DNA from: a virus
Length of the DNA: 58,642 bases
Direction: 5' to 3' (one strand)
Virus genome (UHGV): UHGV-0101169
In this document: in pieces, positions 1-58,642 of the stretch
Numbering within the stretch: the first letter of the stretch is position 1
Layout of the letters: every line of letters starts with the position of its first letter
Notes under the pieces: generated by a model
Database searches by the model: none
Seen by the model: the letters and a program-made list of their open reading frames with translations, nothing else
What the model was told of the DNA's origin: nothing
Program-made: the position numbers and the translations under genes

Positions 1-68
1 TATTGTTTTACATATTTTACGAAATCACTTAGCATTGCTATTCACTCCTCAAAAATCAATTTTCAAAA

Positions 69-141
69 TCGGAACACCTGGAATCGAACCAAGGCACATG
101 GCTTAAAAGGCCACCGCTCTAACCGGCTGAACTATGTTCCG
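69..141 (-). tRNA. tRNA-Lys (anticodon TTT)
   Basis: Reverse-complement folds as a cloverleaf. Acceptor CGGAACA/TGTTCCG, U8, D-arm GTTC/GAGC, anticodon loop CTTTTAA, T-arm CTTGG-TTCGATT-CCAGG, discriminator A. No encoded CCA. Confidence 0.8.
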
Positions 142-439
142 TTTTTGATGCGGTGCCGATGTTAGGCAGCGTATATCACGATATAAGCTTTGCGCAAAGC
201 CATTATCTATATACCCAGCTCTCAACATCAGCATTGTCAATCTCTCTGAGACGGTCCGCATACGCTCAGTTCAGTTGGGAGCTACCCAACAGTATATCCT
301 TTATAAACCACGCTTTTTGTACTTCCAGGATATAATCTGTGAGTCCCGGACTAGCTCATATCACCGGCATGTCTTTTCTCTACTCACAGACAAGTTATTC
401 ACAGCATCAACATGAGCTTGTTGTACCGCACTATGGAAA

Positions 440-529
440 TGGAGAAGAGAGGAATTGAACCTCCAATGTTTACCGCAAGGGAACTGATTTACAGTCAGCC
501 GCAACACTTCCAATCGTTGCCGCTTCTCC
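440..529 (-). tRNA. tRNA-Tyr (anticodon GTA), class II with long variable arm
   Basis: Acceptor GGAGAAG/CTTCTCC. Anticodon stem-loop GCTGA-CTGTAAA-TCAGT is identical to the Bacillus tRNA-Tyr loop. T-loop GGTTCAATTCC and a long variable region. Positions 8-9 are atypical (CG), so possibly degenerate. Confidence 0.6.
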
Positions 530-806
530 AAACTGCATATGCCCCGTGAAAGCATTCTAGGTGATATGCAAGCACCTGACGGCCTTGTACGTGACCGCCG
601 AACGGATTTTAACGTCTTTACTGACCTTAACCTTATTGCGAGGAGAAGGATTTTACTGCCTATAACAGCCGTGTTGGCGCACAGGTTGATTTTCACAAAT
701 CCCACCGGACCTTGTGACGGTCCTTTAATCAGCTTTCCGCTAGTGGGTCAGGGAGGATACCTATATGAAAACACATACAGATATTGGGGCCCTTGCCATA
801 CCCCAG

Positions 807-879
807 CTAGGCTACCGGGATTCGAACCCGGGCATCCAGGAGTCAAAGTCCTGTGCCTTAACCGCTTGGCTATAGCCCA
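807..879 (-). tRNA. tRNA-Gln (anticodon TTG)
   Basis: Reverse-complement TGGGCTATAGCCAAGCGGTTAAGGCACAGGACTTTGACTCCTG...GGTTCGAATCCCGG closely resembles B. subtilis tRNA-Gln. U1-A72, discriminator G. Confidence 0.8.
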
Positions 880-1014
880 TCATTTTTCCGCCGTTCTTCA
901 TGGTCTATCTGACAGCGAATCATTTGCACAATATTTTCTCTTTCGCGCCCTATTCCATGCCCTTGCCTGCACAACTCACAGATAAGGATTTCTCCGCAGT
1001 ATTGACATTCATCG

Positions 1015-1437
1015 TTAATCTGCTTGTTGCCTATCTTCATTTTTGGCCTCTTCCAGTTCAATATATTTTTTCAAATACCAGTCAGCTTTCTTGATGTCTT
1101 CAATGTCGCTCTTACGTTTGTGCCGATACAGATATTTGAATGCGTTGCATATGCAGAAGTTCTTTACGGCCTCAGTGCCTTGTGTTTCCAGCATGACATC
1201 GATACATTCAAACTTACCAGTTTCATAATGTCCAGGATGATTAATTGAATCGATTTCAGAAGAATCCATGTGGACTTCTGTATATGTAAACGGAAGTTCT
1301 TCAATTGCATCAGGTCCGTATACATCGCATTCATCTATTGCTTCAATAAACCGATCGTAATTATCACTGCTACTGTTCCCGCAGACTAACTTATCATTGC
1401 ATTTGAAAAGCTTAGGGCATCTCTCACATTCTTTCAT
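1015..1437 (-). CDS. DUF3310-family phage protein with N-terminal CxxC pairs
   Basis: Motif HPGHYETGKFECIDVM...FCICNAFKYLYRHKRK...DIKKADWYLKKY matches the DUF3310 consensus. ATGA start/stop overlap with the upstream MazG gene. The start was moved to the ATG 9 nt inside the track ORF. Confidence 0.65.
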   Translation of the reverse strand: MKECERCPKLFKCNDKLVCGNSSSDNYDRFIEAIDECDVYGPDAIEELPFTYTEVHMDSSEIDSINHPGHYETGKFECIDVMLETQGTEAVKNFCICNAFKYLYRHKRKSDIEDIKKADWYLKKYIELEEAKNEDRQQAD

Positions 1438-1784
1438 TTTACCCAAATGTCGCCCTCTTTTCTATGCAGGGATTTATCCGCCTCGAAACCATTTGGGTAT
1501 CGTTCCCAGAGCTTACGATTGTTTGTAATGGCAACGTTTTCTAGTGTTGTCCCCAGAGACTCAGCAATCAAGGCTAAATAATATAGCACGTCACCACACT
1601 CTTTGATGTAATGATCCCTGTCATGCGGATGACCTTGGAATAATTCCTTTTTAATCAGATCGGCAAGTTCACCTGATTCACCGGCCGCTCCTAAAATACC
1701 ATTTAGCAGCATATTTTCCTTTGTGGCCGCTGTTACCCCGCTTGCAGTACGCAGGCAACCTTTCTGAAATTCATCAAATGTCAT
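1434..1784 (-). CDS. mazG: MazG-like nucleoside triphosphate pyrophosphohydrolase
   Basis: The ~115-aa all-alpha protein carries EExGEL-like acidic motifs (AAGESGELADLIKK...ECGDVLYYLALIAESLG). SD is GGAGAA. ATGA overlap with the upstream gene. Confidence 0.7.
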   Translation of the reverse strand: MTFDEFQKGCLRTASGVTAATKENMLLNGILGAAGESGELADLIKKELFQGHPHDRDHYIKECGDVLYYLALIAESLGTTLENVAITNNRKLWERYPNGFEADKSLHRKEGDIWVK

Positions 1785-2116
1785 TTTGTGTTCTCCTTTT
1801 CCGTTTCAAACCGAACGCCACCATATGTCCATAAATCTTCTACCATGGAATCCATTGATACTTTTCCTGCCTCATACTGTTCGTATAGGTCTAAAACCTT
1901 TTGAACAAATCCAGGACATCTTTTCTCTGCTGATCTAGGCCAATAATCTTTTGCCAAGACCTCCAGAGGAATTGTCAGCATCAATTTCATTGCCTCTGCT
2001 ATCGCTTCTTCATAAGCCACTTGCTTTAACTGTTCTATCTGCGATTGCGTCAGCGTATATGTATTTTGCTTTCTTTGCTCAGCCTTTTGCATTCTACGCA
2101 TTTCAGCTCTTCCCAT
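1781..2116 (-). CDS. hypothetical phage protein (111 aa)
   Basis: ORF with SD GGGAGA 7 nt upstream of the ATG. Translationally coupled to mazG. Confidence 0.5.
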   Translation of the reverse strand: MGRAEMRRMQKAEQRKQNTYTLTQSQIEQLKQVAYEEAIAEAMKLMLTIPLEVLAKDYWPRSAEKRCPGFVQKVLDLYEQYEAGKVSMDSMVEDLWTYGGVRFETEKENTK

Positions 2117-2138
2117 CCAACCATCTCCCGTATATTTG

Positions 2139-2301
2139 CTATTTTCGCTTTAGTCTAAAATACTCAGATACCGCCTGTCTAACTATCTGTGATACGCTCT
2201 TTCCTGTTCGGTTCTTTTCCTCAAACAGCCTATTTGCCATATCATCATCAAGCCTAATCCTTAATGCCTGACCTTTTAAAACTACTCTACGACTACTCAT
2301 T
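2139..2301 (-). CDS. small ribbon-helix-helix (Arc/CopG-like) DNA-binding protein, 53 aa
   Basis: Not in the ORF track (<60 aa). Sequence MSSRRVVLKGQALRIRLDDDMANRLFEEKNRTGKSVSQIVRQAVSEYFRLKRK is typical of a beta-strand plus two helices RHH. SD AAGGGATGA. Confidence 0.5.
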
Positions 2302-2336
2302 TGGTATCATCCCTTTGTGTTTTATATTATTTTATC

Positions 2337-2537
2337 GGCATAGAAGCTGTATCTATACAGTTTATCGGATTATCCTATCTATGCCAGGAGAGTGCCTTTT
2401 TATTTTTGGCGGTTATTTGAGGGACTTAGTAGGCCCGTCTTCGGGCATCTCCCAGACCCCTACCCCGGTGCCCCTGGGAGCTAATCCGGTGGTATTTCTG
2501 TAACTATTCGTTAAAGAGATGTTTCACGAATAGTTAA
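2337..2537. promoter_or_regulatory. nested perfect palindromes (GGCATAGA...TCTATGCC; CTGTA...TACAG; CTCCCAG...CTGGGAG; TAACTATTCGT-N15-ACGAATAGTTA)
   Basis: Several perfect inverted repeats lie in a GC-enriched 250-bp intergenic region, between the TerS-like gene's 3' end and the RHH gene start. Confidence 0.4.
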
Positions 2538-2555
2538 ATGCTATATTTTGTGGTT

Positions 2556-3173
2556 TTATTCGTTATTTGCACAAGATATAGAATCATCCCCATTGTTTTC
2601 CACTTTTGTGGATAACTTTGGGAGTGCTTCGGCTGTAAGCGCTTGTTTTGGCGGCTCAATATGTACCGGAGCAGTCTCCACTAGACCATCAACAGCTTTG
2701 CAGAGGAAGATATAACCAACATTGCCAGCTGCGGCCCCTTTGTAGCGTCCTAACCTGCATTCATTCTGCCATTTTCGGACGGTGTCGGCCCTCGAACAAC
2801 TAAGTTTAGAACACCAATCACTACTCCTATACTCACCAGAAGCCCATGAATATAATATATCTCTTGAGCATCCAATCAATAACGCAAACTCTTCTAATAC
2901 AGGCTTTTGATCATATTTATAAGCTATATCTATATACATATCCCATATATCATCTAAAAGATTAATATCGTCATATATAGCCCTAGTAAATCCCATTTTT
3001 TTATTAATATATCTTATAAGACCTGTAAACGTACTGGAGGATAGTTTATATAAGTTTTCTGGGTGTGGTAAACTGTCCTCATACTCCTGAGCATATATAT
3101 GCATATCATCTGGGTATATTTCAATACCTGCATCTGTGCTGACTGCATTAGTTTTTTTTGTAGATCTGCTCAC
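2556..3173 (-). CDS. terminase small subunit-like protein (two HTH-like repeats and a GNVGYIFLCK motif); GTG start with SD GGAGGTG
   Basis: The C-terminal AAGNVGYIFLCKAVDG resembles the TerS 'GNPxGxIFxLKN' motif. IGCSRDILYSW and SCSRADTVRKW form two HTH-like repeats. The track ORF extends upstream over non-coding leader A. GTG lies 7 nt after GGAGGTG. Confidence 0.45.
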   Translation of the reverse strand: MSRSTKKTNAVSTDAGIEIYPDDMHIYAQEYEDSLPHPENLYKLSSSTFTGLIRYINKKMGFTRAIYDDINLLDDIWDMYIDIAYKYDQKPVLEEFALLIGCSRDILYSWASGEYRSSDWCSKLSCSRADTVRKWQNECRLGRYKGAAAGNVGYIFLCKAVDGLVETAPVHIEPPKQALTAEALPKLSTKVENNGDDSISCANNE

Positions 3174-3197
3174 TGTATCACCTCCAGAAAAGAATAT

Positions 3198-3290
3198 AAA
3201 AAACGCCCACAGACAGAACCGATATAGATCCCATCTGTGAGCGTGTAGCCTCGAATTTTGCCGTCCTTGCTCCTGCTGCCTATCCTGATC
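3198..3290 (-). promoter_or_regulatory. conserved leader element copy A ending in an intrinsic terminator (CGCUCACAGA-loop-UCUGUGGGCG-U6)
   Basis: A near-copy lies at 36308-36397. Shared blocks in mRNA sense are AGGATAGG, AG(C/T)AAGGACGGCAAAA, CACGCTCAC and GTGGGCGTTTTTT. It lies ~25 nt upstream of the TerS-like start. Confidence 0.55.
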
Positions 3291-3797
3291 CGAGTTGTGC
3301 GCCCTTCTCACGGCTCCAGGGCAACCCTACAAGACTCAGCTATATTGTACATAAAGCATACACCAGATTTTTTTATCTGTCAAGCATATACACTATGTCA
3401 TTTTTACAGATACCCCAGACCCTTATATATAATATATATTAATAATAATTATCGTTGATTATATTAAAAATAAAATATATAAAAAAATTAATATAATAAT
3501 TAAATTCGCCAAAGGGATTAAAAGAGATAAAAGGATATAGAATAATAATAGGGGGTATGGGGGAAAGAAGAAGGGAAAAGGGAAGAAGAGAAATTAAGGG
3601 AAAGGACACATTTTTACACGCATTGTCTACCCGCTGATCTGCTCACCTTGCCCGGCCGCCCGGGTCCGGTCCGGTTGCGATCTTTGTAGCCCTGGAAAAC
3701 CTAGGATTTGCGCCGGTTTCCGGGATTTATGAAAGTTGCCCGGCGCAGCTCCTGAAAATGTCATCAAAGCGTAAAAATAGACGGTATGAACACAGGG

Positions 3798-3940
3798 TGA
3801 ACCAGAAAGCGAACTAACACATGAACCACCAGACGAACTAGCAAAAACCCAGTAAATACAAGGTTTTTAGAGCATATGAGAACAGCAGGCGAACCAACTA
3901 ACGAACCAGTAAACGGACACCCAGACGAACCAACAAGACA
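3798..3940. repeat. iteron cluster R: at least four ~22-bp units TGAACCA-N5-6-CGAACTA(R)C
   Basis: Units tgaaccagaaagcgaactaac, tgaaccaccagacgaactagc, cgaaccaactaacgaaccag and gacgaaccaacaagacac. An inverted homologous cluster lies at 35388-35469. Confidence 0.6.
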
Positions 3941-3941
3941 C

Positions 3942-3969
3942 AAAAAAGGGGCCATATTCGACCCCTTTT
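3942..3969. terminator. bidirectional intrinsic terminator (A6-GGGG..loop..CCCC-T4)
   Basis: aaaaaaGGGGccatattcgaCCCCtttt. In minus sense the hairpin is followed by U6, directly downstream of the 3999..4154 gene. Confidence 0.5.
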
Positions 3970-3998
3970 CATGTGGGACGGTTGCCCGTCCCGGTGGT

Positions 3999-4154
3999 TT
4001 AGTCCTCTAACGTGCTTTGCAGGTTGTCCAGAATTTTCTGAATCCGCTCATCTTTCTTTTCGGTGTCCTGCTCTTCCTTGGCTTCTTTTAACCCGTCAAT
4101 CAGGAATCGAATAAAACCGTTAAACTGCTTGTCTGTCATTCCCATGTCTTGCAT
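3999..4154 (-). CDS. small hypothetical protein (51 aa), expressed from operator-containing promoter PL
   Basis: Not in the track. Sequence MQDMGMTDKQFNGFIRFLIDGLKEAKEEQDTEKKDERIQKILDNLQSTLED. SD AGAGAGG. Confidence 0.45.
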   Translation of the reverse strand: MQDMGMTDKQFNGFIRFLIDGLKEAKEEQDTEKKDERIQKILDNLQSTLED

Positions 4155-4216
4155 CTTTTACCTCTCTTTCTGGCTCTCGCCTATTGCCATTCGGTTACTA
4201 CCTCTTGACAGTTATT

Positions 4217-4245
4217 ATTATATACTATTATTAGTATAATATCAA
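4217..4245 (-). promoter_or_regulatory. consensus sigma-A promoter (TTGATA-17-TATAAT) with the 18-bp palindromic operator TATACTAnnnnTAGTATA in its spacer
   Basis: Minus-sense TTGATAttatactaataatagtaTATAAT. The palindrome spans 4221-4238. An identical 18-mer lies at 4569-4586. Confidence 0.6.
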
Positions 4246-4249
4246 TAGG

Positions 4250-4477
4250 TTAATAAAATTTTATTTTTTCGTCATCTGTTGGGATAACCTCGATAATATC
4301 ACCAGGTTGCATTTTTAACATGATACAGATTTTGTTTAGCGTATCTAATGTAATGCTTTTTCCTGCTTTTATGTTCTGCATCGTTTGCCGTGGTAACAGA
4401 TTGTCACGCTGCAATTTTGTTTGATTGTATCCCCTTTCTTTCAATTCTTTAAACACATCAATTTTATAATTTATCAT
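4250..4477 (-). CDS. XRE/Cro-CI family HTH transcriptional regulator (HTH_26-like), candidate repressor
   Basis: Sequence MINYKIDVFKELKERGYNQTKLQ...IKAGKSITLDTLNKICIMLKMQPGDIIE is a classic HTH_26 pattern. SD AAGGAGG. It sits between two outward-facing operator-bearing promoters. Confidence 0.7.
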   Translation of the reverse strand: MINYKIDVFKELKERGYNQTKLQRDNLLPRQTMQNIKAGKSITLDTLNKICIMLKMQPGDIIEVIPTDDEKIKFY

Positions 4478-4561
4478 GGCGTTACCTCCTTATATATAAA
4501 GATAGCATTTTATACCTTAAAAGTCAAATTTTGTTTATACTAAAAATAGTGTATTTATATA

Positions 4562-4590
4562 TTGACATTATACTATTATTAGTATATAAT
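4562..4590 (+). promoter_or_regulatory. consensus sigma-A promoter (TTGACA-17-TATAAT) with the same 18-bp palindromic operator in its spacer
   Basis: TTGACAttatactattattagtaTATAAT. Operator at 4569-4586. Drives the plus-strand operon beginning at 4640. Confidence 0.65.
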
Positions 4591-4639
4591 ACAACCATAA
4601 GGAACGGAAAACAGCAAACAAAAAAAGGAGATAGAAAAC

Positions 4640-5020
4640 ATGAAAAAAATCAAAATTGAAAACGGAAAAATCTATTCAGAGTCTTTCGGAAAAACGAACG
4701 TATTCGAGATTGTCGGAAGAATCCCGGTAAGTTATCAGATCTGGAACATCGGCGAAAACATGGGAACACATGACTACATTCCATTATGTCAAGACCTGCA
4801 CCCAGAAGATAAAGACGATTACAGCATTAACCCGGCAACACTTAAAGCTATAAGAGTAACCCCGGAAGAATGGGAGAAGCTGAACAAAGCAGCAAATTAT
4901 GGAGTTAATAACCTCCAGACAGCAGCCAAGGCGTTAAAGAGTAAACGTCGCGGATACATGAGCGACAAGAAAAGAGCGCTTGCAGAACTCACAATTGACA
5001 TTTTTATGAAAATATCATAG
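4640..5020 (+). CDS. hypothetical early protein (126 aa)
   Basis: ORF with SD AAAGGAGA. First gene downstream of promoter PR. Confidence 0.6.
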   Translation: MKKIKIENGKIYSESFGKTNVFEIVGRIPVSYQIWNIGENMGTHDYIPLCQDLHPEDKDDYSINPATLKAIRVTPEEWEKLNKAANYGVNNLQTAAKALKSKRRGYMSDKKRALAELTIDIFMKIS

Positions 5021-5101
5021 TCGAAACCGCCGCCCGGCGGTCTGTAGGAACTGCCCCACCTGCACTGATGAGACAGGGCAAAACGAAAGGAGAATAAAAC
5101 C

Positions 5102-5377
5102 ATGACAAAGAACGAAATGCTGAAAGAACTTGATAGACTGGAGAAAGAAAAAGGCGTTGACCTGGACGGAATCGGCCAGAACAGCAATAAAAGCACTATC
5201 CAGAACGCTATAAACTGCCTGTTATGCCCAGATGATCTGTTAGAAAAGTATTTGACCGTTTTAACGCTCAAATACCCAAATACAGGCGCAAAAATCTCAG
5301 AAAATGGAGACTTTAAAAAGCACCGTTTCAATCGGTTATATGTTTTCAATACCGCCAGAATGATTTTAGCAGATTAA
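5102..5377 (+). CDS. hypothetical early protein (91 aa)
   Basis: ORF with SD AAAGGAGAA. GC-rich stem-loops flank it. Confidence 0.55.
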   Translation: MTKNEMLKELDRLEKEKGVDLDGIGQNSNKSTIQNAINCLLCPDDLLEKYLTVLTLKYPNTGAKISENGDFKKHRFNRLYVFNTARMILAD

Positions 5378-5441
5378 GCCGAAACGCCCGTTAGGGCGTC
5401 CGGATCGGGTGCCGCCGGTTCGCTGATGATGGCAGGCAGAA

Positions 5442-5729
5442 ATGAATAACACTATGAAAAAAAGATATAGAAACGAAAACGGACAGCTTACAGTGAGCCT
5501 TGACCAGATTAAAAAGGAAACAGCCGCAGAAGCTGCCAAATATTACCACGTAGGAGGGATTTACCTTAATTCCGAAGACTCCCGTGAATATGTCATGATC
5601 GAAGCCGGGATCCTGGCACACTTTCAGAGTTTTGACGGGTATAACTTATTTATCCCAGCTGACAGCCTGGGCACATTCCTTCCGGATGTAGCCACGGAGG
5701 GCGCGGAACTGGTAGAAACTGAATACTAA
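5442..5729 (+). CDS. hypothetical early protein (95 aa)
   Basis: Plus-strand ORF in the same operon. Codon usage is consistent with its neighbours. Confidence 0.55.
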   Translation: MNNTMKKRYRNENGQLTVSLDQIKKETAAEAAKYYHVGGIYLNSEDSREYVMIEAGILAHFQSFDGYNLFIPADSLGTFLPDVATEGAELVETEY

Positions 5730-5817
5730 GCCGCCGCAGAGGATGCAAGCCCGGCCCGATACCGGGCGGCGGTGTTTATCTCCCGGCTCCCAGGGTAAAA
5801 GGGAAGAAAGAAAACAT

Positions 5818-6183
5818 ATGAAAAAATTTGAACTGTTTATGTGCTGTCAGGGTAACGGACTGGCTGTATATAACAAAGCTGTTTCAGAAAACGGCGGTTA
5901 TAAGCAGATCGCACATATTGCTAATTGCGGAAAAATTACTTGGTACGTAAATCCGGCGGCATATATTCCCGGATCCGACCTGTTAAGGATTGAACACACT
6001 GCAGACACAGCACGCGCAAACTGGGAAAAATGGCTTGACAATATGCCGGAATTTGAACGCTTATACAGGCTTTACAATATGGTTCCTATTGATGTGTATT
6101 TATATGTCAGCGGTTTAGACCTGGAAACCTGGCAGAAAATAGAATATCTGAAAAATGTAGTTTATCAGATATCAACGTTTTAA
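5818..6183 (+). CDS. hypothetical early protein (121 aa, MKKFELF start)
   Basis: The track ORF begins inside a GC-rich hairpin. The ATG at 5818 lies after AAGGGAAGAAAG. Confidence 0.5.
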   Translation: MKKFELFMCCQGNGLAVYNKAVSENGGYKQIAHIANCGKITWYVNPAAYIPGSDLLRIEHTADTARANWEKWLDNMPEFERLYRLYNMVPIDVYLYVSGLDLETWQKIEYLKNVVYQISTF

Positions 6184-6195
6184 GGAGGGCGCACC

Positions 6196-6276
6196 ATGTT
6201 AGATTTTTTACTTGCAATGTGTATATTTTTAGGCGGCTATATGTGCCGCGTAGCTGCTGAGGATATAGAAGAATAA
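6196..6276 (+). CDS. 26-aa hydrophobic micropeptide MLDFLLAMCIFLGGYMCRVAAEDIEE
   Basis: Strong SD AAGGAGG 7 nt upstream. Immediately followed by the SD of the next gene. Confidence 0.3.
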   Translation: MLDFLLAMCIFLGGYMCRVAAEDIEE

Positions 6277-6292
6277 TAAGGAGGTTCACACA

Positions 6293-6589
6293 ATGAGAAA
6301 ATACGATTTTGACAAAATGGGCAGCCTGTGGGCAGATCAGGCCCGCGAGATTACAGAAAAAGGCGAGTTTGTCGCCCATTCCGGCAATTGGGATTTATGG
6401 AGCTATTCCGGCACTGTTTATAGTATCCCGGTTAAAGGCTCCGGCTGCGGTGCTTCCGCTTGGTGTGCCCTGTCCAATCTGCGGCGGCATCTGTACCACC
6501 TGCGGAACGTCTGCAGCTATGCGGATCTAATCCCGGCATATTGGGAAGATGTCAACCGGGCTTTCCTGAAGTCTTACGGCATCGCTTAA
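6293..6589 (+). CDS. hypothetical early protein (98 aa)
   Basis: SD AAGGAGG. Last gene of the plus operon. Confidence 0.6.
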   Translation: MRKYDFDKMGSLWADQAREITEKGEFVAHSGNWDLWSYSGTVYSIPVKGSGCGASAWCALSNLRRHLYHLRNVCSYADLIPAYWEDVNRAFLKSYGIA

Positions 6590-7190
6590 AATCATTGTCT
6601 GCTATCCGGATCCAGTCCGGCGAGGGTTCGCGACCTGTAGCAGGCGTTTCCTCTGTTGTACCTTGCCACGCCCGGCAAACGTGGAAACCATACCGGAACA
6701 GAGATAGCAAAGCGGCTAGGATGTCAAGAAAGCGAAGGCAGCCGCAAAACTTCGCAACGATTTTATAGCAGCCCCAAGAGCATATACAGCAAATAAACGG
6801 CCTTACAGCCGTTCCGAGAGCCGCGAGCGGTAAATAACAGCGGCGATCCTATAAGCCACGGGGCAGGACGCGGGCGGAAGAAGGCCACACTATACAAAGC
6901 AACCAGAAAACCATAGCAAAACAGAAAGAAAGTGATAAAAATGTTTACAGCTGACATTATAAGCCAGAAAACAAGGGCGGTGTATATTGCCTCCCCAGTA
7001 TCTATGATCTTGTTAATTCTTCAATACATTTGTACGGCGGGTCTTGCCTCTGCTCACACGCTTCTTTTGCTTGCGCTGCCTGTATTCAGTCTTTATGATT
7101 GTTATGTTTCCGCGCTTTTCTTCCGTTCTAATCTTGACGGCCTCCGGGATATAGGCAGACGTTATAAGCCGGTGCTTGCTCCCCGATCTA

Positions 7191-7880
7191 CTACCCATTT
7201 ATCCACACCCCCGCATCATTTGAAACGGTTTGTCCACCACTACGCCTCCGGATCTGCTGCCCGTATGACTCCAGGTAGACCACCGGCGCAAGGTCCCGGG
7301 GTAAATTCTGAAGCTCAGGCCCCACAACTAGCACTTGATCTGGATGTAACCGGCGAATCATTTCCCGGTATCCGATCTCAAAGCAGTGTTGCCCGTCATC
7401 CCAAAAGCAGCCGGTCGTACTTACCGCCACTGTTCCGCCCTGGCTCAGTCCATCAAAACAAAAACTAAAGCTGTCTGGGCTGCCCCATCCAACCGAAGGA
7501 ATCACTTCAAAACCGTTGGCATGGAGCCACCAGCTAAGCGCCCGGCTTCTGTAGACTTGCCAAATTTTCATAGCTAGCGGCATACCGTCATAAAATGAAA
7601 AATCCGGTGCGCAAACATATCTGAAATTTTCCAAAATTCCGAAATATTTCTCTGGATTATTCCATAATCGCTCAAACCTGTGATCATCAATAAAAAAATG
7701 GCATACAGAATTTCTGGGATTTAATTCTCTTTGCGCCAAGTTAAAAGGCACCGCTTTAACTCCGGTCAAATCTGCGTTGACCGCCGAAAGCTTTGGAAAA
7801 CCATATTTCCCGTCTAATTCTGCGCCATACAAATAACGCTCACGTATCACATCATTAATCGTATTGATTTCTTGATACAT
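7191..7880 (-). CDS. DUF4417-like protein (229 aa)
   Basis: FIDDHRFERLWNNP...CAPDFSFYDGMP...IWQVYRSRALSWW...VIPSVGWGSPDSFSFCFDG resembles the DUF4417 consensus. SD AAAGGAGAT precedes the ATG at 7880. Confidence 0.5.
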   Translation of the reverse strand: MYQEINTINDVIRERYLYGAELDGKYGFPKLSAVNADLTGVKAVPFNLAQRELNPRNSVCHFFIDDHRFERLWNNPEKYFGILENFRYVCAPDFSFYDGMPLAMKIWQVYRSRALSWWLHANGFEVIPSVGWGSPDSFSFCFDGLSQGGTVAVSTTGCFWDDGQHCFEIGYREMIRRLHPDQVLVVGPELQNLPRDLAPVVYLESYGQQIRRRSGGQTVSNDAGVWING

Positions 7881-7971
7881 TTGGATATCTCCTTTCGTCA
7901 ATTTCAACAACCAAAGCTGTAGGCTGTTAATCACAATTCATGCAAAGAGGTAAAAATCCAAATCATACCAA

Positions 7972-8310
7972 TCAATTTCCTGTATTCAGCATACCATTAT
8001 TCTGTGAATTAAGCAACATTAAATTGTCTAGCAAATACACCAGGTCCGTCCCATACAGGCTAATCCAGTCTGCCATACATTCTTCTTGTTCAATAGGCAT
8101 ATGGATTGAGTATGAAAAGCAGAACACATGGCAGAGTTCATGTGCCAAAACTTTGCGCAGAAATGCCCCTTTAAGCCGTTTATTTAGGTAAATGGTTCTG
8201 TTGTTCCAATCGGTTACTCCAACGGTTTCTGAGCCGTCTGAGCGCATCAGAAAGGCACTTCCACTGGGCACTCTACTTATAGTCCATTGTATCCCGTTGA
8301 TTTGAAACAT
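7972..8310 (-). CDS. small HExxH zinc-metallopeptidase-like protein (ImmA/SprT-like)
   Basis: LAHELCHVF motif in a 112-aa protein. Confidence 0.45.
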   Translation of the reverse strand: MFQINGIQWTISRVPSGSAFLMRSDGSETVGVTDWNNRTIYLNKRLKGAFLRKVLAHELCHVFCFSYSIHMPIEQEECMADWISLYGTDLVYLLDNLMLLNSQNNGMLNTGN

Positions 8311-8368
8311 AATTTGCCCCTTTCAAAAAGAACTACCGCCTGGCAGACGATAGTTCCTATTTATCAAT

Positions 8369-9001
8369 TTACAGTTTGGTAGCCAGCGCAGAAATCTTAG
8401 ACTTAAGCATATTGCGTTCTTCCGGTGTCATATCAGACAGCAGCCCTGTGATGTCAGAAGAAATTTCTTTAAAATAATCTTCCAGGCCTCTCATTTTGGC
8501 TTCTTTGTCCTGCGGAGTATTAGCTCTATGCAGTTCTTTTGTTTCGGTGTAATTGCGCTTTGCTCTATCATAGTTGCTTTCGCTCATGGTCATACTTGGC
8601 TCAGTGTAGTACATCCGCCCGGTATTTCTGTCCATGTCCCGGTATTCCTGCATGTCTTTGTACATTTCCGGGGTCATTCTCCAATATGGTCCTTCATATC
8701 CTCTGCGATAAGTGCCTCTGCCTTTTGGAGCAAATCTTCCGTCAGAATAGCGGTAATGATCGTAATATCGTCTTTCTGGATAATCTTCATATTGTTCCAG
8801 CATTTCCATAATATCATCGTTTTCTTCTGCTTTTTTCATTGCCTCTACGATTTTAAAATCTTTATCAAAGCAAGCAATGTTCTTAGCAATTTCTGTCCAA
8901 TCTTTCAAATCATCCAGATTTTGTCCTTCAAAATTCTCAATTCCGATTGATTCCGCTTTTGCCTTAACACATTCCAGGATTTTTTTTGCCCATTCATGCA
9001 T
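8369..9001 (-). CDS. hypothetical protein (~210 aa), acidic/Tyr-rich
   Basis: ORF with the ATG (MHEWAKKI) placed after AAAGGGTGG. Confidence 0.5.
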   Translation of the reverse strand: MHEWAKKILECVKAKAESIGIENFEGQNLDDLKDWTEIAKNIACFDKDFKIVEAMKKAEENDDIMEMLEQYEDYPERRYYDHYRYSDGRFAPKGRGTYRRGYEGPYWRMTPEMYKDMQEYRDMDRNTGRMYYTEPSMTMSESNYDRAKRNYTETKELHRANTPQDKEAKMRGLEDYFKEISSDITGLLSDMTPEERNMLKSKISALATKL

Positions 9002-9017
9002 ACATTCCACCACCCTT

Positions 9018-9440
9018 TCACGCTTCTCTGGTAACTACAAGGTTAGCGTTAGCCACTTCAATAGCCTGTGTGCTGGTATTTTCAACCGCAATATTCGCAC
9101 AGCAGCCTGCCGGAACATCAATATAGATTCCGGCGGACACGTTGTTATACTGTGATACTGCTGCCGGAGTGGAGCGCATCTGAGATGAAAGAACCGGTTC
9201 TCCACTGATTGCGATTGCCAGAGAAATTTCACCTGCTGTTCCACCTGTCGGGACGGCGATATTTGCGGAAAAGTTTACAAAGTATCTTGCTCTGCACTGA
9301 TTGGTCAACCCACGAAGCGTGATAATGCCGGATCCTTCCCGGTGTTTAATGCAATTCCCGCCTTTAACAGCGGTGCTTGTAAAGACTACGTTCCCATTCT
9401 GCGCTACTTCCTGAGCAGCTACAGCCACAAATTCAGCCAT
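9018..9440 (-). CDS. BclA-C/C1q-like (TNF-fold) domain protein
   Basis: FTSTAVKGGN...GSGIITL...RYFVNFSANIAVPTGGTAGEISLAIAISG pattern. SD GGAGGT precedes the ATG at 9440. Confidence 0.35.
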   Translation of the reverse strand: MAEFVAVAAQEVAQNGNVVFTSTAVKGGNCIKHREGSGIITLRGLTNQCRARYFVNFSANIAVPTGGTAGEISLAIAISGEPVLSSQMRSTPAAVSQYNNVSAGIYIDVPAGCCANIAVENTSTQAIEVANANLVVTREA

Positions 9441-9567
9441 AATATTTACCTCCATAAATGATAAGGGCAGACTGTTAAGCCTGCCCTGTGTAATTCTGCT
9501 ATGCAGACATAACCTGTTTGGTTAAGTTACGATTATTCCGTTGTAACCGTATGTGATTCCATACGGT

Positions 9568-10359
9568 TTAGCAACCGCAGCCTGTATTGCAGCCACAGCC
9601 ATATGCATAAGCGTTCGGATTCGGAACAACGTATGCCGGAACTGCTGCCGGATTAACCGCGTTGATAATCTGCTGTGTCTGATTAGCCATCTGAGTTGTG
9701 AGCAATGCGCTCTGACGATCCTGAGAAGCTGCCCGACGAAGATCGTTGTTTTCTGCTTGCAGAGAAGAAATCTTCTCATTGCACAGATAATCAAGAATAG
9801 CACGGGTTCCAGCATTCTGGCTATCAATAATATCTCTGGTATTGTTGTTCATTGTATTCTGCAATGCGCAGGTATTCTGTGCCATGTTGTAGTTTACGCC
9901 CTGGATTGCTTCCCGGGTTTCGCAGCAACATGAAGCATTTTGAGCTGCCATATTAGCAAGTGTAGACTGAATAGCATTTGTATTCTGCATTCCCGCTACT
10001 GTATCAGCGTTGATAGCCTGCTGAATGCCATAGCCTGTCTGAAGTATATTGGTATTAATACCATTAAATCCAGTCAGCATGCCATTGTTTACAGCATAGA
10101 AGCCATCACATAATCCATTAGAAATTCCGTCAAGTTTGCTGATAACCGCCTGATTATCAAAACCACGCTGGATCGCAGAATCCGTATAATAGCTAGAGTT
10201 GGAACCGTTTCCTCCCCAGCCTCCATTGCCCCATCCTCCGAATACGAAAAACAGAACAAACAGGATGATCCACCATCCATTGCCATCTCCAAAGCCATCT
10301 CCTCCGTTGCCATAAGCAGGAGTTACCGGCATTGTAAAAGGTGTGTTTGAATTAAACAT
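9568..10359 (-). CDS. Gly-rich single-TM protein with Q/N-rich ectodomain and Cys clusters (CCCE; C-terminal GCGCNTGCGC)
   Basis: N-terminal GNGGDGFGDGNGWWIILFVLFFVFGGWGNGGWGGNG, then a low-complexity Q/N/A/T region. SD AGGAGGTAAAATCATG. Confidence 0.5.
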   Translation of the reverse strand: MFNSNTPFTMPVTPAYGNGGDGFGDGNGWWIILFVLFFVFGGWGNGGWGGNGSNSSYYTDSAIQRGFDNQAVISKLDGISNGLCDGFYAVNNGMLTGFNGINTNILQTGYGIQQAINADTVAGMQNTNAIQSTLANMAAQNASCCCETREAIQGVNYNMAQNTCALQNTMNNNTRDIIDSQNAGTRAILDYLCNEKISSLQAENNDLRRAASQDRQSALLTTQMANQTQQIINAVNPAAVPAYVVPNPNAYAYGCGCNTGCGC

Positions 10360-10541
10360 GATTTTACCTCCTGAAATTGATATATACTTAATTCTTGCAA
10401 GAAATTAGTATCTTTTTTATAAAACTTGTTGTATAATATTTGTGTACGGATAGGGTAGCTCCCGAAAGCTGTTTGTCCTAACAGTTTCCGTACATCAAAC
10501 TTGTATAGGACATTTACACTGAAAGGACAGGTGTTATTTTT

Positions 10542-11357
10542 ATGCTCAAATACAAAATTGAAGACTATATTGGCAAAAAATATGGTCACCTAAAAGTTTT
10601 AGGAAAAGCTATTGAGTCAAATGTTCCTAATTGTTTTTTGTTTCTATGTGACTGCGGAAGAGAAATCTCTCTCGCTCCTGACCTAGTTATAAAAGGATAT
10701 CAGAAATCCTGCGGAAAATGTTTGTTTTCTAACGAGTCTCCCGCAAGAATAAAGCCGGAAGATTACATCGGAAAAAGAAATAATCTTTTAACTGTTGTTT
10801 CCACACACAAAGAGCCAAAGGGAAGAACAAAGCTAATTTGTCTATGCGATTGTGGTAAAACTACAGAAGTTTTACCATATCAATTCAAAAAAGGATCTAT
10901 AAAAAGTTGCGGTTGCTTGCTCAAAAACAGTCCAAACTACTTGGACGGGAGAAGCGCCAACGAACTTTATGGACTTTGGAAAAACATGCTTGGAAGATGC
11001 GAAAATCCAAATCACCCAAAATTTTACCGGTATGGCGCTAGAGGAATCAAAGTGTGCAATGAATGGCATAATTTTTGGAGTTTTGTTTCGTGGTCTATTT
11101 CTGTCGGAGGAAGACCAAATGGCTTTTCCTTAGACCGAATAAACAATGATAAAAATTACTGTCCAGAAAATTGCAGATGGGCTGATTCCAAACTTCAATC
11201 TACAAACAAGTCAACAAACAGAATCATTGAACATAACGGAGTTTCAAAGACTCTTCATGAATGGGCCGCAGAAATCGGAATAAGCGATCAATCTTTATCC
11301 AAACGCCTGCAAAAAAAATGGCCACTAGAAAAAGTTTTTGCTCCAAAGTCCAAATAG
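10542..11357 (+). CDS. HNH/AP2-like homing-endonuclease family protein, paralog 1 (N-terminal duplicated Zn-finger modules)
   Basis: Motifs YGARGIKVCNEW and SLDRINNDKNYCPENCRWADSKLQSTNKS. An extended -10 promoter (TGTATAAT) and a structured leader lie upstream. Confidence 0.6.
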   Translation: MLKYKIEDYIGKKYGHLKVLGKAIESNVPNCFLFLCDCGREISLAPDLVIKGYQKSCGKCLFSNESPARIKPEDYIGKRNNLLTVVSTHKEPKGRTKLICLCDCGKTTEVLPYQFKKGSIKSCGCLLKNSPNYLDGRSANELYGLWKNMLGRCENPNHPKFYRYGARGIKVCNEWHNFWSFVSWSISVGGRPNGFSLDRINNDKNYCPENCRWADSKLQSTNKSTNRIIEHNGVSKTLHEWAAEIGISDQSLSKRLQKKWPLEKVFAPKSK

Positions 11358-11588
11358 CTATTTTATGGGGAATTGGTTTTTAAATTCAGCAAATGCTTTA
11401 TCAAAATCAATTCCCTTTTCTTTTGCAATGTTCCTTCCAAATTTCTCTATGCCTTGTATATCTCCTCTTTGAGCCATATTCATTATATTTCTTACCATTG
11501 GATTGCTCATGATCTGGTTGTTTCCCATAATATTTTGCATAAACTGCTGTGGATTTTGAAACATCTGCATTAAATTCATCGGATTCAT
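11358..11588 (-). CDS. hypothetical M/N/Q-rich small protein
   Basis: ORF only. Confidence 0.45.
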   Translation of the reverse strand: MNPMNLMQMFQNPQQFMQNIMGNNQIMSNPMVRNIMNMAQRGDIQGIEKFGRNIAKEKGIDFDKAFAEFKNQFPIK

Positions 11589-12103
11589 TCAGCATCCTCC
11601 TTTTTAGTCATAGAACTACGGCTTTTAGCCATAGGTTTAGTCATAGACTGCTCTAATCGGTCAATCTTTTCGGAAAGTTCATTGAAATGTCTTTCAAATA
11701 CCTCTGTGACGTTCTGTGCGAGTCCAGAAGCCATTTTATCTGTGTCAGCCTGTACTTCTTTGGTCGTATTTGGTTGAACCGGTTTATAGGTCAATGTGCG
11801 TATTGTTCCATCAGCACACCAACTTTTAACATAGATTTCTGATAAGTCCTGTTTTGGGAAGAAAGCTGCTGATCCATCCATAGGCACACAATCAGCTGTC
11901 ACGTTTTCAATTGCCTGCACGACCATTCCGTTAAGTCCCCTTGGCATCTGTTGCACCGGCGGATTTTGTTGCTGAACCTGTTGCACTGGAACTTCCGGTT
12001 GCTGAAATCTCGGCTGCATATACGGAAGATAAGAATTTACACCGTATTGCTGCTGTCCATATGGTATCTGAGGATACATATTATTCTGATACGGAACTGG
12101 CAT
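11585..12103 (-). CDS. hypothetical protein with Q/P-rich N-terminus
   Basis: ORF only. Overlaps the downstream gene's start. Confidence 0.5.
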   Translation of the reverse strand: MPVPYQNNMYPQIPYGQQQYGVNSYLPYMQPRFQQPEVPVQQVQQQNPPVQQMPRGLNGMVVQAIENVTADCVPMDGSAAFFPKQDLSEIYVKSWCADGTIRTLTYKPVQPNTTKEVQADTDKMASGLAQNVTEVFERHFNELSEKIDRLEQSMTKPMAKSRSSMTKKEDAE

Positions 12104-12342
12104 CTTCTTTTACCTCCTCTAAAACTTCCTCTATTGCATGAATTACGGCAGACTGAGTTTGCAAATCAAGTCTCTGCAATTCTTCTCTGGCAAAAATCTT
12201 TTCTAAAACTTCATCAGAAAACATACCTCATCCTCCTTCCACTTAAATTTTCGCATAAAAAAAGACGGTTAAACCGTCAAATTATCGCAAATTATCAGTA
12301 TATTATTAGTAAAACAGAATAAAAACCTATCCATTTATGAAT

Positions 12343-12386
12343 TTCAACTTTCTATATTTCGGTCCAGCGATACTTAGAAAGTTGAA
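12343..12386. promoter_or_regulatory. 12-bp perfect inverted repeat TTCAACTTTCTA-N20-TAGAAAGTTGAA abutting the recombinase stop; candidate attP core or terminator
   Basis: Perfect arms lie 6 bp from the serine recombinase stop codon. No adjacent U-tract. Confidence 0.35.
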
Positions 12387-12391
12387 GTATA

Positions 12392-13741
12392 TTACAAAGT
12401 AACAAAACGAATCGTAATTTCGTCCTTGTCAACCACTATATCTTCAACGCATTGCTTCAATATTTTGTTTTTTTCTTTCAATGTCAAGCTGTCCCAAACA
12501 TCTGACATATGCCTGATTTCTGCTATTTTTGTTGGATCACACCTCTTTTCTGTTTTTGCATCATCGAGTTTCTTTTTTAATTTCTTGATATTTTCTTCCT
12601 CTGCTTTTATCACATCAAGTAGATTTTCGCTAGGGTTATCTGCATATAAGCCGTACAACCGCCTAACTTTTGTATCAGATTTTTTTAACGATTCCACTAA
12701 AATTTCAGTGCTATCTTGATGGCTTTCAGTATACTCATTAATATTAATGGCAAAATTTTTAAAACATTCTTCCACTTCTGCTTCGATTTTATAAGCATCT
12801 ACTGGATGATTTTTGCAACAATCTGACTTTCGCATATATGCTTTTGAACTTTGATAATGTGAATAGCACACCAACTTCATTGTTTTTGCAGTCCATTTCT
12901 GGTATCTCATTCTTGCGCCGCAGTAACCACAATGGCACAAACCTGTCAGTAAATGTCCGCTACTCAAATAAGCATTGGTATGTCTTTTTTTCATTTCGTC
13001 TTGGACTTTCCAAAATACCTTTTCATCAATAATTGGTTCATGTCTGCCTTTATATACCTTGCCTTTATATTCAATTAAACCAATATTTGATTTTCGTTTT
13101 AAAATCCCCTTAACTATTGGTTCACCTTTAAATCCAAGAATCTTTGAAATGTTTTCGCAAGAAAATCCATTTAGATACAGATCATATACTTTTCGCACCA
13201 CAGACGCTTGTTGCTCATTAATGTGTAATATGCCATCATTGCGATCATAATAATATCCCCATGGGGTTCTGCCACCACCCATCCAATATCCTTTTTTTAC
13301 GCGTTCTAACATCCCGGCGGACATTCTCATTCGAATAACTTCACGTTCATACTGGTTCATGGCCGCATTCATTGTCAACATCATCCTGTCCATTGGATTT
13401 TCTGTCCGTAGTTCTTCAGTCATAGAAATAACCTTAACTCCATATCCAGGAAGAATTTTGTAAAACAAGTTCAGCGTATCAATAACATCTCGGCTCATGC
13501 GATCAAGCTTGTAGATGTACACTGTATCAATGATTCCGCTTTTTGCGTGGTTCAAAAGTTCTTGAATCTCTGGTCTGTCAAGTTTGCTTCCACTATACCC
13601 CCCATCTATGTACCATTTGTCAATAGTAATACCATGTTTTTCACAGTAATCCATTATTTTTTGTTTCTGCATATCCAAGCCGTACTTTTCAGTCTGTGTT
13701 TCTGTTGATACTCTCAAATATGCCACCTGCAATTTGCTCAT
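12392..13741 (-). CDS. large serine recombinase (integrase)
   Basis: N-terminal resolvase catalytic domain (YLRVSTETQ...), recombinase domain and Cys-rich zinc ribbon (CHCGYCGARM). 449 aa. Confidence 0.85.
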   Translation of the reverse strand: MSKLQVAYLRVSTETQTEKYGLDMQKQKIMDYCEKHGITIDKWYIDGGYSGSKLDRPEIQELLNHAKSGIIDTVYIYKLDRMSRDVIDTLNLFYKILPGYGVKVISMTEELRTENPMDRMMLTMNAAMNQYEREVIRMRMSAGMLERVKKGYWMGGGRTPWGYYYDRNDGILHINEQQASVVRKVYDLYLNGFSCENISKILGFKGEPIVKGILKRKSNIGLIEYKGKVYKGRHEPIIDEKVFWKVQDEMKKRHTNAYLSSGHLLTGLCHCGYCGARMRYQKWTAKTMKLVCYSHYQSSKAYMRKSDCCKNHPVDAYKIEAEVEECFKNFAININEYTESHQDSTEILVESLKKSDTKVRRLYGLYADNPSENLLDVIKAEEENIKKLKKKLDDAKTEKRCDPTKIAEIRHMSDVWDSLTLKEKNKILKQCVEDIVVDKDEITIRFVTL

Positions 13742-13798
13742 AGGCCATCCTCCTAAAAGAAAATGGCTAGGTTTTTATTCTAGCCATAGTCTACAACA

Positions 13799-14146
13799 TC
13801 ACTTTGTCTTAGTCAATTTCTCAGCAAGTATTTTTTTTACACTTTCTATTTTAATTTCATTATTTTTCAGATCTTCCTTTGTAACACGCTGTCCATTAAC
13901 ATAAATTGTAGTCATGTTTTCAAACACCTCCAAAAAATCAATTATTTTTCTGAAAACAATTTTCTTCTTTTTGGTTATGCTGGAAAGCGACAAATTCAAC
14001 TTTTCTGCCATTTGAATATCACTAGCACCAGCACTTGCCATTTTTAATAATATGATTTCAGTTTGCGAAAAATTACAGTTATCCAATAAAAAATCAACTT
14101 CTGGCTTACTCAGTTTATTAAACCCTAACCGCATAAGCCCTCCCAT
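13799..14146 (-). CDS. sigma-70 region-4-like HTH regulator (candidate late-gene activator)
   Basis: LSKPEVDFLLDNCNFSQTEIILLKMASAGASDIQMAEKLNLSLSSITKKKK fits the sigma r4/LuxR HTH pattern. Confidence 0.45.
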   Translation of the reverse strand: MGGLMRLGFNKLSKPEVDFLLDNCNFSQTEIILLKMASAGASDIQMAEKLNLSLSSITKKKKIVFRKIIDFLEVFENMTTIYVNGQRVTKEDLKNNEIKIESVKKILAEKLTKTK

Positions 14147-14803
14147 TTAATTTCTAAAAATTAATTGATTACTTTCTTTCCACGATTTATTCTGAGGAAA
14201 TTTTTCTGGATGTGTTCTTCTTAGTTCTATAGCATCATCATGACATTTTTGTATGCATACAGTACACACTTTTTTCCTGGATCCATCTTCAAGCGGTGAT
14301 CCGCAGTATCGACAAAGATGATTTTTTTCTTTATATTCCATTTTAGGTATGACATTCGGAGGAAGTCTGTGCTTTTCCGCATCTTTTTCTAGGCACAGCT
14401 TGCATTTCTTTCTTCCGGGAGCAGCCTTGCGTTTTCCGCATCTTGTACAAATACCTCGTTCGCTTCTTTCTCTGTATACACTGCGGCCATAATTTCTCAT
14501 AGCTGCTTTCTGTTCATCTGTTAAAGGATCCTTGCTTTTCTGCTTCCATTCATATTGTTTCTGTCTGCAAGCAATGCATATTTTTTCGGTTCCGAAAAGC
14601 CGTTCTTTGCCACATTCCGGGCAAATATGGTGTGACCTCCAAAATGCCCTACTTTCTCTTGTATATTCATTGCGCTTTTCCAAACATGCTTTGCAATAAT
14701 ATCCTTGTCTATCTTTTTCTTTACCGCACTTAGGGCATTTTCCATCGTTTATCCTTCGGCGGCGTGTATATTCAATCCTTGTCTTCTTTTGAGTTATTGC
14801 CAT
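14147..14803 (-). CDS. protein with four tandem CxxC-CxxC zinc-ribbon repeats
   Basis: Four repeats of CP(K/E)CGK...C(K/I)AC spacing. Basic. Confidence 0.5.
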   Translation of the reverse strand: MAITQKKTRIEYTRRRRINDGKCPKCGKEKDRQGYYCKACLEKRNEYTRESRAFWRSHHICPECGKERLFGTEKICIACRQKQYEWKQKSKDPLTDEQKAAMRNYGRSVYRERSERGICTRCGKRKAAPGRKKCKLCLEKDAEKHRLPPNVIPKMEYKEKNHLCRYCGSPLEDGSRKKVCTVCIQKCHDDAIELRRTHPEKFPQNKSWKESNQLIFRN

Positions 14804-14862
14804 AGTTTATGGAGTAAAGTGCACTTTGTTGTCCGGACAAACCTCTTTACCTCCAATTCACA

Positions 14863-15516
14863 TTATCTCAAGCCAAGTGCTTTTAATTTCTCCATGGCAT
14901 TATCAGGAATGCCATGCAACCTTACAGAAGCTTTATTTTTCTGTTTTTCCTCTTCTCTCGTATTTTCTATCAATTTGGTATCCGAAGCCTCTAACCTTCC
15001 TGCCAATGCGTTCTGGTTAAGATTTTCAACTAATTCCCTAATTTTTTCAGGAAGTTTATTAAGTTCCTTTCTTCTATCCATAACCACACGATATGACCTC
15101 ATAAAATTGCTACTGGCAACACTCTCATTAAAAGTTTCGTCCATAGCCCATATTTTGAGTTGTTCTGGCCTGCCAACTGCCTTTTGAACCGATGCGGGAA
15201 GTTTTTGAAATTCTTCACCACTGTTGTATGTGCTATTTCTCAATGCCTTGCTTACTAAAGTCCAGGCTTCCAGCTCATTCATTTCTTGTGGAGAAGTTAA
15301 CAGCATGATTTTTTCCATAATCTGTCCTGGAGAAGGCGCAAAGCCGCTGGAATTTGTACGCATGTATATAGCAAACGCCCGTTGAACTGTATCCCATTCG
15401 CAATCACTTAATGCCATTCTCCAGGCATTAACTGCTGCTGTCTTATCTGGAGGATTAAAGTTCGGATAAGTTGCCTGTATCATTGCAAGCAAGTTCTGAG
15501 TTTCTTCTCTTGTCAT
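14863..15516 (-). CDS. G39P-like helicase loader/inhibitor family protein
   Basis: N-terminus TREETQNLLAMIQATYPNFNPPDKTAAVNAWRMAL resembles SPP1 G39P. TAATG overlap with the upstream replisome organizer. Confidence 0.45.
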   Translation of the reverse strand: MTREETQNLLAMIQATYPNFNPPDKTAAVNAWRMALSDCEWDTVQRAFAIYMRTNSSGFAPSPGQIMEKIMLLTSPQEMNELEAWTLVSKALRNSTYNSGEEFQKLPASVQKAVGRPEQLKIWAMDETFNESVASSNFMRSYRVVMDRRKELNKLPEKIRELVENLNQNALAGRLEASDTKLIENTREEEKQKNKASVRLHGIPDNAMEKLKALGLR

Positions 15517-16151
15517 TATGACTGCCTCCATTCATCTATAAGATTTCTATCTGTATGGGTTTCAGGCTGCTTCCGTGTTCTCTCCCATGTCCTAACAGCA
15601 GCTTTCCAGTCTTTCATCTTGTTTTTGCCTATCATCCAGCCTTTAGAACTGTAAAAATTTACAAAAGATTGAGCATCAATTCCATTTTGCCTTTGCTCAC
15701 AGTAAGCCTGGACCTCATCCGCTGTTGGTGGAATAAAAATCTGTCTTTTTGGTTCAGGCTTTTTCTCTGCGTTAGGTGGTTCATCTGGTGGTTCGTTAGG
15801 TGGTTCACTCAGATTTTCGGTAACCTGAAATTTATTGTAATTTACTACGTTTATCAGCGTTCCTCTGTTGGTTCGCTCCGTGGTCACCATTTGTTCATCC
15901 TCCAACAGTTTAAGGAATCGTTTAACTTTATTTCTGGACCATGACCAACGGGCACTTAGCTTCTCTATGCTGAACATATAGGAGCCTTTTGGAACTATGG
16001 TAGTCTTGCCGTCTATCAACATTTTTACATCCTTATGAGAAGCTGAAAGCAATATATCTATCCAAGCTGATCTTCTATCAAACGCCTCCCTACTGTTCCA
16101 AATAGAACAGTCAAATATTTGTCTATGTAGCTTTATCCAGCCTTTTTCCAT
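15516..16151 (-). CDS. phage replisome organizer (DnaD-like N-terminal domain)
   Basis: MEKGWIKLHRQIFDCSIWNS...SRNKVKRFLKLLEDEQMV, plus the C-terminal motif FVNFYSSKGWMIGKNKMKDWKAAVRTW. Confidence 0.6.
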   Translation of the reverse strand: MEKGWIKLHRQIFDCSIWNSREAFDRRSAWIDILLSASHKDVKMLIDGKTTIVPKGSYMFSIEKLSARWSWSRNKVKRFLKLLEDEQMVTTERTNRGTLINVVNYNKFQVTENLSEPPNEPPDEPPNAEKKPEPKRQIFIPPTADEVQAYCEQRQNGIDAQSFVNFYSSKGWMIGKNKMKDWKAAVRTWERTRKQPETHTDRNLIDEWRQS

Positions 16152-16166
16152 AATCCCACTCCAGTA

Positions 16167-16514
16167 TCATTCAATCGTTGTAAATTGTTTCAATAAGCAG
16201 TCTTCGCAAAGTTCCCTATCTTCATATTCATAAAGACGATCCACCTCTGACTTGCACTTATCACAAATTAATGTTTTTTCATGCCGCTTCGGGCAGCTAT
16301 CTCCCAAACAAGGATATCCAGGAGTAGCGCACCCACAGCAATTATTTACTTCTCGAACCATTCTATCTCCTATAATCCGAATCCGGGCACAACTCAGTAT
16401 ATGCATATGGTGGCATATTGGCCGACCAGGTATTTGGTCTATCCCGAAGCGCAGCTGCATCACTAGCTGCTTGCACAGCTTTGAGACGTAATGCATTTGC
16501 TTTTCTCTGCGCAT
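16167..16514 (-). CDS. Cys-rich zinc-ribbon protein
   Basis: CCGCATPGYPC...CPKRH...CDKC...CEDC. Confidence 0.4.
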   Translation of the reverse strand: MRREKQMHYVSKLCKQLVMQLRFGIDQIPGRPICHHMHILSCARIRIIGDRMVREVNNCCGCATPGYPCLGDSCPKRHEKTLICDKCKSEVDRLYEYEDRELCEDCLLKQFTTIE

Positions 16515-16589
16515 CCGTGTTCTTTAATCTCATGTTTTTTATCCTCCGTTAATTTTCTCATCCTTTGAATAACATACTCAAACGCTGGT

Positions 16590-17192
16590 TTATTTCGCTT
16601 CCACATCTTTTCCCTCTTTCAATAACTCTTGGAATTTTTCATACTGCCTTTGGGATATCTTATTATTGGATTTATCAGGTCTAATAGCAATTGTGAGGTG
16701 TTTTTCTGCGATAGACGATAATTCCCTAGCCATAGCCTTTCTGCCTTGCTGTATGCCGTCCCTGTAGCCCCTAACAGGCTTAAATTCATTTATCTTTTCC
16801 TTGCCTTCACCCTGACCGCCAGCAGTCTTATTGTATCGGCACTGATACCCTTTTTTTGTGTATTCCAAAATCCAGTATTGTTCCCACTTATCCAATTCCG
16901 ATACCGGATAATGAATAAAGTTCAACTTCCACCCATATTGGTTATCTTTACTGTAAAACCCTCTCTTTTTAATAGAAAGATCTATATGCTGGTATCCCAC
17001 TAAATGTCCGCACATCCTTTGCAAAAGATGTTTCGCCTGGCCAATATAAAAATAAGATATACCATTTTCATCCTTGCGTGTCAGAAAGTAAATTCCACTC
17101 TCATTATCAAGATTGGAATTTATTTCTAGCAGTTTTTTTGAGTTTGCCTTCTCGATTGCCTTTGCTTTCGCAATGTTCCTGTAGTTTTGCAT
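16590..17192 (-). CDS. GIY-YIG homing endonuclease-like protein
   Basis: GIYFLTRKDENGISYFYIGQAKHLLQRMCGHL is a GIY...YIG...R...H motif. Confidence 0.65.
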   Translation of the reverse strand: MQNYRNIAKAKAIEKANSKKLLEINSNLDNESGIYFLTRKDENGISYFYIGQAKHLLQRMCGHLVGYQHIDLSIKKRGFYSKDNQYGWKLNFIHYPVSELDKWEQYWILEYTKKGYQCRYNKTAGGQGEGKEKINEFKPVRGYRDGIQQGRKAMARELSSIAEKHLTIAIRPDKSNNKISQRQYEKFQELLKEGKDVEAK

Positions 17193-17234
17193 TGCCTAGT
17201 CTTTAATCCTTTTCATCATATTTTCTGGTAACAT

Positions 17235-18068
17235 CTATAGGAAATCTGTAATATCCATTTGACCGTCCTGTTCAAACACCAGCATTTCATTTTTTGCTCT
17301 AGTATAGAAATTTCGGTCTATTTCAAACCCATAAGCATTTCTGCCAAGTTCTACGGCAGCTCTCAATGTTGATCCCGATCCACAGCACGGATCAATAACC
17401 AAATCTCCTGGATCAGTAAATATTTCAATTAATCGTTTTAATACCGTTACCGGTTTCTGCGCTGGATGAATTTTAGGGATATCTTTCCCGTCCTTCTCCC
17501 AGCTGAACCAGTTGAACACCATCTTCCCAGTTCCACGGATGGTCTTTCCGTTCTCGTCTCTTTGTGCGCCGTTACGAAACTTTGGGAGCCTGTCACGATA
17601 GAACACTAGGGCGTACTCCGTAGCACCTACAACACGCATATTCGCTTTAAGAACTTGTGGACTGTAATTCTTCACGAATACCAACGGTATGTAGTGGGCA
17701 AATCCATGCTTGGAAGCCGCAGTAATCAGTGTCTGCAGCTGCTCGAAAGCGCAAAATACAATCATGCATGGGCTGTCACTGCTTCGCCCTCTGACAGACT
17801 TTTTGGTATCCTCTTTCCGTAGCATCCGACTACAAAAATGGAAATACTCATACAGGTTAAAGTTAAAATCAGAATTGAACGCAGCCTTTCCAGCTAATTT
17901 GCTCTCTCCATTAGAATTATCTCCACCGTTGTACCACATGGGATTACTGCCATAAAAGTTATTACCTACGTTATATGGCACATCTGCAATTACAAGCTGT
18001 GCTCTGGGTATTCCGTATTTTTTATAATTCTGCATTGAATCACGGTAAATCTCACATTTTGCTTTCAT
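17235..18068 (-). CDS. DNA methyltransferase (N6-adenine/N4-cytosine, beta class)
   Basis: DPPY-like motif IADVPYNVG precedes the AdoMet motif IDPCCGSGST. Confidence 0.8.
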   Translation of the reverse strand: MKAKCEIYRDSMQNYKKYGIPRAQLVIADVPYNVGNNFYGSNPMWYNGGDNSNGESKLAGKAAFNSDFNFNLYEYFHFCSRMLRKEDTKKSVRGRSSDSPCMIVFCAFEQLQTLITAASKHGFAHYIPLVFVKNYSPQVLKANMRVVGATEYALVFYRDRLPKFRNGAQRDENGKTIRGTGKMVFNWFSWEKDGKDIPKIHPAQKPVTVLKRLIEIFTDPGDLVIDPCCGSGSTLRAAVELGRNAYGFEIDRNFYTRAKNEMLVFEQDGQMDITDFL

Positions 18069-18137
18069 TTTTTGTTTGGAGTAAAAACGTTTTTTGTACC
18101 GGCCGGTAAACCTCTTACTCCTTTCGATTATTCTAAG

Positions 18138-18302
18138 TTATTCTTTTTGGTATTTATCACACGAGCCAATTTCGCAATTTCTGCTCCTATGGGTTATAAT
18201 TATATAATTGCAGCTGACTTCTTTATTGGTATTATGTGTACGGTATTTACAAGTCCGACAAATTTTACGACCTGTTTTAATCATCTGTTTTTCACTTGGC
18301 AT
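18138..18302 (-). CDS. small Cys-rich protein (54 aa)
   Basis: Not in the track. Sequence MPSEKQMIKTGRKICRTCKYRTHNTNKEVSCNYIIITHRSRNCEIGSCDKYQKE. SD GGAAGTGA. Confidence 0.3.
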   Translation of the reverse strand: MPSEKQMIKTGRKICRTCKYRTHNTNKEVSCNYIIITHRSRNCEIGSCDKYQKE

Positions 18303-18312
18303 ATGTCACTTC

Positions 18313-18759
18313 CTAATTAAATGGTAATGAATCATCATCCAAATTCTCCGGGATATTCATAAATCCGTCTGAATCAGCCGAACCATACGGAGAAGCACCA
18401 GGATCAGCCTGCGAAGGTGTACTGTTATTCTGCTGTTTACTTTCACCAAACTCAATCTCTTCCACCACAACATCTGTGGTATGTACAGTATTCCCCTCTT
18501 TGTTCTTGTAACTTCCAGTCTGAATGCGTCCAAAGACAACGGCTTTCATCCCTTTTCGGAAATATTTTTCGATAAACTCCGCAGTATTTCTAAACGCAGT
18601 ACAGTTAATAAAGTCAGCGGTCTGCTGGTCTTTATCTTTTTTTGCAAATCTTCTGTCAACAGCAAGTGAAAACTTCGCCACTGCCATTGACTGAGCGCCC
18701 TGTGTATATCTCACTTCTGGATCATGTGTAAAACGTCCTGTTAAAATTACTTTATTGAT
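18313..18759 (-). CDS. ssb: single-stranded DNA-binding protein with apparent non-ATG (ATC) start
   Basis: OB-fold consensus (I)NKVILTGRFTHDPEVRYTQ...FSLAV...C-terminal DDDSLPF. The track ORF starts at an internal Met. Upstream in-frame sequence restores the SSB N-terminus, with SD AAAGGAGG 8 nt before ATC. Confidence 0.7.
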   Translation of the reverse strand: MNKVILTGRFTHDPEVRYTQGAQSMAVAKFSLAVDRRFAKKDKDQQTADFINCTAFRNTAEFIEKYFRKGMKAVVFGRIQTGSYKNKEGNTVHTTDVVVEEIEFGESKQQNNSTPSQADPGASPYGSADSDGFMNIPENLDDDSLPFN

Positions 18760-19286
18760 AAGTCATTCCTCCTTTTATTGCGACATCTTTCTAACATATG
18801 ATGTCTAGCATGTTCCGAAAAAGTCATAAGTTTCAAGTTTTCTTTTCTATTATCATTGCGAACTCCATTTATATGATGTACTACCTCATCATCTTTCAGA
18901 TGCCTACCAATAATACATTCCATTACTAAATCATGTTCCATAACATACCCGTTTTTGCTTGCCTTCGGATAATCCGGAAAATAAATACTTACATATCCAT
19001 CTGACCTAATCTTTTTATGCCCTATTCCACCAATCTTTTTGCTTTCAGACATTTTCCTTCTGGATTCTTCCGAAACAGTCTTATTAGTATGTGCTTTACT
19101 TATTCGTTCTCTTGCAGATTGAGGATATTCCCAACCTTGCTGTTTTAAGTTTTTAAATACTTCTTTTGCTGTTCTTGATTTAATATCATATTTTTTCATG
19201 TAGTTATACACTGTTCCAACACCAATATGTAACTCTTTTGCAATCTCATGCATGGGTTTCTTATGAACTATATATAGTTCATACAA
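18747..19286 (-). CDS. HNH homing endonuclease with N-terminal HTH
   Basis: EVVHHINGVRNDNRKENLKLMTFSEHARHH. Confidence 0.75.
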   Translation of the reverse strand: MYELYIVHKKPMHEIAKELHIGVGTVYNYMKKYDIKSRTAKEVFKNLKQQGWEYPQSARERISKAHTNKTVSEESRRKMSESKKIGGIGHKKIRSDGYVSIYFPDYPKASKNGYVMEHDLVMECIIGRHLKDDEVVHHINGVRNDNRKENLKLMTFSEHARHHMLERCRNKRRNDLSIK

Positions 19287-19326
19287 AGCTTCCTTAGATA
19301 AATTCGTATTAGCCCCCCTCCCTTTG

Positions 19327-20049
19327 TCAAAACGGGCATTCGCCCGGATTTTTTAATTCCCAGCATTTACCTGGTTCTGCAACATCTACATTTACTCTGG
19401 GAACCACTGCTTTCATCTTCTCGAGAAATTTAGCAGCATCTGCATTTTCGTTTGATAAATGGCACATAATCACATTTTGTAACTGATCTGATGCATTAGC
19501 TTTCACAAAATCACAAGCTGTATCAATGCTCATGTGTCCACGGACAACATGGTTCGTTTTTGCACCGTCACCAGGCAACAATTGCGGATCGTAATTGACA
19601 CCAAGCAGAATGTGATTTACATTCTTGAACCGCCACTTAATCAATTCTGTGTCAGTTACATAAATCATTGTTCCCATCTCCGGGTGCTGAATCCAAAAGC
19701 CGTAACACTGGCATTCAGAGCCATCACCGTTCGTGTGCATCCATTTGTCAGTTAAGTCAGTTAAGTCAAATGCCCTCACTTTCCACGGAGCTTTGAATTT
19801 CACGTCACTATCATTCCTGTATGGTGCAAATATTTGTACCCCAATACTTTCTAGGACACTTATTGCTTTATTGTGATCTTTATGTTCGTGGGTGACTATA
19901 CATCCAAAAACATGTCTTAAATCCCAATTCAAGCCTTTTTTAATTTCTGCTATTCGCAAACCAGCATCTAATATAAGTGTTTCTTCAGTATTTGTTGTTA
20001 AAAGATAACAATTCCCAGAAGATCCAGTCCCAATAACTTTCAACCTCAT
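19327..20049 (-). CDS. metallo-beta-lactamase-fold hydrolase (possible nuclease)
   Basis: HEHKDH (HxHxDH) motif and MBL fold pattern. Confidence 0.7.
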   Translation of the reverse strand: MRLKVIGTGSSGNCYLLTTNTEETLILDAGLRIAEIKKGLNWDLRHVFGCIVTHEHKDHNKAISVLESIGVQIFAPYRNDSDVKFKAPWKVRAFDLTDLTDKWMHTNGDGSECQCYGFWIQHPEMGTMIYVTDTELIKWRFKNVNHILLGVNYDPQLLPGDGAKTNHVVRGHMSIDTACDFVKANASDQLQNVIMCHLSNENADAAKFLEKMKAVVPRVNVDVAEPGKCWELKNPGECPF

Positions 20050-20050
20050 A

Positions 20051-20191
20051 CTACGCGGCTTTACCGGTATTCTTCCGGTCTTTTCTTTCCAGGTACAGCT
20101 TTACCAGTGTGTAGATCTGACGAAGAAATAGGCTGTCTTCTATGTGGATTATATTCTGGATGATGTACTGCTTTACATGTTTGTTATTCAT
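20051..20191 (-). CDS. small hypothetical protein (46 aa)
   Basis: Not in the track. Strong SD AAAGGAGG. Stop overlaps the downstream start. Confidence 0.35.
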   Translation of the reverse strand: MNNKHVKQYIIQNIIHIEDSLFLRQIYTLVKLYLERKDRKNTGKAA

Positions 20192-20220
20192 AGGCTACCT
20201 CCTTTAAATTTCAGTTTTGC

Positions 20221-20625
20221 TTACCATTCATGCTGCTCTGCCTTAATTTCAAACTTCAATTCGTCTTCTTTAATATCAAGAGCTTTTTTCATATTGCATC
20301 TACTGGTTCCCCCTACATATGGGACAAATAAACTTCTAATTATTTCGCTTGTGTACAATTGGATATAAGGTGTTTCCCCGTCAATCTTCGTATCAACTTC
20401 CAGATAGTCCAAAATCTCATTGACCTGCTGCACCACATCTTCAATGAGATTTAATGCGCCCTTATAGATATCAACGTAGCCATTAATCCTGATAGAATGC
20501 TGTCCTTCATCAATAATCCAGGCACCACAATCTGGGCATTTTCCATCAATAGGTTGTAATGCTTCGTACACCGTTTTGATCTTTGCATTTTCCTTGATTT
20601 CGCAATATGGGCAATGTAAACTCAT
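20221..20625 (-). CDS. hypothetical zinc-ribbon protein
   Basis: CPYC...CPDCG. Confidence 0.5.
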   Translation of the reverse strand: MSLHCPYCEIKENAKIKTVYEALQPIDGKCPDCGAWIIDEGQHSIRINGYVDIYKGALNLIEDVVQQVNEILDYLEVDTKIDGETPYIQLYTSEIIRSLFVPYVGGTSRCNMKKALDIKEDELKFEIKAEQHEW

Positions 20626-20717
20626 GCTTTAATCCTCCAAATTTAAATTTTCATCTTCTAGGGATTTATTATATGGTGTCATTTAACGCCTTCTGCACTC
20701 ATGAAATTTCTCATTTA

Positions 20718-20972
20718 TTAACCTGCATCAAAAATCACTTCTGGTACAGGCAATTGGTTATCTAATTTTTTCCAAAGTCCTCCTGTTTTCTTATATTCTC
20801 TATCAATATCAAAAGTTGGTCTAAAATCGCCATCACCATCAGAATAAAATGCAACTACAGATGAGTGACCTAATTTTCCGCAACTTTCCATCCAATGTAA
20901 CATTGAACAAAACTCATTAACCCATCTTTCATTCATTGTTACTTTAATATTAAACTCAACTGTTCTATCCAT
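20718..20972 (-). CDS. hypothetical protein (84 aa)
   Basis: ORF only. Confidence 0.45.
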   Translation of the reverse strand: MDRTVEFNIKVTMNERWVNEFCSMLHWMESCGKLGHSSVVAFYSDGDGDFRPTFDIDREYKKTGGLWKKLDNQLPVPEVIFDAG

Positions 20973-21276
20973 TAACCTTTCTCCTAATCTTAACTTTCAG
21001 TTCTTCTATGGCTTTTTTATATTTCTGTACTATCTTATTGAAAAACTCAGCCATTGTTACAAGAGCTTTCTTCTTTGCTTCATTCATATCTTCCGTTTTC
21101 AAAGGTACGTTGCTAATATTCAATTCATAGCATGATAACAGCCATTCATTGCCATAATCTATATGTTTATGAACCCTAAACTTAATTCCATTAGCCTCAT
21201 TTTCTAATACACGTATTTCTCTTTTTACGTCATTTCGACTATACGTAGTAATATCTTTATACATCTTTCCCTCCAC
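20965..21276 (-). CDS. hypothetical protein (103 aa)
   Basis: ORF only. Confidence 0.45.
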   Translation of the reverse strand: MEGKMYKDITTYSRNDVKREIRVLENEANGIKFRVHKHIDYGNEWLLSCYELNISNVPLKTEDMNEAKKKALVTMAEFFNKIVQKYKKAIEELKVKIRRKVNG

Positions 21277-21319
21277 TAAATCCTAAATTAGGATATCTCA
21301 TCATCTTTCCTTCCTGCAT

Positions 21320-21514
21320 CTAATGACTTATAACTTCTGTACAAATATCGAACAGACCACACCCTCTATTTTCAATAATGCCATCGACACCATTTTTATT
21401 AAGTTCTTCTTGCCGTTTTAAAGCTTTTCTTTCAGATGTCCATACACTGTCGATAACATAATAACTATCATCGGCAAATCCACAAGCCATAACGATGTAT
21501 ACTACATTCTGCAT
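21320..21514 (-). CDS. hypothetical protein (65 aa, MQNVVYIV start)
   Basis: SD GAGGAAGTGA. Confidence 0.4.
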   Translation of the reverse strand: MQNVVYIVMACGFADDSYYVIDSVWTSERKALKRQEELNKNGVDGIIENRGCGLFDICTEVISH

Positions 21515-21657
21515 TTTTTCACTTCCTCTACATAATCTGGACACTCTACCGCATACTCGTAAGCATCTATATAGTCACACTGAAACCCGCAAGTATCATT
21601 TGAAGGGCACTCTAGGCAACAGTACTGTGATCCGAATGTACATTCCCTTTTACACAT
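21502..21657 (-). CDS. small Cys-rich protein (51 aa)
   Basis: Not in the track. Sequence MCKRECTFGSQYCCLECPSNDTCGFQCDYIDAYEYAVECPDYVEEVKKCRM. SD GAGGAA. Confidence 0.35.
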   Translation of the reverse strand: MCKRECTFGSQYCCLECPSNDTCGFQCDYIDAYEYAVECPDYVEEVKKCRM

Positions 21658-21665
21658 ACTGTTCC

Positions 21666-22409
21666 TCACTTCATAAAATCCGGCATTGCCTGCTGGCCGT
21701 CTGGTTCGGTTACTGTTTCCGGTTCTTCTGGTTCAAAATCAACCATATTGGCATTGGCTGCAATTTCTTTTTGAGCCTGCATCTGCATTTCTTCCACTGG
21801 ATATTCCTTAAAGTCGTTGTCCTGCATTTCCTCTTTTGTATACAGTCCCATAGTCAGTTCTGGGCAATTAAGGCTAGAAAAGAAAGATGCAGCTCTGTAA
21901 CGAAGCATCAGCTGTGGCATGGTTTTCCATTTACTCCCATTTTTAGAAAGCCAGCCTTCATCTTTTGCCATATCCATATCAACAGTCATACCTTCAACTC
22001 GTCTGCCGTTCTTCATTGTCCATGCCATGCAAGAAAATGGCTTTCCGTCCTTGCCCTTCGTTTCCTCAAACTGCAATTCCATGTCAAATTTTCCAGAATT
22101 GTTAATAGCTGCAATCAAGAATTTAGAACTCCATGACGGTCTTCCCTGGATAACATAAAGATTCTGCATAACCATAAGCGGACTAACCTTAAGCCGATTG
22201 GCCTGCTCTATTGCAATTAAACAGTTTGCATCATTTCTCTGAAATGTAGCCGGAACAATTGTAGAACTCGAAAGCGCTTTAGCCATTTGCATAGCCATAA
22301 TGAAGTTATCTGACGTTCCAAAAATTCCAAGGCTGTAGTCTGTCACCTTGTTTCTTGCCTGAACTGCCTCTTTCTTTTCCTCTGATACTGCCATCTGTGT
22401 ATCTGTCAT
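21666..22409 (-). CDS. recT: RecT-family single-strand annealing protein
   Basis: KWKTMPQLMLRYRAASFFSSLNCPE region, size and context beside SSB and nuclease genes. Confidence 0.5.
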   Translation of the reverse strand: MTDTQMAVSEEKKEAVQARNKVTDYSLGIFGTSDNFIMAMQMAKALSSSTIVPATFQRNDANCLIAIEQANRLKVSPLMVMQNLYVIQGRPSWSSKFLIAAINNSGKFDMELQFEETKGKDGKPFSCMAWTMKNGRRVEGMTVDMDMAKDEGWLSKNGSKWKTMPQLMLRYRAASFFSSLNCPELTMGLYTKEEMQDNDFKEYPVEEMQMQAQKEIAANANMVDFEPEEPETVTEPDGQQAMPDFMK

Positions 22410-22459
22410 CTATTTTTCCTCCAATAATTCTTTTACATATAAATCCATCGAATATAACA

Positions 22460-22930
22460 TTAGCATTTTCTTGAATATCTTTTATCAATAGGCGTACTCA
22501 ATGCCTTATCAATGCTCCATCCCATATGTAATCTCTTTGCTAACGAATCTCTGGAAATCCCTATAATTCTAGCCCATTCAGATATGCTTTTTTTCTTTCC
22601 GTTATACTCAATAAATTTCGCATGTCTGCTATTATTGTTTTGAACCAAACTAGTTACCCATCTACAATTTTCTGGACAATAGTTTCCATTATTATCAATT
22701 CTGTCAATAGTTAATTCTTCCGAATATCCGTTTTTCAATGCCCAATCTAAAAAATTTACAAATCCATTTTCTCCTAGCCATTGATCGCACATTCCAATTC
22801 CTCTTCCACCATAATTTTCATATTCTTTCGCATACGTTTTATAACATCTACTTTTAATATTGTTGTATATACGATATAACCTTGAGTCAGAAAATCCGTG
22901 TTTTTTATTAAATCTATTTCCCGTACCTAA
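22460..22930 (-). pseudogene. HNH/AP2-like endonuclease paralog 2, N-terminally decayed
   Basis: Frame is open upstream of the track Met, encoding ...RLYRIYNNIKSRCYKTYAKEYENYGGRGIGMCDQW homologous to paralogs 1 and 3. No ATG/GTG/TTG lies in that extension. Confidence 0.5.
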
Positions 22931-23004
22931 TCACCTCCTGCAAGGTATGTTCCGCTAATTCTTTTGCCTTAAGAATTACCTTTAAGTCGGTTTCTGCCAT
23001 TTAC

Positions 23005-23613
23005 TTATTCCTCTGATTCAAAGATTGAAGAAGAAAAGATGCAAAATGGACGAATACCGATGCCGTTACGGTAGAAGTCGTAGTAGATACAGCCAGCAGA
23101 AGAAACAACGGAAACTGCACCAGAACAACCATTGCATGGTGTACTCCATGGGCTAATTAACCACCACCATTTATTCGCGTTAGGAATATACTTCCTATAT
23201 TTTCTGTACTCATCCACTGTCAGAAGCGACACTTTATCAGTGCATGATCCGTATTCTGTCTGACCGTCAAGAGAAAGAAGGTTTCTTTCAAAACCTAATA
23301 CATTTCCTTCCCCTATTTCTTCTTCCAACTTTTCTAAAAACTCTTTGTTCAGATAGCTTCTCAGCTTACTTGTGGTCCAATTGTTATCATCAGAGTCAAA
23401 CTTTTTATTCCCAATAGATTCTGCTAGGCACATATATCCCGTATCTGTAATATCCATAATTTTCCATGTTGTTCCGGCAAGCTGAAATTCATCTCCGATT
23501 GAAAGTCCGATCGGTAACTTATTCATATTTTTAGAATTATTACCTTTTAATGCATTTATTTCTTTCTTCAACACATCGATCTGATCCTGAAGCGCTTTCA
23601 TTGTTAATGCCAT
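23005..23613 (-). CDS. DUF6273-like protein (WWW...PWST...GIRPFCI C-terminal domain), paralog A
   Basis: N-terminal coiled coil. C-terminus NKWWWLISPWSTP...VSVVSSAG...GIGIRPFCIF. Confidence 0.45.
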   Translation of the reverse strand: MALTMKALQDQIDVLKKEINALKGNNSKNMNKLPIGLSIGDEFQLAGTTWKIMDITDTGYMCLAESIGNKKFDSDDNNWTTSKLRSYLNKEFLEKLEEEIGEGNVLGFERNLLSLDGQTEYGSCTDKVSLLTVDEYRKYRKYIPNANKWWWLISPWSTPCNGCSGAVSVVSSAGCIYYDFYRNGIGIRPFCIFSSSIFESEE

Positions 23614-23615
23614 GA

Positions 23616-24221
23616 CTATTCTCCCTTCGATACAAAGATATGAGATTTCAAGATACAGAATGGACGAACACCGCTGCAGTTATTGCAGATGCCGTTGCAG
23701 AAATAGCCAGAAGAAGAAACAACGGCAATTGAGTAGTCACAACCACGCTCTCTGGTGCTCCATGGGGTGCATGTCCACCACCAGTCATTCAGATTCTTAT
23801 TGACAAGAAAGCCGTTAAATTCCCTTGCCTCATCAAAGGTAATGGGTCTTACCTTGCACATGCAATTTTCAAATTCATGTTGCATATCTATTGATGTCAA
23901 GTTTGCAGTATGCTCAATCAGATTTTCTGCGCCCACAGCCTTTTCAATAATGGGCTGGATATCAGCTTCAATCATCTTCTTTATGTTAGATTTGTTGTAA
24001 TCTTTTGTATTTCTGTCAAACATAACATTTTCTGCCATAAAGCCTTTTGAAATAACTTTTGTTGTCTGACTAGAATCATCTTGACACAGCACGATAAAAT
24101 CATACTTATCGATCTTAAATGTTTCCCCTGGCTTTAGTTCTGACAGCCTTACTTTGTTCTTTTTCTCTGCTTCTTCCAGCTGTTTAACCAGCTCTCTCGC
24201 CATATCTAATGCTTTGCTCAT
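23616..24221 (-). CDS. DUF6273-like protein, paralog B
   Basis: C-terminus NDWWWTCTPWSTR...IAVVSSSG...GVRPFCIL. Adjacent to paralog A. Confidence 0.45.
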   Translation of the reverse strand: MSKALDMARELVKQLEEAEKKNKVRLSELKPGETFKIDKYDFIVLCQDDSSQTTKVISKGFMAENVMFDRNTKDYNKSNIKKMIEADIQPIIEKAVGAENLIEHTANLTSIDMQHEFENCMCKVRPITFDEAREFNGFLVNKNLNDWWWTCTPWSTRERGCDYSIAVVSSSGYFCNGICNNCSGVRPFCILKSHIFVSKGE

Positions 24222-24239
24222 TTTCGTTCTCCTCCTTCA

Positions 24240-24401
24240 CTAAATCGCATTGAATGTCTGGATTGCAAACAGCTCATTTACGGTCTTTTTAAATACTTCA
24301 CCGTCAACCTTCACGCTGTACATAAATCCGTCATTTTCAAGGGTTACTCTGCACTGCCTTTTCCCTGTCCAAATTTTCTTTTCTTTTTCGATAACCAGCA
24401 T
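24240..24401 (-). CDS. small hypothetical protein (53 aa)
   Basis: Not in the track. SD GGAGGGATAAAAATG. Confidence 0.4.
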   Translation of the reverse strand: MLVIEKEKKIWTGKRQCRVTLENDGFMYSVKVDGEVFKKTVNELFAIQTFNAI

Positions 24402-24403
24402 TT

Positions 24404-26320
24404 TTATCCCTCCACTTTTAATTTTTCATTATCGTTTACAACTAGCATAATCAACTGACCGATAACCATGTCAGAAACCTTTTTCTGGTTTTCAGAGTCC
24501 AGTGATTCACAGTCATCCACCCAGATAGGAACTGATATTCCGGCAATATCCTGTACGCTCTGGCAAATATCAACTCTACCCAGGATCCGGTTTCCCTTGT
24601 TGCTGATCGTTGTAAGAATAGATTTACCATCAACCATAGGAATACAGGTTGACTTATAATTTCCATTCTTTGCAGTTTCAAATAACTGCCACTGGACTAA
24701 TTTGAATTTCTGGTTAATCTGGTTTGAAAACTCCTCATTCTTAGCTTTTTCTAATTCAGTAAGCAGATAGAGGACTTTTTCTGCATCTGCCTGCTGCTGC
24801 ACCATGTCAGTTCTCTGCTGTTTCAACTCTGCCAGACGTTTTTCTTCGATTTCCGTATTTGACATGAGGATTTTTGATTCGCAATCAGAAAGTTCTTCTC
24901 TTAGCTCCTGTTCATCTTCCTTAAGTACCTTTCGGTACTCAGAAATATTTTCCATACTCTTAAGAGCATTTTCTTTTTCGGTAATCTGCTGATTAATTTC
25001 CTGGTATTCACTTGTATCAGATATATCAAGCTTTTTCGGAAGTTTTGAAAGCTTATCTTCTAATTCTTTAATCTCGGAAAAAACTGCATTATACTCAGCT
25101 TTTCGCTCTTTCATATCTAACCGAAACTGGTCTAAATCTTTTGTTTTCCTATCCAACTGGTCTTTGGTATTGTTTCCGTCTGTTGTGATTGAAGCAAGCA
25201 GCTCTGCCTTTTCCTTTTCAAAATTGGTAAAAAGCTCTTCCTTCTTCTCTTCTGGATAAAGTTGCTTGCAGTACGGGCAAATGAGAGACTTTTCGTCAAA
25301 CTTTCTCTCATTCTCCTCTTTCCACTCTATACGAATACCTTCCAGTTTTCCTTTTAACCGATCAATAGCATCTGTAGCCGCAGAAATTTTGGTTTCGATA
25401 GCATTTATATCTGCCTGTAATTTGTCACGCTCCAATTTCTTTTGTATGGAAATATCCAATAATTTAGACCTTTCTTCCACCAGTGACTCATTTGCTTTTC
25501 TTTCAAGCCCAGACAGTTCCATTTTCAGTTCTAAAATACCGTCAGTCAGCTCATTGTAATTCTTATAAAGTTTTTCACTTTCAAGCTGCTTTTCAGCGTT
25601 TTCTTGAATTTTCTTCTTAAGGTAATTTTTCTGAATTTCCAAATCAGATACGTCCATATCAGTCTTTGCCTTTATGTCCGCTTCCTTTTCCCTAATCTGT
25701 CCCTCTAATATAGGAAGCTCTTTTTTAATATCAGCTACTTTTTTCTTATTCATAGCTGATAATTCCTCTGCTGAATATTTTTCAAGCAGCGCTTCCAGTT
25801 CTGCCAGATCTGGATATTTATCTGCTACGGACGTATCTGGAATATCTTTTACGGTCTGGAACAAAAACTTGCGAACCTCATCTGATTTCTGATTAAGAAA
25901 TGTGTTGATATTGCTCGACATCTTAAAAGCATTATCAATTTCCAAATACTCATTAAACGCCGTTTTTGTCTTCGGAACATCATTAATAAAATATTTGTTA
26001 TCGTCCTTATATGAACTACCGTCTTTGCTATAAGTACGCTTCTGCACCTTGCAAACCGCAATCTTTCTTCCGTCTATATCCAGAACCATAGTTACTTCAA
26101 CATCACCTTCTACCGGTGATCCGTTCACTTCACGTCTCACGACTGGATTACTTCTCATTTCGTAATCACAGTCAAACAGGCACCATGTATATGCACTTGC
26201 TATGCTGGACTTGCCCTTTCCATTTGCTCCAGAAATCACGGTCTTATCATGGAAATCAAAACCCTGTTCTTCATAGCACATGAAATTTTTAAGGTGCATG
26301 CTTAAGAGTTTAATTCTCAT
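24404..26320 (-). CDS. SbcC/Rad50-like SMC-family ATPase with zinc hook
   Basis: N-terminal Walker A GANGKGKSS, long coiled coil with central CPYC hook, C-terminal Walker B/D-loop PIWVDDCESLD. Confidence 0.7.
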   Translation of the reverse strand: MRIKLLSMHLKNFMCYEEQGFDFHDKTVISGANGKGKSSIASAYTWCLFDCDYEMRSNPVVRREVNGSPVEGDVEVTMVLDIDGRKIAVCKVQKRTYSKDGSSYKDDNKYFINDVPKTKTAFNEYLEIDNAFKMSSNINTFLNQKSDEVRKFLFQTVKDIPDTSVADKYPDLAELEALLEKYSAEELSAMNKKKVADIKKELPILEGQIREKEADIKAKTDMDVSDLEIQKNYLKKKIQENAEKQLESEKLYKNYNELTDGILELKMELSGLERKANESLVEERSKLLDISIQKKLERDKLQADINAIETKISAATDAIDRLKGKLEGIRIEWKEENERKFDEKSLICPYCKQLYPEEKKEELFTNFEKEKAELLASITTDGNNTKDQLDRKTKDLDQFRLDMKERKAEYNAVFSEIKELEDKLSKLPKKLDISDTSEYQEINQQITEKENALKSMENISEYRKVLKEDEQELREELSDCESKILMSNTEIEEKRLAELKQQRTDMVQQQADAEKVLYLLTELEKAKNEEFSNQINQKFKLVQWQLFETAKNGNYKSTCIPMVDGKSILTTISNKGNRILGRVDICQSVQDIAGISVPIWVDDCESLDSENQKKVSDMVIGQLIMLVVNDNEKLKVEG

Positions 26321-26495
26321 TCGTCTTTACCGCCTTTCTTTCAACTCCCAGAATAGCCCTCACGACTTCATCTGAGATATAACCGCAGGTTTCAAAAACT
26401 TCTTTAAGGACATTAAGCCTAGCTTGTTTATCTACTAATACTTCATACTCAGATTTAGTAAGCAGAACGATTCTGCTATTTTTATTTTCATCCAT
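26310..26495 (-). CDS. hypothetical protein (61 aa)
   Basis: ORF only. Confidence 0.35.
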   Translation of the reverse strand: MDENKNSRIVLLTKSEYEVLVDKQARLNVLKEVFETCGYISDEVVRAILGVERKAVKTNEN

Positions 26496-26500
26496 CCAAC

Positions 26501-26686
26501 TTATCTCCTCGCTCTTTTAAATTTGTCCACGATTTTTCTCTTATTCGTGGTCTTGTTACTGAGTTTCAAATAAAACTCAGTTTCTTCTACCAGCATCCAT
26601 TCCCCAGCATTTAAATGAGCTGCCGAAACAGCTTCTTTTTGCGACCGGTTTAGCTTCTTCGGCTGCTTCATTTTCTGCTTCTCCAA
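26501..26686 (-). CDS. hypothetical basic protein (61 aa)
   Basis: ORF only. Confidence 0.35.
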   Translation of the reverse strand: MEKQKMKQPKKLNRSQKEAVSAAHLNAGEWMLVEETEFYLKLSNKTTNKRKIVDKFKRARR

Positions 26687-26783
26687 GCTACATAGAATAA
26701 AAAACCTAAAACCACTGCAACTTCAGTCACAAGTGTGGTTAAAACTCCGGCCCAAAATTGGTCAATATACATTGCGCATCCTC

Positions 26784-26993
26784 CTATCTTGTTACCAACC
26801 ACAGTGCCAATGCTGCTCCAACCATCATCAGCCCTGCTACTACAATCACTGTATCCGCAACCTTCCAAAAGATTTCTTTCCAGTGTTTTTTTTCAGTCTT
26901 AATTGCCACGTAGCTTACACCAAGCGGGCAATCATGATTTTTCATCTTTGCCATTTTTCCAATACCTTTCTTGTGGTATAATCTCCTTATCAT
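26784..26993 (-). CDS. small membrane protein (one TM)
   Basis: Hydrophobic C-terminal helix. Divergent from the 27015 gene. Confidence 0.35.
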   Translation of the reverse strand: MIRRLYHKKGIGKMAKMKNHDCPLGVSYVAIKTEKKHWKEIFWKVADTVIVVAGLMMVGAALALWLVTR

Positions 26994-27014
26994 TTAACAA
27001 GGAGGTGAATTAAA
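26974..27014 (+). promoter_or_regulatory. conserved promoter/operator/SD module copy 1 (TGgTATAAT-CTCCTT-N10-AAGGAGGTGA)
   Basis: The 34-nt string ggtataatctccttatcatttaacaaggaggtga is identical at 28945-28978. Confidence 0.6.
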
Positions 27015-27242
27015 ATGTTTATTAAAATCAGAATTTCTTGCCCTTGCCATTGCTCATATATCGTGAATGAGAATATCAATTCCGACAAAGTTGTTTGCCC
27101 CAACTGTGGAAGTGAATATCCTTACTCCGAAAAATTAGCATCTATGCTCAGATTGGCAAAAGAGATACCTGAAGGTGAATGTCTTTCAGAACATTCCGTT
27201 CAGGTTATTTCTCTTTCGGAAGATATGAACAGCCGTCAATAA
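27015..27242 (+). CDS. small zinc-ribbon protein (75 aa)
   Basis: CPCHC...CPNCG. Strong SD. Confidence 0.55.
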   Translation: MFIKIRISCPCHCSYIVNENINSDKVVCPNCGSEYPYSEKLASMLRLAKEIPEGECLSEHSVQVISLSEDMNSRQ

Positions 27243-27426
27243 CTAACTTCATATATTCCAGAAACCCTTTAGCAACCGTAGCGGTCAGATTATTTTCAGC
27301 AATTAGCATTTTTACATTCTTTTCTAATTCTGATGCTTGCTGACCGTTACATTGCCGGTAATAGGAATAATGTTTTCCTTCATACGTCTTTTCAAGTTCA
27401 TCTGCTGTTAATGCATATGGAGACAT
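27205..27426 (-). CDS. hypothetical protein (73 aa)
   Basis: ORF only. Confidence 0.4.
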   Translation of the reverse strand: MSPYALTADELEKTYEGKHYSYYRQCNGQQASELEKNVKMLIAENNLTATVAKGFLEYMKLVIDGCSYLPKEK

Positions 27427-27668
27427 ATTTTTTCACCCTCTTTCTACTTCAACGCTAAAAACAAAACGGTCAATATACCTGCAATAAAACCTAATGCAGT
27501 AACAATGTTATTGTCATTCTTCATATGTATTCAATTTTTCCTTTCCTATGCTGTTTTCTCCGCATCCAGTATTTTCTTTCTGATTGTGTCAACGCCTTTC
27601 TGGTACACCATCTGGCTGTTGCCGCAGCCCTAAACAATGTTCCATACTTCAAAATCTCAACAAATAAT

Positions 27669-27944
27669 TCACTGGCTCTCTGTAGCAAGAGATCCGATTT
27701 TATACTCTTGCCCATTTTTGAATCTGATGCTTTCAATCTCTCCAACATCATCCTGATTAACATTCAGCAGCCACAGGTCTGTTGTGATGTCAAATGCATT
27801 CAAATCAATCGTTAATGTCGGAATTCCCGCACCTTTTTGCTTCAATTCGTAACTTCTGATACCACTAATTTTATGACCGTCAATCAGAATTTCTGTGAAT
27901 ATTCCTTCTTGTCCATCAACCTGTCTAATTTCAATTTTTGCCAT
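27669..27944 (-). CDS. hypothetical protein (91 aa)
   Basis: SD GAGAGGG. Confidence 0.5.
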   Translation of the reverse strand: MAKIEIRQVDGQEGIFTEILIDGHKISGIRSYELKQKGAGIPTLTIDLNAFDITTDLWLLNVNQDDVGEIESIRFKNGQEYKIGSLATESQ

Positions 27945-27946
27945 TT

Positions 27947-28099
27947 TTACCCTCTCTCCGCTTCTTCATCTTCCTCATTTTTCCGACTGCACTCAGCCAT
28001 ACTCTCAACCTTTCCAAGAATATATCCCTTGTCAAAGTCAGACATTTTAGGAATGGCATCTCTCAGCTTTTCCACAACCTGTTTTTCTTTCTCACTCAT
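27947..28099 (-). CDS. small acidic protein (50 aa)
   Basis: Not in the track. SD GGTGAAGTTAATG. Confidence 0.35.
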   Translation of the reverse strand: MSEKEKQVVEKLRDAIPKMSDFDKGYILGKVESMAECSRKNEEDEEAERG

Positions 28100-28115
28100 T
28101 AACTTCACCGCCTAT

Positions 28116-28931
28116 CTACGCACAATACTTAACTTCATACTCCTGGACGATTTTGGAGTAAATCTCACGAAGTTTCTTGTCATGTTCAATTACATCAATC
28201 TTTTTGATGTCAATCTGTTTCTTAGTTCCGCCAGCGTTTTCAATTCTCTGCTTCATGTTTCTGACACGTTTACCCAAATCGGCGCCAGCCCTACGTTCAA
28301 GTTCCTTATGCATTTCAGCCTGTAACTCTGCATAACCAATATTTGCTTTGAGAGCAATCTTTACTATTTTTGCCCTGATCTCCACACGCCAGTTATCCAT
28401 AATTGGTTTAACAGCTTCTTTGATATTCTCCGTAGTCTCAACAGCTTTCCGCGCTGTTTCATTCGCAAGAGCTATCTTCCGGTCGCGTTCCTTATCTTCC
28501 AGCTCTTTATTTGCAATGCTCTGCGCTAATTGCAAAATGAGTTGTGTCTGTGGAGATAAGTCCTCTGTGGCAAGTTTCCTTGCTTTAAAGTAGCCATTTA
28601 CAAGCTGTCTCTGAACTGTCCACGCCAAATCGTCCGTAAACGACTTGACTAACATCAAATAACCTTGTTCTGTCAGAAGAACCACTTCATTGTTTGGATT
28701 TCCGCCTTTTGAGTTAGGTACGAAATTCGTACAGAACTCTGAATACGGTATTATAAAGTAATCTTCATCTTTTATAAAATGTTCTCTATTTACATTGAAA
28801 TTTCTTTTTGCCGTTCCCTCAGGTCTTTCATGGACCATATCAATATCTTTCAATGTAATCACTCTTTGATTTCGATATTCTTTTACTGAAATATCTGAAT
28901 TTCTGATACGTATTAGCTCATTCATTTTCAT
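28116..28931 (-). CDS. ORF6N-domain antirepressor-like protein
   Basis: VKEYRNQRVITLKDIDMVHERPEGTAKRNFNVNREHFIKDEDYFII fits ORF6N. Confidence 0.6.
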   Translation of the reverse strand: MKMNELIRIRNSDISVKEYRNQRVITLKDIDMVHERPEGTAKRNFNVNREHFIKDEDYFIIPYSEFCTNFVPNSKGGNPNNEVVLLTEQGYLMLVKSFTDDLAWTVQRQLVNGYFKARKLATEDLSPQTQLILQLAQSIANKELEDKERDRKIALANETARKAVETTENIKEAVKPIMDNWRVEIRAKIVKIALKANIGYAELQAEMHKELERRAGADLGKRVRNMKQRIENAGGTKKQIDIKKIDVIEHDKKLREIYSKIVQEYEVKYCA

Positions 28932-28944
28932 TCACCCTCTTTCA

Positions 28945-28984
28945 TGGTATAATCTCCTTATCATTTAACAAGGAGGTGACAAAG
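28945..28984 (+). promoter_or_regulatory. conserved promoter/operator/SD module copy 2
   Basis: Identical 34-mer to copy 1. Extended -10 TGgTATAAT at 28945-28953. Confidence 0.6.
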
Positions 28985-29164
28985 ATGAAATTATTGCCAG
29001 ATATAGGTTATCCACAAACAGGAGAAAAAGCAGAAGCCGGTACTTATGTTTGCATGACTTGCTCTCATTCAGACACAACCGAAAATTCTACTATCAATCT
29101 TTTAAAGCCTAGCAAGCTTCCAGATTGCCCCGTTTGTGGTTGTACCTATTGGATGAAAATCTAA
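28985..29164 (+). CDS. small zinc-ribbon protein (59 aa)
   Basis: CMTC...CPVCGC. The ATG lies 8 nt after AAGGAGG. The track uses an upstream GTG. Confidence 0.55.
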   Translation: MKLLPDIGYPQTGEKAEAGTYVCMTCSHSDTTENSTINLLKPSKLPDCPVCGCTYWMKI

Positions 29165-29181
29165 TTCATCCTATGCAAGTG

Positions 29182-29349
29182 TCAGTCGTTAAGACTGGCA
29201 CTTACTTTCAATATTCTCTCGACATTGCACAGTGCGTTCAGCGCCATTACTTCAATGCCAAGTCTTTCATCTGGCTTTTGTTCACGGTTTCTTACTGCTT
29301 CAATATCTTCCATAATGTAATTTGAAAGTTTTTTAATGTGTTCCTGCAT
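29182..29349 (-). CDS. small hypothetical protein (55 aa) divergent from the XRE gene
   Basis: Not in the track. Strong SD GGAGGTGAGAATATG. Confidence 0.45.
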   Translation of the reverse strand: MQEHIKKLSNYIMEDIEAVRNREQKPDERLGIEVMALNALCNVERILKVSASLND

Positions 29350-29365
29350 ATTCTCACCTCCTCGA

Positions 29366-29448
29366 TTGACTTTGTGAGTTTAATATATCACATCGAGAGT
29401 TATAATGCAATACTAAATATTGACTTTGTGAGTTTTTTTTGATATATT
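29366..29448 (+). promoter_or_regulatory. two direct 16-bp repeats TTGACTTTGTGAGTTT; the second forms a TTGACT-17-TATATT promoter for the XRE gene
   Basis: Repeats at 29366-29381 and 29420-29435. TATAAT at 29400-29405 between them. Confidence 0.5.
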
Positions 29449-29471
29449 TATTTTGAAAGGAGGACTCAAAA

Positions 29472-29834
29472 ATGAAAGATCGTATAAAAGAAGTAAGAAA
29501 ATCTACCGGAATGACTCAAGTTGAGTTTGGTGAAAAACTTGGAGTAAAAGGAAACACTGTTACAAATTATGAAACTGGTCAAAGAACCCCTACAGACGCA
29601 GTTATACGTTCTATTTGCAGAGAATTTCATGTAAACGAAGAATGGCTCAGATATGGAACCGGAGAAATGTTTCCACCGAAAACCAAAGACGAATTGATTT
29701 CTGATATGATAGGAGAAATTCAAAGGTCTGGTGAAGACAATTTTAAGCACAGGCTTGTATCGGCGCTTTCAAAGCTAAGTAAGTCTGATTGGGAAGCATT
29801 AGAAAGATTAATTGATTCTATTGCAAAAAAGTAA
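29472..29834 (+). CDS. XRE-family HTH transcriptional regulator (CI/Cro-like)
   Basis: TGMTQVEFGEKLGVKGNTVTNYETGQRTP is a canonical HTH_3. Confidence 0.75.
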   Translation: MKDRIKEVRKSTGMTQVEFGEKLGVKGNTVTNYETGQRTPTDAVIRSICREFHVNEEWLRYGTGEMFPPKTKDELISDMIGEIQRSGEDNFKHRLVSALSKLSKSDWEALERLIDSIAKK

Positions 29835-29841
29835 AAGAAAA

Positions 29842-29876
29842 GTCAAGGGACATGCGCAATCCCTTGACTTTTTTTC
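29842..29876. terminator. bidirectional intrinsic terminator GTCAAGGGA-loop-TCCCTTGAC-T8
   Basis: Perfect 9-bp stem. A-run before and T-run after. Confidence 0.75.
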
Positions 29877-29877
29877 T

Positions 29878-30141
29878 TTATCCTATAAGTTTTTTTACAT
29901 ACGCATAAATAGTTTTTAGCCAATGTAAATTTTCACACTGAGTAATTAATGTTATAATTTTTTCCTTATAATATTCTTTCTCCTCCACTAAAAGTCCCTC
30001 CAATTCATCCAATTCACACGTCCTTGTAGCGATAATCGTATTATAGAACATATGTTCGATTATGTCAAGATAGCATCGGGGACACCGATACAAAATCAAT
30101 GTCCCCAAACCAGAAGTTGATTGCCCATTTTCATTGGACAT
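29878..30141 (-). CDS. hypothetical protein (87 aa)
   Basis: ORF only. Confidence 0.4.
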   Translation of the reverse strand: MSNENGQSTSGLGTLILYRCPRCYLDIIEHMFYNTIIATRTCELDELEGLLVEEKEYYKEKIITLITQCENLHWLKTIYAYVKKLIG

Positions 30142-30194
30142 TTCTAGTATATGCTTTTAGTGGGTAAAATATTCTTACGAGCAACGAAAAACTT

Positions 30195-30335
30195 TTATGA
30201 TTCTTCTGTTTCTTCTGCAAGTTCTCCGCAATCCAGATCAATTAAAACCTGTTTTACCTGTGGCTTAATCTTTTCTGGTACCTGTGCGTAAGTCTTTCTA
30301 CCTTTGATAATAAGAGTTGCATAAATAATTGCCAT
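30195..30335 (-). CDS. tiny phage protein (46 aa), paralog of 30376..30489
   Basis: MAIIYATLIIKGRKTYAQVPEKIKPQVKQVL. SD AAGGAGGTAAGCGATATG. Confidence 0.45.
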   Translation of the reverse strand: MAIIYATLIIKGRKTYAQVPEKIKPQVKQVLIDLDCGELAEETEES

Positions 30336-30375
30336 ATCGCTTACCTCCTTTCGTAGTATTAAGAAAAGCAATAGC

Positions 30376-30489
30376 CTAAGCATCTAACAAAGCCTCGACC
30401 TCTGCTCTAATCTTCTCTGGAACATCATCAATTGTTTTTTTGCCCTTGCGGATTAAGTCCGCGTATACTGTTGCCATGTAGCTTGCCAT
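30376..30489 (-). CDS. tiny phage protein (37 aa), paralog
   Basis: Not in the track. MASYMATVYADLIRKGKKTIDDVPEKIRAEVEALL. SD GGAGG. Confidence 0.4.
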   Translation of the reverse strand: MASYMATVYADLIRKGKKTIDDVPEKIRAEVEALLDA

Positions 30490-30491
30490 GA

Positions 30492-30857
30492 TTAAGCCTC
30501 CTTTGTGGTTGTAGTGGTTTGGGTTGCTTCATAAAGTTCAGTCAATGCTAACTGGGTGTTAGTGACTTCATCTTCCAGTGCCAGATTAGCTTCATACTGC
30601 TCGGTAAGAGCTAACTGGGCTTCGGTGAGCTGGTTTTCCAGTTCTGTTACTCTAATCTGTAGTTTTCCAATATCTGATTCCGGCAGATAAGAAAACACTG
30701 CTTTAGGCTCATCTGGATTAGTTACGTCAATTTTTTCAAGAGCTGCTCCGTCTGGAATGTCCACGAACATTGACAACAGACCTTGTGGGGCTTGTTCTTC
30801 CCCATACACAATTGACCAGATTCTACCTGTGGCATCGTAAATTACTAATGCTTTCAT
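30492..30857 (-). CDS. tail fibre-associated hypothetical protein
   Basis: ORF. C-terminal coiled-coil repeats. Confidence 0.45.
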   Translation of the reverse strand: MKALVIYDATGRIWSIVYGEEQAPQGLLSMFVDIPDGAALEKIDVTNPDEPKAVFSYLPESDIGKLQIRVTELENQLTEAQLALTEQYEANLALEDEVTNTQLALTELYEATQTTTTTKEA

Positions 30858-30974
30858 TTGTTCTGTTCCTTTCTTGATTGTGATATACTGTTAATATCTT
30901 TTTACTTTTCTACAATTTTCTGCATCACCCCCATATGCCGGTAATCCACATTGGTATGTGATTGCAGGATATTA

Positions 30975-31631
30975 TTAATAGTATCCTGTAACGTAGTAAT
31001 TGTACTTCTTATTTGGGGTTGTAACTTTTACTTTAAAAGTCGTTCCGCTTCGAATTGGAGAAACCAATGTATAATTGGGCAATATTACACTTAAATTAGC
31101 CGGATCCCAAGGGCAAGAAGTAGATAAGTCATGTGGGCCATTTTCCGCCATAAACATCCAACTTTGAATATAAAAACCAAGAGATAATGTTACATAATAG
31201 TCACTGCCAGAGGTTACTTGCCCAATACGAGATACAAATTTTCTCACATTACCTGAAACTCCGAATATCGACTTCCCATAAAGTATATTATTGCCAGTTA
31301 GATTCCCATCACCTTTGATAACAATATTACCGGTCATTTTCTTACCACTACATGATACTGTCTGCTGAGCTGCCTTAGGCGTATAAGTTCCACCGCCCAT
31401 CGTACCCATGGTGCCGGTCTGCTTGCTTTTGGGATTGGTGGTATAGAAAGTTTTGCCTGATAACACATCACCGGCTCCAGCATCGCCACTGAGGGTTAGT
31501 GTACCAGTTAAAGGCTCTCCATCTGCGCCAACAATTACCTTTCCAGACAAAACATCGTCCGCTGCGGCTGATACAACATCGAGGTCAATTCCACCACTGC
31601 CACCAATCATTAATACCTGTCCCATGGTCAT
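30975..31631 (-). CDS. Gly-rich tail fibre-like protein
   Basis: Repeated DVLSGK(T/V) and G-rich beta-like repeats. In the tail region. Confidence 0.45.
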   Translation of the reverse strand: MTMGQVLMIGGSGGIDLDVVSAAADDVLSGKVIVGADGEPLTGTLTLSGDAGAGDVLSGKTFYTTNPKSKQTGTMGTMGGGTYTPKAAQQTVSCSGKKMTGNIVIKGDGNLTGNNILYGKSIFGVSGNVRKFVSRIGQVTSGSDYYVTLSLGFYIQSWMFMAENGPHDLSTSCPWDPANLSVILPNYTLVSPIRSGTTFKVKVTTPNKKYNYYVTGYY

Positions 31632-32086
31632 ACCCCTTTCAAGCCAATAACAATATCAACAGTTGGCAGTTTGTAAACTTTAAATGTTACACTGCCATCT
31701 GCTGTAGTTCCAGTTCCAGAAGATATAATTCCAAATGCTTTACTATATGCCTTTTGTGCATCCACAGAAGCCCCATCAGCAAGCATACTTACAATTATTG
31801 GATTATCGTCTGCCCTAAGTCCCTCAACATCTACAGTTTGGCTATATGGGGCTGTATCGCCTACCCAACCAGTAGCAGTCAGTGTAACCGGTATAATATG
31901 ATTTATCTGATTGACATTTTTATTAGTCTTGTTGATATCATTTGCCCCAAAGGTATCCCCGACCTGTGAATAACTTGTAGCATCTGTAAACGATACTGTG
32001 CCATCATCATTGCTTGTTTGCGTATATTTTCGACTGTTTCCAGATGCAATGATATCGTCCATATAATTCGTTTTTAAAGTTTCCAT
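31628..32086 (-). CDS. tail protein (152 aa)
   Basis: Position; overlapping start/stop. Confidence 0.45.
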   Translation of the reverse strand: METLKTNYMDDIIASGNSRKYTQTSNDDGTVSFTDATSYSQVGDTFGANDINKTNKNVNQINHIIPVTLTATGWVGDTAPYSQTVDVEGLRADDNPIIVSMLADGASVDAQKAYSKAFGIISSGTGTTADGSVTFKVYKLPTVDIVIGLKGV

Positions 32087-32493
32087 CAGGTTCTCACTCC
32101 TTTCACATTCCCAAGTCTAAATGCTAATACTGGCAACCCAGCTTCCAGCCTGTTCAACATTTCATAGATTCTTAATGTCGCAGACTCTATCCTGTTCAAC
32201 TCATTCCATTGGATAAATGCTCCATTGCTGTAAAAGGTAGATGTCATGCCTATATTCTGGGTGTAAACGTTTTTGTTGATGGTTTCCAGATTCTTCTCAA
32301 AATTATTGATTTCTTTGGCATACGGATAATCCGCATACCCTTTATCAGCTCCCATATCAATAATTCCAAAATTAGGGTAAAATTGTTCTGCTCTTTCATG
32401 CAGAAAATTCAAGTTCCCTTTTATCCGATTGTAATCACTGACATTGAATTTGTCAGAAGATTCCCAATCAGTTTTAGGTTGTATCCATGGCAT
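32086..32493 (-). CDS. tail protein (135 aa)
   Basis: Position; coupled ATGA-type junctions. Confidence 0.45.
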   Translation of the reverse strand: MPWIQPKTDWESSDKFNVSDYNRIKGNLNFLHERAEQFYPNFGIIDMGADKGYADYPYAKEINNFEKNLETINKNVYTQNIGMTSTFYSNGAFIQWNELNRIESATLRIYEMLNRLEAGLPVLAFRLGNVKGVRT

Positions 32494-34796
32494 TACCCCA
32501 CCACCTTTCTAGCCTTTAATGTGCCGCTCCAAGCACCGCTATAATTTAGCTCGTTTTGATATGCACGTATCATTGTCTTATCCCTGTCTTTCAATTCCAG
32601 AAAGAATAAATCATTAGCATCAGTACGCGGGTCTCCATTCCATGGTATTTGATAATCGACATCGCCTAGATAATATTCCGCTAACCATTCTTCCTGGTCC
32701 TTCGCCAGCTTTTCTTCACTAATGAGCGGATTATTCCATGTCTTATTCACTCCTGTATCATTGTGCTTTTCAGTATAAGACTTTTCTGATACCACATATT
32801 CGTATCCGCTTACAGATATCTGAATAGCATCCCCGACTGTACCTGTAACTTTGATATTCGCATAATAATTGCTGCTCGATACTATTTCGACCACTGCTGT
32901 TCCTGAAGTAACAGATACTTCCAGTCCATATGCAGGATTTGTAAAATATATCGTCTTTGTCATTTCTTCACTATCAAGTGTCAATTCTTCTGATGTCAAT
33001 TCAGTGATTTCCGCTTGCGACATACTGTATATATTTCGTTTAACCGTAATGGACTGAATTTTTTCTTGCCTAGTAGCTACAGGAGATCCTTTTAAATTAA
33101 AATCTCGTGACAGCGTATAATCTGTTGAGTCTCCAAATGATACTTTATCAACCGTTATCCTTGCATTAGGATATCCTTTCGAAAAAACGATTTCCATTTC
33201 ATCGAATTTTTCAAGTTGTTCTTTATACTCACTATGCAGTTGTGGATTTACTATCTCAATATCTTGTACCTGTTCCTGCTGATAATAAGTGATAATATGG
33301 TATTTCTGAGGTGCTACATTACGAAAATCAATGGAAAATCCAAAACATGTGTATCCTGTTTCTAAGTCAATATTAATTTTAGGAATATCTTCAAAATCAC
33401 CATTTGAATCCGCTATACTATCACTAACGTACCCTGTATCTTTTGAATACTCCGCTTCATCTTCCGGCAGAAACAAAACAGATCCGTCAACCAATGAAAA
33501 ATCATTACTATATATGGCATAGCCTATACGTTGATCTTGTTTCAAAACATTCTCAACATGGCTAAATTTGGTCTCGTTGTTAGCAGCTTTAATGCCTGCC
33601 GGTAAAATATCCTCTCCTGGATACAAAAATCTACTCGGATATACAAGATCAATACCGGCACTGGCATACATGTCTGGCAAAAATGATGATTTTATCCATA
33701 CCCTTCCTTGCCGGTCAACGCTTAATACGCATCTGCCTGCATTTGAGATTATCTGTAATGCCTCTGAATGTTTTACCACAGGAACAGGATTATATACCTT
33801 AACATTTTGCAAATATGGATCAACCACGTACTCATCTGTTTTCATACCGGCATCTTCCAGTACATCTAATGCCAAATCATAAAGAGAGATTCCTTCTGGT
33901 CTATACAATCCCCTGTAATATGTTTCATTCAATTTCCAGTCAAACACATCAACCATTGTGAACTTGGCTTCTGTATCAGTTGCGCTCCAAGATTTTAAAA
34001 ATGCTGTAATTTCAGGAACCCATTCAATATTCCTAGTCCCATCCAGATCATATCCAAATGACACTTTCATTTGCTGTCCTTGTTCCATATAAGCAACTGC
34101 TGATTCTGGATTATCTGGATTGTAATATAGATTCTGATTATCTACAGTCAAAGTCATATCTTGGCTTGGAAGCGATTCACAAATCGTTGATACATAATCC
34201 TTATAAGTAAATGATTTCACTTGCTTATTTGAGAAAGTATTTGAAATTCCACATGTAAATTCCAAAATCCTCATTCTTCCATGCCCATTAACCATTGTCA
34301 GTGGGGTTATCCGCAAGAAAGAAATAGCATCGAATGTATCTTCTGTAACGAAATTCCGGGAAGAATTTTCATAGGCTTGTGTGCCATTATCAGATTGAAC
34401 CGTAAATGAAGTTGGGTAATATTCGCCAAAATCAATTGTCAAGCCTTTTATGTCTGCCACATTGCCGTCAAAGTTAATATATACTGAGCCTTGGATTTTA
34501 TCTGGAACCAAGCCATTATTGTAATAGGCATATCCGTCATCCTGCTCTGGAAGAAAATACATTGTGCCGTCAACCTTGGCAAAATTTTCTTCCAGTGTAG
34601 CGTATACCTGGCTAACTGTATTGCCTTTAAATGCTGCTGTTGTATTTGCAAAATAAGCGAAATCATTGTCTGCTTCACTTGCCACTATATTATTTTGTGC
34701 TATGGAACTAATAATACCAATCCTGGCAGTGATATAACCACGATTCCTATTAGGTTTTCGCATGGCTTTTTTATAAGCTGCACTTACAGTTTGCAT
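32493..34796 (-). CDS. large distal tail / receptor-binding tail protein (767 aa)
   Basis: Size and position downstream of the tape measure protein. Confidence 0.55.
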   Translation of the reverse strand: MQTVSAAYKKAMRKPNRNRGYITARIGIISSIAQNNIVASEADNDFAYFANTTAAFKGNTVSQVYATLEENFAKVDGTMYFLPEQDDGYAYYNNGLVPDKIQGSVYINFDGNVADIKGLTIDFGEYYPTSFTVQSDNGTQAYENSSRNFVTEDTFDAISFLRITPLTMVNGHGRMRILEFTCGISNTFSNKQVKSFTYKDYVSTICESLPSQDMTLTVDNQNLYYNPDNPESAVAYMEQGQQMKVSFGYDLDGTRNIEWVPEITAFLKSWSATDTEAKFTMVDVFDWKLNETYYRGLYRPEGISLYDLALDVLEDAGMKTDEYVVDPYLQNVKVYNPVPVVKHSEALQIISNAGRCVLSVDRQGRVWIKSSFLPDMYASAGIDLVYPSRFLYPGEDILPAGIKAANNETKFSHVENVLKQDQRIGYAIYSNDFSLVDGSVLFLPEDEAEYSKDTGYVSDSIADSNGDFEDIPKINIDLETGYTCFGFSIDFRNVAPQKYHIITYYQQEQVQDIEIVNPQLHSEYKEQLEKFDEMEIVFSKGYPNARITVDKVSFGDSTDYTLSRDFNLKGSPVATRQEKIQSITVKRNIYSMSQAEITELTSEELTLDSEEMTKTIYFTNPAYGLEVSVTSGTAVVEIVSSSNYYANIKVTGTVGDAIQISVSGYEYVVSEKSYTEKHNDTGVNKTWNNPLISEEKLAKDQEEWLAEYYLGDVDYQIPWNGDPRTDANDLFFLELKDRDKTMIRAYQNELNYSGAWSGTLKARKVVG

Positions 34797-34802
34797 TTGC
34801 TA

Positions 34803-35231
34803 TCACTCCAGTCCTGAATCAATCAGATTAAACTTGCAGTTTTCATACTTGGTTACTATATGGCTCTCCGGATCTGCGTACAATGGTTTAGCTTCACGGT
34901 CTCCAGGATACATTGTTATGGTTATCGGCTTTCCGGTTCTATAATCTTCAAATGTTACCGGAATGTAAAAAGGTTCAACTGCTCTCAACATCATCTGCCA
35001 GACTTCCGGTTCAAGCATGGCCCATTCAAGGTTATTCAGCTTATACAGATCTCTACCCACTCGTTGACCTATGACGGCATTGTTAGCATTTCTTCCGGCA
35101 TTGACAGTCGTTGTGATGAGATAACTAAACCCAGCCTTAGGACAAGGAAAGTCATATCCATTCACGTTCAGGAAAGCTGTTAGACCTGATCCAGTAACCT
35201 TTGTTGTTTGCGCCATTAGGTACACCTCCAT
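34803..35231 (-). CDS. distal tail protein (142 aa)
   Basis: Position. Confidence 0.45.
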   Translation of the reverse strand: MEVYLMAQTTKVTGSGLTAFLNVNGYDFPCPKAGFSYLITTTVNAGRNANNAVIGQRVGRDLYKLNNLEWAMLEPEVWQMMLRAVEPFYIPVTFEDYRTGKPITITMYPGDREAKPLYADPESHIVTKYENCKFNLIDSGLE

Positions 35232-35325
35232 TTATTGGCAGTAATCTTTCTGCCCCCAAAGGTAAAATCAGGGGACTTTTTCTTTTTAGATTATTACGTA
35301 AGTAATAATCTTTTTCTTTTTAATT

Positions 35326-35371
35326 TCTTACATTCTTATATTCTTACATTCTTTATATTCTTACATTCTTG
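35326..35371. repeat. three tandem ~16-bp repeats TTCTTACATTCTT(T)ATA
   Basis: Copies begin at 35326, 35341 and 35358. Confidence 0.55.
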
Positions 35372-35387
35372 TTTTGTGGTCCGCCTG

Positions 35388-35469
35388 GTAGTTCAAGTGG
35401 TGGTTCAACAGGTAGTCCGTTAGGTGGTTCAATAGGTAGTTCATCTGGTGGTTCGTTGGTTGGTTCAAT
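35388..35469. repeat. iteron cluster R' (four ~22-bp units, inverted relative to cluster R at 3798-3940)
   Basis: Reverse-complement units tgaaccaaccaacgaaccacc, tgaaccaccagatgaactacc, tgaaccacctaacggactacc and tgaaccaccacttgaactacc. Confidence 0.6.
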
Positions 35470-35650
35470 ATTTTTTCAAAAAGTTAGCAAACCGTTGATT
35501 TTACTAGCTTTTTCGGCTATCAATATCAGTTCGCCAGTTGGTTCACATACCCAACACTACTTGAACACCAAAGTAATCACTAAACGTACACCAAAACGAT
35601 CACTCATCGATCACATTTTTAGGCATATTTTGACGGTCATAAAAGCCATT

Positions 35651-36277
35651 TTAAAGCTCATAATCTGGATAAACAGCTTCCCAAACATCTTTATGATAAG
35701 CATTAATCGACCCATAATTAGCGTCGAAGATCTTCTTGACTTCGTACCCCATACGTTCCCCAGCCTCTTTTAGCCTTCTCCATTTGAATGTTTTCCAAGA
35801 AACATTATTCAGTGCTGCTACTCGCTTGATAGAGTACCAATCTTTGCTTGTATCAAGCTGTGCCTGTAGCTCTGCTTCCCGATCCAGGCTTTCCAAAAGC
35901 TGTGCGATAGCGTCCCGGTAAGACATCGGCATATTCATCTTATCGTCTTTCTTCTGGAAGTAATTGTCAACTAGGCGGTCATACACTTCCCACGCCTGAT
36001 CCGTGTTCAGGGACTTAGCGTGAAGAAAAGCACCTTTTTCTGTCCAAAGGTAAATTGTTTTTGCATTTTTCAGACCGTCGTGATTTTCCAGACGGTTCAC
36101 AAATAGGGTCTTTTCTTCATTTTCAAGTTTTATAAAATGTTTTCCTTCTATAAAACGATCAATATTGTGGTTAAAATTGTACGAGATTGTTTTTCTGTCC
36201 GTTCCATACGCTTCCGCAATCTGCTGTGTGGTTAAAACTCTCTGGCATCTGTACTCTGTTACTTTTAATCCTTCCAT
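35651..36277 (-). CDS. ORF6N-domain antirepressor-like protein
   Basis: TEYRCQRVLTTQQIAEAYGTDRKTISYNFNHNIDRFIEGKHF. SD GAAGGAGA. Confidence 0.6.
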   Translation of the reverse strand: MEGLKVTEYRCQRVLTTQQIAEAYGTDRKTISYNFNHNIDRFIEGKHFIKLENEEKTLFVNRLENHDGLKNAKTIYLWTEKGAFLHAKSLNTDQAWEVYDRLVDNYFQKKDDKMNMPMSYRDAIAQLLESLDREAELQAQLDTSKDWYSIKRVAALNNVSWKTFKWRRLKEAGERMGYEVKKIFDANYGSINAYHKDVWEAVYPDYEL

Positions 36278-36307
36278 CCAATTATCTCCTTCTGTATTTA
36301 AAGCAAC

Positions 36308-36397
36308 AAAAAACGCCCACCAGACATAGATTTTCTACATCTAGTGAGCGTGATTCTTAAACTGTTTTTGCCGTCCTTACTCAGTTCGTCCTATCCT
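36308..36397 (-). promoter_or_regulatory. conserved leader element copy B ending in an intrinsic terminator (CGCUCAC-loop-GUGGGCG-U6)
   Basis: Shares AGGATAGG, AGTAAGGACGGCAAAAA, CACGCTCAC and GTGGGCGTTTTTT with copy A. Compensatory U-G pair in the stem. Confidence 0.55.
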
Positions 36398-36465
36398 TTA
36401 AGCCTTGTTTTTCCCGCAACGGCTATTGGGCAAAGCTGATGGATTCGGCTAAATTTTACCCTTTT

Positions 36466-36494
36466 ATTATACCTGTTTTAGGCTGGAATATCAA
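36466..36494 (-). promoter_or_regulatory. consensus promoter TTGATA-17-TATAAT driving leader B
   Basis: Minus-sense cTTGATAttccagcctaaaacaggTATAAT. Confidence 0.55.
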
Positions 36495-36661
36495 GGTTTC
36501 TTGCGCATTTACCTCAATCTTCTACCAAAATAAAATCTGTCAAGTTCTTCCAAGCGGTCAAGATAATCGTCTGCAGTTTTTCCAAGGTCTGTGAAGTGGT
36601 GAACTACCCATTGTCTAAAGCCAATGGGATTGCGGTAGCCCTCCTTTCAATAGCAATGACT

Positions 36662-36925
36662 TCACTCATTTTTCATGCCTCCCCCAAATTCAATCTTTCC
36701 ATTGGAAAGGCACTTGCAGGCATAGGCAAAACCTGCAATAAATGACTTCTCTTGAACATCAAATACGCACCTGTTTATAGAACTTTCAATTTCATTGGCC
36801 AGCTTTGGATTTAAAATCTCATAAACTTTTTTCCACGCATCATCATATTCCCGTCCCCATGTATAATCTTGCGCTTCATCAGAATGAAACCACTGCTCAT
36901 AAATCATCTTTGCAAATTCATCCAT
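36662..36925 (-). CDS. hypothetical protein (87 aa)
   Basis: ORF only. Confidence 0.4.
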   Translation of the reverse strand: MDEFAKMIYEQWFHSDEAQDYTWGREYDDAWKKVYEILNPKLANEIESSINRCVFDVQEKSFIAGFAYACKCLSNGKIEFGGGMKNE

Positions 36926-37047
36926 TACTGTTCACCGCCTTTCTGGCGGTCTGCCAGTCTATTAGTGTACGCAAGGATGCATTTCAAAAAATGCTCGTTG
37001 GTATGTTCCAGATTGTTGATGATTGCTTCAATAAGTTTTTCTCTCAT
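36925..37047 (-). CDS. small hypothetical protein (40 aa, MREKLIEAI start)
   Basis: SD CAGGAGG precedes the internal ATG of the track ORF. Confidence 0.3.
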   Translation of the reverse strand: MREKLIEAIINNLEHTNEHFLKCILAYTNRLADRQKGGEQ

Positions 37048-37156
37048 AAAAAACCTCCTGTGAAATATTGATTTTCCACAAGAGGTATGATACATTATTA
37101 GTGCATATCCCCTTGTGGATGTGATCGTGTAAGAACAACTTCGACCCGCCAAAGTT

Positions 37157-37351
37157 TTAGTTGTTCTTATTTTTTGCCTTTTGGTATTCATCTTCAATAC
37201 CTCTTCGGACAATTTCGGATCTGCTTACATTAAACTTTTCCGCTGAATAATCAAGTTTTTTTAATGTTTCATCGTCAAGTCTAGTTCTAAGCATAAAATC
37301 CTTTGTATTATCCTTAATTTTCTGCCCTGTTTTAGGCGACACTTTTTTCAT
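37157..37351 (-). CDS. ribbon-helix-helix DNA-binding protein
   Basis: FMLRTRLDDETLKKLDYSAEKFNVSRSEIVRRGIE. Confidence 0.5.
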   Translation of the reverse strand: MKKVSPKTGQKIKDNTKDFMLRTRLDDETLKKLDYSAEKFNVSRSEIVRRGIEDEYQKAKNKNN

Positions 37352-37474
37352 CCTCCTTTCAGAACGTTGCTACATTTTGCATATCTTTATATTAACATTG
37401 TAGCAACAAACTGTCAACCCCCAAAATAAAAAAATCAGGGAAGTTTTTAGCTTCCCTGATAATTCATGCCAATA

Positions 37475-37768
37475 TTAAACTTTCCATGTGTGACCGCAAT
37501 TCTGACATGTGGCTCTGGTTTCGTTAATGGTTCTTTCTTTAATACGTCCCTTTGAACCTCTTTCCCAACCAAAAGCAAGCTTTGTCCACCAACCGATGCA
37601 GACAAACCATAATAAGTCAAACAACCAACCACAGCAGCACCAATACAGGCACCCTTTTTGCTTTTTAGACTCCTGTACTCCGATTTTACCAGAAGATACA
37701 CTTCCAGTCTGTACGCTCTGAACTAGAACGTTTTCGCTTCCACACTTAGGACACTTCATAATATCCAC
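37475..37768 (-). CDS. membrane protein with TM hairpin flanked by two zinc ribbons
   Basis: CPKCG...CLYWCCCGWLFDLLWFVCIGWW...CQNCGH. Confidence 0.45.
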   Translation of the reverse strand: MDIMKCPKCGSENVLVQSVQTGSVSSGKIGVQESKKQKGCLYWCCCGWLFDLLWFVCIGWWTKLAFGWERGSKGRIKERTINETRATCQNCGHTWKV

Positions 37769-37835
37769 CCCTTATATAATATTTGTGGATATTGTATCAC
37801 ATAAAGGGGCAAAAGAAAAGAGGCTCGATGGCCTC

Positions 37836-38483
37836 TTATGCTGTCAAGTATGCAATATCTGCAAATCTCTCCAATCTGTCTTTGCAGTCCTTGTAAATAT
37901 CTTTATATGGCATTCCCATTGACATGTCAATTCTAATTGTCTGTAAAATAATGCTTTCAACTAACGTCAGGTTATTCAGGTCGGTAACCGATACAGTGTC
38001 CCGATTTCCACCAATGATTGATTTTGCCAACTTTGTATATGTGAGATACAGTTTATCAGAATGCGTACTGCCCTGTTCTTTCGCATAATCAACAAGCATC
38101 TTAATCACATCAGTTTCTTTCAGTCGGTTTTCTTTGTTGGCAAGTCTGGTGTCGTTCCACTGCTTTGACTGTTTATCCAGAAGAAATTTGCGCATGGCAT
38201 AGAACTGACGCACAAGTTCCTTTTTGAATTTGACTACTGTTTTGGAATTTCTCAAAAGGGTAATGACAAAAGTTGCCTGCTCTTCATTCAGATAAATAAC
38301 TTCCATGGGTCTTCCACCTGAACTTTCCTCATTTAAAATGAGCAAAGTACCGAACTCTTCGATATCGCTTTGGTATTTCTTGATTACCTCTCTTACTGCA
38401 TGATGCTGATTTCCTGTCCCTTCTGCAATCACCTTACTATTTGTAAATACATCGTTTCCTTTAAGTTCCACTAATTCATACAT
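37836..38483 (-). CDS. rha: phage regulatory protein Rha
   Basis: N-terminus LVELKGNDVFTNSKVIAEGTGNQHHAVREVIKKY is a typical Phage_pRha domain. Confidence 0.65.
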   Translation of the reverse strand: MYELVELKGNDVFTNSKVIAEGTGNQHHAVREVIKKYQSDIEEFGTLLILNEESSGGRPMEVIYLNEEQATFVITLLRNSKTVVKFKKELVRQFYAMRKFLLDKQSKQWNDTRLANKENRLKETDVIKMLVDYAKEQGSTHSDKLYLTYTKLAKSIIGGNRDTVSVTDLNNLTLVESIILQTIRIDMSMGMPYKDIYKDCKDRLERFADIAYLTA

Positions 38484-38576
38484 ACTGATACCGCCTTTCT
38501 TGGACTACTGCTTATGCAGGTAGGTTATTTTATATCAGTATTATGGACATGTACTTCATCAATGGAACGGACATAG

Positions 38577-41500
38577 TTAAGTGAAGCTAAATCCATTTCT
38601 GCTGATTCGGCTGTTAATAGCACTGACAAGTTCACGCCCGTCAAGACTAATTGACGTATCCTTGTCAGCAGTTTCCCTGGTATTTTCTGCAATCTGGGAC
38701 AAATATGGAGCTAAGACATCTACAACAGCTTCTCTTACTCCTGCAGTAATGCCAGCTACAATCTGCTCATTATTTGCTACTGCGGTTTTGCCATTGGAGA
38801 ACTGACCAACCATCTCATTATGGTTTGCAAAGAACAGACCATCTTCTGGAAACCCACCTACAGAGTATTTAGGAATGTCAACATGAGCTATTGCTCTGAA
38901 AGATACATGTGAAATGGTATCTTCTTGCATTTCCTTTGCTGCCTCATTGTAATCGCTGATCAGGTCATTCATAGACTCTGCAATTCTGGACAATCCAGTA
39001 TTGAACAGGTCAATCATGCCATTGACTAAATCTCCAACTTCTTTCACAATGCCTTTAAATCCAGAATAGATACCGTCCTTCATATTGGTTCCAAATGGTT
39101 CCCACTTTTCCTTTGTGAACCAGGTAGACACATTGTTGGTAAACCAATTGTTGATATTAGTGTTCCACTGGGTTTCAAATTCAGCCCATTTATCCAGAAG
39201 TGCAGTTTTGAAGTGATCGCCCTGTTCCTTCCACTTTTCAACGGTAAACCATGTTTTTACGTTAGTATTCCACCACGTATTAGTTTTTGTTTTCCACTGA
39301 GATACAAATTCGTCCCACTTGGCAATAAGACCTGTTTTCATTCCGTCCGTTGTAGTTTTCCATTTTTCGGTGGTAAACCACGGAGAAACATTTGCACTAA
39401 AAAATGTTGGCATTGCTGTTCCAGACCACCATACAGCAGCTTGGTTCCATGCATTCATTAACGATGTCTCAAGATTGCCAAAAATAGGATCCAGTGCCGT
39501 AGTAGTAAAACTTGACGCAAGACCAGATACAGCAGTAGTACCAATCGTGCTAAACTGCGACTCACTAAGGGTATCAGAAATAGTATTGTATACGTCAGTA
39601 GCAAATGTGCTAATTGTATCAATACCGTTACTGCTCTCAAATGGCTTGATTAAACCATCCAGCATACCTTGCCCAATCTCTTTCCATTTGGATTCAGAGA
39701 ATATGTCATAAACATCATTTATAGTACCGGAAATACCATTTTGCAGTCCTTCAATGAGATAAACACCATTCTCATCCATGACAGTAGACGGGGAATGGAT
39801 ACCAAGGATGTCCTTAAATTTATCAATGACACTTTGAGCTACCGTACCAACACTCTCTTTGATATTATTCCAACCGTCTTTGATACCATTAATCAAGCCT
39901 TCCATGAGGTACCCACCCATGTCAGCCATAACCGTAGACGGAGAATGGATACCAAACGCCGCCTTAAATCCGTCAATAAACGGAGTGAAAATATTATCAA
40001 TTATCCATTGACCTACAGATTTTAAAGCATCTACAATACCATTGTATAAGCCCTGAATAATATTTCCACCGGCAGCCTGAATGTAAGTATCAAAATATGC
40101 TATAGTCGCATTAAATCCAGCAACCAATTGATTCCATACAGCTTGTCCAACACCTGCGGCCAAGGCAAGTGATGCACCAATAGCAGCGCCTAAATATGTA
40201 TACGCACTGCTTACAAGACCAGCATAATCAATAGTGGTTACAATCTTAATTAATTCGTTTACTATACTAATTCCAATTTGCTGCCAGTTAACCGAAGTAA
40301 TTGCATCGGCTAAAAATCCATATAAGCCCTCTACAATCAGCACTGCGGAGCTCACTAATCTCTCTGCCAGGCCTTCCCAGTCAATACCTACAAGAAAATC
40401 CATGACTCCTTCGCCAAAAGCTCCCCAGTCTGTTTCGTCAAGAAGCGCAATCAAAGTATCAAGCAAACCTGTGACAACAGAACTAAGACTAGATGCGGCT
40501 CCAGACCAGCTAAAAGTTGATGCAAATGTATTTAAACTAAGCGCAAGACTACTTCCGAAATTAGTCCAGTCAAATGTTGTCGCAGCATTTTCTAATACCG
40601 TAAATACAGCATTTAATCCATTTGCAAGCATTTGTCCAATTTCATCCCATTGAACAGAGTTGACAATCCCATTAAGACCATCACCGATAAATTTTCCAAT
40701 GGAATCCCAGTGTGTAACATCCAAAAGAGTATTTGCGAAGTCTACAGCTGTATTAATTCCCTGACCAATGGTTGTACCGATTGAAGTTGCCAGCCCCTCA
40801 GTTTCAACAAATCCATTAATAAAGGTTCCAATACTGGATGCAATCTTTCTGGCAGACTCCTGAATGCCGTCCCAAGGGATAGCGTCAAGGCCGTTCTTAA
40901 GCCAAGTACCAACGGCAGAACCAAGTTCTGTAAAGTCTGCTGCTTCCCACATGGATTTGATTTTATCAGACCACTCCTTGTATTTGCTGTCAATCTCATC
41001 AGTCTCAAACATATCAGCGGCGCTTGCACCGCTACCGCCAGATCCGCCACTCTTGCTTTGGTCAACAATATTCAGCTCATCAATTCCAAGTGTATGGGTC
41101 TTAAGGTCATCAGCAGCCTTCCCAGCCTTTCCAAGACTCTTAGCATAGTCTTGTGTCTGCTTCTTGGCTTTAATCCATGTACCATGTCCTGTAAGCGCAG
41201 AAAACAGCTGATTAACAGCATTTGCCGCATTAATACACATCTGAATGATAGTATTTAACGCCGGAGCCAGTGCGTTAAGAAGTGGAGATGCTGCCGCTGC
41301 TACAGAGTTTTTCAGCTGATTTGTGGAATTCATCAGCAATGACATGCTGGCATTGGTCTCACTGCTGTACTTGACCAAATTTTGCATACCGTCAACAAAA
41401 GCTTTTCGCAACTTATTGATTAATGCAAATAAGGTCCTCACTCCTACTGCATATCTAAGCATGGTTCCTAGATTTTTTAGCAATGAATTATGAGAGCCTT

Positions 41501-43340
41501 TACTTGCCCCTGTAAGTCCAGAGAACGCTTTAATAAGCTTGCTTTTAAGTGCAGAAGCTAATGAAAGTATTGACTTTTTAGCTGCCTTTAATGGTGCAGT
41601 TAAACCAGTTAATATGGCTTTCTTTGCTACACCCGCTGCTGCTCTAGCCGCTGTGCCAATAGATGGCATTTTTCTGACAGCATCAGAAACAGCACCTTTA
41701 GCTGAACTTGCAAGCCCTTTAAAGATATTACCATTTGCCAAGTCTCTAAAAGACTGAGATATCATGTCTTTCATGTTTTGCAACTGGCCAGATAAACTGT
41801 TTATGCTTTGTTTTGCCGCTTCTGTATTTTTCTCAATGTCCTGTGATGCATCTGCATTATTCTCACCGCTTGACGTTTTGTCTTGGAACATCGCTGGATC
41901 ATTCAACGTCATTCCGGCAGACTTTCCATATTCGCTTACTGCCTGTGCCCAATCTCTAATTTGCGCAGCTGACTCGCCGAACGTTTGAGCCATAGCATCT
42001 GCATTGTATTGCATATCAGAAGCAGCTACTTTTACAGACTCTTGGGCTTCAGAAGCGCTTTTTTCAATGTTATCTCCAAAATATGACGATATATCATCCT
42101 TATCAAACATATCATCAAGTTTTTCTGATGATGCACCATTAATTGTGCCAGTAAACACATTAGGATTAGGCCCTGTGCTTGCTGCCTGTTTCTCAGTCAC
42201 TTTTGCAGCTTCCTCAGCCGCTAAACGTGCAGATTCACGCATGTTATCCAGCTGTGCAGTAAGAGATTCAATCTGATTCTCATACTTTACAACGCTTGCA
42301 ACAGTATTCTCATAGGTCTTGCCATCTGTATTTCCAGATGCTTCTAGTTCTTGCTGTTTCAGCTTTGCATTTTCCAGACTGTTAGTTAAAGAAGTGATTT
42401 TATTTTCAATCTGCTTCTCATTTCCAGACATGGTAAAATCTTTTCCCAAGTCTGCATACTGCTCTCTGATTTCTTCAGCAGTGCGTGATATATCTTTTGA
42501 AAAACCTGACATCTGAGCAACCATTTTTTCTCGCATTTCTTTCATGCCATCAAACAAGTCACTCCACATGTCATCTTCATTGAAATTTGCGCCTTCTGAA
42601 CCAGCAGATACCAGTCTAGTAGCATCTAATCTGGCAGCTTTGACAGCTGCAATAATTTCTCTAAACTGCTGCGTCTGGTCCTCTGTACCAGAAAATAAAT
42701 CCTTAAATTTATCAGACATTTCCTGATAAATAGAATCTATTTCAATTCCAGACCCATCGGTACTAAACGATCCCATTGCAGTAGCGCGTAAACTTTTCCA
42801 ATCATCTCCAAGTTCGGCAATAACGTTTTTAGGAATATCAATTTTTCCTAGACCTTTGAAATGGTTAAAAAAGTTTTCATATTCGCCAGTGGTAGATTGC
42901 AAAACTTGTGCATTCTTTTTGACCGTATCACCTAATTTATCAAAAGTTTTCAAAAGTTCTGGATTATCCATTCCAGATGCAATCTCACCAATATTCATTC
43001 TGGCAAGAGATTGTGTCATTTCTTGAATATTTGCCCGAACTTCTTTATCTTTGATTTTATATCCCCTGATGATACTGTCTGCAAAAGTTTTACCTAACTT
43101 ATTGCCTGCCGTAACCGCACTTTTAACATTTCCAAGAGATTTTACACTTTTATCAAGCCCTCCACTTTTAGAAAGATCAGATATCTTTTTTGAAAAATCT
43201 GATAATCCGGAATCTTTTGTAAGTGCCGAAAGTCCTTCCGCCACGAGACCAAGTTTCTTTATCAATCCATCAAGGCTCTTATTTGCTTCATTCGCAGTAG
43301 TTTTGACCGCTATTTCAAGAGAATCTATTTCTGCTCCCAT
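38577..43340 (-). CDS. tail tape measure protein
   Basis: ~1590 aa, alpha-helical, Gly/Ala-rich segments. Follows the chaperone genes. Start set at MGAEIDS after SD AAAAGAGGTG. Confidence 0.85.
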   Translation of the reverse strand: MGAEIDSLEIAVKTTANEANKSLDGLIKKLGLVAEGLSALTKDSGLSDFSKKISDLSKSGGLDKSVKSLGNVKSAVTAGNKLGKTFADSIIRGYKIKDKEVRANIQEMTQSLARMNIGEIASGMDNPELLKTFDKLGDTVKKNAQVLQSTTGEYENFFNHFKGLGKIDIPKNVIAELGDDWKSLRATAMGSFSTDGSGIEIDSIYQEMSDKFKDLFSGTEDQTQQFREIIAAVKAARLDATRLVSAGSEGANFNEDDMWSDLFDGMKEMREKMVAQMSGFSKDISRTAEEIREQYADLGKDFTMSGNEKQIENKITSLTNSLENAKLKQQELEASGNTDGKTYENTVASVVKYENQIESLTAQLDNMRESARLAAEEAAKVTEKQAASTGPNPNVFTGTINGASSEKLDDMFDKDDISSYFGDNIEKSASEAQESVKVAASDMQYNADAMAQTFGESAAQIRDWAQAVSEYGKSAGMTLNDPAMFQDKTSSGENNADASQDIEKNTEAAKQSINSLSGQLQNMKDMISQSFRDLANGNIFKGLASSAKGAVSDAVRKMPSIGTAARAAAGVAKKAILTGLTAPLKAAKKSILSLASALKSKLIKAFSGLTGASKGSHNSLLKNLGTMLRYAVGVRTLFALINKLRKAFVDGMQNLVKYSSETNASMSLLMNSTNQLKNSVAAAASPLLNALAPALNTIIQMCINAANAVNQLFSALTGHGTWIKAKKQTQDYAKSLGKAGKAADDLKTHTLGIDELNIVDQSKSGGSGGSGASAADMFETDEIDSKYKEWSDKIKSMWEAADFTELGSAVGTWLKNGLDAIPWDGIQESARKIASSIGTFINGFVETEGLATSIGTTIGQGINTAVDFANTLLDVTHWDSIGKFIGDGLNGIVNSVQWDEIGQMLANGLNAVFTVLENAATTFDWTNFGSSLALSLNTFASTFSWSGAASSLSSVVTGLLDTLIALLDETDWGAFGEGVMDFLVGIDWEGLAERLVSSAVLIVEGLYGFLADAITSVNWQQIGISIVNELIKIVTTIDYAGLVSSAYTYLGAAIGASLALAAGVGQAVWNQLVAGFNATIAYFDTYIQAAGGNIIQGLYNGIVDALKSVGQWIIDNIFTPFIDGFKAAFGIHSPSTVMADMGGYLMEGLINGIKDGWNNIKESVGTVAQSVIDKFKDILGIHSPSTVMDENGVYLIEGLQNGISGTINDVYDIFSESKWKEIGQGMLDGLIKPFESSNGIDTISTFATDVYNTISDTLSESQFSTIGTTAVSGLASSFTTTALDPIFGNLETSLMNAWNQAAVWWSGTAMPTFFSANVSPWFTTEKWKTTTDGMKTGLIAKWDEFVSQWKTKTNTWWNTNVKTWFTVEKWKEQGDHFKTALLDKWAEFETQWNTNINNWFTNNVSTWFTKEKWEPFGTNMKDGIYSGFKGIVKEVGDLVNGMIDLFNTGLSRIAESMNDLISDYNEAAKEMQEDTISHVSFRAIAHVDIPKYSVGGFPEDGLFFANHNEMVGQFSNGKTAVANNEQIVAGITAGVREAVVDVLAPYLSQIAENTRETADKDTSISLDGRELVSAINSRISRNGFSFT

Positions 43341-43403
43341 TTGACACCTCTTTTCTGAAAACAAAAAAAGGGAGATAAGCAATTACACCTATCTCCCTAA
43401 AAC

Positions 43404-44183
43404 TTAAAAATTTCCCACATCCTGTTTGCCATCTGAATTTGTCAAGTACAATGCACACTCATATGGATGTCCTGATCTAGGCTCAAAGTAATACCAACTA
43501 TCGCCAATATCTTGCCAGCCAGTTACTGCATATCCATCTTTGTTGAAATAATACTTATGATGGTTGATAACTTTCCAACAATTTTTGCAATATGTTGATT
43601 TCGTATCTGCATACCACCAACCATTGCTATCATGGTTCCATCCAACAGTGTATGAATTACTTTCTGCAAGGGTCCAATCTGGTCTTCCATATCCATCAAT
43701 TCTGCTGTTGTTAAGATTATACGATTTTTCGCAGACGGCACCACCATTAGCGACAACTTCTGCACCGCTGCTGGTATTACCTTCAATCGTATAGACTTTT
43801 CCACCGGAAACTTTTATTACAATTCCGGTGTGGCATATTCTTGACGAATTGCGGAAAAAAATCTGATCTCCTGGTTTGGGATCAGATTTGTGGTATTGGC
43901 CCTTATTCTTAAAATATTGTGCAGACGTAGGAGTATAAGCGCTAAAGCCACCACACAACAATTGTTTAGCTTTTACTGAACCAAAGGCTTGTACAAAACA
44001 CCAGTCTACGAACATATCACACCACGCTTGACCTTGAAGTGACGGATAAATATCCCTGGCATACTTTGTGTAATTATTGCTACCTGCATTGCCGGTTTTA
44101 CTATCTAAAATATCATTTGACATTTTTTCAAGATATCCAACTTCTGCTTTTGCAATTCCTATTAATCTGTCAACTACGCTCAT
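43404..44183 (-). CDS. CHAP-domain peptidoglycan hydrolase with C-terminal choline-binding-type repeats (endolysin or virion-associated lysin)
   Basis: Cys/His CHAP motifs (QAWCDMFVDWCF; HTGIV). YG-type cell-wall-binding repeats (GWQDIGDSWYYF). Confidence 0.7.
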   Translation of the reverse strand: MSVVDRLIGIAKAEVGYLEKMSNDILDSKTGNAGSNNYTKYARDIYPSLQGQAWCDMFVDWCFVQAFGSVKAKQLLCGGFSAYTPTSAQYFKNKGQYHKSDPKPGDQIFFRNSSRICHTGIVIKVSGGKVYTIEGNTSSGAEVVANGGAVCEKSYNLNNSRIDGYGRPDWTLAESNSYTVGWNHDSNGWWYADTKSTYCKNCWKVINHHKYYFNKDGYAVTGWQDIGDSWYYFEPRSGHPYECALYLTNSDGKQDVGNF

Positions 44184-44197
44184 TCATAGATTCTCCT

Positions 44198-44595
44198 TTA
44201 ATCCGGCCCTTCAGGAAGACCAGCTTGCCTTAGCAAGTTAATTCTCTGCTTCATTTCATAGACAGCGCATTCCTCATTAGATTCAACATTACCGTTATCA
44301 GAGCTATCTTTGTATTTATCCAATACTGGATGTTCGATATACTTAGCTCTTGACTTTTTGCCTGCCAAATTGCGTTCAATTGCAACCCCAACGGCAGATA
44401 ACCCATAAGATCCCCATTGCATCCATGCTTCTACATCTCTATGTTTACGTTCAAGCATATTAGCCTCAGCATATGGCTGTAAATCAGTCGGGCATGATTC
44501 GTCTATTTCTGATACTGTCAATCCATAACCTTTAGACACCATTAACCAATACGGCCGTATTTCTTTACAATATGTCTGCCAGGTTAATTCTTTTT
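44198..44595 (-). CDS. tail assembly chaperone, -1 frameshift extension (T-like part)
   Basis: The -1 frame is open across the stop of the 44584..45000 ORF. Slippery AAAAAG at ~44590-44595. Confidence 0.55.
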
Positions 44596-45000
44596 GCTCT
44601 CTGCCGTTTCCAAAACTGCCTGAGACGTTTTCTGCTTTTTGGCTTTTGCCATTCTGGATAAAAAACCATTCTCAAGCAACTCCTTCTGTAAAATAGAAAA
44701 CAAGGTATTCATGTCTCCATCTTCACCATCAAAATAATCATCCAGAAGCGCATATACTTTTTCCAGACATGCGTCTTTCTGACTTTTATTTTCCGGTTCA
44801 TAACCAAACTCTTCTTTGTGGAATTTTTGCAGACCAACTAAAAGCATCTCTGGTAAGAAAAGTAAAAGTTTTTCCACTGACTCCATGTCTCCTGAAATAT
44901 TATCCATATTCATCAGATCACGAATAATGCCAGACTTGATTGTAGCCTCATAGCCATACTTGATTTTTAATTCTCTATCTCCAAACTTAATTGTAGTCAT
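44584..45000 (-). CDS. tail assembly chaperone (G-like)
   Basis: Position between the major tail protein and tape measure protein. Acidic. Confidence 0.6.
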   Translation of the reverse strand: MTTIKFGDRELKIKYGYEATIKSGIIRDLMNMDNISGDMESVEKLLLFLPEMLLVGLQKFHKEEFGYEPENKSQKDACLEKVYALLDDYFDGEDGDMNTLFSILQKELLENGFLSRMAKAKKQKTSQAVLETAESKKN

Positions 45001-45068
45001 TTTTATCCCTTTCCCCTATGGTATACATAGGAAAGGGGGCACTCCGTAGAATGCCCCACTTATCTTAC

Positions 45069-45569
45069 TTATGATTTTTTAGTTAATGTAATGCTTGTCG
45101 GATAACCATTTTCATCCTCAACAACTGCAACGTCATAATCATCCTCAATCCACTTCGGAACCGTCTGAACAGATACCGTTGCAGTACCAGTCAGATGATC
45201 ATCGGATGCTTCGCCAGGTGCAAAGGACTCCTGACCGATAAATCCACAGATTCCCTCTGAACCCTTACCGTCTGTTCCATACAGAATGATAAAGTCCAGT
45301 TTCTTGCCCTCGTTGGTCACCATCTCATCTTTGTACTTTTTCTCAAAAGCGCCCTCAACTTCCATAGAACCAGCAGAACGTCTTCCCATTTCCTGAGTCT
45401 CTACAAGATCCTCCAGTGTAGATGTGTCTACCATATTCTGAGATCCGAATGGAGACGGAATGCTCTTCGCTCTCAGCAAAAGCTTATAAGTACCAGCCCA
45501 ATACTCGCCTGTAGTTGCAGAAGTGCTGGTTTCTTTGTAAGCAATCCTTGATTTTAAGCCTGTAGCCAT
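45069..45569 (-). CDS. major tail protein
   Basis: Size and position. SD AGGAGGTAAAAAT. Confidence 0.65.
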   Translation of the reverse strand: MATGLKSRIAYKETSTSATTGEYWAGTYKLLLRAKSIPSPFGSQNMVDTSTLEDLVETQEMGRRSAGSMEVEGAFEKKYKDEMVTNEGKKLDFIILYGTDGKGSEGICGFIGQESFAPGEASDDHLTGTATVSVQTVPKWIEDDYDVAVVEDENGYPTSITLTKKS

Positions 45570-45619
45570 ATTTTTACCTCCTGAATTTTCATAAAAAAAT
45601 AAGAGCCATAAGCCCTTTA

Positions 45620-46033
45620 CTACAAAATGTCTGTTGCGCTAATAATGCGCCGCACCCTCATCGTGCTTCTGTACGTTCCATTGTCACCGGAAAACTCCGG
45701 CATTGCAGTTATCCAGAAGCACATGCGTTTAAACTCATCGGCTATGACTGCCATAACCTTATTTGCATCACTCTGATTTGTATTAGTGATGACATCAACC
45801 TGGAACGTTTCTTGTACTGCATTCACGCTGATCCCTTCTAGGTCTTGTGCTTTCTCAACACCAGGGAGTTCATGCAGGTACACCGTAGGAAACAGGGCCT
45901 TAGAAGTGTTCTGCTCAATATCGGTAAAGTAAATGTTCGGGTATTTCCCAGAAAGCTTCTCACTCGCCCTGGATTTCACGATTGAGAATATTTTCTTTTC
46001 AAGGTCATATACCCATTGATTTACACTTATCAT
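45620..46033 (-). CDS. tail terminator / head-tail joining protein
   Basis: Position. Confidence 0.45.
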   Translation of the reverse strand: MISVNQWVYDLEKKIFSIVKSRASEKLSGKYPNIYFTDIEQNTSKALFPTVYLHELPGVEKAQDLEGISVNAVQETFQVDVITNTNQSDANKVMAVIADEFKRMCFWITAMPEFSGDNGTYRSTMRVRRIISATDIL

Positions 46034-46584
46034 GCGCCAAACACCTCCCTTGCTGTCTCCTCTATAATGTCCCTCAATTCATTTGCTGTGTTGTGCATGA
46101 ATGGTCGGCTTGGCATGCCTTTTGTGATATGCAGCTTCCCATCCTTGCCAATGTAAGTCCAGTAATATTCGCCGGCTTTTACAAATGTGCTGCCATGGAT
46201 GACAATATCTTCCATAGCCTGCCGAATTGTGCGCCCTGAATTATAAGCCCATGAAACACCATCCGGAAACTCATATGGATATGGCGAAGACTGACCAACT
46301 TGTCCCGTTCCGAACTCTACGAACGCGCAATGGTTAGTTCCTGCTATCACAGCCCATATCCCACTGCCCGTTTTTTCAGAATGTATGCTTTCCAAAAGTT
46401 CACTTGTAAAAACAGCATCGAGACTTATGATTTCTGCCTTGGCAATCTCCACGCCTTTTTCAGCCAATTTTTGGCTAAGCATGTTACACTTATTCGCCAA
46501 ATCCTTTTTATAGTCCTCTAAGTCCTTTATAGCGGCTTTAACGGACGAAACTGAAAGGTTAAACGTTATGGTATGGCCCGTCAT
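46030..46584 (-). CDS. HK97 gp10-like tail component
   Basis: C-terminal ...GMPSRPFMHN motif. Confidence 0.55.
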   Translation of the reverse strand: MTGHTITFNLSVSSVKAAIKDLEDYKKDLANKCNMLSQKLAEKGVEIAKAEIISLDAVFTSELLESIHSEKTGSGIWAVIAGTNHCAFVEFGTGQVGQSSPYPYEFPDGVSWAYNSGRTIRQAMEDIVIHGSTFVKAGEYYWTYIGKDGKLHITKGMPSRPFMHNTANELRDIIEETAREVFGA

Positions 46585-47009
46585 TACTTCACCACTTTTT
46601 GTAATAAGAACAAGTCTACGGTCAACCCCTCGTCAGCTACACCACGGACCGTGTAATCCGCAGTCAGTGGGTCAACGCCACCATCAGCATCATATCCCAC
46701 AGCTGACTTTTTCCAAACCATGTCCCCGGCAGTCAGTGATAGATAACCTTTGTCTGTCACAATCTGGACATAAGTGCTACTATCATCAATACCAAATTCT
46801 TTAACAAGAACCTCACTAAGTTTGTTGCTGATGTTTGCATAAAACTCTTGTGGTTCGGAATAACCAATTTTTTCATCAGCAATAATCGGTATCTTATTCC
46901 CATCCCCATCAATGTAGTATTTTATGCTTCCATCTTCTTCTTTTTCATATACAATGATACGCTGTCCTTTGCGGGAACATTTCATTTTCTGCTTATTAAT
47001 ATCAAGCAT
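46584..47009 (-). CDS. hypothetical structural protein
   Basis: Position. Confidence 0.4.
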   Translation of the reverse strand: MLDINKQKMKCSRKGQRIIVYEKEEDGSIKYYIDGDGNKIPIIADEKIGYSEPQEFYANISNKLSEVLVKEFGIDDSSTYVQIVTDKGYLSLTAGDMVWKKSAVGYDADGGVDPLTADYTVRGVADEGLTVDLFLLQKVVK

Positions 47010-47271
47010 CTTTTTTTACCTGCTTATAAATCTGGTTTACACCGGTACTGGCAAGCCCGCTTACGATCCCCACTGCAATAGCTGTCATAATGTCCGTTGC
47101 TGGGAAATCTGGGATAACATACATTCCAACCGCACCAAGGATGCCACCCACAGCACCAACAATTACTGGAATGTAATTATCCTTAACTCCGTCTACAGTC
47201 TTTGCTCCAAGCCCAACCAAATAGCAGATAACCACAATCGCTAACGATGTTCCGACTTGTGTAATATCCAT
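47002..47271 (-). CDS. holin (multi-TM, Gly-rich helices, charged C-terminus KQVKKDA)
   Basis: Three predicted TM segments. GAVGGILGAVG...AIAVGIVSGLASTG. Confidence 0.55.
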   Translation of the reverse strand: MDITQVGTSLAIVVICYLVGLGAKTVDGVKDNYIPVIVGAVGGILGAVGMYVIPDFPATDIMTAIAVGIVSGLASTGVNQIYKQVKKDA

Positions 47272-47576
47272 TATTCTTTGCCCCCTTTTTTAAAGTGTAG
47301 CTCTTGGATCTCTTTATACATTTTAGTAATCATTCCGTTTCCGCCTAAAGCATGATAAGCGTCATACATTTCGGAAAAATTATCATAAGCGTATGAGGGG
47401 ATTTCCCCCTCTTTCATATACTTAGTGTGATACTCAATCAGCTGCACACGCAGCAAAAGCATGGTACCTTTGCTGTTTGCATCTCTGTCCTTTTTTTGCT
47501 GTTGCAAAAGCCAAACAATGTACCCTAAAATCACCGGCAATGCCAATGTATATGTCTGTAGTAAAATTTCTTTCAT
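47271..47576 (-). CDS. single-TM small membrane protein (possible second holin component)
   Basis: MKEILLQTYTLALPVILGYIVWLLQQQKK. SD AGGAG 7 nt upstream. Confidence 0.4.
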   Translation of the reverse strand: MKEILLQTYTLALPVILGYIVWLLQQQKKDRDANSKGTMLLLRVQLIEYHTKYMKEGEIPSYAYDNFSEMYDAYHALGGNGMITKMYKEIQELHFKKGGKE

Positions 47577-47705
47577 TTCATAGCTCCTGCTGCTGTAAAA
47601 ATTACACACTGCCCACCGCCACAAAAAAGTGTGCCCCTGCTATCGTTTTGTTAACCTCAACAAAATCATAACGCACAATCTTCTAAACTCCTCGATATCG
47701 AGGAG

Positions 47706-48068
47706 TTATAAAACCTTTACAAACGGATATACCCCAGCCAGAAGGCTATCACGATCTTTCCAGTTCCTGCTTACTCCATTCTCTGTATAAGATGCCATAT
47801 AAGCCTCTCCTGCCTGCGACCTATCATACACAGTCAGATTTACGATGACACTTTCATATTTCTTCATGTCATTTTCAATTTGTTCCTTTGTATAACTCTC
47901 TGGGTACATCCGCCTGCTCATGATTTCATCTGTTGCCTGAACAATTAGCTGCTCCAATAATGGATTTTCTTCTTTATGGTCAAACACAGTAATGTCAGTT
48001 CCGGAGCTATCATCGATATGAAATTGTTTCAGCCGGATCTTTACCTGCTCTAATACCGTATATGCCAT
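47706..48068 (-). CDS. head-tail connector (gp6-like)
   Basis: Size and position after the capsid gene. Confidence 0.55.
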   Translation of the reverse strand: MAYTVLEQVKIRLKQFHIDDSSGTDITVFDHKEENPLLEQLIVQATDEIMSRRMYPESYTKEQIENDMKKYESVIVNLTVYDRSQAGEAYMASYTENGVSRNWKDRDSLLAGVYPFVKVL

Positions 48069-48076
48069 AAAACCTC

Positions 48077-48313
48077 CTAAAGCCCAAACAAGTTGATAAA
48101 ATACTCTTTCAGTGCTGATCCTGTCATAGATTCATATCCTACAACTCCATTTTCAGCAGCAAGAGACTTTAAATCGTCAGTACTCATTCTGTTAATTTCT
48201 GTTTTGGTAAACCTTTGGTCAAATGGTAAAGAAGCGGTTTCACCCACTTCTTTAATTTCTTGACCAGGAAGATACCATTTGCCATTGTATTTAACTTTGT
48301 GGTCAAACTTCAT
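48077..48313 (-). CDS. hypothetical small head protein
   Basis: ORF only. Confidence 0.45.
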   Translation of the reverse strand: MKFDHKVKYNGKWYLPGQEIKEVGETASLPFDQRFTKTEINRMSTDDLKSLAAENGVVGYESMTGSALKEYFINLFGL

Positions 48314-48329
48314 GGTAATAGCCCTCCAA

Positions 48330-49436
48330 TTAATAACACTTGATTACATATGTGCTATCCATTCTTTCATAGGACGGAAGTACGATTTCAGATACAGTAG
48401 TCTTTGTCTGTACTGGATCACTGGTAGTTGTCACTGCCACAGCTACACCAGTATTGACAATTGATACATCTGCTTCTCCACTTCCCATAAGGGTTCTTTC
48501 CTCAGGAGTTGTACCATACCAAGTGTTTCCTAATGCACCATTAGGAATCAGTGTTGCAAATCCATCTGGATAGAATTTGGCAGCAGTGCCAGCCTCATTC
48601 TTGTACTGCTTTGAGTATACAATAATGCTTACTCCTAACTCGTTGGAGAATACTTCTTTTACACGATTGTCATTCATGAAAATGTTAGCTGTTACATTTT
48701 GTGCCAGAATAGCATTGCGGATTTTCTTATTCTGCTTCAGATAATCCATTGTCTTTCTGGAAACAATCATGATGGATGGACGTTCTCCAGTTTCTGCTTC
48801 TACCGCATCTAATGCAGTAGCAACATCATCTAATGGGTCAGAATTAGTAGTATCGTCCCATTTATCAGTTGCAGTTTCAAGTGAAGCAAAATTCTTCGTA
48901 GCATATGTGTTGTTTGGATCATAGTTATATGCATAATTTACTCCATTTGCCTGAATGGAAATCTTAGGATGTCCATCGGATGGTGCTAATAGCTGCATAA
49001 TCATACGTTCAGGAACAACATTAGCACCGTCAATTAAGGTATTGGCATCATCGAAGATTCTGCTCAATACTTCTGATGCATATGGATCCGTACTATCCTG
49101 AACACGCATAATTTCCTGTTCATCCGCTTCCTTAATCAGCATTGATTCGCGAAAAAACGCCATCTCTGTTTCGGTAAGCTTAAAACCTTCACGGCTTCTA
49201 AGAGTAGACACAGCATCAAAATTTGATGGTGCCAGGGAAACCGGAAGACCTTTAGATGTCTTGATCCACTTCAGATCAAGCCCCATTTTCTTTTTTGCCG
49301 GAAATAATCCGGAACCAAGATATGCAATTTTGTTACTTGCAACTTCTGTATTTACGAGTGCAATCGCTTTAGCGCTATACGCATCTCTAATATTCATCAT
49401 GTCCTCACTTTCTACCGATACGGTTAATGGTCGCAA
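48330..49436 (-). CDS. major capsid protein
   Basis: 368 aa, between scaffold and connector. Confidence 0.75.
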   Translation of the reverse strand: MRPLTVSVESEDMMNIRDAYSAKAIALVNTEVASNKIAYLGSGLFPAKKKMGLDLKWIKTSKGLPVSLAPSNFDAVSTLRSREGFKLTETEMAFFRESMLIKEADEQEIMRVQDSTDPYASEVLSRIFDDANTLIDGANVVPERMIMQLLAPSDGHPKISIQANGVNYAYNYDPNNTYATKNFASLETATDKWDDTTNSDPLDDVATALDAVEAETGERPSIMIVSRKTMDYLKQNKKIRNAILAQNVTANIFMNDNRVKEVFSNELGVSIIVYSKQYKNEAGTAAKFYPDGFATLIPNGALGNTWYGTTPEERTLMGSGEADVSIVNTGVAVAVTTTSDPVQTKTTVSEIVLPSYERMDSTYVIKCY

Positions 49437-49456
49437 ATCTTTATGACCATTTTTTC

Positions 49457-49795
49457 TTACTCAAATACAATAAGCGGAAGTGCTGTTTTTACTCCTGAAG
49501 CAATTGTAATTCCCGCATTAGTGTTCGCATTGGTCTCATTTACACATGCAAATGCCTTTACAATGGTTCCATTCGGGTTTGAATCATATACATCTGTCAG
49601 AAGTATTCCTACTGCTGCCCCATCAGAAGATTCAGCATTTACTTTTTTTCCAGTAGCATCAATGGGATTTCCTGCCTTACAAACATGATTCGTAAAAGCT
49701 GTAGAATCGAGGGTGATCTCTTCAAACAGTTCTCCGCCCAGTCTTCTTTTTAAAATTTCTTTCTGTGTAGTTACACTAGACTCTGTAAATTTCAT
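49457..49795 (-). CDS. head decoration/Ig-like protein
   Basis: Position. SD GGAGG. Confidence 0.45.
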   Translation of the reverse strand: MKFTESSVTTQKEILKRRLGGELFEEITLDSTAFTNHVCKAGNPIDATGKKVNAESSDGAAVGILLTDVYDSNPNGTIVKAFACVNETNANTNAGITIASGVKTALPLIVFE

Positions 49796-49805
49796 TGCTT
49801 GCCTC

Positions 49806-50363
49806 CTATAAATAACTATCTACGACTGACTTTGCAGCTTCATTCACTCCGGCAAGTGACTTTCCAATTGACTCAGCTGCTTTTTCAGCATCTGTTTTTG
49901 CTTTATTACCGCCTGTTCCACCACCCGGAATGTCCTGATTTTTAGCAATCTCTTGTTCCTTTGCCTGTGCAGCAGCCGTTTCTTTATCGGACATAATTTT
50001 TCCAAGTTCAGCGTAGTCAAGGCTACCGTCATCTTTCACAACCGTTTTGGCCTGCTCAGCTGTAATCTTAAAATTGGTCATTGCAGCCTCTCTCTGATCT
50101 CTGATGGCATTGTTCTTTTGCAAGTCAGCAATTGTCTTATTCGCCGCTTCCAGAGCCTTGTTGACCTTCTCAACCTCAGAAAGGTTTCCAGCCTCCAAGT
50201 CATCAATTCTTTTCTGAAGATCAGCCGCCTTGTCTGCATCAGCTTTATAAGCCTTTGCTTTTTCTTTTTCCCTAGCCACTTCACTGTTGTTCTGATTCAA
50301 CAGATTTGTAATCTGGTCATCGGTTGCATCTGGAAAAAGCTTTAAGATTTGTTCCCTTGTCAT
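49806..50363 (-). CDS. scaffolding protein
   Basis: Highly charged, helical, K/E/A-rich, upstream of the capsid gene. Confidence 0.6.
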   Translation of the reverse strand: MTREQILKLFPDATDDQITNLLNQNNSEVAREKEKAKAYKADADKAADLQKRIDDLEAGNLSEVEKVNKALEAANKTIADLQKNNAIRDQREAAMTNFKITAEQAKTVVKDDGSLDYAELGKIMSDKETAAAQAKEQEIAKNQDIPGGGTGGNKAKTDAEKAAESIGKSLAGVNEAAKSVVDSYL

Positions 50364-50452
50364 AAAAAATTACCTCCATTACTCACGCTTTTGTTCCCGC
50401 AGGTCGCTCCTGCTGAGTTTCCTATTTACCGCATAGGTGCAAATTTTTATAA

Positions 50453-50480
50453 GAAAAAAGCAACCCTAAAAAGGTTGCTT
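50453..50480 (-). terminator. intrinsic terminator AAGCAACC-loop-GGTTGCTT-U6
   Basis: Perfect 8-bp stem followed by a T-run in minus sense. Confidence 0.65.
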
Positions 50481-51108
50481 AATCTTTCGTATATCTTAAA
50501 GAGCATCGACAATTAATGATTTCCTCCGGAAAGGCATCAGCTCCCAATGACGTATCTCTTGGAAACATCATCTGCGCATCGCCAACATCGAAATGCTCAA
50601 AAATTCCTATTTTATTTTCATCAAGTCTCACATGGGTGTGTCGAACACGATTGTCTTTCATTGTACGCCATGTTTTGAACCGGTATCCATTTTTTATCAT
50701 TTCTACCTGTTCGCGATAGTTTCCAACAGAATTCGCTTCATTCGCAGCCAGAAGCATTGCTCTTTCTTCTGACAAGTAATACTCACTGTCGATATTCTCC
50801 AATGTGGTATCAACAATGGACTTTGTTACCTGCGCAGCGTATTCCGCAATATATGCCGGAGTTACTTTTACACCCATGTACTCTGTGGCAATCTGACAAT
50901 ATTTATCATCAATATACTGATAACAGCTGTCTGCATTCTCATCATCTTGTACTGCCATTGCAAACAGAAGTAAAAAAGCCACTTCCATATCTTTTGCAAG
51001 TTGAATTCGGTCTTTCTTTTCCTTTTCCGTTATCTCCATTTCTCCAAAATATTGCTCATAGGATAGCGGTTCGGTTATATTCAGTTCATCAATTTTATTT
51101 ACCGCCAT
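50479..51108 (-). CDS. head morphogenesis protein (Phage Mu F / SPP1 gp7-like)
   Basis: C-terminal HTHVRLDENKIG...EEIINCRCSL motif. Confidence 0.6.
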   Translation of the reverse strand: MAVNKIDELNITEPLSYEQYFGEMEITEKEKKDRIQLAKDMEVAFLLLFAMAVQDDENADSCYQYIDDKYCQIATEYMGVKVTPAYIAEYAAQVTKSIVDTTLENIDSEYYLSEERAMLLAANEANSVGNYREQVEMIKNGYRFKTWRTMKDNRVRHTHVRLDENKIGIFEHFDVGDAQMMFPRDTSLGADAFPEEIINCRCSLRYTKD

Positions 51109-51221
51109 ATGGCACTCCTAAAATGGTTTGAACCTGTTCCATTTTGGAAACAGTTGATATAAAAATAGCAACTGCCAAGAATTACTCAGTAGTTGCTTTA
51201 TTATTTTGGTTCTAGTTGATA

Positions 51222-51854
51222 CTATTTGGTTTTATGCCATTTGTCCGCACCTACTGGTGTATTCAGCGCTCGCTCTATGGTCCAACCTCTTTGTAATCTT
51301 CTGTAAAGCACATTTTCTGAAATACCTATAAACCTTGCCCATTCAGCCACTGTTTTTCTTTCACCATTATATTCCTCATACCTTTTCCCTGTTGACTTCA
51401 TTTTCTTAACGCTTGTACATAATGCATCTTCCGTTGAATACCCATGCTTCAATCTCCAACGTATAGTTCCTTCTTTAATCCCTAATTCATTGGACCAGTT
51501 CTGTAAACTTTGCGTTTTCCCATTGTGTTCAATAAAAATTGTATTAGTTTTATTATTTGCTTGAACCTTCGCATTGGTAAATCTGCAATTTTCAGGACAA
51601 TAATTACCATTTACGTCTATTCGGTCAATGCTTTGCTGCCTTTGATGTTTATTTTCATCAAATCCATTTGAATACGCCCAGGTAGCAAAATTTTTTGCTC
51701 CATTTTCACCAAGCCACTCATCACATATTGATATGCCTCTTCCACCATATTGTGGATATTTTAAGTCATTGGGATTGTAGCATCTTGCTTTCATACTTTC
51801 CCATGTTTTATATACTCTTGTTCCCGTAAGCCCATGTGTGTAATGTCCTTTCAT
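51222..51854 (-). CDS. HNH/AP2-like homing-endonuclease family protein, paralog 3 (two C-terminal HTH repeats)
   Basis: YGGRGISICDEW, SIDRIDVNGNYCPENCRF and duplicated EHNGKT...WRLKHGYS units. SD AAGGAGG precedes the ATG at 51854. Confidence 0.6.
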   Translation of the reverse strand: MKGHYTHGLTGTRVYKTWESMKARCYNPNDLKYPQYGGRGISICDEWLGENGAKNFATWAYSNGFDENKHQRQQSIDRIDVNGNYCPENCRFTNAKVQANNKTNTIFIEHNGKTQSLQNWSNELGIKEGTIRWRLKHGYSTEDALCTSVKKMKSTGKRYEEYNGERKTVAEWARFIGISENVLYRRLQRGWTIERALNTPVGADKWHKTK

Positions 51855-51910
51855 ATAACAAACCTCCTTTTCTTTAAGTATACCATAATAGCTAGCAACT
51901 TGCAAGCGAC

Positions 51911-51939
51911 TTGACAATTACTGTCTGGTAACTTATACT
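51911..51939 (+). promoter_or_regulatory. consensus promoter TTGACA-17-TATACT
   Basis: ttgacaattactgtctggtaacttatact. Confidence 0.55.
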
Positions 51940-51961
51940 TATAAAAAAGTGAGGTGTTATT

Positions 51962-52129
51962 ATGCCACAAGGTAAAATATCTGAAAGCAAAGTAAAAACA
52001 ACAATTGTAATGGAAAAATCCCTAAAATCTTCTCTTGAAGGTATTGCAAAAGAAGATTTGCGTTCCTTCAATAACTTAATGGTAAGTATATTGTCAGAAT
52101 ATGTAGCCAAAAGAGCCAGAGAGAATTAA
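51962..52129 (+). CDS. ribbon-helix-helix (CopG/Arc-like) small protein, 55 aa
   Basis: Not in the track. MPQGKISESKVKTTIVMEKSLKSSLEGIAKEDLRSFNNLMVSILSEYVAKRAREN. SD GTGAGGTG. Confidence 0.5.
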   Translation: MPQGKISESKVKTTIVMEKSLKSSLEGIAKEDLRSFNNLMVSILSEYVAKRAREN

Positions 52130-53547
52130 GTCTCTGGTTCTTTTTTATTCGTATCAATCAAATTTTCTTTTTCTATCGAATCTATAGTCTTATATAATAC
52201 ATCAAAGTATGGCTGAGATTGCAAAAATACCTTTTCTGCATCTCCCCACAATCCGCATGTTGCCACAGCAATTCTGGGATTAACTCCTGCTTGCAACATT
52301 TGAGTAAGGGCTTGTGTCTTAGTGTATAAATTATCCAATGGGCTATGACTTATTTGAACGTCAAAATCACGTATAGATAATTTTAAATCATTCCCGGCAA
52401 CTCTAAGAACATTTAGTGCAATCATTGCCAATCTTTTTTCTGATGATCTTACGATTGGATCTTTCATCTTGGCTCTTGTCTTAGAAAAATCCCACCCAGC
52501 TCTTAAGCTTACAGCTCCTTGTGTATCACCACCGGAGTTTTGCGATTCTCTGTTTGGTATAGCAAGTATGGCTTGCAAATTATCAAGCAAATCATCTTTC
52601 GCAACCTGGCACTGTGTCTGGTTAAGCTCCTGTGTCATCACATCAACATCAGACTTATTGTCCTTATTAATGGACGTTACTACCAGTGCCCTGCTCATCT
52701 TCATTTTTTTGAACTGTTCTTCATCGACTTCGCAGTTGACAAATTTAATCCATGACTGTACAAATTGTTCAATGCCGTCCATGCGGTTTGACTGCATGTT
52801 GTTGATTGCATCCAGCATGGAAATAACCAGTTCAATATCTGAAATTCTTTCATGGTTATTTGGATACTCCACAATTGGAATACCGCCATAAGTATGCAGC
52901 TTTGATTCTACCAGATCGCTATTAACCATTTTGAAGGACATGGTATCAGAAAATGCCAGCTTGTAATACCGACCATCCTCATCTTTCAGTTCCTGAACAA
53001 CCAGAATCGGTTCTTCCGTATTCCGATTGTAAATCATGAAAGTATTCATAGGAGTAGGGGCTGTAATTCGGAATGGAACATCACCTTGCTTTGGCTGTAC
53101 AGCCTTGAATGACGTTCCCGTAGCTGACTGCCACTCACCAGCCTTAATGTCCTTTTCCTGCTTGTTGGCATCTACCATGTAATCGTTCAGCTCATCAACA
53201 GCTTTGTTAATGGCTTCATCATCTTTCCGGCTGATAAACTGCACAGGTTCTCCATATGTCTGGCCCACTTTAAACTGGACAATCTCATAGGCATGATTCT
53301 CAACGATTTTGTTTGTTATGTCCTCATTGGTAATCTTCGTTCTGTATAAAGTTGGCTGATCACCTTTATAGTAGCGCCACAGATACCTGATTGCAATTTT
53401 ATTCCCATAGAAAACACCAATGCAATCACCAATTACCTTCACAACATTCTGTGGTGTGATTTTATCGACATCCGTATATGCTATTTTTCGTCCATAAACT
53501 CCATGAACCAGGTCTTGGAATTTCATTGTGTTTCTTGTAAAATTCAT
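52126..53547 (-). CDS. portal protein
   Basis: ~474 aa, downstream of the terminase. SD AGGTGAAAACATG. Confidence 0.7.
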   Translation of the reverse strand: MNFTRNTMKFQDLVHGVYGRKIAYTDVDKITPQNVVKVIGDCIGVFYGNKIAIRYLWRYYKGDQPTLYRTKITNEDITNKIVENHAYEIVQFKVGQTYGEPVQFISRKDDEAINKAVDELNDYMVDANKQEKDIKAGEWQSATGTSFKAVQPKQGDVPFRITAPTPMNTFMIYNRNTEEPILVVQELKDEDGRYYKLAFSDTMSFKMVNSDLVESKLHTYGGIPIVEYPNNHERISDIELVISMLDAINNMQSNRMDGIEQFVQSWIKFVNCEVDEEQFKKMKMSRALVVTSINKDNKSDVDVMTQELNQTQCQVAKDDLLDNLQAILAIPNRESQNSGGDTQGAVSLRAGWDFSKTRAKMKDPIVRSSEKRLAMIALNVLRVAGNDLKLSIRDFDVQISHSPLDNLYTKTQALTQMLQAGVNPRIAVATCGLWGDAEKVFLQSQPYFDVLYKTIDSIEKENLIDTNKKEPET

Positions 53548-53555
53548 GTTTTCAC

Positions 53556-53753
53556 CTACATATAAGTAAGGCCTGAAGAACATTTTCTTTCAGGTCTCTC
53601 TTTCAGTTCAGTATCATCATTATCGGGATAATAGATAACACGCCTATAGCATTTTTTACAAATACAAATAACTGGTGTTGATGTACGCCCGTCCCATCTG
53701 CCTACTCTTATACCGCATCTAGGACAGTACACAGTTTTAGGTTCATGCTTCAT
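53556..53753 (-). CDS. small zinc-ribbon protein (65 aa)
   Basis: CPRCG...CICKKC. Confidence 0.4.
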   Translation of the reverse strand: MKHEPKTVYCPRCGIRVGRWDGRTSTPVICICKKCYRRVIYYPDNDDTELKERPERKCSSGLTYM

Positions 53754-53893
53754 ACTCGTATCCTCTTTTTACATAAGAAAAGCGCTACCACATTATGGTA
53801 GCGCTTCTCACGTTTGGATGGATTGGATTTTTACAAGTATATAGTAACACATTGTTTTTTCAAAATAAAGCATTGTAAAGAGGACATTTCGGG

Positions 53894-54337
53894 TCATTTT
53901 GACTCATTGTAGGACACTTTGCCACCTAAATACTTATTCCCGTACATATTTTCAAAAACAGCCAATGCATTGTAATAAATCCTTTTGACTTGTTTAAGCG
54001 AAATATCACCTCTAAGTCGAATGGTTTTTAAATCCTTATCCAAAATAAACTTCTGACACAGAACATCATACATATTCGTATCTGGAATGCTTTCAATTTC
54101 TTGAACAATCTCATATCGCTTATCAATAATATTGTCAACTTCACGTTCCATATCTACAATTTTGGAAACATATGAACTAATTTTGTCAGGATTCTTCGAG
54201 GTCTGTATTCTATCACCATTACTCTGAACAGCCGATGTGCTGTAGATAATAGACCTTAGATTTTCAACTTCCTTTAATTTATTTTCAATCATTCGATTAT
54301 ATCTTACTACTAAAGATAAATACTCTCTCGTTTCCAT
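53894..54337 (-). CDS. hypothetical protein (147 aa)
   Basis: ORF only. Abuts the terminase stop. Confidence 0.45.
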   Translation of the reverse strand: METREYLSLVVRYNRMIENKLKEVENLRSIIYSTSAVQSNGDRIQTSKNPDKISSYVSKIVDMEREVDNIIDKRYEIVQEIESIPDTNMYDVLCQKFILDKDLKTIRLRGDISLKQVKRIYYNALAVFENMYGNKYLGGKVSYNESK

Positions 54338-57177
54338 TATCCAAACCTCCTAAACGGATTTATTACTGCTTCAACCTTTGCTGTCCTGTTCCCTTGCGTA
54401 ATCCTAAGCGCAAAGTTTGAGAATACATCTGGAACATCGTCTAATTGCTTCTTTCCAGATACAGAATATTGCTTAAGCAACGTCATCATCACACCATATG
54501 GTTCTTTCGGTGTATACTTTGACGCATCTTTGAATATCACATGTTGTAATATCCAGTTTGAGCACTGGAAGATACGTGCTTCTTTGTTAGTTTCAGTAGG
54601 GACATCAGTGATATTACAAATCCATCCCTTTGCTTCTACTCGCTTATTGACTTCCATTGCTACACGGTCACCACCAGCATTTCTCTCAAATTCGCACTCA
54701 ATAACCTCGTTATTGACAAGCATATTTGCCGCATTTTCATACTGCATTTCATAATCTGCTGTATTGTCGCACACGGCATCCACACAATAATAATCTTCAC
54801 CAAATTTTTGGAATACTGGCATAACAAAATAATCAGTTCCCTTACCCTTGGTATCGCACTGAGCTGTGACAATCTCAGGTACACCATGTGGCAGATTCAA
54901 ATATCGCCTGATTTTATCTTCTGGGAATAACAGGCCCTCACGTTCAATAGGCTCCTGCTTATACAGACATTTGTATGAAATATCATCCATCAATAATTGT
55001 TGGTCTGCAAAGAACTCCTCGTCAAAGCCTGAGAATTCATAATCAAAATTGCTCTTTCCAGTAACCGGATCAACATCAGGAACAGCAATTACCTTTACCC
55101 TCGGATTACCTTCATACATTTTTTGGATACGCCCTATGACATCCTGGACACTCCATCTGGTTGCAATGTGTATTTCCTTACAATTCTTACCATCAGTATC
55201 TTTGATTTTTCTTTGGCGTGCATCTACGGAATACTTACTCCACAACTTTTCAAGTATAGCCGGATTCAATGCTTCCTCGATACCGCCAATCATATCATCA
55301 ACCAGCAGAAACTTAGAAGCACGGACTTTACCCGCATTTTTGCTTCCTACTGATGTGCACTGCACAGATGGGAACGGCTTATATTTTCCTACGTTGAACT
55401 GTTCTGTCTTTGCATTTGTACTTGTCACATACAAATCAGGGAAAATCTCATTCCATGCATATTCGTCTGAATTAGTAACTATATCATATATACCGTCATA
55501 GTACATTCTGGTAATATCACCGCTATGGGAATAAAACAAATTGAAGTCTTTCGGATACCAGCCAATTACTGCAGCATTGAAGAATTTTTCAATGGTAGTA
55601 TTGTGAGTAATAATGTAATCATCTGTAATGTACAAATGGCAAGGATTATCAATCATAATACACTGGCACTCTTCTTCTCCTACATACTCAATATTTTTTA
55701 TATAACGTTTCCAAAGCTTGCGTTTTGGATTATATATTTTAGCTTTTCTCTCTAACCAAAATGGATTATCATGATTTGCACTAAACAAAATTGTAATCCT
55801 ATAGTTATCAAGGCACGAAACACTATTGCCGTCCTTGTCTCTGTACCCAGATTTCCGTTTTGTTAAGCTCGCATATCCTCCCAAAGAACGTACTAATTCT
55901 GTTACATTTTCCGCAAGTTTTTGAGAGGCTGTTGAATATTCTATTCCCTTGTATTCTGCGTATCCGTCTGTATCTAACAATCCACGTAATAGCCACAATC
56001 TTTGTTCATGACTTGAATATAGATATTCTTCTGGTATAAATTTTGTAGCAGATTTTGTACCAAGAAGGCCTAATCTATTTAGTTCCTCTTTTAATAGGTT
56101 GGGTTTTTTTGCAGCATCTTTAGAGCGCAAATAATAATCTTTATCACTTCCACGTTTTAGGACAAACTCATATCCGCCAATGAGTGAATTGATTTTTTCA
56201 ACTATTTCTTTATCTTTTTTTGTAAAGCAAATTGTTTTTGTACTTAATCCACCATCTCCCAATAAGCATCCAAGAAGATACGGGTGTATATAAAACTTTT
56301 TTTCTTCAAAGGCTTTAATTTCGGGAACATAGTCTATAGAATAGTTTTTCCTTCCGTCTTTTTCAATAATAAAATCTTTAAGCATATCTTCCGTTTTTAT
56401 TATTCTTGTCCTATGATTTCCCGTCCTTGTTTCAAATTGTCTATCACACCGATTTTGTACTTCCCATAAGTGATTATCTGAAACTTCTGTAAAGCCTCCG
56501 TCATTCATTGTAATTCTGTATATTCGGCGTTTCCCTTGTGGATATACTCCAATAACAGACGCTTTTTCTCCGTCTCCGGCCACAACCTTTGTTCCAACCT
56601 TTACATCACGCATTTCAATGAATCCGCTTGGTGTTAGGACTTTAGACGACATCTTTCCAGCTTTCCCGGCACCAGGAATAAGGCTAATGCACAAAATGTC
56701 GTACTTGTCATCAATCATGCCCTGTAAAGCATCCACCAAACCGATTTTAAGCAGCTGTTTGCGCCTAGGCATATAAAACCGCTCTTTCGGTTCTCTTTTG
56801 TGCTCTATATACCTGAAAAAACTGTCAATCACTTTATGTTGAGCTTCTAAAAGCAAAACCGAATAAAAACAGTCTATCAGCTCCAATATGGTTTTATTGG
56901 TTGTCTTATACTCAAATGCATATTTTTCCAATTCCCATATAGCACCACCTGTCTGTTCTAAACAATAACGCTCCGTCAGCTCCTTTGAGCGCTTTGCAAG
57001 TTGTAATCCATAATGAATATCATTTTCACCATTAATAGCCACTGCGCAAGCCTTTGCGTATGCCTGAACAACCCGCCAATCGACACCGTTAGCCTGTATG
57101 TAATTTTCATATTCCCTGATTGTTTGCTTCAGATTTTCGGAAGCCAAAAGAAAAGCACCTCCACTTTCAAAAAGCAA
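54337..57177 (-). CDS. terL: terminase large subunit interrupted by an intein; TTG start (an alternative TTG 30 nt downstream has SD GGAGGTG)
   Basis: P-loop region LIPGAGK..., Walker B KFLLVDDM, C-terminal nuclease-like region. 946 aa because of a ~350-aa intein. Confidence 0.8.
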   Translation of the reverse strand: MLFESGGAFLLASENLKQTIREYENYIQANGVDWRVVQAYAKACAVAINGENDIHYGLQLAKRSKELTERYCLEQTGGAIWELEKYAFEYKTTNKTILELIDCFYSVLLLEAQHKVIDSFFRYIEHKREPKERFYMPRRKQLLKIGLVDALQGMIDDKYDILCISLIPGAGKAGKMSSKVLTPSGFIEMRDVKVGTKVVAGDGEKASVIGVYPQGKRRIYRITMNDGGFTEVSDNHLWEVQNRCDRQFETRTGNHRTRIIKTEDMLKDFIIEKDGRKNYSIDYVPEIKAFEEKKFYIHPYLLGCLLGDGGLSTKTICFTKKDKEIVEKINSLIGGYEFVLKRGSDKDYYLRSKDAAKKPNLLKEELNRLGLLGTKSATKFIPEEYLYSSHEQRLWLLRGLLDTDGYAEYKGIEYSTASQKLAENVTELVRSLGGYASLTKRKSGYRDKDGNSVSCLDNYRITILFSANHDNPFWLERKAKIYNPKRKLWKRYIKNIEYVGEEECQCIMIDNPCHLYITDDYIITHNTTIEKFFNAAVIGWYPKDFNLFYSHSGDITRMYYDGIYDIVTNSDEYAWNEIFPDLYVTSTNAKTEQFNVGKYKPFPSVQCTSVGSKNAGKVRASKFLLVDDMIGGIEEALNPAILEKLWSKYSVDARQRKIKDTDGKNCKEIHIATRWSVQDVIGRIQKMYEGNPRVKVIAVPDVDPVTGKSNFDYEFSGFDEEFFADQQLLMDDISYKCLYKQEPIEREGLLFPEDKIRRYLNLPHGVPEIVTAQCDTKGKGTDYFVMPVFQKFGEDYYCVDAVCDNTADYEMQYENAANMLVNNEVIECEFERNAGGDRVAMEVNKRVEAKGWICNITDVPTETNKEARIFQCSNWILQHVIFKDASKYTPKEPYGVMMTLLKQYSVSGKKQLDDVPDVFSNFALRITQGNRTAKVEAVINPFRRFG
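55600..56649 (-). mobile_element. intein with LAGLIDADG homing endonuclease inserted in the terminase P-loop
   Basis: Hint block A (SSKVLTPSGF...VGTKVVAGDG) aligns to canonical inteins. Block B SDNHLW. Two LAGLIDADG motifs (LLGCLLGDGGL; LWLLRGLLDTDGYA). C-terminal ITHN followed by Thr. Confidence 0.75.
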
Positions 57178-57246
57178 AGGTGCTAGTGACCTCTGCCTAT
57201 AATTTTTTAGGTTAGCAACTGTATCTAACTACAGCCGGTAATGTTC

Positions 57247-57627
57247 TTATGAATTTGTTGGCACTGCTTCTTCACGCACCGAATTGAGAAGCTCGTTATA
57301 ATTGTCAATCACATATTCTGCTCTGATACGATAGTTCTTGATTCCATAAGCAGACGCAACACTGCTCTCGGTTTCGCACCCTTTACAGTCCCAGCTGTTA
57401 TCAAGTCCGATAAACACATCTGCTTCTGCCAGTTTTTCTAGTGACTTACCCAAATACCAGACACCAGCATTATTATTTTCAGGTGGATTATCTTCAATGT
57501 ATGTATCAATCAGCTCCAACGCCTCACCTTCACAAATTTCGGCAATTTTCTTCATCTTCTCGATACTTGTCTTAATTGCTTCCTCTGTTCTGTCTCTCAT
57601 TGGTACACTTACAAATAATTTTTTCAT
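57247..57627 (-). CDS. DUF4406 / nucleoside 2-deoxyribosyltransferase-like protein
   Basis: LFVSVPMRDRTEE...ADVFIGLDNSWDCKGCETESSVASAYGIK pattern. Strong SD GGAGGAAAATCATG. Confidence 0.45.
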   Translation of the reverse strand: MKKLFVSVPMRDRTEEAIKTSIEKMKKIAEICEGEALELIDTYIEDNPPENNNAGVWYLGKSLEKLAEADVFIGLDNSWDCKGCETESSVASAYGIKNYRIRAEYVIDNYNELLNSVREEAVPTNS

Positions 57628-57735
57628 GATTTTCCTCCATATTAATTGCCCGGCTGCCGTCGCGTCTACAGCATCTCTTTTGACCATATTGGTGCGTGGG
57701 TGCAACGAACTTTCCTACCTCGGGCAAACATGATT

Positions 57736-58089
57736 TTAAATACAGCCTCCGCAGCTTCCGGATCTAAAATCTTTTTCATTTATCGCAAAAAAGATATTTC
57801 TTTTTATTTCCGCATCAGCAGTAATGTTTTTAAGCCAATAATCATTATCTGCAATCCACTTATCACATTTTAACCCGTCTTCATAATCTTCCCATATTTC
57901 ATCGTAATGTTCTCCAAAACGCCACGTTTCATATGTTTTATAGGTGTTCATACTAGAGATTCTCAGGATTTCAGGAATTTTGGAAGAAACATTTTTGCCA
58001 TTTACTATCAATGTCCATTGCCCTGAACACAAACATGGATATGATCCGCTCCAATTAGCAAATACTTTTTCTCTTTTATATTTTGCCAT
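57736..58089 (-). CDS. hypothetical protein (117 aa)
   Basis: ORF only. Confidence 0.4.
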   Translation of the reverse strand: MAKYKREKVFANWSGSYPCLCSGQWTLIVNGKNVSSKIPEILRISSMNTYKTYETWRFGEHYDEIWEDYEDGLKCDKWIADNDYWLKNITADAEIKRNIFFAINEKDFRSGSCGGCI

Positions 58090-58135
58090 ATATTATCCTT
58101 TCTAAATTCCTTCAGGGCTTCACAGGTTCATTCTT

Positions 58136-58642
58136 CTACGCCGTCCGTTGCCAAACATAAACTGTCAAGTATGGCGGCATGTTATTATGAGATTGTCCTC
58201 CACCAGAAGCTTTTATATAACTTTCTCCCATATCTGTTCCTGCTGGTGCAGTTCTATCTTGTGTCTTCATTCCACCACTTTTAAAAATGCCCGTAGTATA
58301 TTGCACTTGATTATACCAGTTTAATGCTACAAAAGTACCTAAATCTGGTATTTCAGAAGTTGTCAGTGTATGAGTTTCTTCACCGCCAGTAATTCCGGCC
58401 GTATAGGTATCACCTGCCGCAAGCAAGAACCTGTCCTTTATGCGTTTCCACGTGCCCCCACTAAAACATCTGCGGGGTTAGCCTCATTAGTAGACATATA
58501 AATGCTTCCAACAGGGTACACAGCATCCAGAAAGCTTCTCCTAATTTCCGCCAAGGCATCACTGTTTGCCTTGATTCCGGCTTCGATATGATTTAGCCTT
58601 TGCGCTGATAATGGAGTGCTTTTGTCTGGTCTATCGTGCCAG
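58136..58642 (-). pseudogene. tail fibre protein with phage Tail Collar domain, disrupted by a 1-nt frameshift in a C5/G5 homopolymer; 5' end beyond the window
   Basis: Upstream frame encodes ...YPVGSIYMSTNEANPADVLV then stops. Downstream frame encodes GGTWKRIKDRFLLAAGDTYTAGITGGEETHTLTTSEIP... One extra G in the run at 58455-58459 would join them. Confidence 0.6.

Follow-up and report, generated by a model that had tools for sequence, protein, structure and literature searches.

A covarying leader RNA with an adjoining terminator, present twice in a temperate phage genome, as a candidate antitermination signal

Described systems and how the leader compares

The textbook cases of late-gene timing in phages are the lambdoid Q proteins and the activators RinA and ArpU. 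At lambda PR'-tR', a constitutive promoter is followed by a short terminated leader (the '6S' RNA) and by late genes that start with packaging or lysis functions, and a sigma-dependent pause is known at lambdoid PR' promoters. The nut site comprises a 15-nt boxB hairpin and boxA; qut is a DNA site. The put and EAR RNAs act in cis, and summaries in PMC8191782 and PMC11658703 have them proposed or shown to make polymerase resist terminators. RNA antiterminators also stand before terminators in Gram-positive mobile elements. These include conAn2 of pLS20, a 383-nt region with a GC-rich box and SL1/SL2 (PMC8191782), and canT of Tn916, which is 452 nt long (PMC11658703).

We analysed a 58,642-nt virus genome (UHGV-0101169), and "the window" hereafter means this whole stretch of DNA. 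It carries two copies of a leader with an 88-nt RNA domain. Like HK022 put and the Bacillus EAR, which are short structured nascent RNAs (~70-120 nt), the leader has a promoter before it and terminators after it; put is also phage-borne, and EAR has a pseudoknot. Unlike them, the leader has a conserved strong terminator within 12-20 nt downstream as part of the unit, and it precedes late genes and a moron cassette, not early operons or the eps operon. We found no homology between the leader and put or EAR (Rfam 15, E up to 10). The layout, the proposed logic and the interchangeability of phage-specific modules are shared with lambda N/nut and Q/PR'-tR'. However, the leader has an RNA domain whose two helices covary, the scans of window proteins recognised nothing N- or Q-like, and the host here is probably a Firmicute. 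With conAn and canT the leader shares its nature as a mobile-element leader RNA, the read-through of insulating and internal terminators that we propose for it, and poor conservation between elements (PMC8191782, PMC11658703). In contrast, conAn2 and canT are 300-450 nt long and lie in conjugation operons, conAn requires the ConAn1 protein, and neither has similarity to the phage leader. In function, put, EAR, conAn2 and canT and the lambdoid PR'-tR' layout would be its nearest counterparts. Because homology to put, EAR, conAn2 and canT is lacking, the leader does not belong to any of these described families. Judged from the sequence comparisons and from the descriptions of conAn2 and canT, which do not fit it, the element appears to be an undescribed RNA family within a type of control, leader RNA plus terminator, that is known in kind. 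The phage candidate-RNA catalogue of Fremin et al. 2023 (PMC10690425) may list it without description.

The two copies and their genes

By our reading, the window is a circularly permuted temperate siphovirus-like phage genome with most genes on the minus strand. Besides the genes listed in Table 1, we recognised RecT, SSB, a DnaD-like loader, a methyltransferase, several HNH endonucleases and a long structural operon. Both leader copies have an identical order of parts: a near-consensus sigma-70-type promoter, the 88-nt domain starting ~10 nt after the likely transcription start, a linker, an 18-bp terminator with a U-tract, a Shine-Dalgarno sequence (SD) and the gene. Consensus scans agree with a sequence-only reading of this DNA, which had placed a duplicated leader with an intrinsic terminator behind sigma-A-type promoters and before TerS-like and antirepressor genes. 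Dozens of relatives have the same architecture, with the domain ~10 nt past the promoter and a linker of 12-20 nt, and the promoter architecture is alike in all of them. An extra -10-like hexamer lies just downstream of each -10 element (TACAAT after 5 nt in copy A, TAAAAT after 7 nt in copy B). A strong terminator at 3970-3943, along with 560 non-coding nt, shields promoter A from upstream transcription. An operator shared by promoters A and B and the early promoters was sought by comparison and not found. A leader peptide was rejected; copy A has only a 14-codon AUG reading frame without an SD, and copy B has none.

The duplicated element is real and far beyond chance. The blocks AGGATAGG, AG(C/T)AAGGACGGCAAAA, CACGCTCAC and GTGGGCGTTTTTT (minus-strand reading), which had been listed as shared, are present in both copies. 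The window has exactly two occurrences of the 13-mer AAGGACGGCAAAA (3256-3268 and 36366-36378), and none of 100 shuffles equalled the observed number of its near-matches. Conservation extends 5' of AGGATAGG through the blocks YCGARUC, CCC, GCCGU and GGG in turn. The element had been given as ~90 nt, which is too short: the 88-nt domain reaches further 5', and domain, linker and terminator together make a unit of ~150 nt. More than two copies were ruled out because the third-best match to a covariance model made from relatives scored only 17 bits.

Table 1. Features of the two leader copies and of their genomic setting
Feature	Position	Strand	Details
Copy A, whole	~3197-3383	minus	
Promoter, copy A	3383..3355	minus	-35 TTGACA 3383-3378, 17-nt spacer, -10 TATGCT 3360-3355; consensus scan, 10/12 matches
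Structured domain, copy A	3256-3343	minus	88 nt; covariance-model match 62.2 bits, E 2.9e-13
P1, copy A	3339-3338 + 3335-3330 with 3287-3282 + 3280-3279	minus	
P2a, copy A	3327-3323 with 3296-3292	minus	
P2b, copy A	3322-3318 with 3305-3301	minus	
P2 loop, copy A	3317-3306	minus	GCCGU at 3314-3310
Invariant tail, copy A	3272-3260	minus	GAGCAAGG 3272-3265, ACGGC 3264-3260, then AAAA
Linker, copy A		minus	11 nt
Terminator, copy A	3244-3203	minus	18-bp stem-loop, then U6 3202-3197
Gene start, copy A	3173	minus	GTG; SD GGAGG 3185-3181
First gene behind copy A	2556..3173	minus	205 aa, all-helical; 'TerS-like' by position only
Copy B, whole	~36307-36494	minus	
Promoter, copy B	36494..36466	minus	-35 TTGATA, 17-nt spacer, -10 TATAAT; consensus scan, 11/12 matches
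Structured domain, copy B	36366-36452	minus	87 nt; covariance-model match 98.2 bits, E 5.8e-22
P1, copy B		minus	CC-GA-AUCC with GGAU-A-GG
P2, copy B		minus	AGCUUUG-CCC with GGG-(AAAAA bulge)-CAAGGCU
Loop and tail, copy B		minus	loop AAUAGCCGUUGC, tail GAGUAAGGACGGCAAAA
Linker, copy B		minus	14 nt
Terminator, copy B	36351-36313	minus	18-bp stem-loop, then U6, to 36307
Gene start, copy B	36277	minus	ATG
Cargo gene behind copy B (one of two antirepressors)	35651..36277	minus	ORF6N-domain antirepressor, 208 aa; Pfam ORF6N E 8e-22 and PHROG anti-repressor families
Other antirepressor	28116-28931		
Serine integrase	12392-13741		
CI-like repressor	29472-29834	plus	
Large terminase (TerL) with LAGLIDADG intein	54337-57177		downstream of the 205-aa gene across the window ends
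Strong terminator-like hairpins inside the late operon	57184-57154, 50480-50458, 45057-45036, 43398-43369, 37837-37818, 37460-37434, 37086-37053	minus	

The gene behind copy A had been called TerS-like. Its position agrees, since it opens the packaging module ahead of TerL, and the identity itself was not borne out: the 205-aa protein has no Pfam or PHROG match, none of its 185 homologues is named, and its AF2 model (pLDDT 72) gave no significant fold in a Foldseek search against the PDB (best E 1.4). Several database entries wrongly extend the reading frame behind the leader to 251-256 aa, right through the leader. Across the family, copies of this kind (class A) open the packaging/late module. 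Class B copies head a swappable cassette flanked by the tape-measure gene and by a conserved tail gene of 137 aa, with cargo among relatives that includes ORF6N Ant, Rha, Bro-N, DnaD-like HTH and GIY-YIG/T5orf172 proteins. More distant phages are without the class B cassette insertion.

A phage-restricted RNA family with covarying helices

We recovered the family by exact-pattern scans followed by model searches of IMG/VR and metagenome assemblies, with a covariance-model cut that separates true matches (≥35 bits) from noise (≤26 bits). The element is present in dozens of loci on uncultured phage contigs, mostly from the human gut, and comprises ~15 distinct sequence types. In homologous phages it recurs at both kinds of locus, so that the absence from relatives that would have told against the element was not encountered. 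Homologues of the 205-aa gene follow types A, L241, L310 and L199/L202, and types L005 and L006 are followed by 214-216-aa proteins in the same position that are ~22% identical to the 205-aa protein and have only a C-terminal motif in common with it. Types B, L003, L157, L161, L180, L249 and L256 precede accessory cassettes. In a variant (L159, L160, L196), the end of an unrelated gene (its 3' part) is fused to the promoter and domain directly after GGACGGCAAAA; this fusion is a recombination remnant that marks the module boundary. L068 was rejected as a divergent member or cobalamin-like RNA, being a chance pattern match that overlaps a tRNA-like sequence on the opposite strand.

Among the sources searched, the family is confined to phage and viral contigs. 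A blastn search of GenBank phages found no homologue of the element, and an exact-pattern scan of one genome per species for 185,579 prokaryotic species found no true copy, all 12 matches being chance matches in coding regions. The sequence-only reading had not recognised a known riboswitch class, and Rfam 15 agrees at gathering and permissive thresholds. At the gathering threshold, the whole window yields only 2 tRNAs, skipping-rope and Hammerhead_II, all outside the leaders. Both leaders searched at E up to 10 give only chance-level matches (≤18 bits), and the relatives L199, L241, L249 and L256 have no leader match in Rfam.

Comparative analysis defines two helices in the domain, and the parse for copy A was checked against the actual sequence. 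P1 pairs 5'-YY-GA-AUCC with GGAU-A-GG-3' around a small internal loop. P2 has a lower part (P2a) that is variable in sequence, an A-rich 3' bulge and an upper part (P2b) of CCC/GGG, and is closed by a 12-13-nt loop containing (U)GCCGU, within which (G/A)(C/U)CG is conserved. J2/1 is short and A-rich. The 3' tail is purine-rich and ends in GAGCA(A/G)GGACGGC(A/G)A, of which the 13-nt GAGCA(A/G)GGACGGC is invariant. The L005 type has an additional hairpin after the P1 5' strand, and this hairpin covaries too.

Because P1 and P2 pairs show compensatory changes, the RNA structure is under selection. A covariance-model check in relatives had been suggested, and the covariation is there. Compensatory variants of P1 include CCCCG/CGGGG in L199, AUCUC/GAGAU in L249, GUUCUG/CAGAAU in L256 and AUCGC/GCGAU in L310; the outer P1 pair is UC/GA in L006, and P2b is GAUCC/GGAUC in L310. 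In the model-made alignment, 13 out of 16 pairs have changes on both sides and 94% of the cells are paired; none of 500 shuffles reached the observed values, and all slid registers were far lower. A hand-condensed alignment of 15 types has compensatory changes in all six P1 pairs and in six of the eight P2 pairs, and because it was fitted to the structure, it inflates the percentage paired, not the existence of the double changes. ViennaRNA predicted P1 and P2 unaided from the single sequences of L241, L249, L256, L005, L038 and L199. Sequence covariation thus supports both predicted helices. A loop-tail pseudoknot (GCCGU with ACGGC) is possible. It would stretch to 6-7 bp in L161, L199 and L005, it shows no covariation in the alignment of family types, and a terminal or internal pair is lost in L249 and L202 (GCCGA), L310 (ACCGU) and L160 (GUCAU).

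The terminator's lower 7 bp (ACGCUCA/UGGGCGU) do not vary in sequence among the 12 aligned types, and the upper stem covaries freely. The U-G pair that had been described as conserved in the stem is present in both copies and in all 12 of these types; it does not extend to L080, L162, L177, L190 and others, in which GUGAGCG makes it U-A. L310 has a compensated change from C-G to U-A one pair above the U-G position. In the minimum free energy folds of 13 types and in RNAalifold, domain and terminator form independently of each other. Both terminator arms were compared, manually and by folding, with the tail, with the GUGAG of the P2 loop, with J1/2 and with the strands of P2b, and we found no antiterminator helix conserved across types for either arm. 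The sole conserved complementarity to the terminator 5' arm is that of the tail GAGY to GCUC (4-5 bp). These predicted folds do not support classical attenuation or riboswitch mechanics with mutually exclusive helices. Of the attenuation, antitermination or riboswitch-like control first suggested, the conserved cis-leader with a genuine terminator stands, and the logic of an antiterminator helix is without support.

Candidate modes of action

Our leading reading, which we hold tentatively, is that the leader is a nut/put/EAR-like antitermination signal with a checkpoint terminator that would gate the late operon and the antirepressor cassette. A strong host-type promoter would fire at the head of the two phage transcription units, and the first ~100 nt of transcript would fold into the compact P1-P2 domain with its purine-rich tail. 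Polymerase would reach the efficient 18-bp terminator shortly afterwards. The folded domain would turn the elongation complex terminator-resistant, either by acting alone on RNA polymerase or with a partner factor; for a temperate phage, a factor made early after induction would be the likelier option. The resistant complex would run through the terminator of the leader and through the additional intrinsic ones inside the ~25-kb late operon, and unmodified polymerases would stop and release the ~150-nt RNA. The second copy would place the swappable antirepressor/accessory cassette among the tail genes under the same control. We infer that read-through is regulated, that the domain is its cause and that the effect is processive.

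Several observations are consistent with antitermination. Among them are the identical architecture at both loci and in dozens of relatives, the selection on the RNA structure and the confinement of the family to phage or viral contigs in our searches. A structured RNA lies in cis between a promoter and the terminators of a long operon, as in the known RNA antiterminators. The independence of domain and terminator fits antitermination mediated by a factor or by polymerase, rather than a folding switch. A processive mechanism would be useful because the late operon contains further strong terminator-like hairpins (Table 1). The locus of the 205-aa gene is also informative. Every inspected homologue of this gene has an AT-rich spacer, a consensus promoter, a ~150-nt leader, a terminator, an SD and then the gene, and in many of these phages the leader sequence is wholly different. 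At least 5-6 other leader classes (L214, L232, L234/L236, L207, L244, L311) were found; they have no Rfam match and were rejected as distant homologues, as the broadened model R2 did not detect them. The class-II (L214-type) leader has one copy per contig by its exact terminator pattern, which diverged copies would escape. Leader class is discordant with the phylogeny of the downstream gene, which indicates that the locus carries interchangeable regulatory modules of one design. Unrelated leaders of one design are the pattern expected for phage-specific antitermination modules such as N/nut and Q/qut, and would be less expected for a metabolite riboswitch.

Several points weigh against antitermination. 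If the RNA acted alone, like put, the adjacent terminator would never stop transcripts that bear the RNA and would bring no evident regulatory benefit, and the invariance of the lower 7 bp of the terminator is not accounted for by the model. Very long terminator stems have been reported to resist conAn-type antitermination, in a study cited in PMC11658703.

The search for a protein partner also weighs against antitermination. No Q, N, NusG/LoaP-like, ANTAR or CAT/BglG protein was recognised when 50 window proteins were compared with PHROGs and 20 with Pfam. The sigma-r4-like protein at 13799-14146, which the sequence-only reading had proposed as an actor, is linked to the leader by no evidence and has a weak GerE match (E 0.002) below the Pfam cut-off. 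Three proteins conserved upstream in L006 had no PDB match in sequence searches. Neighbourhood comparison showed no gene that co-occurs with the leader class; XRE- and RHH-type regulators lie near some leaders, and none is specific to this leader class or found in all types.

As an alternative to antitermination, the 88-nt domain could be an aptamer of an ON-type riboswitch with a non-canonical platform, which would bind a small molecule or ion (such as a nucleotide-derived cue to the host's state), suppress the adjacent terminator and license late genes and antirepressor cassettes. It would then be a new class found only in temperate gut phages and sensing a host small molecule; we consider this unlikely. 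The domain is compact and, like many aptamers, combines covarying helices with unpaired nucleotides that do not vary and perhaps with a loop-tail pseudoknot; a terminator follows directly. It resembles the fluoride, ZTP, preQ1 and SAM-II riboswitches in its compact hairpin-plus-tail form. The same domain stands before unrelated genes (TerS-like, ORF6N Ant, Rha, Bro-N, DnaD-like, GIY-YIG), and the lower terminator stem is invariant in sequence, as expression platforms often are. The tail and loop are kept even where the helices are fully changed (L199, L310), which suggests a conserved partner. However, no aptamer helix competes with the terminator: we found no conserved antiterminator or mutually exclusive pairing beyond the 4-5 bp of GAGY/GCUC, and unlike in the pseudoknotted riboswitches, the aptamer's 3' strand shares no nucleotides with the terminator's 5' arm. 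The pseudoknot itself is a candidate without covariation and with broken ends in some types. The restriction to phages, with no bacterial-chromosome copy in the 185,579-species scan, the lack of an Rfam relative at E up to 10 and the unrelated leaders at the same locus in related phages also argue against a riboswitch. If true, the choice between lysis and lysogeny, or the decision to induce, would receive an input at the RNA level from a phage riboswitch that licenses the packaging/late operon and the antirepressor cassettes. Conceivable signals are a nucleotide second messenger and a stress or quorum signal.

The terminated ~150-nt transcript might instead be a stand-alone sRNA that acts in trans through its single-stranded tail, by base pairing or as a protein decoy (CsrA), with the downstream genes expressed by leak-through only. 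We consider this unlikely too, and it is compatible with the antitermination reading. A strong promoter with a strong terminator is how an sRNA gene is built, each genome has two paralogous copies, the invariant 13-nt tail is exposed in predicted folds, and RNAalifold sets its GGA in the loop of a 2-bp mini-hairpin. The lambda 6S RNA is comparable, and a precedent is Gifsy-1 IsrK as outlined in PMC4825925. The tail resembles the CsrA site consensus, and the predicted C. difficile fliC BS1 is TGACAAGGATGT (PMC8523840). Against this, a co-oriented gene always follows the unit after ~25-100 nt; it brings an SD and lacks a promoter of its own, so that the genes behind the leader appear to depend on read-through. 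The likeness to the CsrA site covers 6-8 nt only, and no csrA-like gene was found among the scanned window proteins. RNAs bound by CsrA/RsmA are expected to have at least two A(N)GGA motifs, preferably in hairpin loops. One CsrA-type motif, CA(A/G)GGAC in the tail, is invariant; a second GGA (GGAUAGG) lies within P1 and is lost in L249, L256 and L310, and the SD of the downstream gene always adds another GGA. On this sequence likeness, CsrA binding is a lead only.

Lambda-Q-type control at the DNA level is very unlikely. Here a phage protein would join polymerase at a promoter-proximal, sigma-dependent pause and take it past the leader terminator, with the RNA fold playing a secondary or incidental part. 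In its favour, the arrangement is that of lambdoid PR'-tR', where late genes stand behind a constitutive promoter and a terminated leader of ~150-200 nt, and ~8 of the ~13 types read have a -10-like hexamer (TACAAT, TAAAAT, GAAAAT) 5-7 nt past the -10. Against it, chance alone often yields such hexamers in AT-rich DNA, the compensatory changes point to selection on RNA pairing beyond the DNA sequence, the -35/-10 flanks are not conserved between copies A and B, and PHROG and Pfam scans of window proteins found no Q-like protein. The rest of the probability falls to other explanations or to no function.

The timing of late genes in temperate phages of gut Firmicutes is largely obscure, and the leader is a tractable candidate for an RNA-based gate. 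It suits experiments, since its helices are clear, its 13-nt tail does not vary and compensatory variants occur naturally; GAGCAAGGACGGC and the loop GCCGU are point-mutation targets suited to testing it. The family also gives a case of a control module copied before mobile antirepressor and accessory cassettes, and the unrelated leaders of the same design at one locus suggest that there may be a whole set of leader-terminator modules able to replace one another. Discovery of a ligand or phage factor would provide a handle on gut prophage induction and a compact orthogonal part for synthetic transcription control.

Leaders and stray element copies in related phages

In related phages, homologues of the 205-aa gene downstream of copy A (TerS-like, a label given by position) are preceded by a consensus promoter, a leader of ~150 nt and a terminator, and in many of these phages the leader is unrelated to the RNA family defined by copies A and B. 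The nine loci with such leaders (listed in the table) gave no match to Rfam or to the copy A/B family. For the L214-type leader, the entire structured part is enclosed by a 14-bp terminator stem.

Four loci carry an additional copy of the promoter and structured leader domain without a terminator of its own. After GGACGGCAAAA, this copy is joined to the 3′-terminal part of an unrelated gene (ending in VYFEVPEDAESVELEYDINFWQSDKIIFVGK and the stop), and it relies on the terminator of that fused gene. Such copies look like leftovers of recombination.

Features located in the window and in related contigs
Feature	Location	Strand	Remark
Type II hammerhead ribozyme	5377-5441	+	41.5 bits, exceeds gathering score
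Skipping-rope RNA	57645-57728	-	52.7 bits
int-alpA RNA	L249 2266-2334	+	47 bits
tRNA genes	69-141, 807-879	-
Divergent near-consensus promoter	4217-4245	-
Divergent near-consensus promoter	4562-4590	+	12/12 consensus; ahead of five-gene cluster
44-nt repeat	26965-27008, 28936-28979	+	copies 91% identical
12-nt tandem repeat	35373-35467, 15773-15807; L256 ~3330-3400		GGTGGTTCA-like; coding strand GAACCACC
Large terminase	54337-57177	-	LAGLIDADG homing-endonuclease/intein insertion, residues ~380-465
Terminator-less element copy	L159 3929-4276	-
Terminator-less element copy	L167 12310-12397; L160, L196
Unrelated leaders of the same design	L214, L216, L222 (~1000-1200), L232, L234, L236, L207, L244, L311

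Other RNAs, promoters and repeats

The hammerhead ribozyme fills the exact gap between two ORFs (5102-5377 and 5442-5729) of a five-gene plus-strand cluster, whose genes are of unknown type. The skipping-rope RNA lies within the late operon, immediately 5′ of the large-terminase gene, and the two tRNA genes separate the TerS-like gene cluster from the terminase region. The int-alpA RNA was detected in one relative, in the cargo region directly 3′ of the element's terminator.

The two divergent promoters have a nearly identical spacer, ATTATACTA(A/T)TA(A/T)TAGTA, a probable shared operator of the neighbouring Cro/CI-type HTH protein (4250-4477). The 44-nt repeat contains an SD and an extended -10 (TGGTATAAT), and each of its copies heads a small plus-strand ORF in the immunity region. 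The 12-nt tandem repeat is located within the non-coding gap that separates the antirepressor cargo from the 137-aa tail gene, and it is kept in relatives.

Surroundings of copy A

Public gene calls in close relatives (e.g., DAV40797.1 and DAZ75531.1; 251-256 aa) place the beginning of the downstream ORF within the leader and carry it across the terminator (2556-3311, minus strand, in the window); this is probably a mis-annotation. Upstream, ~560 nt of non-coding, AT- and pyrimidine-rich sequence (3384-3943) extend from a strong terminator (3970-3943, minus strand) to the promoter of copy A. Because the contig ends of related IMG/VR assemblies are located in the counterpart of this region, it may contain the packaging site or the genome terminus.

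Follow-up and report, generated by a model that had tools for sequence, protein, structure and literature searches.

Iterons at three sites in a temperate gut phage genome are candidate binding sites of the phage's own replisome organizer

The window analyzed here, i.e., the whole 58,642-nt stretch of virus genome UHGV-0101169, carries three arrays of one 12-bp direct repeat. We consider it likely that these repeats are iterons and that they are candidate binding sites of the replisome organizer encoded by the phage itself (15516..16151, minus strand), a member of the G38P family. Two of the arrays, designated R (3799-3938, plus strand) and R' (35371..35466, minus strand), are mutually inverted and 31.5 kb apart, and they flank a 31.5-kb segment that holds the early genes and the third array, which lies within the organizer gene (15771..15806, minus strand). 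An earlier note on this DNA had reported two such clusters, inverted and about 31 kb apart, and both were found where it had placed them. The third array, which it had missed, is key to the interpretation.

The repeat unit consists of the core GAAC(C/T)A, usually extended to GAAC(C/T)ACC, followed by four variable bases. The two versions of the core, GAACCA and GAACTA, follow each other in strict alternation throughout R' and the first half of R, so that pairs of units form a 24-bp double unit. This double unit is what was described previously as a unit of about 22 bp; the actual period is 12 bp, and the number of units is nine in R and eight in R', where at least four and four, respectively, had been counted. 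For statistical comparison, we searched both strands of the window for GAACYA-N6-GRACYA and obtained 12 matches, while dinucleotide shuffles gave an expectation of 0.05 (at most 1). All 12 matches were confined to R, R', and the organizer gene. Tandem Repeats Finder called R' independently (35387-35468, with periods of 12, 24, and 36), together with three AT-rich repeats of 16 to 17 bp at positions 35325-35370.

The array within the organizer gene comprises three units (GAACCACCTAAC GAACCACCAGAT GAACCACCTAAC) at about amino acids 115 to 127, and extra single units are found on the same strand at 15874-15863 and 15755-15744. It codes for the linker EPPNEPPDEPPN between the two domains of the organizer and is 91% identical to R' over 35 nt (E = 9e-8). 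The sequence GAACYA is retained in the organizer variants L290 and L438. The organizer itself is homologous to G38P of Bacillus phage SPP1, with 41% identity over amino acids 3 to 109 (E = 5e-26 by BLASTP; E = 5e-18 by tblastn), and matches phrog_2514 at 1e-29. It also matches the PHROG families "DnaD-like helicase loader" and "replication initiation" and, weakly, the "O-like" families. The C-terminal domain differs from that of G38P, and a search of the GTDB genome collection with the N-terminal domain returned only distant relatives.

In SPP1, G38P binds the iterons ("AB boxes") of oriL, which is located in gene 38 beside an AT-rich unwinding element, and its affinity for oriR is similar (PMC5737612, PMC6316719). 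SPP1 oriR is intergenic and located in a moron-like segment inserted among the genes for virion assembly (PMC6316719). The suggestion in the earlier note that the two clusters could be two origins thus has a direct precedent in oriL and oriR (PMC6316719, PMC5737612). The organizer is also a credible candidate for the binding protein, as proposed in the same note, as the same iteron sits within its gene at the place where G38P and about 60 homologues carry theirs.

This position was examined across the G38P family. Periodic repeats were present there (about amino acids 100 to 120) in nearly all of some 60 full-length homologues taken from IMG/VR, with a period of mostly 11 bp and sometimes 12 or 22 to 24 bp. 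The cores are lineage specific (e.g., AAACGAC, TGACCAG, TAACAAA, and CGAGACC). At least two A(A/C)NAATG repeats occur in the iteron/linker part (nt 285 to 540) of 33 of 69 organizer genes, with SPP1 and the window counted, and in the genes that we inspected, including that of a Vibrio phage, they directly follow the iterons. When SPP1 was run as a control with the same scripts, we found 11-bp-period units at gene 38 (nt 35937-35990), then AACAATGA repeats, and a copy at 4876-4950; the similarity between oriL and oriR was recovered. The AT-rich part is missing from the organizer genes of the window and of its closest relative, and no motif of the AT-rich repeat element was found by the in-gene array (0 motifs).

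Extra arrays outside the organizer gene were sought in the same family. No second array was detected within 10 kb on either side of the organizer gene in the loci of 86 relatives (by blastn-short of the origin segment and by a phased-core scan with permuted-core controls, the latter of limited sensitivity since it missed SPP1 oriR), and a complete Vibrio phage genome likewise yielded none. As far as this survey goes, extra arrays do not appear to belong to the general traits of the family. Clustering of k-mers in relatives, also aimed at second arrays, gave too much noise, since many iterons are A/C rich. Scans of IMG/VR for the iteron pattern returned, among the matches listed, mostly unrelated coding repeats of the EPPxEPP type, and a DNA search of 50,697 phage records with the R region and both halves of the window yielded only short matches to Enterocloster phages.

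Directly downstream of the organizer gene lies a G39P-like helicase-loader gene (14863..15531, minus strand). The resemblance to G39P, the SPP1 helicase loader, concerns the N terminus and is weak (19.4 bits against PF11417, for which the cutoff is 22, and 23% identity to G39P with a pairwise E of 3e-6); the PHROG matches are to phrog_9804 (2e-52) and to phrog_2289, "helicase loader" (1.6e-7). Upstream are genes for a RecT-type recombinase, an SbcC/RecN-like ATPase, and a metallo-beta-lactamase-fold protein. No phage DnaB-type helicase (G40P) was found among the ORFs scanned against Pfam and PHROG in the replication region and elsewhere. This absence weakens the description of the region as an SPP1-like module, not the proposition that the arrays work like the SPP1 origins.

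The most complete of the arrays is R'. Its eight contiguous iterons, GAAC(C/T)ACC-N4 with C and T alternating, are accompanied by an outlying iteron pair, GAACCAACTGGC GAACTGATATTG (35521..35544, minus strand), located 55 bp upstream in the iteron orientation. Past the last iteron, the order of elements is ...GGACCACAAAAC AAGAATGTAAGAATAT AAAGAATGTAAGAATAT AAGAATGTAAGAA. The three AT-rich AAGAATGTAAGAATAT repeats (35325..35370, minus strand) abut the last iteron and are a candidate unwinding element; they are largely invariant across five sequences and match the A(A/C)NAATG repeats located past the iterons in the organizer genes of SPP1 and of about half of the homologues. The 100-bp segment abutting R' (35275-35374) ranks fourth among the least stable of the window in nearest-neighbor duplex stability. 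Slightly farther on, an AT-rich palindrome, AGATTATTAC-GTAA-GTAATAATCT (35288..35311), is flanked by CTTTTTCTTTTTA direct repeats. Within the window, a set of at least three A(A/C)NAATG motifs in 80 nt occurs only beside R'. Because R' alone is adjoined by such a set, in the same iteron-then-AT order, its sequence displays the complete two-part origin layout of the family, i.e., iterons followed by AT-rich repeats, outside any gene, and the low duplex stability of the abutting DNA supports this assignment. R' is probably an orphan origin.

The pattern of divergence within R' suggests that the array is maintained as DNA. In three relatives, core positions 1 to 8 differ at 1% and spacer positions 9 to 12 at 28% (P = 2e-12 by Fisher's test, indicative only, as the sequences are not independent), and in a more distant relative the corresponding values are 12.5% and 46%. 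The R' cores thus appear to be under selection as DNA, as the pattern follows the 12-bp period and not the codons. This bears on the idea that R and R' are decaying, functionless remnants of duplicated or recombined fragments of the organizer gene. When read in the frame of the in-gene array, R' does encode an organizer-like linker (EPTNEPPDELPIEPPN...QNKNV), and an initiator gene occupies the same slot in relatives. A remnant would not be expected to show almost invariant cores with a 12-bp rather than a 3-bp conservation pattern, however, and no coding remnants of the organizer domains were found around R or R'. Both arrays also persist in several diverged relatives and samples. We regard a remnant origin of the arrays as very improbable.

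The earlier note had advised searching related phages for the iteron consensus, and R and R' proved to be conserved in several of them. A 41-kb IMG/VR contig, 3300045988_071685 (loci L267, L001, and L203), is syntenic with the window at about 80 to 95% identity and carries all three arrays. R' is also present in contigs 047598 and 073970 and in the more distant contig 065977, and R is also present in contig 073970 and in near-identical assemblies from other samples. Six other contigs, in which the initiator arrangement is different, have the tail module in common with the window (142-aa protein, 74 to 78% identity); in 069168, the gene next to R is shared as well (84%). None of the six carries a GAACYA array at the R' slot, and none was found at the R slot, which is readable only in 069168. 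R and R' thus accompany this organizer type where the initiator is readable, as in 071685; the R'-bearing contigs 047598, 073970, and 065977 do not enter this comparison. The last of these was not recovered in a search with the loader protein.

In 17 related loci, an initiator-like gene occupies the R' slot, between a Rha-like gene and the 142-aa tail gene that follows immediately, and these slot genes match PHROG replication-initiation families (best E = 7.5e-7). In locus L215 (IMG/VR contig 3300045988_069168), the only one inspected in detail, the slot gene encodes 351 aa, has no Pfam match, is unrelated to the organizer of the window, and contains two 27-bp repeats of its own followed by AACAATGATTAC repeats. 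In the early region, which is readable in six of these contigs, a 161-aa Phg_2220_C protein is the only one encoded ahead of the loader. These comparisons suggest that phages of this group have repeatedly accommodated an origin module in the slot upstream of the 142-aa tail gene, which in the window is occupied by an origin-like element lacking a gene.

The surroundings of R' and R could also be read in terms of transcription. The arrays might serve as operators recognized by a different DNA-binding protein that the phage encodes, such as an ORF6N/Rha-type antirepressor or a Cro/CI-type protein, and regulate late or tail transcription, the match to the organizer gene being incidental. R' lies beside an ORF6N gene and upstream of the 142-aa tail gene, and R lies between the terminator of the early operon and a promoter-like site for the next minus-strand genes. 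Yet the same phased core sits in the organizer gene exactly where homologues carry iterons, and no promoter-like site overlapping R' was found. Furthermore, R' is kept in two relatives that lack the neighboring ORF6N antirepressor gene, which argues against the ORF6N protein as the binder. Eight or nine head-to-tail units with 12-bp phasing are also atypical of repressor operators. Taken together, an operator function seems very unlikely to us, and binding by the organizer remains the preferred explanation.

Cluster R is located in a large noncoding region at the boundary of the early and late gene blocks. Its nine units fall into two blocks. The first (3799..3846, plus strand) contains four 12-bp iterons, GAACCAGAAAGC GAACTAACACAT GAACCACCAGAC GAACTAGCAAAA, and is conserved in L266, L267, and L432/L435/L436. 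The second (3880..3938, plus strand) contains five, i.e., an 11-nt degenerate unit and then GAACCAACTAAC GAACCAGTAAAC GGACACCCAGAC GAACCAACAAGA. Immediately before R, a terminator-like hairpin (3943..3970, minus strand) ends the upstream minus-strand operon. On the other side lie a GC-rich block (3625..3760), which reaches 74% GC (3625-3674) in a window of roughly 40% GC and is retained in relatives, a purine-rich tract (3511..3606, plus strand; GC skew of +1.0 at 3525-3599), and an extremely AT-rich stretch (3423..3522). The latter, which is the most AT-rich of the window, has about 6 to 10% GC (6% at 3425-3499), forms the least stable 60- to 100-bp duplex of the window, and is a candidate unwinding element about 280 bp from R. 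The AT-rich stretch, the purine tract, and the GC-rich block, like the three 16-bp repeats and the palindrome near R', all agree with the surroundings noted before. The GC-rich block showed little sign of RNA structure (z = −1.5, with essentially no covariation support from three sequences).

R is a more degenerate array than R', as the contrast between its cores and spacers is weak and positions 7 and 8 vary. In relatives, R cores diverge by 19% and spacers by 25%, a difference that is not significant, and the changes within the core are mostly the tolerated C/T exchange at position 5. R also lacks an abutting AT-rich repeat element. Because the cores are not significantly better conserved than the spacers, no AT-rich element abuts the array, and positions 7 and 8 are not conserved, the function of R is the least certain of the three. 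Of the interpretations offered in the earlier note, that of replication origins, which it listed first, is supported: the iteron recurs in the organizer gene at the position known from SPP1 and the homologues, and R' has an origin layout.

The noncoding region around R raises the question of packaging, which the earlier note had also put forward. If R were a pac or cos site recognized by the small terminase, its location ahead of the gene block leading to the terminase would make sense, and one related contig does end within this noncoding region. That end falls in low-complexity DNA, however, where assemblies often break, and the terminase genes (54337-57705) lie about 5 kb away. A pac site would also leave unexplained why the same iteron, which matches the repeats of the initiator gene, recurs in the tail region and in the organizer gene itself. 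We therefore regard a packaging role for R as very unlikely. The two ends of the window show no terminal overlap; they are contiguous in a relative, so the window represents about one genome.

Type Ib, II, and III centromeres typically contain phased direct repeats grouped in two or more clusters, and the 12-bp period recalls TubR sites. On such grounds, the arrays could be partition sites (parS, parC, or tubC-like) of a plasmid prophage, as the earlier note had proposed along with a phage-plasmid lifestyle. Neither idea is supported by the gene content or the integration state of the phage. No ParA, ParB, ParM, or TubZ protein was found in five Pfam/PHROG batches covering about 50 ORFs (not every small ORF). 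The phage encodes a large serine recombinase, and a near-identical copy is integrated in an 85-kb bacterial scaffold, where homology stops at window position 12364. This junction lies 28 nt past the stop codon of the recombinase gene, with bacterial housekeeping genes beyond it. As the integrated copy lies beside bacterial genes, the phage integrates. A TubR/tubC-like centromere, considered specifically for the 12-bp period, was rejected because no partition genes were found among the ORFs scanned and because of the integrated copy, and a partition function of any kind strikes us as most improbable. An organizer protein of identical sequence was found in 651 index blocks, mostly from contigs of 52 to 61 kb, and thus in hundreds of metagenome assemblies.

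With the arrays as binding sites of the organizer, initiation could proceed as follows. The N-terminal, winged-helix-type domain of the organizer would bind the phased GAAC(C/T)A(CC) cores cooperatively, and an AT-rich element beside the bound iterons would melt. The G39P-like loader would then recruit a replicative helicase, probably that of the host because no DnaB-type helicase of the phage was found. R', with its 8 + 2 iterons and its AAGAATG-type repeats, would be the best candidate for the origin that fires and the counterpart of SPP1 oriR. The in-gene array may be a retained site, possibly with a regulatory function or as a weak origin. R may be a further origin that uses the AT-rich stretch at 3423-3522, or it may bind the initiator in an auxiliary capacity, as a fork barrier for the switch from theta to sigma replication or for initiator titration or handcuffing.

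An auxiliary role might extend to both extragenic arrays. They may bind the organizer without ever firing and act in control only, as polar or nonpolar fork barriers for the theta-to-sigma switch or as sinks or handcuffing partners that limit initiation, for instance by keeping a prophage origin silent. Extra arrays such as P1 incA serve copy control in iteron plasmids. R has no abutting AT-rich repeats and directly follows a terminator, and the inverted R and R' flank the early region that contains the in-gene array. This inversion is compatible with a fork-control role without demonstrating one. G38P bound at SPP1 oriR has been proposed to stall the fork and thereby trigger the switch from theta to rolling-circle replication (PMC3485210, PMC6316719). 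On the other hand, R' has the complete iteron and AT-repeat layout of active origins on very unstable DNA, and the alternative firing site, the in-gene array, lacks an unwinding element. For R, a control function overlaps with the explanation that we prefer. Overall, we consider it unlikely that both extragenic arrays act in control only, and firing at R' is the reading that we carry forward.

A more elaborate version of this reading, which is speculative and which we regard as distinctly unlikely, joins the arrays into a three-site initiator network. In it, R' would fire, and the organizer bound at R would form an orientation-dependent fork barrier; alternatively, the arrays would handcuff and silence the prophage origin. 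R, possibly together with the in-gene array, which lacks a DUE, would set the stall point of the first theta round, and the stall point would in turn fix the start and the direction of the RecT-dependent switch to rolling-circle concatemers. The origin would be a modular cassette, which this group of gut phages would move, with or without a gene for an origin-binding protein, through a fixed slot in the tail module.

The window and SPP1 have several features in common. In both phages, the origin-binding N-terminal domains are homologous (41% identity), iterons lie in the organizer gene just past that domain, and extra iterons are found outside the gene (oriR in SPP1, R' and R here). Iterons are followed by A(A/C)NAATG-type AT-rich repeats (here at R' only), a G39P-like gene follows the organizer (a weak match here), and a RecT-type recombinase is present. 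They also differ. The window has three arrays rather than two, with a period of 12 bp instead of 11 bp and another core. Its AT-rich element is found only at R' and is missing from the in-gene array, and R is inverted, whereas oriL and oriR have the same orientation. The C-terminal domains of the organizers differ, and no phage DnaB-type helicase was found here. Finally, SPP1 is lytic, and the present phage is temperate, with integration by a serine recombinase.

Other systems resemble single aspects of the arrangement. In phage lambda, the iterons of ori-lambda lie inside the gene of the initiator O, in the region that codes for the linker between the DNA-binding and partner-binding domains, with an AT-rich region adjoining. 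The in-gene iterons of the window share this linker position, and the organizer has weak matches to PHROG "O-like" families, but there is no significant sequence relationship beyond remote profile matches. Lambda has a single origin with four iterons of roughly 19 bp and no extragenic arrays. Iteron plasmids such as P1 (incC/incA) and F (incB/incC) have several initiator-binding arrays, some of them outside the firing origin and in either orientation. These extra arrays, with their titration and handcuffing, are a model for what R could do; the P1 and F initiators are Rep-family proteins, and the plasmids have partition systems. In gut phages of the L215 type, the same slot upstream of the homologue of the 142-aa tail gene (74 to 78% identity) carries direct repeats followed by AACAATGATTAC, but there the repeats are inside a gene for a 351-aa initiator-like protein, and the slot in the window has no gene.

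Iterons in the organizer gene together with a second, extragenic set are already known from SPP1, and the arrangement is thus broadly familiar. New in the window are the three arrays, the 12-bp period, the in-gene array without an unwinding element, and the inverted third array. Also new is what appears to be a complete orphan origin in the tail module, at a slot occupied by initiator genes in relatives, in an integrating temperate phage for which no helicase of its own was detected. The two-origin model, for which SPP1 has so far been essentially the only experimental case, may thereby extend to a temperate phage of the Clostridia type. Annotated origins are extremely rare among the thousands of genomes of uncultured gut phages, and the present case suggests a transferable rule for finding them: the repeats in the linker of the organizer gene are read, and the genome is searched for the same phased core. 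Applied here, the rule gives three candidate sites. Should the extra arrays prove to act as fork barriers or in handcuffing, this natural variant would allow the theta-to-sigma switch and the silencing of a prophage origin to be tested directly. Cloned fragments of R' or R could serve as replication decoys, on the model of the origin-encoded phage resistance known for dairy phages.

No DnaA-box cluster was found at R or R', GATC sites were not enriched at the arrays, and cumulative GC skew did not give an origin position but tracked gene orientation only. In the nearest-neighbor analysis of 100-bp segments, the least stable DNA of the window was the stretch beside R (3423-3522). Besides this stretch and the segment abutting R', the two remaining members of the four least stable segments fall either in the vicinity of the Cro-like gene (4199-4590) or just within the 251-aa gene to the left of R, depending on the size of the segment used.

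The tail-module slot that holds R', a candidate origin of 12-bp iterons (putative binding repeats of the replisome organizer), is occupied in related gut phages by an initiator-like gene with embedded repeats (L215 8847-9902; also L205-L219, L222 and L262). The early region of these phages carries only a 161-aa Phg_2220_C protein, encoded before the loader gene (e.g., L445 2534-3016). Both the slot protein and the Phg_2220_C protein match phrog_428, of which they cover the N- and C-terminal parts. Because the two proteins match different parts of one PHROG, their sequences suggest that the initiator of these phages may be split or modular. In relatives of 53 to 61 kb (L053-L071; e.g., L054 9512-10234), the C-terminal domain of the organizer is 65 to 68% identical and the N-terminal domain is unrelated. 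The in-gene iteron of these phages also differs, being a 15-bp unit, GGTAAGGATAGTATA, that is present three to five times and encodes GKDSI repeats. This looks like domain swapping, with the iteron changed to match.

Upstream of R', a second small repeat family lies at window positions 35560-35620 (minus strand), where two copies of GTGATCG are followed by GTGATTAC, GTGTTCAA and GTGTTGGG at a spacing of ∼11 to 12 bp; a distant relative, L212, has four copies of GTGATCG. These repeats could be degenerate iterons or the sites of another factor. Between R, the plus-strand iteron array, and the nearby AT-rich stretch are a purine-only tract (3511-3606) and a GC-rich block (3625-3760; up to 74% GC), both of which are kept in relatives. 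RNA-structure tests of the GC-rich block gave no signal.

A large serine recombinase (12392-13741, minus strand) is the probable integrase of the phage. The homology to the phage in one ENA scaffold of 85 kb stops at window position 12364, 28 nt past the recombinase stop codon, and gives way to bacterial genes (sigma-70 region 2, CoaX, CoaBC, RF3, YqeY and M20 peptidase; L434 13760-20636). We therefore place attP near 12,300-12,364, a stretch that also includes two small direct repeats of CAAATTATCG.

Matches to two RNA families exceeded their Rfam gathering scores. The match to the Hammerhead type II ribozyme (5377-5441, plus strand; 41.5 bits versus 37) is flanked by two small plus-strand ORFs. 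Upstream of the large terminase is an ORF whose start overlaps the match to skipping-rope RNA (57645-57728, minus strand; 52.7 bits versus 36.7). The block separating R from the terminase genes contains three minus-strand tRNA genes, for Lys-TTT (69-141), Tyr-GTA (439-530) and Gln-TTG (806-879), only two of which Rfam reported at the gathering score.

PHROGs annotates a minus-strand ORF (54337-57177) as the large terminase. Its product, at 946 aa, is unusually long for this protein. Each half matches a different terminase family, and primase and DnaC-like P-loop families also match the N-terminal half. The same strand also carries a Rha-like gene (37836-38483) and two antirepressor-like genes with an ORF6N domain (28116-28931 and 35651-36277). 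Of these three genes, two lie within the tail-gene region as moron-like insertions.

Follow-up and report, generated by a model that had tools for sequence, protein, structure and literature searches.

An XRE repressor gene between two operator-bearing promoters: a probable gate for exchangeable accessory genes in a temperate phage of Lachnospiraceae

The locus described here belongs to the virus genome UHGV-0101169, which was analysed over its whole stretch of 58,642 nucleotides (the window). The carrier is a temperate siphovirus-like phage of Lachnospiraceae, bacteria for which we know of almost no experimental phage biology. The gene of a small XRE-type protein is located between a leftward and a rightward promoter, each with a candidate operator in its spacer and small genes behind it, and the rightward operon is punctuated by predicted hammerhead ribozymes. 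The features of the region are as follows.

3943-3970, minus strand: intrinsic terminator with a 12-pair stem and a T-run, which ends the leftward unit
3999-4154, minus strand: gene of a 51-aa acidic helical protein with a good coding score, the sole cargo of P_dn in the window
4217-4245, minus strand: leftward promoter P_dn, TTGATA (4245-4240)-17-TATAAT (4222-4217), 11/12 consensus
4221-4238: operator O_dn, perfect 7-4-7 palindrome TATACTAttatTAGTATA in the P_dn spacer
4250-4477, minus strand: gene of the XRE/HTH_26 repressor, 75 aa, with a match to Pfam HTH_26
4499-4527, minus strand: P_xre, the weaker promoter of the repressor itself, TTGACT-17-TATCTT with a TG extension, 9/12
4536-4553: operator O2, imperfect copy TATACTAaaaaTAGTGTA with one mismatch, amid back-to-back -35 boxes
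4562-4590, plus strand: rightward promoter P_cargo, TTGACA (4562-4567)-17-TATAAT (4585-4590), 12/12 consensus
4569-4586: operator O1, perfect palindrome TATACTAnnnnTAGTATA in the P_cargo spacer
4640-5020, plus strand: cargo gene 1, 126 aa, the best coding score in the region
5019-5082, plus strand: HH1, predicted hammerhead type II that begins on the stop codon of gene 1 (RF02276, 36.3 bits)
5102-5377, plus strand: cargo gene 2, 91 aa, called by coding score
5377-5441, plus strand: HH2, predicted hammerhead type II that exactly fills the gap between genes 2 and 3 (RF02276, 41.5 bits)
5442-5729, plus strand: cargo gene 3, 95 aa, called by coding score
5818-6183, plus strand: cargo gene 4, 121 aa as in the public gene call, in a reading frame open from 5743
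6293-6589, plus strand: cargo gene 5, 98 aa, called by coding score

Coding scores were derived from a codon-usage model trained on long ORFs. The region has a GC content of 0.36; blastn of positions 3300-7300 against GenBank phages gave no match, and tblastn retrieved uncultured phages only, with identities of up to 55%. Both outward promoters and their operators lie at the coordinates proposed in a previous sequence-only reading of this DNA, which had also credited the repressor gene with a weaker promoter of its own, now placed at 4527-4499 (9/12). P_dn starts 4 nt past the XRE stop codon and P_cargo is one of two 12/12 sigma-70-type promoters in the entire 58.6 kb. The leftward promoter serves the 51-aa protein as had been suggested, in a unit closed by the strong terminator at 3970-3943. 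Of the five to six ORFs previously assigned to the rightward operon (4640-6589) five were found and the sixth was not, and the two hammerheads, which had gone unmentioned, were added.

The operators O1 and O_dn share the identical 18-bp sequence TATACTATTATTAGTATA in the same register of both 17-bp spacers, beginning at spacer nucleotide 2 and overlapping the first two -10 bases of each outward promoter. A search of the window with the pattern TATACTANNNNTAGTATA (up to two mismatches) returned four matches against 0.24 expected, a count reached in none of 100 shuffles; the occurrence of the same palindrome in both spacers, already pointed out in the sequence-only reading, is thus real and non-random. 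O2, which that reading did not mention, is located 8 bp from the -35 box of P_xre and 8 bp from that of P_cargo, 33 bp from O1 centre-to-centre. The fourth operator-like match (13776-13793, upstream of the integrase gene) is weak and coincides with a terminator hairpin, so its resemblance to the operator is ascribed to chance; beyond the three sites, the XRE operator is absent from the genome.

About 80 related phage contigs supplied 68 distinct regulatory regions in which the three-site geometry recurs, and Lachnospiraceae prophages show it as well. Among these 68 regions, the equivalent of P_cargo matches the consensus at 11 or more of 12 positions in 61, and that of P_dn at 10 or more in 59 (12/12 in 31); the palindrome in the spacer at O_dn is kept with at most one arm mismatch in 55, the O1-O2 spacing is 32-33 bp in 62 and the gap from O2 to the P_xre -35 box is 6-9 bp in 51, while O2 is imperfect in every one. 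Of 52 distinct upstream regions in relatives, 47 have a promoter of the P_xre type (TTGAC-N16-18-TAnnnT), 31 of them with the TG, and its -10 box is off consensus throughout, in contrast to the consensus outward promoters. In one clade (L052-L067) the spacer palindrome of the divergent promoter has been lost. The idea of DNA looping from O2 to O_dn is unsupported, since the distance between them varies from 306 to 379 bp across regions with no helical phasing. A scan of IMG/VR for the exact palindrome matched 47 unrelated AT-rich viral contigs, by chance, and recovered none of the related phages because their operators differ.

The 75-aa product at 4250-4477 had been described as an HTH_26 protein, and the Pfam search places it in that family (PF13443, 53 bits against a cut-off of 22, E 4e-14). 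Its AF2 model (pLDDT 80) displays the strand, five helices and strand of an XRE fold, and a fold search ranks VanU(G), CylR2 and the N-terminal domain of SaPI2 Stl highest, with C.BclI, C.AhdI, HipB, Xre-type antitoxins, 434 Cro and lambda cI among the further matches. At the sequence level, NCBIfam returned VanU only, below threshold (17 bits against a cut-off of 150), and a PDB search yielded spurious poly-ubiquitin matches and no real relative. The homologues form 319 clusters, all with PF13443 and with generic names only, and are encoded at 80 IMG/VR loci and 30 Lachnospiraceae/Clostridia genome loci. The variable positions of the protein alignment (30 and 33-34) lie on the recognition helix, and in several lineages the operator half-site co-varies with recognition-helix residues 29-33, in the following pairs.

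Residues PRQTM: half-site TATACTA
Residues PAQTA: half-site TATTCTA/TACTCTA
Residues (P/S)KQTM: half-site TA(T/C)CCTA
Residues SEATM or SEGTM: ACACTA..TAGTGT
Residues SSRTA: TAGCGC..GCGCTA

This co-variation argues for a genuine repressor-operator pair. Together with the geometry conserved in 68 regions, it backs, as far as sequence alone can, the core idea of the earlier reading, namely that one small XRE repressor, presumably dimeric, would close both outward promoters by way of their spacers. A protein of 75 aa offers scant room for a tetramerisation surface, which makes cooperativity between O1 and O2 doubtful.

The genes behind the two promoters are as variable as the repressor unit is constant. 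In 81 loci, 115 plus 77 cargo families were counted behind the two promoters, none of them on both sides; the commonest of these 192 families is present in 16 loci, and no family is constant on either side. The encoded proteins are mostly of 40-150 aa and without known domain, small and more acidic than those of the remaining genes. Each cargo gene of the window occurs in 0-6 of 80 loci while the flanking phage genes are conserved, the repressor unit keeps its genomic position between conserved phage genes, and the cargo differs even between phages whose repressors are 100% identical. This turnover of cassettes was not mentioned in the sequence-only reading. Of 61 distinct regions from relatives compared on the downstream side, 38 have a hairpin with a T-run between the cargo and the conserved gene that comes next. 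Homologues of the 51-aa protein, which has no Pfam, PHROG or NCBIfam match, are the first gene after XRE in about 10 of 99 loci, a frequency that rules it out as an obligatory co-regulator. Cargo gene 1 is likewise without a family match in Pfam, PHROG or NCBIfam, its 765 homologues are all termed 'hypothetical', and the AF2 model of its product, p126 (pLDDT 60.7), is too poor for a fold search; in 6 loci it is the first gene and a hammerhead comes after it.

The sequence-only reading had put forward the genes of the rightward operon as candidates for early, anti-defence or superinfection functions. None of the six cargo proteins of the window matches a known anti-defence family or acr in Pfam, PHROG or NCBIfam, and the proposal draws indirect support from the hypervariable small genes and from the relatives. 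ArdA is encoded by the first gene of the divergent operon in two of them (L071 and L073), and genes of the AcrIC5 family (65.9 and 40.5 bits, cut-off 27) come first after P_dn, 94-153 nt past the repressor gene, in L031, L033 and L072 and third downstream in L032. Recognisable anti-defence accounts for only 3 of the roughly 192 cargo families; toxin-antitoxin pairs, homing nucleases, recombinases, an FtsK-like ATPase and an IS fragment are also carried by relatives, which points to a general accessory bin, not a purely anti-defence one.

The gene junctions of the divergent operon harbour type II hammerheads (two in the window; 44 matches in 82 sequences). With respect to the Rfam gathering score of RF02276, which is 37, HH2 lies above and HH1 marginally below; HH1 scores 71.8 bits with a covariance model built in this analysis and its core CUGAUGA...GAAA is intact. 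Four matches reach the Rfam level, in three non-redundant loci (L074, 64.4 bits; L012, 50.5 bits; L018, 41.0 bits, of which the L019 match is a duplicate). In 41 copies 96.9% of the cells are paired and 12 of 14 pairs show compensatory changes, with none of 500 shuffles scoring as high. The score of HH2, the intact core and the covariation of the three stems place these elements in hammerhead type II, and their cleavage is predicted. The hammerheads span from the stop codon of the upstream gene to 11-31 nt before the next gene, and near-identical copies join unrelated genes. In L162, with a repressor 100% identical to that of the window, cargo gene 2 and one hammerhead are deleted, and both endpoints of one deletion are located inside two ribozymes.

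These observations raise the possibility, which we regard as tentative, that the divergent operon is a cassette array delimited by ribozymes, in which the hammerheads would both cut the transcript and serve as DNA linkers. As RNA they would release single-gene mRNAs from the polycistronic early transcript; as DNA, they may act as conserved linkers of 65-70 bp for homologous recombination between co-infecting phages or prophages, by which anti-defence genes would be swapped, deleted and reassorted behind one repressor-gated consensus promoter. Such an array, if true, would be integron-like in function without an integrase and would provide a biological role for bacterial and phage hammerheads. 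The long-unexplained hammerheads of prophages are now situated within a defined, probably immediate-early, repressor-gated operon, which makes their role testable.

A separate cI-like HTH gene (RstR-like, 49.6 bits, no S24 domain) is located at 29.4-29.8 kb, in a region (29.2-29.9 kb) that was not mentioned in the sequence-only reading. This region has divergent promoters, a repeated motif of its own that differs from the XRE operator, and a terminator; the tail/lysis genes lie on one side of it and the early genes on the other, and an anti-repressor is its neighbour. The existence of a cI-like lysogeny region elsewhere argues that the module is a gate for accessory genes and not a lysis-lysogeny switch.

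The interpretation that we consider probable is that of an Aca-like repressor which gates the accessory/anti-defence cargo of a temperate phage, with a burst at entry followed by shut-off. The repressor would be made from its own moderate promoter, P_xre, and we infer that it binds the 18-bp spacer palindromes and thereby blocks RNA polymerase at both outward promoters. O2, which appears to be deliberately weaker, would act from about -53 of both back-to-back promoters, where it probably tunes P_xre and tightens repression of the divergent promoter. The units so regulated would be the divergent five-gene operon (4640-6589) and the co-directional 51-aa gene with its terminator, both of them interchangeable cargo slots. 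When the genome enters a repressor-free cell both strong promoters would fire at once, and as the repressor accumulates both would be turned off and kept off in the lysogen.

A less likely but serious alternative is a silencer of the prophage state, in which the repressor keeps moron or toxin-antitoxin cargo off in the lysogen until an induction signal frees both promoters, such as cleavage by an ImmA/M78-like peptidase encoded not far away (7972-8310), in an ImmR/ImmA-like circuit with no entry burst. The peptidase is an M78/IrrE-like protein of 112 aa with an HEXXH motif, encoded 3.5 kb from the repressor and conserved just beyond the cargo in 39 of 80 loci; toxin-antitoxin pairs are found among the cargo, and about 8 kb separate the module from the end of the prophage. 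However, the M78-like gene is set off from the repressor gene by the inverted cargo operon, an arrangement that differs from an ImmR/ImmA pair; it never adjoins the repressor, and half of the loci lack it. The 75-aa repressor is without the type of C-terminal domain that ImmA cleaves, and the partner of the peptidase could instead be the cI-like repressor, itself devoid of an S24 domain. Silencing of this kind and an entry burst can both hold.

That the module constitutes a second immunity or lysis-lysogeny switch, with XRE as Cro or CI and lytic or lysogenic flanking operons, is improbable. The divergent promoters, the operators and the site beside the -35 box of the regulator do resemble PRM/PR of lambda and the XRE fold is common to 434 Cro and lambda cI, yet repressors of the CI/Cro type control early lytic, replication or lysogeny genes and the genes regulated here are accessory ORFs. 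These genes are non-conserved (0-6 of 80 loci each), no replication, integration or lysis function was detected among them by Pfam and PHROG searches or in the cargo of relatives, the genome already has a cI-like switch region at 29.2-29.9 kb, and the XRE operator occurs nowhere else in it.

Somewhat less probable still is an autoregulatory antitoxin of a toxin-antitoxin pair or the controller C protein of a restriction-modification system, as the fold matches to C.BclI, C.AhdI, HipB and Xre-type antitoxins and the toxin-antitoxin pairs of some downstream cargo sets might suggest: such regulators have a constant partner gene, whereas here the repressor is conserved, all of its neighbours change (192 families, none constant on either side) and the cargo of the window is devoid of restriction-modification genes. 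Finally, chance palindromes in an AT-rich region (GC 0.36), of the sort that accounts for the exact 18-mer in 47 viral contigs unrelated to this phage, or the terminal inverted repeats of some small XRE-carrying mobile element, given that the 29-bp promoter/operator units on either side of the gene are inverted copies of one another, hardly merit consideration, as the observed count was never reached in 100 shuffles, the conserved geometry and the protein-operator covariation refute both, and there is no transposase and the genomic position is fixed.

An accessory-gene gate of the favoured kind would have practical value. The repressor and its operator-bearing promoters are a conserved and easily spotted anchor for two accessory-gene slots across a large group of temperate phages from gut Lachnospiraceae, with about 190 small-protein families in 81 loci, nearly all of undescribed kind; the few that can be recognised, ArdA and AcrIC5, belong to counter-defence. 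Guilt-by-association handles of this type led to most of the known anti-CRISPRs. In addition, natural diversification has given the repressor/operator pairs at least five specificities, set apart by one or two residues of the protein and one or two bases of the site, and the pairs could become orthogonal tight switches for Firmicutes.

Several known systems share part of this organization. CylR2, the repressor of the Enterococcus faecalis cytolysin, is a dimer that acts on an inverted repeat in a promoter. The modelled repressor resembles CylR2 (1UTX) and VanU(G) (3TYR) in size (about 66-75 aa) and in its strand-five-helix-strand XRE fold (TM about 0.6), but the identity is only 21-25% and their regulons differ, neither being phage cargo. 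With lambda OR (PRM/PR, OR1-OR3) the module has in common back-to-back divergent promoters, a strong outward site and a weaker site beside the -35 box of the regulator. In contrast to OR, this weaker site is near -53 of the regulator's own promoter rather than -42 and no site covers that promoter; unlike the lambda regulator, the present protein lacks an oligomerisation or cleavage domain and governs accessory genes. In the leading regions of conjugative plasmids, repression of the ArdK/ArdR type allows an anti-restriction burst in the naive cell followed by element-encoded shut-off (zygotic induction). The entry burst and shut-off proposed here would be analogous, although the carrier is a phage and not a plasmid and the proteins and promoters are unrelated.

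Clustered type II hammerheads were described in prophages, including that of Clostridium scindens (a Lachnospiraceae), where the genes that they flank, singly or in short blocks, vary in identity and include ardA (Perreault et al., 2011; PMC3088659). Those of the present operon are also of type II and surround genes of changing identity, but the operon that they punctuate is under a defined consensus promoter with repressor/operator control; they begin on the upstream stop codon, and near-identical copies link unrelated genes.

The closest parallel is offered by the Aca proteins, which control neighbouring anti-defence operons (PMC13551039). Aca11 represses the promoters that flank its gene on both sides (PMC12282945), Aca11 and Aca13 derive from Streptococcus prophages, and multi-operon regulation was reported for Aca1, Aca2 and Aca14 (PMC12282945; PMC13551039; PMC6765145). 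By analogy, the present repressor would be a small DNA-binding protein, encoded by a mobile element, that recognizes inverted repeats within strong promoters of variable counter-defence operons and, as Aca11 does, serves as a single regulator for the promoters on both sides of its gene; acr homologues (AcrIC5 family) adjoin it, here in relatives only and not in the window. The protein is of the HTH_26 family, which sets it apart, in all likelihood, from the named Aca families: no molecule named Aca was present among its PDB sequence matches (E ≤1) or its top 50 fold matches, and none of the best 120 of 319 homologue clusters was named Aca in any source. Canonical aca genes are part of the operon that they repress, usually as its distal gene, and are autorepressed from the acr promoter. 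The present repressor gene is placed outside the controlled operons and is served by a promoter of its own (4527-4499); the operon upstream runs divergently and the downstream unit starts at a promoter past the repressor stop codon. The operator is central in the -35/-10 spacer with a third, weak site between back-to-back -35 boxes, and the cargo is broader than anti-CRISPR and punctuated by hammerhead ribozymes. By this comparison, the module would represent the known Aca-style logic with a probably different repressor family and a different promoter/operator layout.

The gene of the 75-aa HTH_26 repressor, confirmed as an ORF at 4250-4477 (-), lies between two outward-facing consensus promoters that both carry the palindrome TATACTATTATTAGTATA. 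The sequence-only reading had claimed this arrangement, including the promoter coordinates, an identical 18-bp palindrome in both spacers and a weaker promoter for the repressor gene itself; all of it was recovered, the last as a candidate, while a third, central site was absent from that reading. The elements are as follows.

4562-4590 (+), divergent promoter P_cargo: TTGACA (4562-4567), 17 nt, TATAAT (4585-4590), a perfect 12/12 sigma-70-type match
4569-4586, operator O1: 18-bp palindrome in P_cargo
4536-4553, third site O2: one mismatch to the palindrome
4527-4499, candidate repressor promoter P_xre: TTGACT-17-TATCTT with a TG extension
4245-4217 (-), downstream promoter P_dn: TTGATA (4245-4240), 17 nt, TATAAT (4222-4217), an 11/12 match
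4221-4238, operator O_dn: palindrome identical to that of O1

The palindrome occupies the same register in both promoters, beginning at spacer nucleotide 2 and taking in the first two positions of the -10 box, and O2 is spaced exactly 8 bp from the -35 hexamers of both P_xre and P_cargo, its centre 33 bp from that of O1. With up to two mismatches allowed, the window has four matches to the palindrome pattern where 0.24 would be expected, and none of 100 shuffles reaches four; the fourth, weak match (13776-13793) was rejected as a site, being part of a terminator hairpin. Only two 12/12 promoters occur in the whole window, P_cargo being one of them.

An IMG/VR scan yielded 80 loci with repressor homologues of 51-92% identity, and the complete circular genome of Dulem virus 39 (GenBank) supplied a further homologue locus. 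When promoter and operator geometry was compared over 68 non-identical regulatory regions, the spacers of both outward promoters were found to contain a 7-4-7 palindrome; the divergent promoter matches consensus at 11/12 positions or better in 61 regions, and the promoter after the repressor stop codon at 10/12 or better in 59. The divergent operator and the third site are 32-33 bp apart in 62/68, the third site being a perfect copy in none; in the promoter of the repressor gene the -35 box stays good, the -10 box is off consensus and the TG is frequent. The half-site varies together with repressor residues 29-33, where the recognition helix begins:

PRQTM: TATACTA
PAQTA: TATTCTA or TACTCTA
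(P/S)KQTM: TA(T/C)CCTA
SEATM or SEGTM: ACACTA..TAGTGT, the site abutting the -35 box, outside the spacer
SSRTA: TAGCGC..GCGCTA

Positions 30 and 33-34 are variable in the repressor alignment and the remainder is almost invariant. An AF2 model (pLDDT 80) gives a strand, five-helix, strand XRE fold whose closest counterparts, at a TM of about 0.6, are VanU(G), CylR2 and the N-terminal domain of SaPI2 Stl. A chance origin of the palindromes is ruled out by statistics, conservation and covariation, and the repressor is predicted to bind them as operators. The clade L052-L067 is a natural variant of the circuit, in which the divergent promoter retains near-consensus hexamers and has lost the spacer palindrome, with only the central imperfect site left; its divergent cargo is down to one gene of 76-83 aa.

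The following features belong to the transcripts leaving the two promoters and to the gap beyond the divergent operon.

5019-5082 (+), type II hammerhead, Rfam 36.3 bits, slightly below threshold
5377-5441 (+), type II hammerhead, Rfam 41.5 bits
3970-3943, terminator of the downstream unit
6814-6795 (-), terminator inside the gap at 6590-7190

The cargo turns over fast, even among contigs with an identical repressor: the gene of the 91-aa protein p91 is missing from one (L162) and another begins straight at that of p95. The flanks are conserved, namely a block of M78-like, p214, p145 and p263 genes upstream and a gene of ~226 aa with MazG downstream; the genes directly behind both promoters show no conservation across the related loci. 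In the window the M78-like gene (7972-8310, -) encodes a 112-aa M78/IrrE/SprT-like metallopeptidase with a HEXXH motif, for which the cI-like repressor and the XRE protein are among the possible targets; in 39 of the 80 loci the gene is conserved, immediately beyond the cargo region. A codon-model gene caller followed by blastp clustering sorted 284 divergent-operon proteins into 115 families and 175 downstream-unit proteins into 77, with no family common to the two sides and mosaic gene orders; each window cargo gene was found again in just 0-6 of the 80 loci. Cargo proteins have a median of 82-86 aa and are more acidic than those of other genes of the same loci, and most families have no match in Pfam or PHROG. 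Among those annotated, ArdA is the first divergent gene in L071 and L073, and AcrIC5-family proteins, which score above the Pfam cut-off, are encoded by the gene that comes first behind the downstream promoter in L031, L033 and L072 and by the third one in L032; AcrIC5 orthologues in Firmicutes were remarked by Leon et al. (PMC7913775). Other annotations are of toxin-antitoxin type (HicAB, ParE/RelE, a DUF4258 protein with an MqsA-like partner) or comprise GIY-YIG and HNH nucleases, resolvases, an FtsK-like ATPase and an LPD29 domain. Of 61 distinct regions, 38 have a terminator that closes the downstream unit ahead of the following conserved gene. A gap of ~600 nt (6590-7190), higher in GC than its surroundings, separates the cargo operon from the convergent DUF4417 gene; neither a convincing ORF nor a canonical plus-strand terminator for the operon was seen in it, and Rfam gave no match there (to 6900).

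The two hammerheads occupy the operon's first two intergenic gaps, and none was found elsewhere in the window. Rfam hammerheads also occur in divergent operons of several relatives, and our own covariance model, with five Rfam-detected hammerheads as input, located 44 copies in 82 sequences, including L012, L018, L074, L158 and about 30 other loci. The divergent-operon strand carries 43 of the 44, the exception being in the downstream operon of Dulem virus 39. Stem cells are 96.9% paired, with compensatory changes in 12/14 pairs, and 0/500 shuffles reach the observed values. A hammerhead typically begins on the upstream gene's stop codon and leaves 11-31 nt between its end and the following start codon, and there are two sequence classes, each joining many unrelated gene families on both sides. 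What L162, whose repressor is 100% identical to that of the window, is missing is exactly one unit of one hammerhead plus the p91 gene; when L162 9395-9459 is compared with 9037-9101 and 9396-9459 of the related contig L160 (window equivalents 5019-5441), the deletion junction falls within the conserved 5' core common to both ribozymes. This junction and the near-identical ribozymes that join unrelated families elsewhere suggest recombination at ribozyme sequences. That hammerheads flank genes of no constant identity in prophages, those of C. scindens among them, with ardA as one such gene, had already been reported (Perreault et al., 2011; PMC3088659); what is new is their link to a predicted repressor-gated promoter and their linker-like distribution.

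The window carries the genome of a temperate siphovirus-like phage, and its genes, almost all of them on the minus strand, include portal, major head protein, anti-repressor, RecT, a DnaD-like loader, a large serine integrase, three tRNAs and a 1601-aa ORF taken to be the putative tape measure; relatives exist as prophages in Lachnospiraceae and other Clostridia. Further features are:

29365 and 29419, two copies of the motif ATTGACTTTGTGAGTTT in the divergent promoter region of the cI-like gene
29472-29834 (+), cI-like HTH gene, RstR-like
29835-29875, terminator of the cI-like gene
69-141, 439-530 and 806-879 (-), tRNA genes Lys-UUU, Tyr-GUA and Gln-UUG, at the window's left end
57645-57728 (-), skipping-rope RNA (RF02924), Rfam 52.7 bits, gathering score 36.7

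In L161 (1-2400), with a repressor 100% identical to that of the window, phage genes lie directly beside a truncated 87-aa Sigma70_r2 gene of the host, which comes after SpoIIAA-like (STAS) and SpoIIAB-like (HATPase_c) genes. This junction, equivalent to ~12104-12391 between ORF 11585-12103 and the integrase gene (12392-13741), suggests that a sigma-F-like sporulation sigma factor gene is where the serine-integrase phage integrates. The tRNA genes lie downstream (minus strand) of the MazG/DUF3310 block; relatives have 2-5 at the same place, and in L160 packaging genes come after that block. The skipping-rope RNA overlaps the 5' end of a 152-aa ORF (57247-57705), just upstream of a 946-aa ORF (54337-57177, -). 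This ORF is far longer than its counterparts of 582-592 aa in close relatives. A near-identical 936-aa L160 protein matches LAGLIDADG_3 and, weakly, Terminase-T7_RNaseH-like, and the shorter counterparts have the weak terminase match only, which points to the insertion of an intein or homing endonuclease in the terminase. One close relative, L161, has a reverse-transcriptase gene (RVT_1, 19344-20228) downstream of the terminase region.

The cI-like gene lies beside the anti-repressor, the usual place of lysogeny switches, and since it has its own promoters, motif and terminator, the repressor module is not the main lysis-lysogeny switch. The other 12/12 promoter of the window (30068-30040, -) is inside an 87-aa ORF (29878-30141) and points to the 3' end of this gene.

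Geometry, conservation, covariation and the kind of cargo were established directly. A dimeric repressor would sit in the spacer and occlude RNA polymerase at both consensus promoters; O2, AT-rich and UP-element-like in position at about -53 of both back-to-back promoters, may as a weak site tune the repressor's own promoter and add to repression of the divergent one. Upon genome entry into a repressor-free cell both outward promoters would fire, and as repressor builds up both would be turned off, a silence presumably kept in the lysogen. Release may instead be regulated within the lysogen via the nearby M78-like peptidase, but the gene of this enzyme never adjoins that of the repressor, which has no domain to be cleaved. 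Three other roles of the module, as a second immunity switch, as a toxin-antitoxin antitoxin or as an R-M controller, were each rejected, as there is no constant partner gene. A repressor-gated entry burst of cargo followed by shut-off, as in Aca logic, is considered fairly likely, with more confidence in the repressor and operator part and less in the timing and in an anti-defence role of the window's own cargo.

This regulatory logic is in itself unsurprising; the locus offers a practical anchor for finding anti-defence genes in a little-studied group of hosts, and a concrete context for asking what phage hammerheads do. PDB searches with the repressor, by sequence (E up to 1) and by fold (top 50 matches), gave no molecule named Aca, and no source names Aca among the 120 best-matching homologue clusters listed (of 319). 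Aca repressors regulate neighbouring anti-defence operons (PMC13551039), and Aca11 controls promoters on both sides of its gene (PMC12282945). The fire-then-shut-off logic proposed here would be that established for Aca repressors, whereas a regulator inside the operon that it represses is one of their defining features and that of the module is outside. As read from its sequence, the module consists of a free-standing HTH_26 repressor gene with an outward consensus promoter and its operator on either side, a putative third tuning site and naturally diversified predicted specificities; in Lachnospiraceae phages of the gut it would gate cargo that is punctuated by ribozymes and exchanges rapidly.

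Follow-up and report, generated by a model that had tools for sequence, protein, structure and literature searches.

A portable promoter-palindrome module duplicated in a gut phage genome, and a possible decoy role for its anti-Shine-Dalgarno arm

INTRODUCTION

Why should a phage genome carry the same 35 nt, in which a promoter, a palindrome and a Shine-Dalgarno (SD) sequence are interlocked, in front of two unrelated small genes? The genome is that of UHGV-0101169, a viral sequence of 58,642 nt, the whole of which is called the window here. The original prediction took the exact duplication as a sign of co-regulation and offered two options for the palindrome, a protein operator or an anti-SD hairpin. 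Several questions have thus been raised. Is the module confined to these two genes? Does the palindrome work as DNA or as RNA? If it works as RNA, in which transcript does it fold, and what would be gained? We consider it plausible, at somewhat below an even chance, that the module is a portable expression-cassette head of gut Firmicutes phages and that its left arm acts mainly as a local decoy in operon mRNA.

THE DUPLICATED MODULE AND ITS SURROUNDINGS

The sequence tGGTATAATCTCCTTATCATTTAACAAGGAGGTGA is an exact 35-mer present in two copies on the plus strand, at 26974-27008 and 28945-28979. A duplicated 34-mer had been placed at 26971-27004 and 28945-28978; the 34-mer GGTATAATCTCCTTATCATTTAACAAGGAGGTGA does occur exactly twice, at 26975-27008 and 28946-28979 (plus strand), so that the duplication stands while the positions shift by 1-4 nt, and one further identical base on the 5′ side (T) brings the repeat to 35 nt. 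A longer repeat of 44 nt at 91% identity can be drawn (26965-27008 and 28936-28979), in which the similarity 5′ of the 35-mer is attributed to the complement of the SDs of both divergent genes. The 34-mer had no match in 100 dinucleotide-preserving shuffles, even with up to three mismatches allowed, the chance expectation being none. These two are the only modules of this type in the 58.6-kb window, and a near-identity search with positions 26000-30000 against deposited phage genomes gave no match. The features of the region are as follows.

26784..26954, minus strand: divergent gene for a 56-aa membrane-anchored protein with a C-terminal hydrophobic helix; start and SD within the -35/spacer region of module 1
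26974..27008, plus strand: module copy 1, 35-nt exact repeat (44 nt at 91% from 26965)
26974..26982, plus strand: extended -10 of copy 1, TGgTATAAT, with a TGTG -16 motif from 26972 and a weak -35
26983..26988, plus strand: left arm of copy 1, CTCCTT; anti-SD on the plus strand, SD-like candidate decoy AAGGAG on the minus strand
26983-27004, plus strand: palindrome of copy 1, CTCCTT-N10-AAGGAG, with the right arm AAGGAG at 26999-27004
26989, plus strand: predicted transcription start of copy 1, an A, the seventh nucleotide after the -10, from sigma-A geometry
26999..27008, plus strand: SD of copy 1, AAGGAGGTGA, whose first 6 nt are the right arm
27015..27242, plus strand: cargo gene 1, ZnR1, 75-aa Cys4 zinc-ribbon protein; ATG at 27015, Cys4 kept in homologues
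27205..27426, minus strand: 73-aa gene convergent with ZnR1, covering its 3′ end by 38 nt; the same pairing in L044 and L083
28116..28925, minus strand: divergent gene with an ORF6N domain (antirepressor type; Pfam E=5e-18); SD GAGGGTGA and start just upstream of the module 2 -10
28945..28979, plus strand: module copy 2, 35-nt exact repeat (44 nt at 91% from 28936)
28945-28953, plus strand: extended -10 of copy 2, TGgTATAAT, preceded by a CATG version of the -16 motif
28954-28959, plus strand: left arm of copy 2; palindrome CTCCTT-N10-AAGGAG at 28954-28975
28960, plus strand: predicted transcription start of copy 2, from geometry
28970-28979, plus strand: SD of copy 2, AAGGAGGTGA, as read from the sequence
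28985..29164, plus strand: cargo gene 2, ZnR2, 59-aa DUF1451-type zinc-ribbon protein; ATG at 28985
29182..29349, minus strand: orf55, first gene of the minus-strand early operon, convergent with ZnR2; adjoins ZnR2 in L013 and L018 too
29365..29433, minus strand: switch region, early promoter TTGCAT-17-TATATT between two ACTCACAAAGTCAAT repeats (likely XRE operators)
29472..29834, plus strand: XRE/cI-type repressor gene; candidate promoter in the window TTGACT-17-TATATT with TG

The parsing of the repeat into an extended -10, a palindrome and an SD was right, each part being located in both copies. TATAAT is preceded by TG at -15/-14, giving TGgTATAAT in both copies; at the -16 motif, TRTG in Firmicutes, copy 1 has TGTG and copy 2 has CATG. 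TGnTATAAT is invariant across 22 diverse modules. Transcription from sigma-A promoters starts 6-9 nt downstream of the -10; of 13 modules examined, 12 have A as the seventh nucleotide after the -10, and the left arm fills positions -6 to -1, which by geometry would make it the discriminator of a TATAAT promoter. The palindrome thus overlaps the predicted transcription start in both copies, as originally described.

As RNA, the window variant ACAAGGAG is predicted to form a 9-bp stem with a 4-nt loop, at -10.7 kcal/mol on the minus strand (z -3.6 and -3.0) and at -8.1 kcal/mol on the plus strand (z -1.6 and -1.2). The hairpin had been thought to matter only if transcription started further upstream, a restriction that falls away, since it would form also in the mRNA of the opposite-strand operon and would be more stable there. 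An intrinsic terminator was considered and rejected: a terminator scan gave no flag at the modules, and instead of a G+C-rich stem with a U tract there is a stem after which the plus strand continues with GUGAAUUAAAAUG or GUGACAAAGAUG and the minus strand with AUUAUACCA. In Rfam 15, the only match over 24000-31000 at E<=1 was to HOTTIP_2, an lncRNA model from eukaryotes; at 12.9 bits, where the gathering score is 80, it is spurious, and it lies far from the modules.

The two downstream genes do encode unrelated small zinc-ribbon proteins, with a CPxCG knuckle as their only common feature. ZnR1 has relatives in 203 viral contigs; it gave generic zinc-ribbon noise only in Pfam and PHROGs, in which ZnR2 gave only a marginal match to the DUF1451 zinc-ribbon (27.5 bits in Pfam, cut-off 26.1), and PDB sequence searches with the cargo proteins returned only weak TFIIB/L32-type zinc-ribbon similarities. 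The back-to-back minus-strand genes of the original prediction are confirmed as those of the 56-aa membrane-anchored protein and the ORF6N protein. Nearly all window genes lie on the minus strand, and the early promoter of the switch region is at about 29380-29407; we infer that this promoter is the source of a minus-strand transcript crossing both modules. A strong hairpin with a poor U tract lies 3′ of ZnR2, at about 29177-29203, and no comparable hairpin was found 3′ of ZnR1, whose end overlaps the convergent gene.

A PORTABLE HEAD FOR MANY CARGO GENES

The module is not confined to the two zinc-ribbon genes. Its general layout consists of TGnTATAAT, 5-9 nt complementary to the gene's own SD, a loop of 4-16 nt, the SD and a start codon, and in the related gut-phage loci that were fetched (designated by L numbers) this layout precedes at least ten unrelated small-protein families. 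Other phages had been named as the place to look, and there the module was indeed found: a scan for TATAATCTCCTT-N10-AAGGAGG recovered 40 viral contigs, with at least six unrelated small proteins behind the module, and the 35-nt variant itself is present in relatives. A census blind to the hairpin, with the pattern TGnTATAAT...SD...start and no pairing required, yielded 75 unique modules (71 unique leaders on recount) with about 12 cargo families; in about 60 of the 75, the bases directly behind the -10 can pair with the SD. With a stricter detector, 1.03 Mb contained 170 hits and the reversed-sequence controls 3. Related modules are also present in the genomes of Lachnospira intestinalis, whose strain CLA-AA-H89B carries a related prophage (L142), and Firmicutes CAG:882.

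The same 35-nt variant is carried by relatives having ZnR1 only (L001, L002, L019) and by relatives having ZnR2 only (L145, L146, L150, L152), and L002, a syntenic relative, lacks both ZnR2 and orf55. Because either cassette occurs alone with the same variant, the window genome is, on this reading of the sequences, a combination of two separately circulating cassettes. The 35-nt identity therefore reflects a module variant common to the two rather than a dedicated regulatory link, and the co-regulation of two zinc-ribbon proteins deduced from the exact duplication gives way to a generic cassette head with at least ten unrelated cargo families.

THE LEFT ARM FOLLOWS ITS OWN SD

Does the palindrome work as DNA or as RNA? 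For the analysis of co-variation, loci were picked by protein homology to ZnR1, independently of the module, and in these loci the left arm always matches its own SD. CTCCTT is combined with AAGGAG in 30 leaders and CCTCTT-type arms with AAGAGG in 17, the mixed combinations numbering zero. The arm/SD pairs comprise CTCCTT(AT)/(AT)AAGGAG, CCTCTT/AAGAGG, TTCCTTATT/AATAAGGAG, TCCTTA/TAAGGA, CCTTT/AAAGG and TTCAC/GTGAA, and in one module type the arm is displaced upstream of the -10 (CTCCnTCTGAA...TTCAGAAAGGAG). Single genomes carry two or three modules with differing arm pairs, for example L003 at 2866 and 3406. Since the arms track their own SD and one genome can hold different pairs, these sequence patterns favour a nucleic-acid hairpin over a sequence-specific operator.

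The co-variation holds by class, and the independent arm/SD combinations behind it, which recombination has spread, number perhaps 6-8. When 22 module types were aligned by MAFFT with the SD as anchor, RNAalifold gave no consensus pairs, since CTCCTT and CCTCTT modules pair in registers that differ by 1 nt, and therefore class-wise contingency and per-sequence folds, not column covariation, were used as evidence.

These patterns bear directly on the operator option, in which a dimeric regulator of phage or host would bind CTCCTT-N10-AAGGAG between -10 and +16 and repress both promoters. The palindrome does occupy the classical position of a repressor site over promoter and start, two identical copies are present here and likewise in Eubacteriales KG125, and several HTH and ORF6N proteins are encoded nearby. 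An operator would have to keep its half-sites and spacing, whereas the arms change along with the SD and differ between modules of one genome, the spacer can be as short as 4 nt or as long as 16 nt, one module type has its left arm on the other side of the -10, and conservation is limited to the -10, the SD and the SD complement. Furthermore, the half-site centres, 16 bp apart, would face opposite sides of the helix, and the likely XRE operators are two direct repeats, ACTCACAAAGTCAAT, which are unrelated to the palindrome and absent from the modules. We regard an operator as improbable. The option of an anti-SD hairpin, on the other hand, gains from the arms co-varying with SD type, the variable loop and the mixed pairs within a genome.

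Could the pairing be kept up without any selected function? Quasi-palindromes are known to be corrected by template switching, and this mutational process, together with short-patch recombination, might maintain an inverted repeat by itself. The module moves as a unit, the same 35-mer standing before two different cassettes in different genomes and the same upstream flank before different cargo (L083 and L089), and arm and SD are co-inherited as only about 20 nt lie between them. Nevertheless, at least 6-8 arm/SD combinations in two geometries obey one rule, the arms are kept while the loops diverge freely, the arm is missing precisely at promoters of the same type outside the operon, and the detector counts (170 versus 3) show enrichment, so that mutational maintenance is an unlikely account.

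WHICH RNA CARRIES THE HAIRPIN?

For the window, folding predicts an unpaired SD with a probability of 0.01-0.04 when plus-strand RNA spans the module and of 0.32-0.50 when the RNA begins at the module's own start; the means over 102 modules are 0.07 and 0.50. As the predicted start falls just after the left arm, the cassette's own mRNA should, in these folds, have its SD free.

Such numbers invite an explanation by plus-strand fold-back gating of the T4 gene e, I-TevI and IS10 type, in which the hairpin would block translation of read-through transcripts and only transcripts from the module's own promoter would be translated. Its geometry is identical to that of the documented cases, with the promoter in the 5′ arm or loop and the start between the arms: the 3′ arm includes the SD (26983-26988 pairs with 26999-27004), and by geometry the own transcript would lack the 5′ arm. 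Modules often follow one another on the same strand at intervals of about 500 bp, and no terminator separates them, which makes plus-strand read-through plausible. In the window the sole candidate for same-strand read-in is from module 1 into module 2, between which no terminator-like site lies. An IS21-like element in Nitrospirota has the same design (TATAAT-CTCCTTyC...GGGAAGGAGG), and the G.U-rich hairpin of the L067 variant is specific to the plus strand.

However, the plus strand of this genome is otherwise almost untranscribed, and the promoters upstream on that strand all belong to sister modules and are apparently constitutive as well, so that blocking translation of read-through RNA lacks an obvious benefit. 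The arm would also be largely redundant on plus-strand read-through RNA in these models. Destroying it in silico raised the SD accessibility from 0.07 to 0.17 in a set of 102 modules that are not phylogenetically independent. Where a divergent gene abuts, the change was from 0.08 to 0.14, and for the two window copies from 0.03 to 0.01 and from 0.08 to 0.08, the cassette SD being covered in any case by the complement of the divergent SD. The window hairpin, moreover, is weaker on the plus strand. Fold-back gating of plus-strand RNA as the main role is in our judgment unlikely, albeit the least so among the alternatives.

The reading that we prefer, a cassette head with a decoy arm, turns to the other strand. 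The head would serve small genes inserted backwards into the early operon. Its promoter would be of the sigma-A extended -10 type, TGnTATAAT with no useful -35, and the six untranscribed discriminator bases would be the reverse complement of the cassette gene's SD. Transcription would start in the short A/T-rich loop, to be followed by the near-consensus SD AAGGAGGTGA and the start codon, and the short-leader mRNA would be translated because, with the start between the arms, it carries the SD arm only. In any RNA spanning the whole module, the two arms would fold together. The main RNA of this kind would be the minus-strand early-operon mRNA reading through the antisense gene, in which the complement of the strong SD, UCACCUCCUU, mimics the 3′ end of 16S rRNA and would stand 35-50 nt upstream of the SD of the next cistron. 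By trapping this 16S-like sequence in a tight hairpin, the left arm would leave the SD of the downstream operon gene free; the same pairing would mask the cassette SD in plus-strand read-through RNA. That the left arm is in this sense an insulating "SD decoy", which locks the 16S-rRNA-like CACCUCCUU and lets a gene with a consensus SD sit antisense within an operon, is a possibility that we would sooner doubt than assert. A minus-strand promoter inside the module, which would exclude the 16S mimic from the operon mRNA, was considered and rejected, only TATACC/TATAAC with a 14-nt spacer being present.

When the arm was destroyed in silico in the minus-strand mRNA, the predicted accessibility of the next gene's SD fell from 0.48 to 0.17-0.26 (n=76 modules, not phylogenetically independent; Wilcoxon p<1e-8), the drop often being from 0.8 to 0.0, as for L007 and L021. 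The distribution of arms points in the same direction: TGnTATAAT promoters before the XRE repressor genes of relatives and before genes for a 130-aa membrane protein lack the anti-SD arm, and these genes lie outside the minus-strand operon where mapped (L044).

Several observations stand against a decoy. The two copies in the window show a negligible effect in silico (0.50 to 0.33-0.49, and 0.26 to 0.25), since the SDs of their divergent genes are weaker or offset. The arm is kept where no divergent gene abuts, with no minus-strand gene start within 150-430 nt (L044:2412, L083:1461, L089, KG125 L123), as fold-back would allow, and at least one embedded gene has the promoter without the arm (L145/L146). 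Mean hairpin energies show no strand bias (plus -6.42, minus -6.30; 36 versus 29), and informative single substitutions with G.U asymmetry are about evenly divided, the window type, L069b and L015 pointing to the minus strand, and TTCCTT, TCTCTT, inner A-to-G variants and L067 to the plus strand.

Another way for the arm to act on the minus strand would be as a functional SD, either as a standby site or by serving a mini-ORF translationally coupled to the divergent gene. The minus strand of copy 2 does read AAGGAG-N8-ATG AAA GAG GGT GAA TGA, ending 2 nt before the ORF6N start. A functional SD is hard to credit, however: in copy 1 and in almost every other module this position lacks a start codon, the -10 and -16 motifs dictate the sequence that comes after the arm (ATTATAnCAyA), and the arm is predicted to be paired in minus-strand RNA.

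IMPLICATIONS

TGnTATAAT with the reverse complement of the downstream SD directly behind it is a sequence signature by which accessory, moron-like small genes can be picked out in uncultured gut phages of the Lachnospiraceae type; annotation pipelines deal poorly with genes of this class. The module also carries the logic of a start inside a hairpin beyond IS elements and the late genes of T4, to host-type promoters in temperate phages of Firmicutes, and does so as a portable and recombining head. Exact intragenomic repeats, as this example cautions, do not by themselves justify inferring co-regulation by a dedicated factor.

If the decoy is real, an antisense insertion costs the operon a 16S mimic in its mRNA and the arm is an evolved fix, placed in the untranscribed discriminator and so absent from the cassette gene's own mRNA. 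It would then form a class of cis-element not described before and provide a general rule for tolerating antisense-embedded genes in Firmicutes operons, with relevance to synthetic operon design.

COMPARISON WITH KNOWN SYSTEMS

In T4 gene e and I-TevI, the promoter lies within a hairpin that sequesters the ribosome-binding site, so that the genes' own transcripts start inside it and longer ones are translationally silent (PMC3014915). The phage module resembles these in that the 3′ arm of an inverted repeat spans the ribosome-binding site and the promoter would yield transcripts lacking the 5′ arm. In T4, read-through comes from early and middle promoters on the same strand, and the internal gp55 late promoter provides temporal control. 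In contrast, the phage module has a host-type extended -10 promoter, its cassette is antisense to the surrounding operon, which makes a same-strand source of read-through scarce, its hairpin is predicted to form also, and often better, in the opposite-strand mRNA, and it is a portable head common to many cargo genes.

Fold-back inhibition protects the transposase genes of IS10 and IS50 from outside transcription, and for IS10 a start between the arms is said to have been described by Davis, Simons and Kleckner in 1985. IS200 has an SD-sequestering stem (PMC4513863). As in these three elements, RNA that reads in from outside would have its SD or start codon occluded by an upstream complementary segment, and the module's own promoter would start downstream of that segment. 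Unlike IS elements, the phage cassettes carry no transposases and no linked transposition machinery, and the modules have no terminal inverted repeats and abut divergent operon genes.

Phage morons are independent promoter-gene units between operon genes, for example in lambdoid and HK97-like phages, and classical ones are usually co-oriented with the operon or have their own terminator. The phage cassettes are like morons in being small accessory genes, present or absent among close relatives within a conserved operon, each with a strong promoter of its own. They differ in being consistently opposite to the operon, in having 3′ ends that overlap convergent genes, with no clear terminator after ZnR1, and in that a conserved anti-SD arm is part of the unit.

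Structure of the duplicated module

The 34-nt sequence described as duplicated in the original prediction does occur twice on the plus strand without a mismatch, at 26975-27008 and 28946-28979, although the coordinates first given for it were shifted by 4 and 1 nt. Matches to it were found in 0 of 100 shuffled controls with up to three mismatches permitted. Exact identity of the two copies extends over 35 nt (26974-27008 and 28945-28979), and a longer 44-nt stretch is shared at 91% identity; the added likeness on the upstream side probably comes from the two minus-strand genes that diverge there, whose Shine-Dalgarno (SD) sequences appear in complement. Each copy reads TGgTATAAT followed by CTCCTT-N10-AAGGAG, with AAGGAGGTGA 6 or 5 nt ahead of ATG, and the earlier parsing into promoter, anti-SD and SD holds for both. 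A third copy, degenerate ones included, was not found elsewhere in the window.

Features around the two copies
26784-26954, minus: 56-aa membrane-anchored protein, upstream of copy 1
27015-27242, plus: ZnR1, 75-aa Cys4 protein, downstream of copy 1
28116-28925, minus: ORF6N protein, upstream of copy 2
28985-29164, plus: ZnR2, 59-aa DUF1451-type zinc-ribbon protein (Pfam 27.5 bits), downstream of copy 2
29365-29433 region, minus: early promoter TTGCAT-17-TATATT, between orf55 and the XRE repressor gene
29472-29834, plus: XRE/cI-type repressor gene, facing the early promoter

ZnR1 and ZnR2 are unrelated to each other, both being real, conserved small zinc-ribbon proteins (DUF1451 in the case of ZnR2); PHROGs and PDB searches with them returned only generic zinc-ribbon noise. 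Each cargo gene is accompanied by a convergent minus-strand partner. The 3′ end of ZnR1 is always overlapped by 38-41 nt (27205-27242 in the window; 3194-3231 and 3191-3231 in the related loci L044 and L083) by a convergent 73-84-aa gene ending ...GFLEYMK..., and orf55 adjoins ZnR2, also in the related loci L013 and L018. Thus the cargo resembles convergent gene pairs, which may have a functional or antisense link.

Operon setting

The window is nearly an entire metagenomic phage contig (ENA ERZ1745031 NODE_232, 58,697 bp), and its minus strand carries nearly all of the genes. Two exact ACTCACAAAGTCAAT direct repeats, probably the operators of the XRE repressor, flank the early promoter, from which the operon runs through orf55, the ORF6N gene, several small genes, an AAA ATPase gene and a gene that we take, from a reading of its sequence, to be RecT-like. 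Since the operon contains no plus-strand genes other than ZnR1 and ZnR2, its mRNA must cross both in antisense.

Several other features were seen in the window and at related loci. ZnR2 and orf55 converge on a strong hairpin, AAGTGTCAGTCgttaaGACTGGCACTT (29177-29203), whose U tract is poor on both strands; it may act as a bidirectional attenuator or in RNA stability. Some 165 nt beyond a perfect minus-strand TTGACA-17-TATAAT promoter (30068-30040; region 29838-30141) comes a strong bidirectional terminator (29872-29838), and a plus-strand TGTTATAAT promoter-like site (29950-29958; region 29930-29958) faces this promoter. The promoter pair would yield overlapping convergent transcripts across a tiny ORF (about 34 aa, GTG near 29990) inside a nominal 87-aa ORF, and could constitute a small regulatory RNA/peptide pair or a type I toxin-antitoxin-like unit. 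Tandem paralogous 201/202-aa genes (23005-24221, minus) are 74% identical across 113 nt of 3′-terminal sequence, and a GGT-rich array of 12-nt period occurs inside minus-strand genes at 35373-35467 and 15773-15807. About 430 conserved nt lacking a convincing ORF separate a module from the antirepressor gene in L044 (1987-2411) and L083 (1033-1460); a promoter or a non-coding RNA may lie in this stretch.

Spread of the module

The suggested search of other phages recovered modules of the same type widely. Forty viral contigs match TATAATCTCCTT-N10-AAGGAGG, and on them the module precedes at least six unrelated small proteins. A homology search with the ZnR1 protein, which samples independently of the module, gave 203 contigs, 80 of which were fetched; all ZnR1 homologues at these loci have the same architecture with differing sequences. 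A census whose sole requirements were TGnTATAAT, an SD-like motif and an ORF of 40 aa or more with its start codon yielded 75 unique modules (71 unique leaders on recount) with about 12 cargo families, and in most of them the SD can pair with the bases that come straight after the -10. With a stricter detector there were 170 matches in 1.03 Mb vs 3 in reversed-sequence controls. Related modules and cargo are contained in Lachnospira intestinalis and Firmicutes CAG:882 genomes, and Eubacteriales KG125 has two identical modules with different cargo. The module is a generic, portable head for antisense-embedded accessory genes.

Hairpin or operator

The left arm has whatever sequence its own SD requires.

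Left arms and the SD regions that they match
CTCCTT(AT): (AT)AAGGAG
CCTCTT, TCTCTT: AAGAGG
TCCTCT: AGAGG(A)
TTCCTTATT: AATAAGGAG
TCCTTA: TAAGGA
CCTTT: AAAGG
TTCAC: GTGAA

One common type has its arm upstream of the -10 (CTCCnTCTGAA - TGGTATAATGTG - TTCAGAAAGGAG). The two main arm/SD classes comprise 30 and 17 unique leaders with no cross-combination, the independent arm/SD combinations being modest in number (about 6-8) and spread by recombination. Loop length varies from 4 to 16 nt, and only the -10, the SD and the SD complement are conserved. This pattern is what base pairing would be expected to leave, and a single sequence-specific DNA-binding protein would not yield it. An SD-anchored alignment gave no consensus structure because, from one class to another, the pairing register is shifted by one base. 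The palindrome had been proposed as a possible protein operator, but its arms follow the SD, many genomes have differing arm pairs in two or three modules spaced about 500 bp apart, and the probable XRE operators are unrelated to it; we rank this reading low.

Transcription start and SD exposure

By the established geometry of sigma-70/sigma-A promoters, TATAAT occupies -12 to -7. The six-base left arm then coincides exactly with the discriminator, and the seventh base after the -10, an A in 12 of 13 modules examined, is the expected transcription start; therefore the cassette's own mRNA would be without the anti-SD. The predicted probability that the SD is unpaired is 0.01-0.04 in the window for RNA spanning the module and 0.32-0.50 for RNA from the cassette's own start (means over 102 modules, 0.07 and 0.50). 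Such values are consistent with classical fold-back on plus-strand read-through RNA, which we place second and consider rather unlikely: since the cassette SD is masked on that RNA by the complement of the divergent gene's SD in any case, removing the arm in silico changes its accessibility only from 0.07 to 0.17.

Which RNA does the arm act on? We tentatively place first, at somewhat less than even chance, the minus-strand operon mRNA, on which the left arm may serve as an SD decoy or insulator. When the arm is removed from this RNA in silico, the cassette SD's complement, 16S-like CACCUCCUU, pairs with the SD of the next operon gene, whose mean accessibility then drops from 0.48 to 0.17-0.26 (n=76), individual drops often being from about 0.8 to 0.0. 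The arm is missing from TGnTATAAT promoters ahead of XRE repressor genes and 130-aa membrane-protein genes, which, where mapped (L044), lie outside the minus-strand operon. The window variant, ACAAGGAG in place of ATAAGGAG, weakens the plus-strand hairpin, and on the minus strand forms a 9-bp stem with a 4-nt loop via G.U pairs (-10.7 minus vs -8.1 kcal/mol plus; z of the two copies, -3.6 and -3.0 vs -1.6 and -1.2). Against the decoy, some modules retain the arm though no divergent gene is nearby, one embedded gene has no arm, hairpin energies have no global strand bias, and the effect predicted for the two window copies is negligible. The mutational by-product and mini-ORF readings rank lower. 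All functional statements here are inferred from sequence, comparison and thermodynamic prediction.

The exception is a plus-strand gene of 60-109 aa embedded at the related loci L145 (2523-2570) and L146 (2521-2570): it has the same TGGTATAAT promoter and no anti-SD arm, and there is little complementarity between its SD, CCGGAGGA, and that of the divergent gene, AAGAAGGTG. At copy 2 only, the minus strand carries the decoy AAGGAG, 8 nt and a five-codon mini-ORF, ATG AAA GAG GGT GAA TGA (28927-28950), the stop of which is 2 nt ahead of the likely ORF6N gene start at 28925, suggesting possible translational coupling to that gene.

Identity of the two copies

Two modules within one genome are usually unlike in relatives. 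The window's rare TTTAAC variant occurs on the ZnR1 cassette of genomes lacking ZnR2 (L001, L002, L019) and on the ZnR2 cassette of genomes lacking ZnR1 (L145, L146, L150, L152); distant ZnR2 homologues (L013, L018; 54% identity) have TTTCAT. The 35-mer is therefore a population-level module variant that conversion or short-patch recombination has copied between cassette heads. In the window genome, as in L144, both cassettes are simply combined, so the identity is no evidence of a dedicated co-regulator, and the special co-regulation once proposed for the two zinc-ribbon genes is not supported.

Comparison with known systems

In IS10 and IS50, a promoter lies inside an SD-sequestering hairpin and the element's own transcript is without the anti-SD. 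Phage T4 gene e and I-TevI have the same design (PMC3014915). The module appears to be of this known kind; it is unusual as a portable head for antisense-embedded accessory genes, and an SD decoy on the opposite-strand operon mRNA would, if true, be a novel role. A genome scan also found an IS21-like transposase gene behind TTGACC-17-TATAAT-CTCCTTyC-N5-GGGAAGGAGG at the ends of Nitrospirota MAG contigs (L122, L124-L127, L135-L137, L139), an unrelated mobile element that shares the phage module's split SD/anti-SD design.
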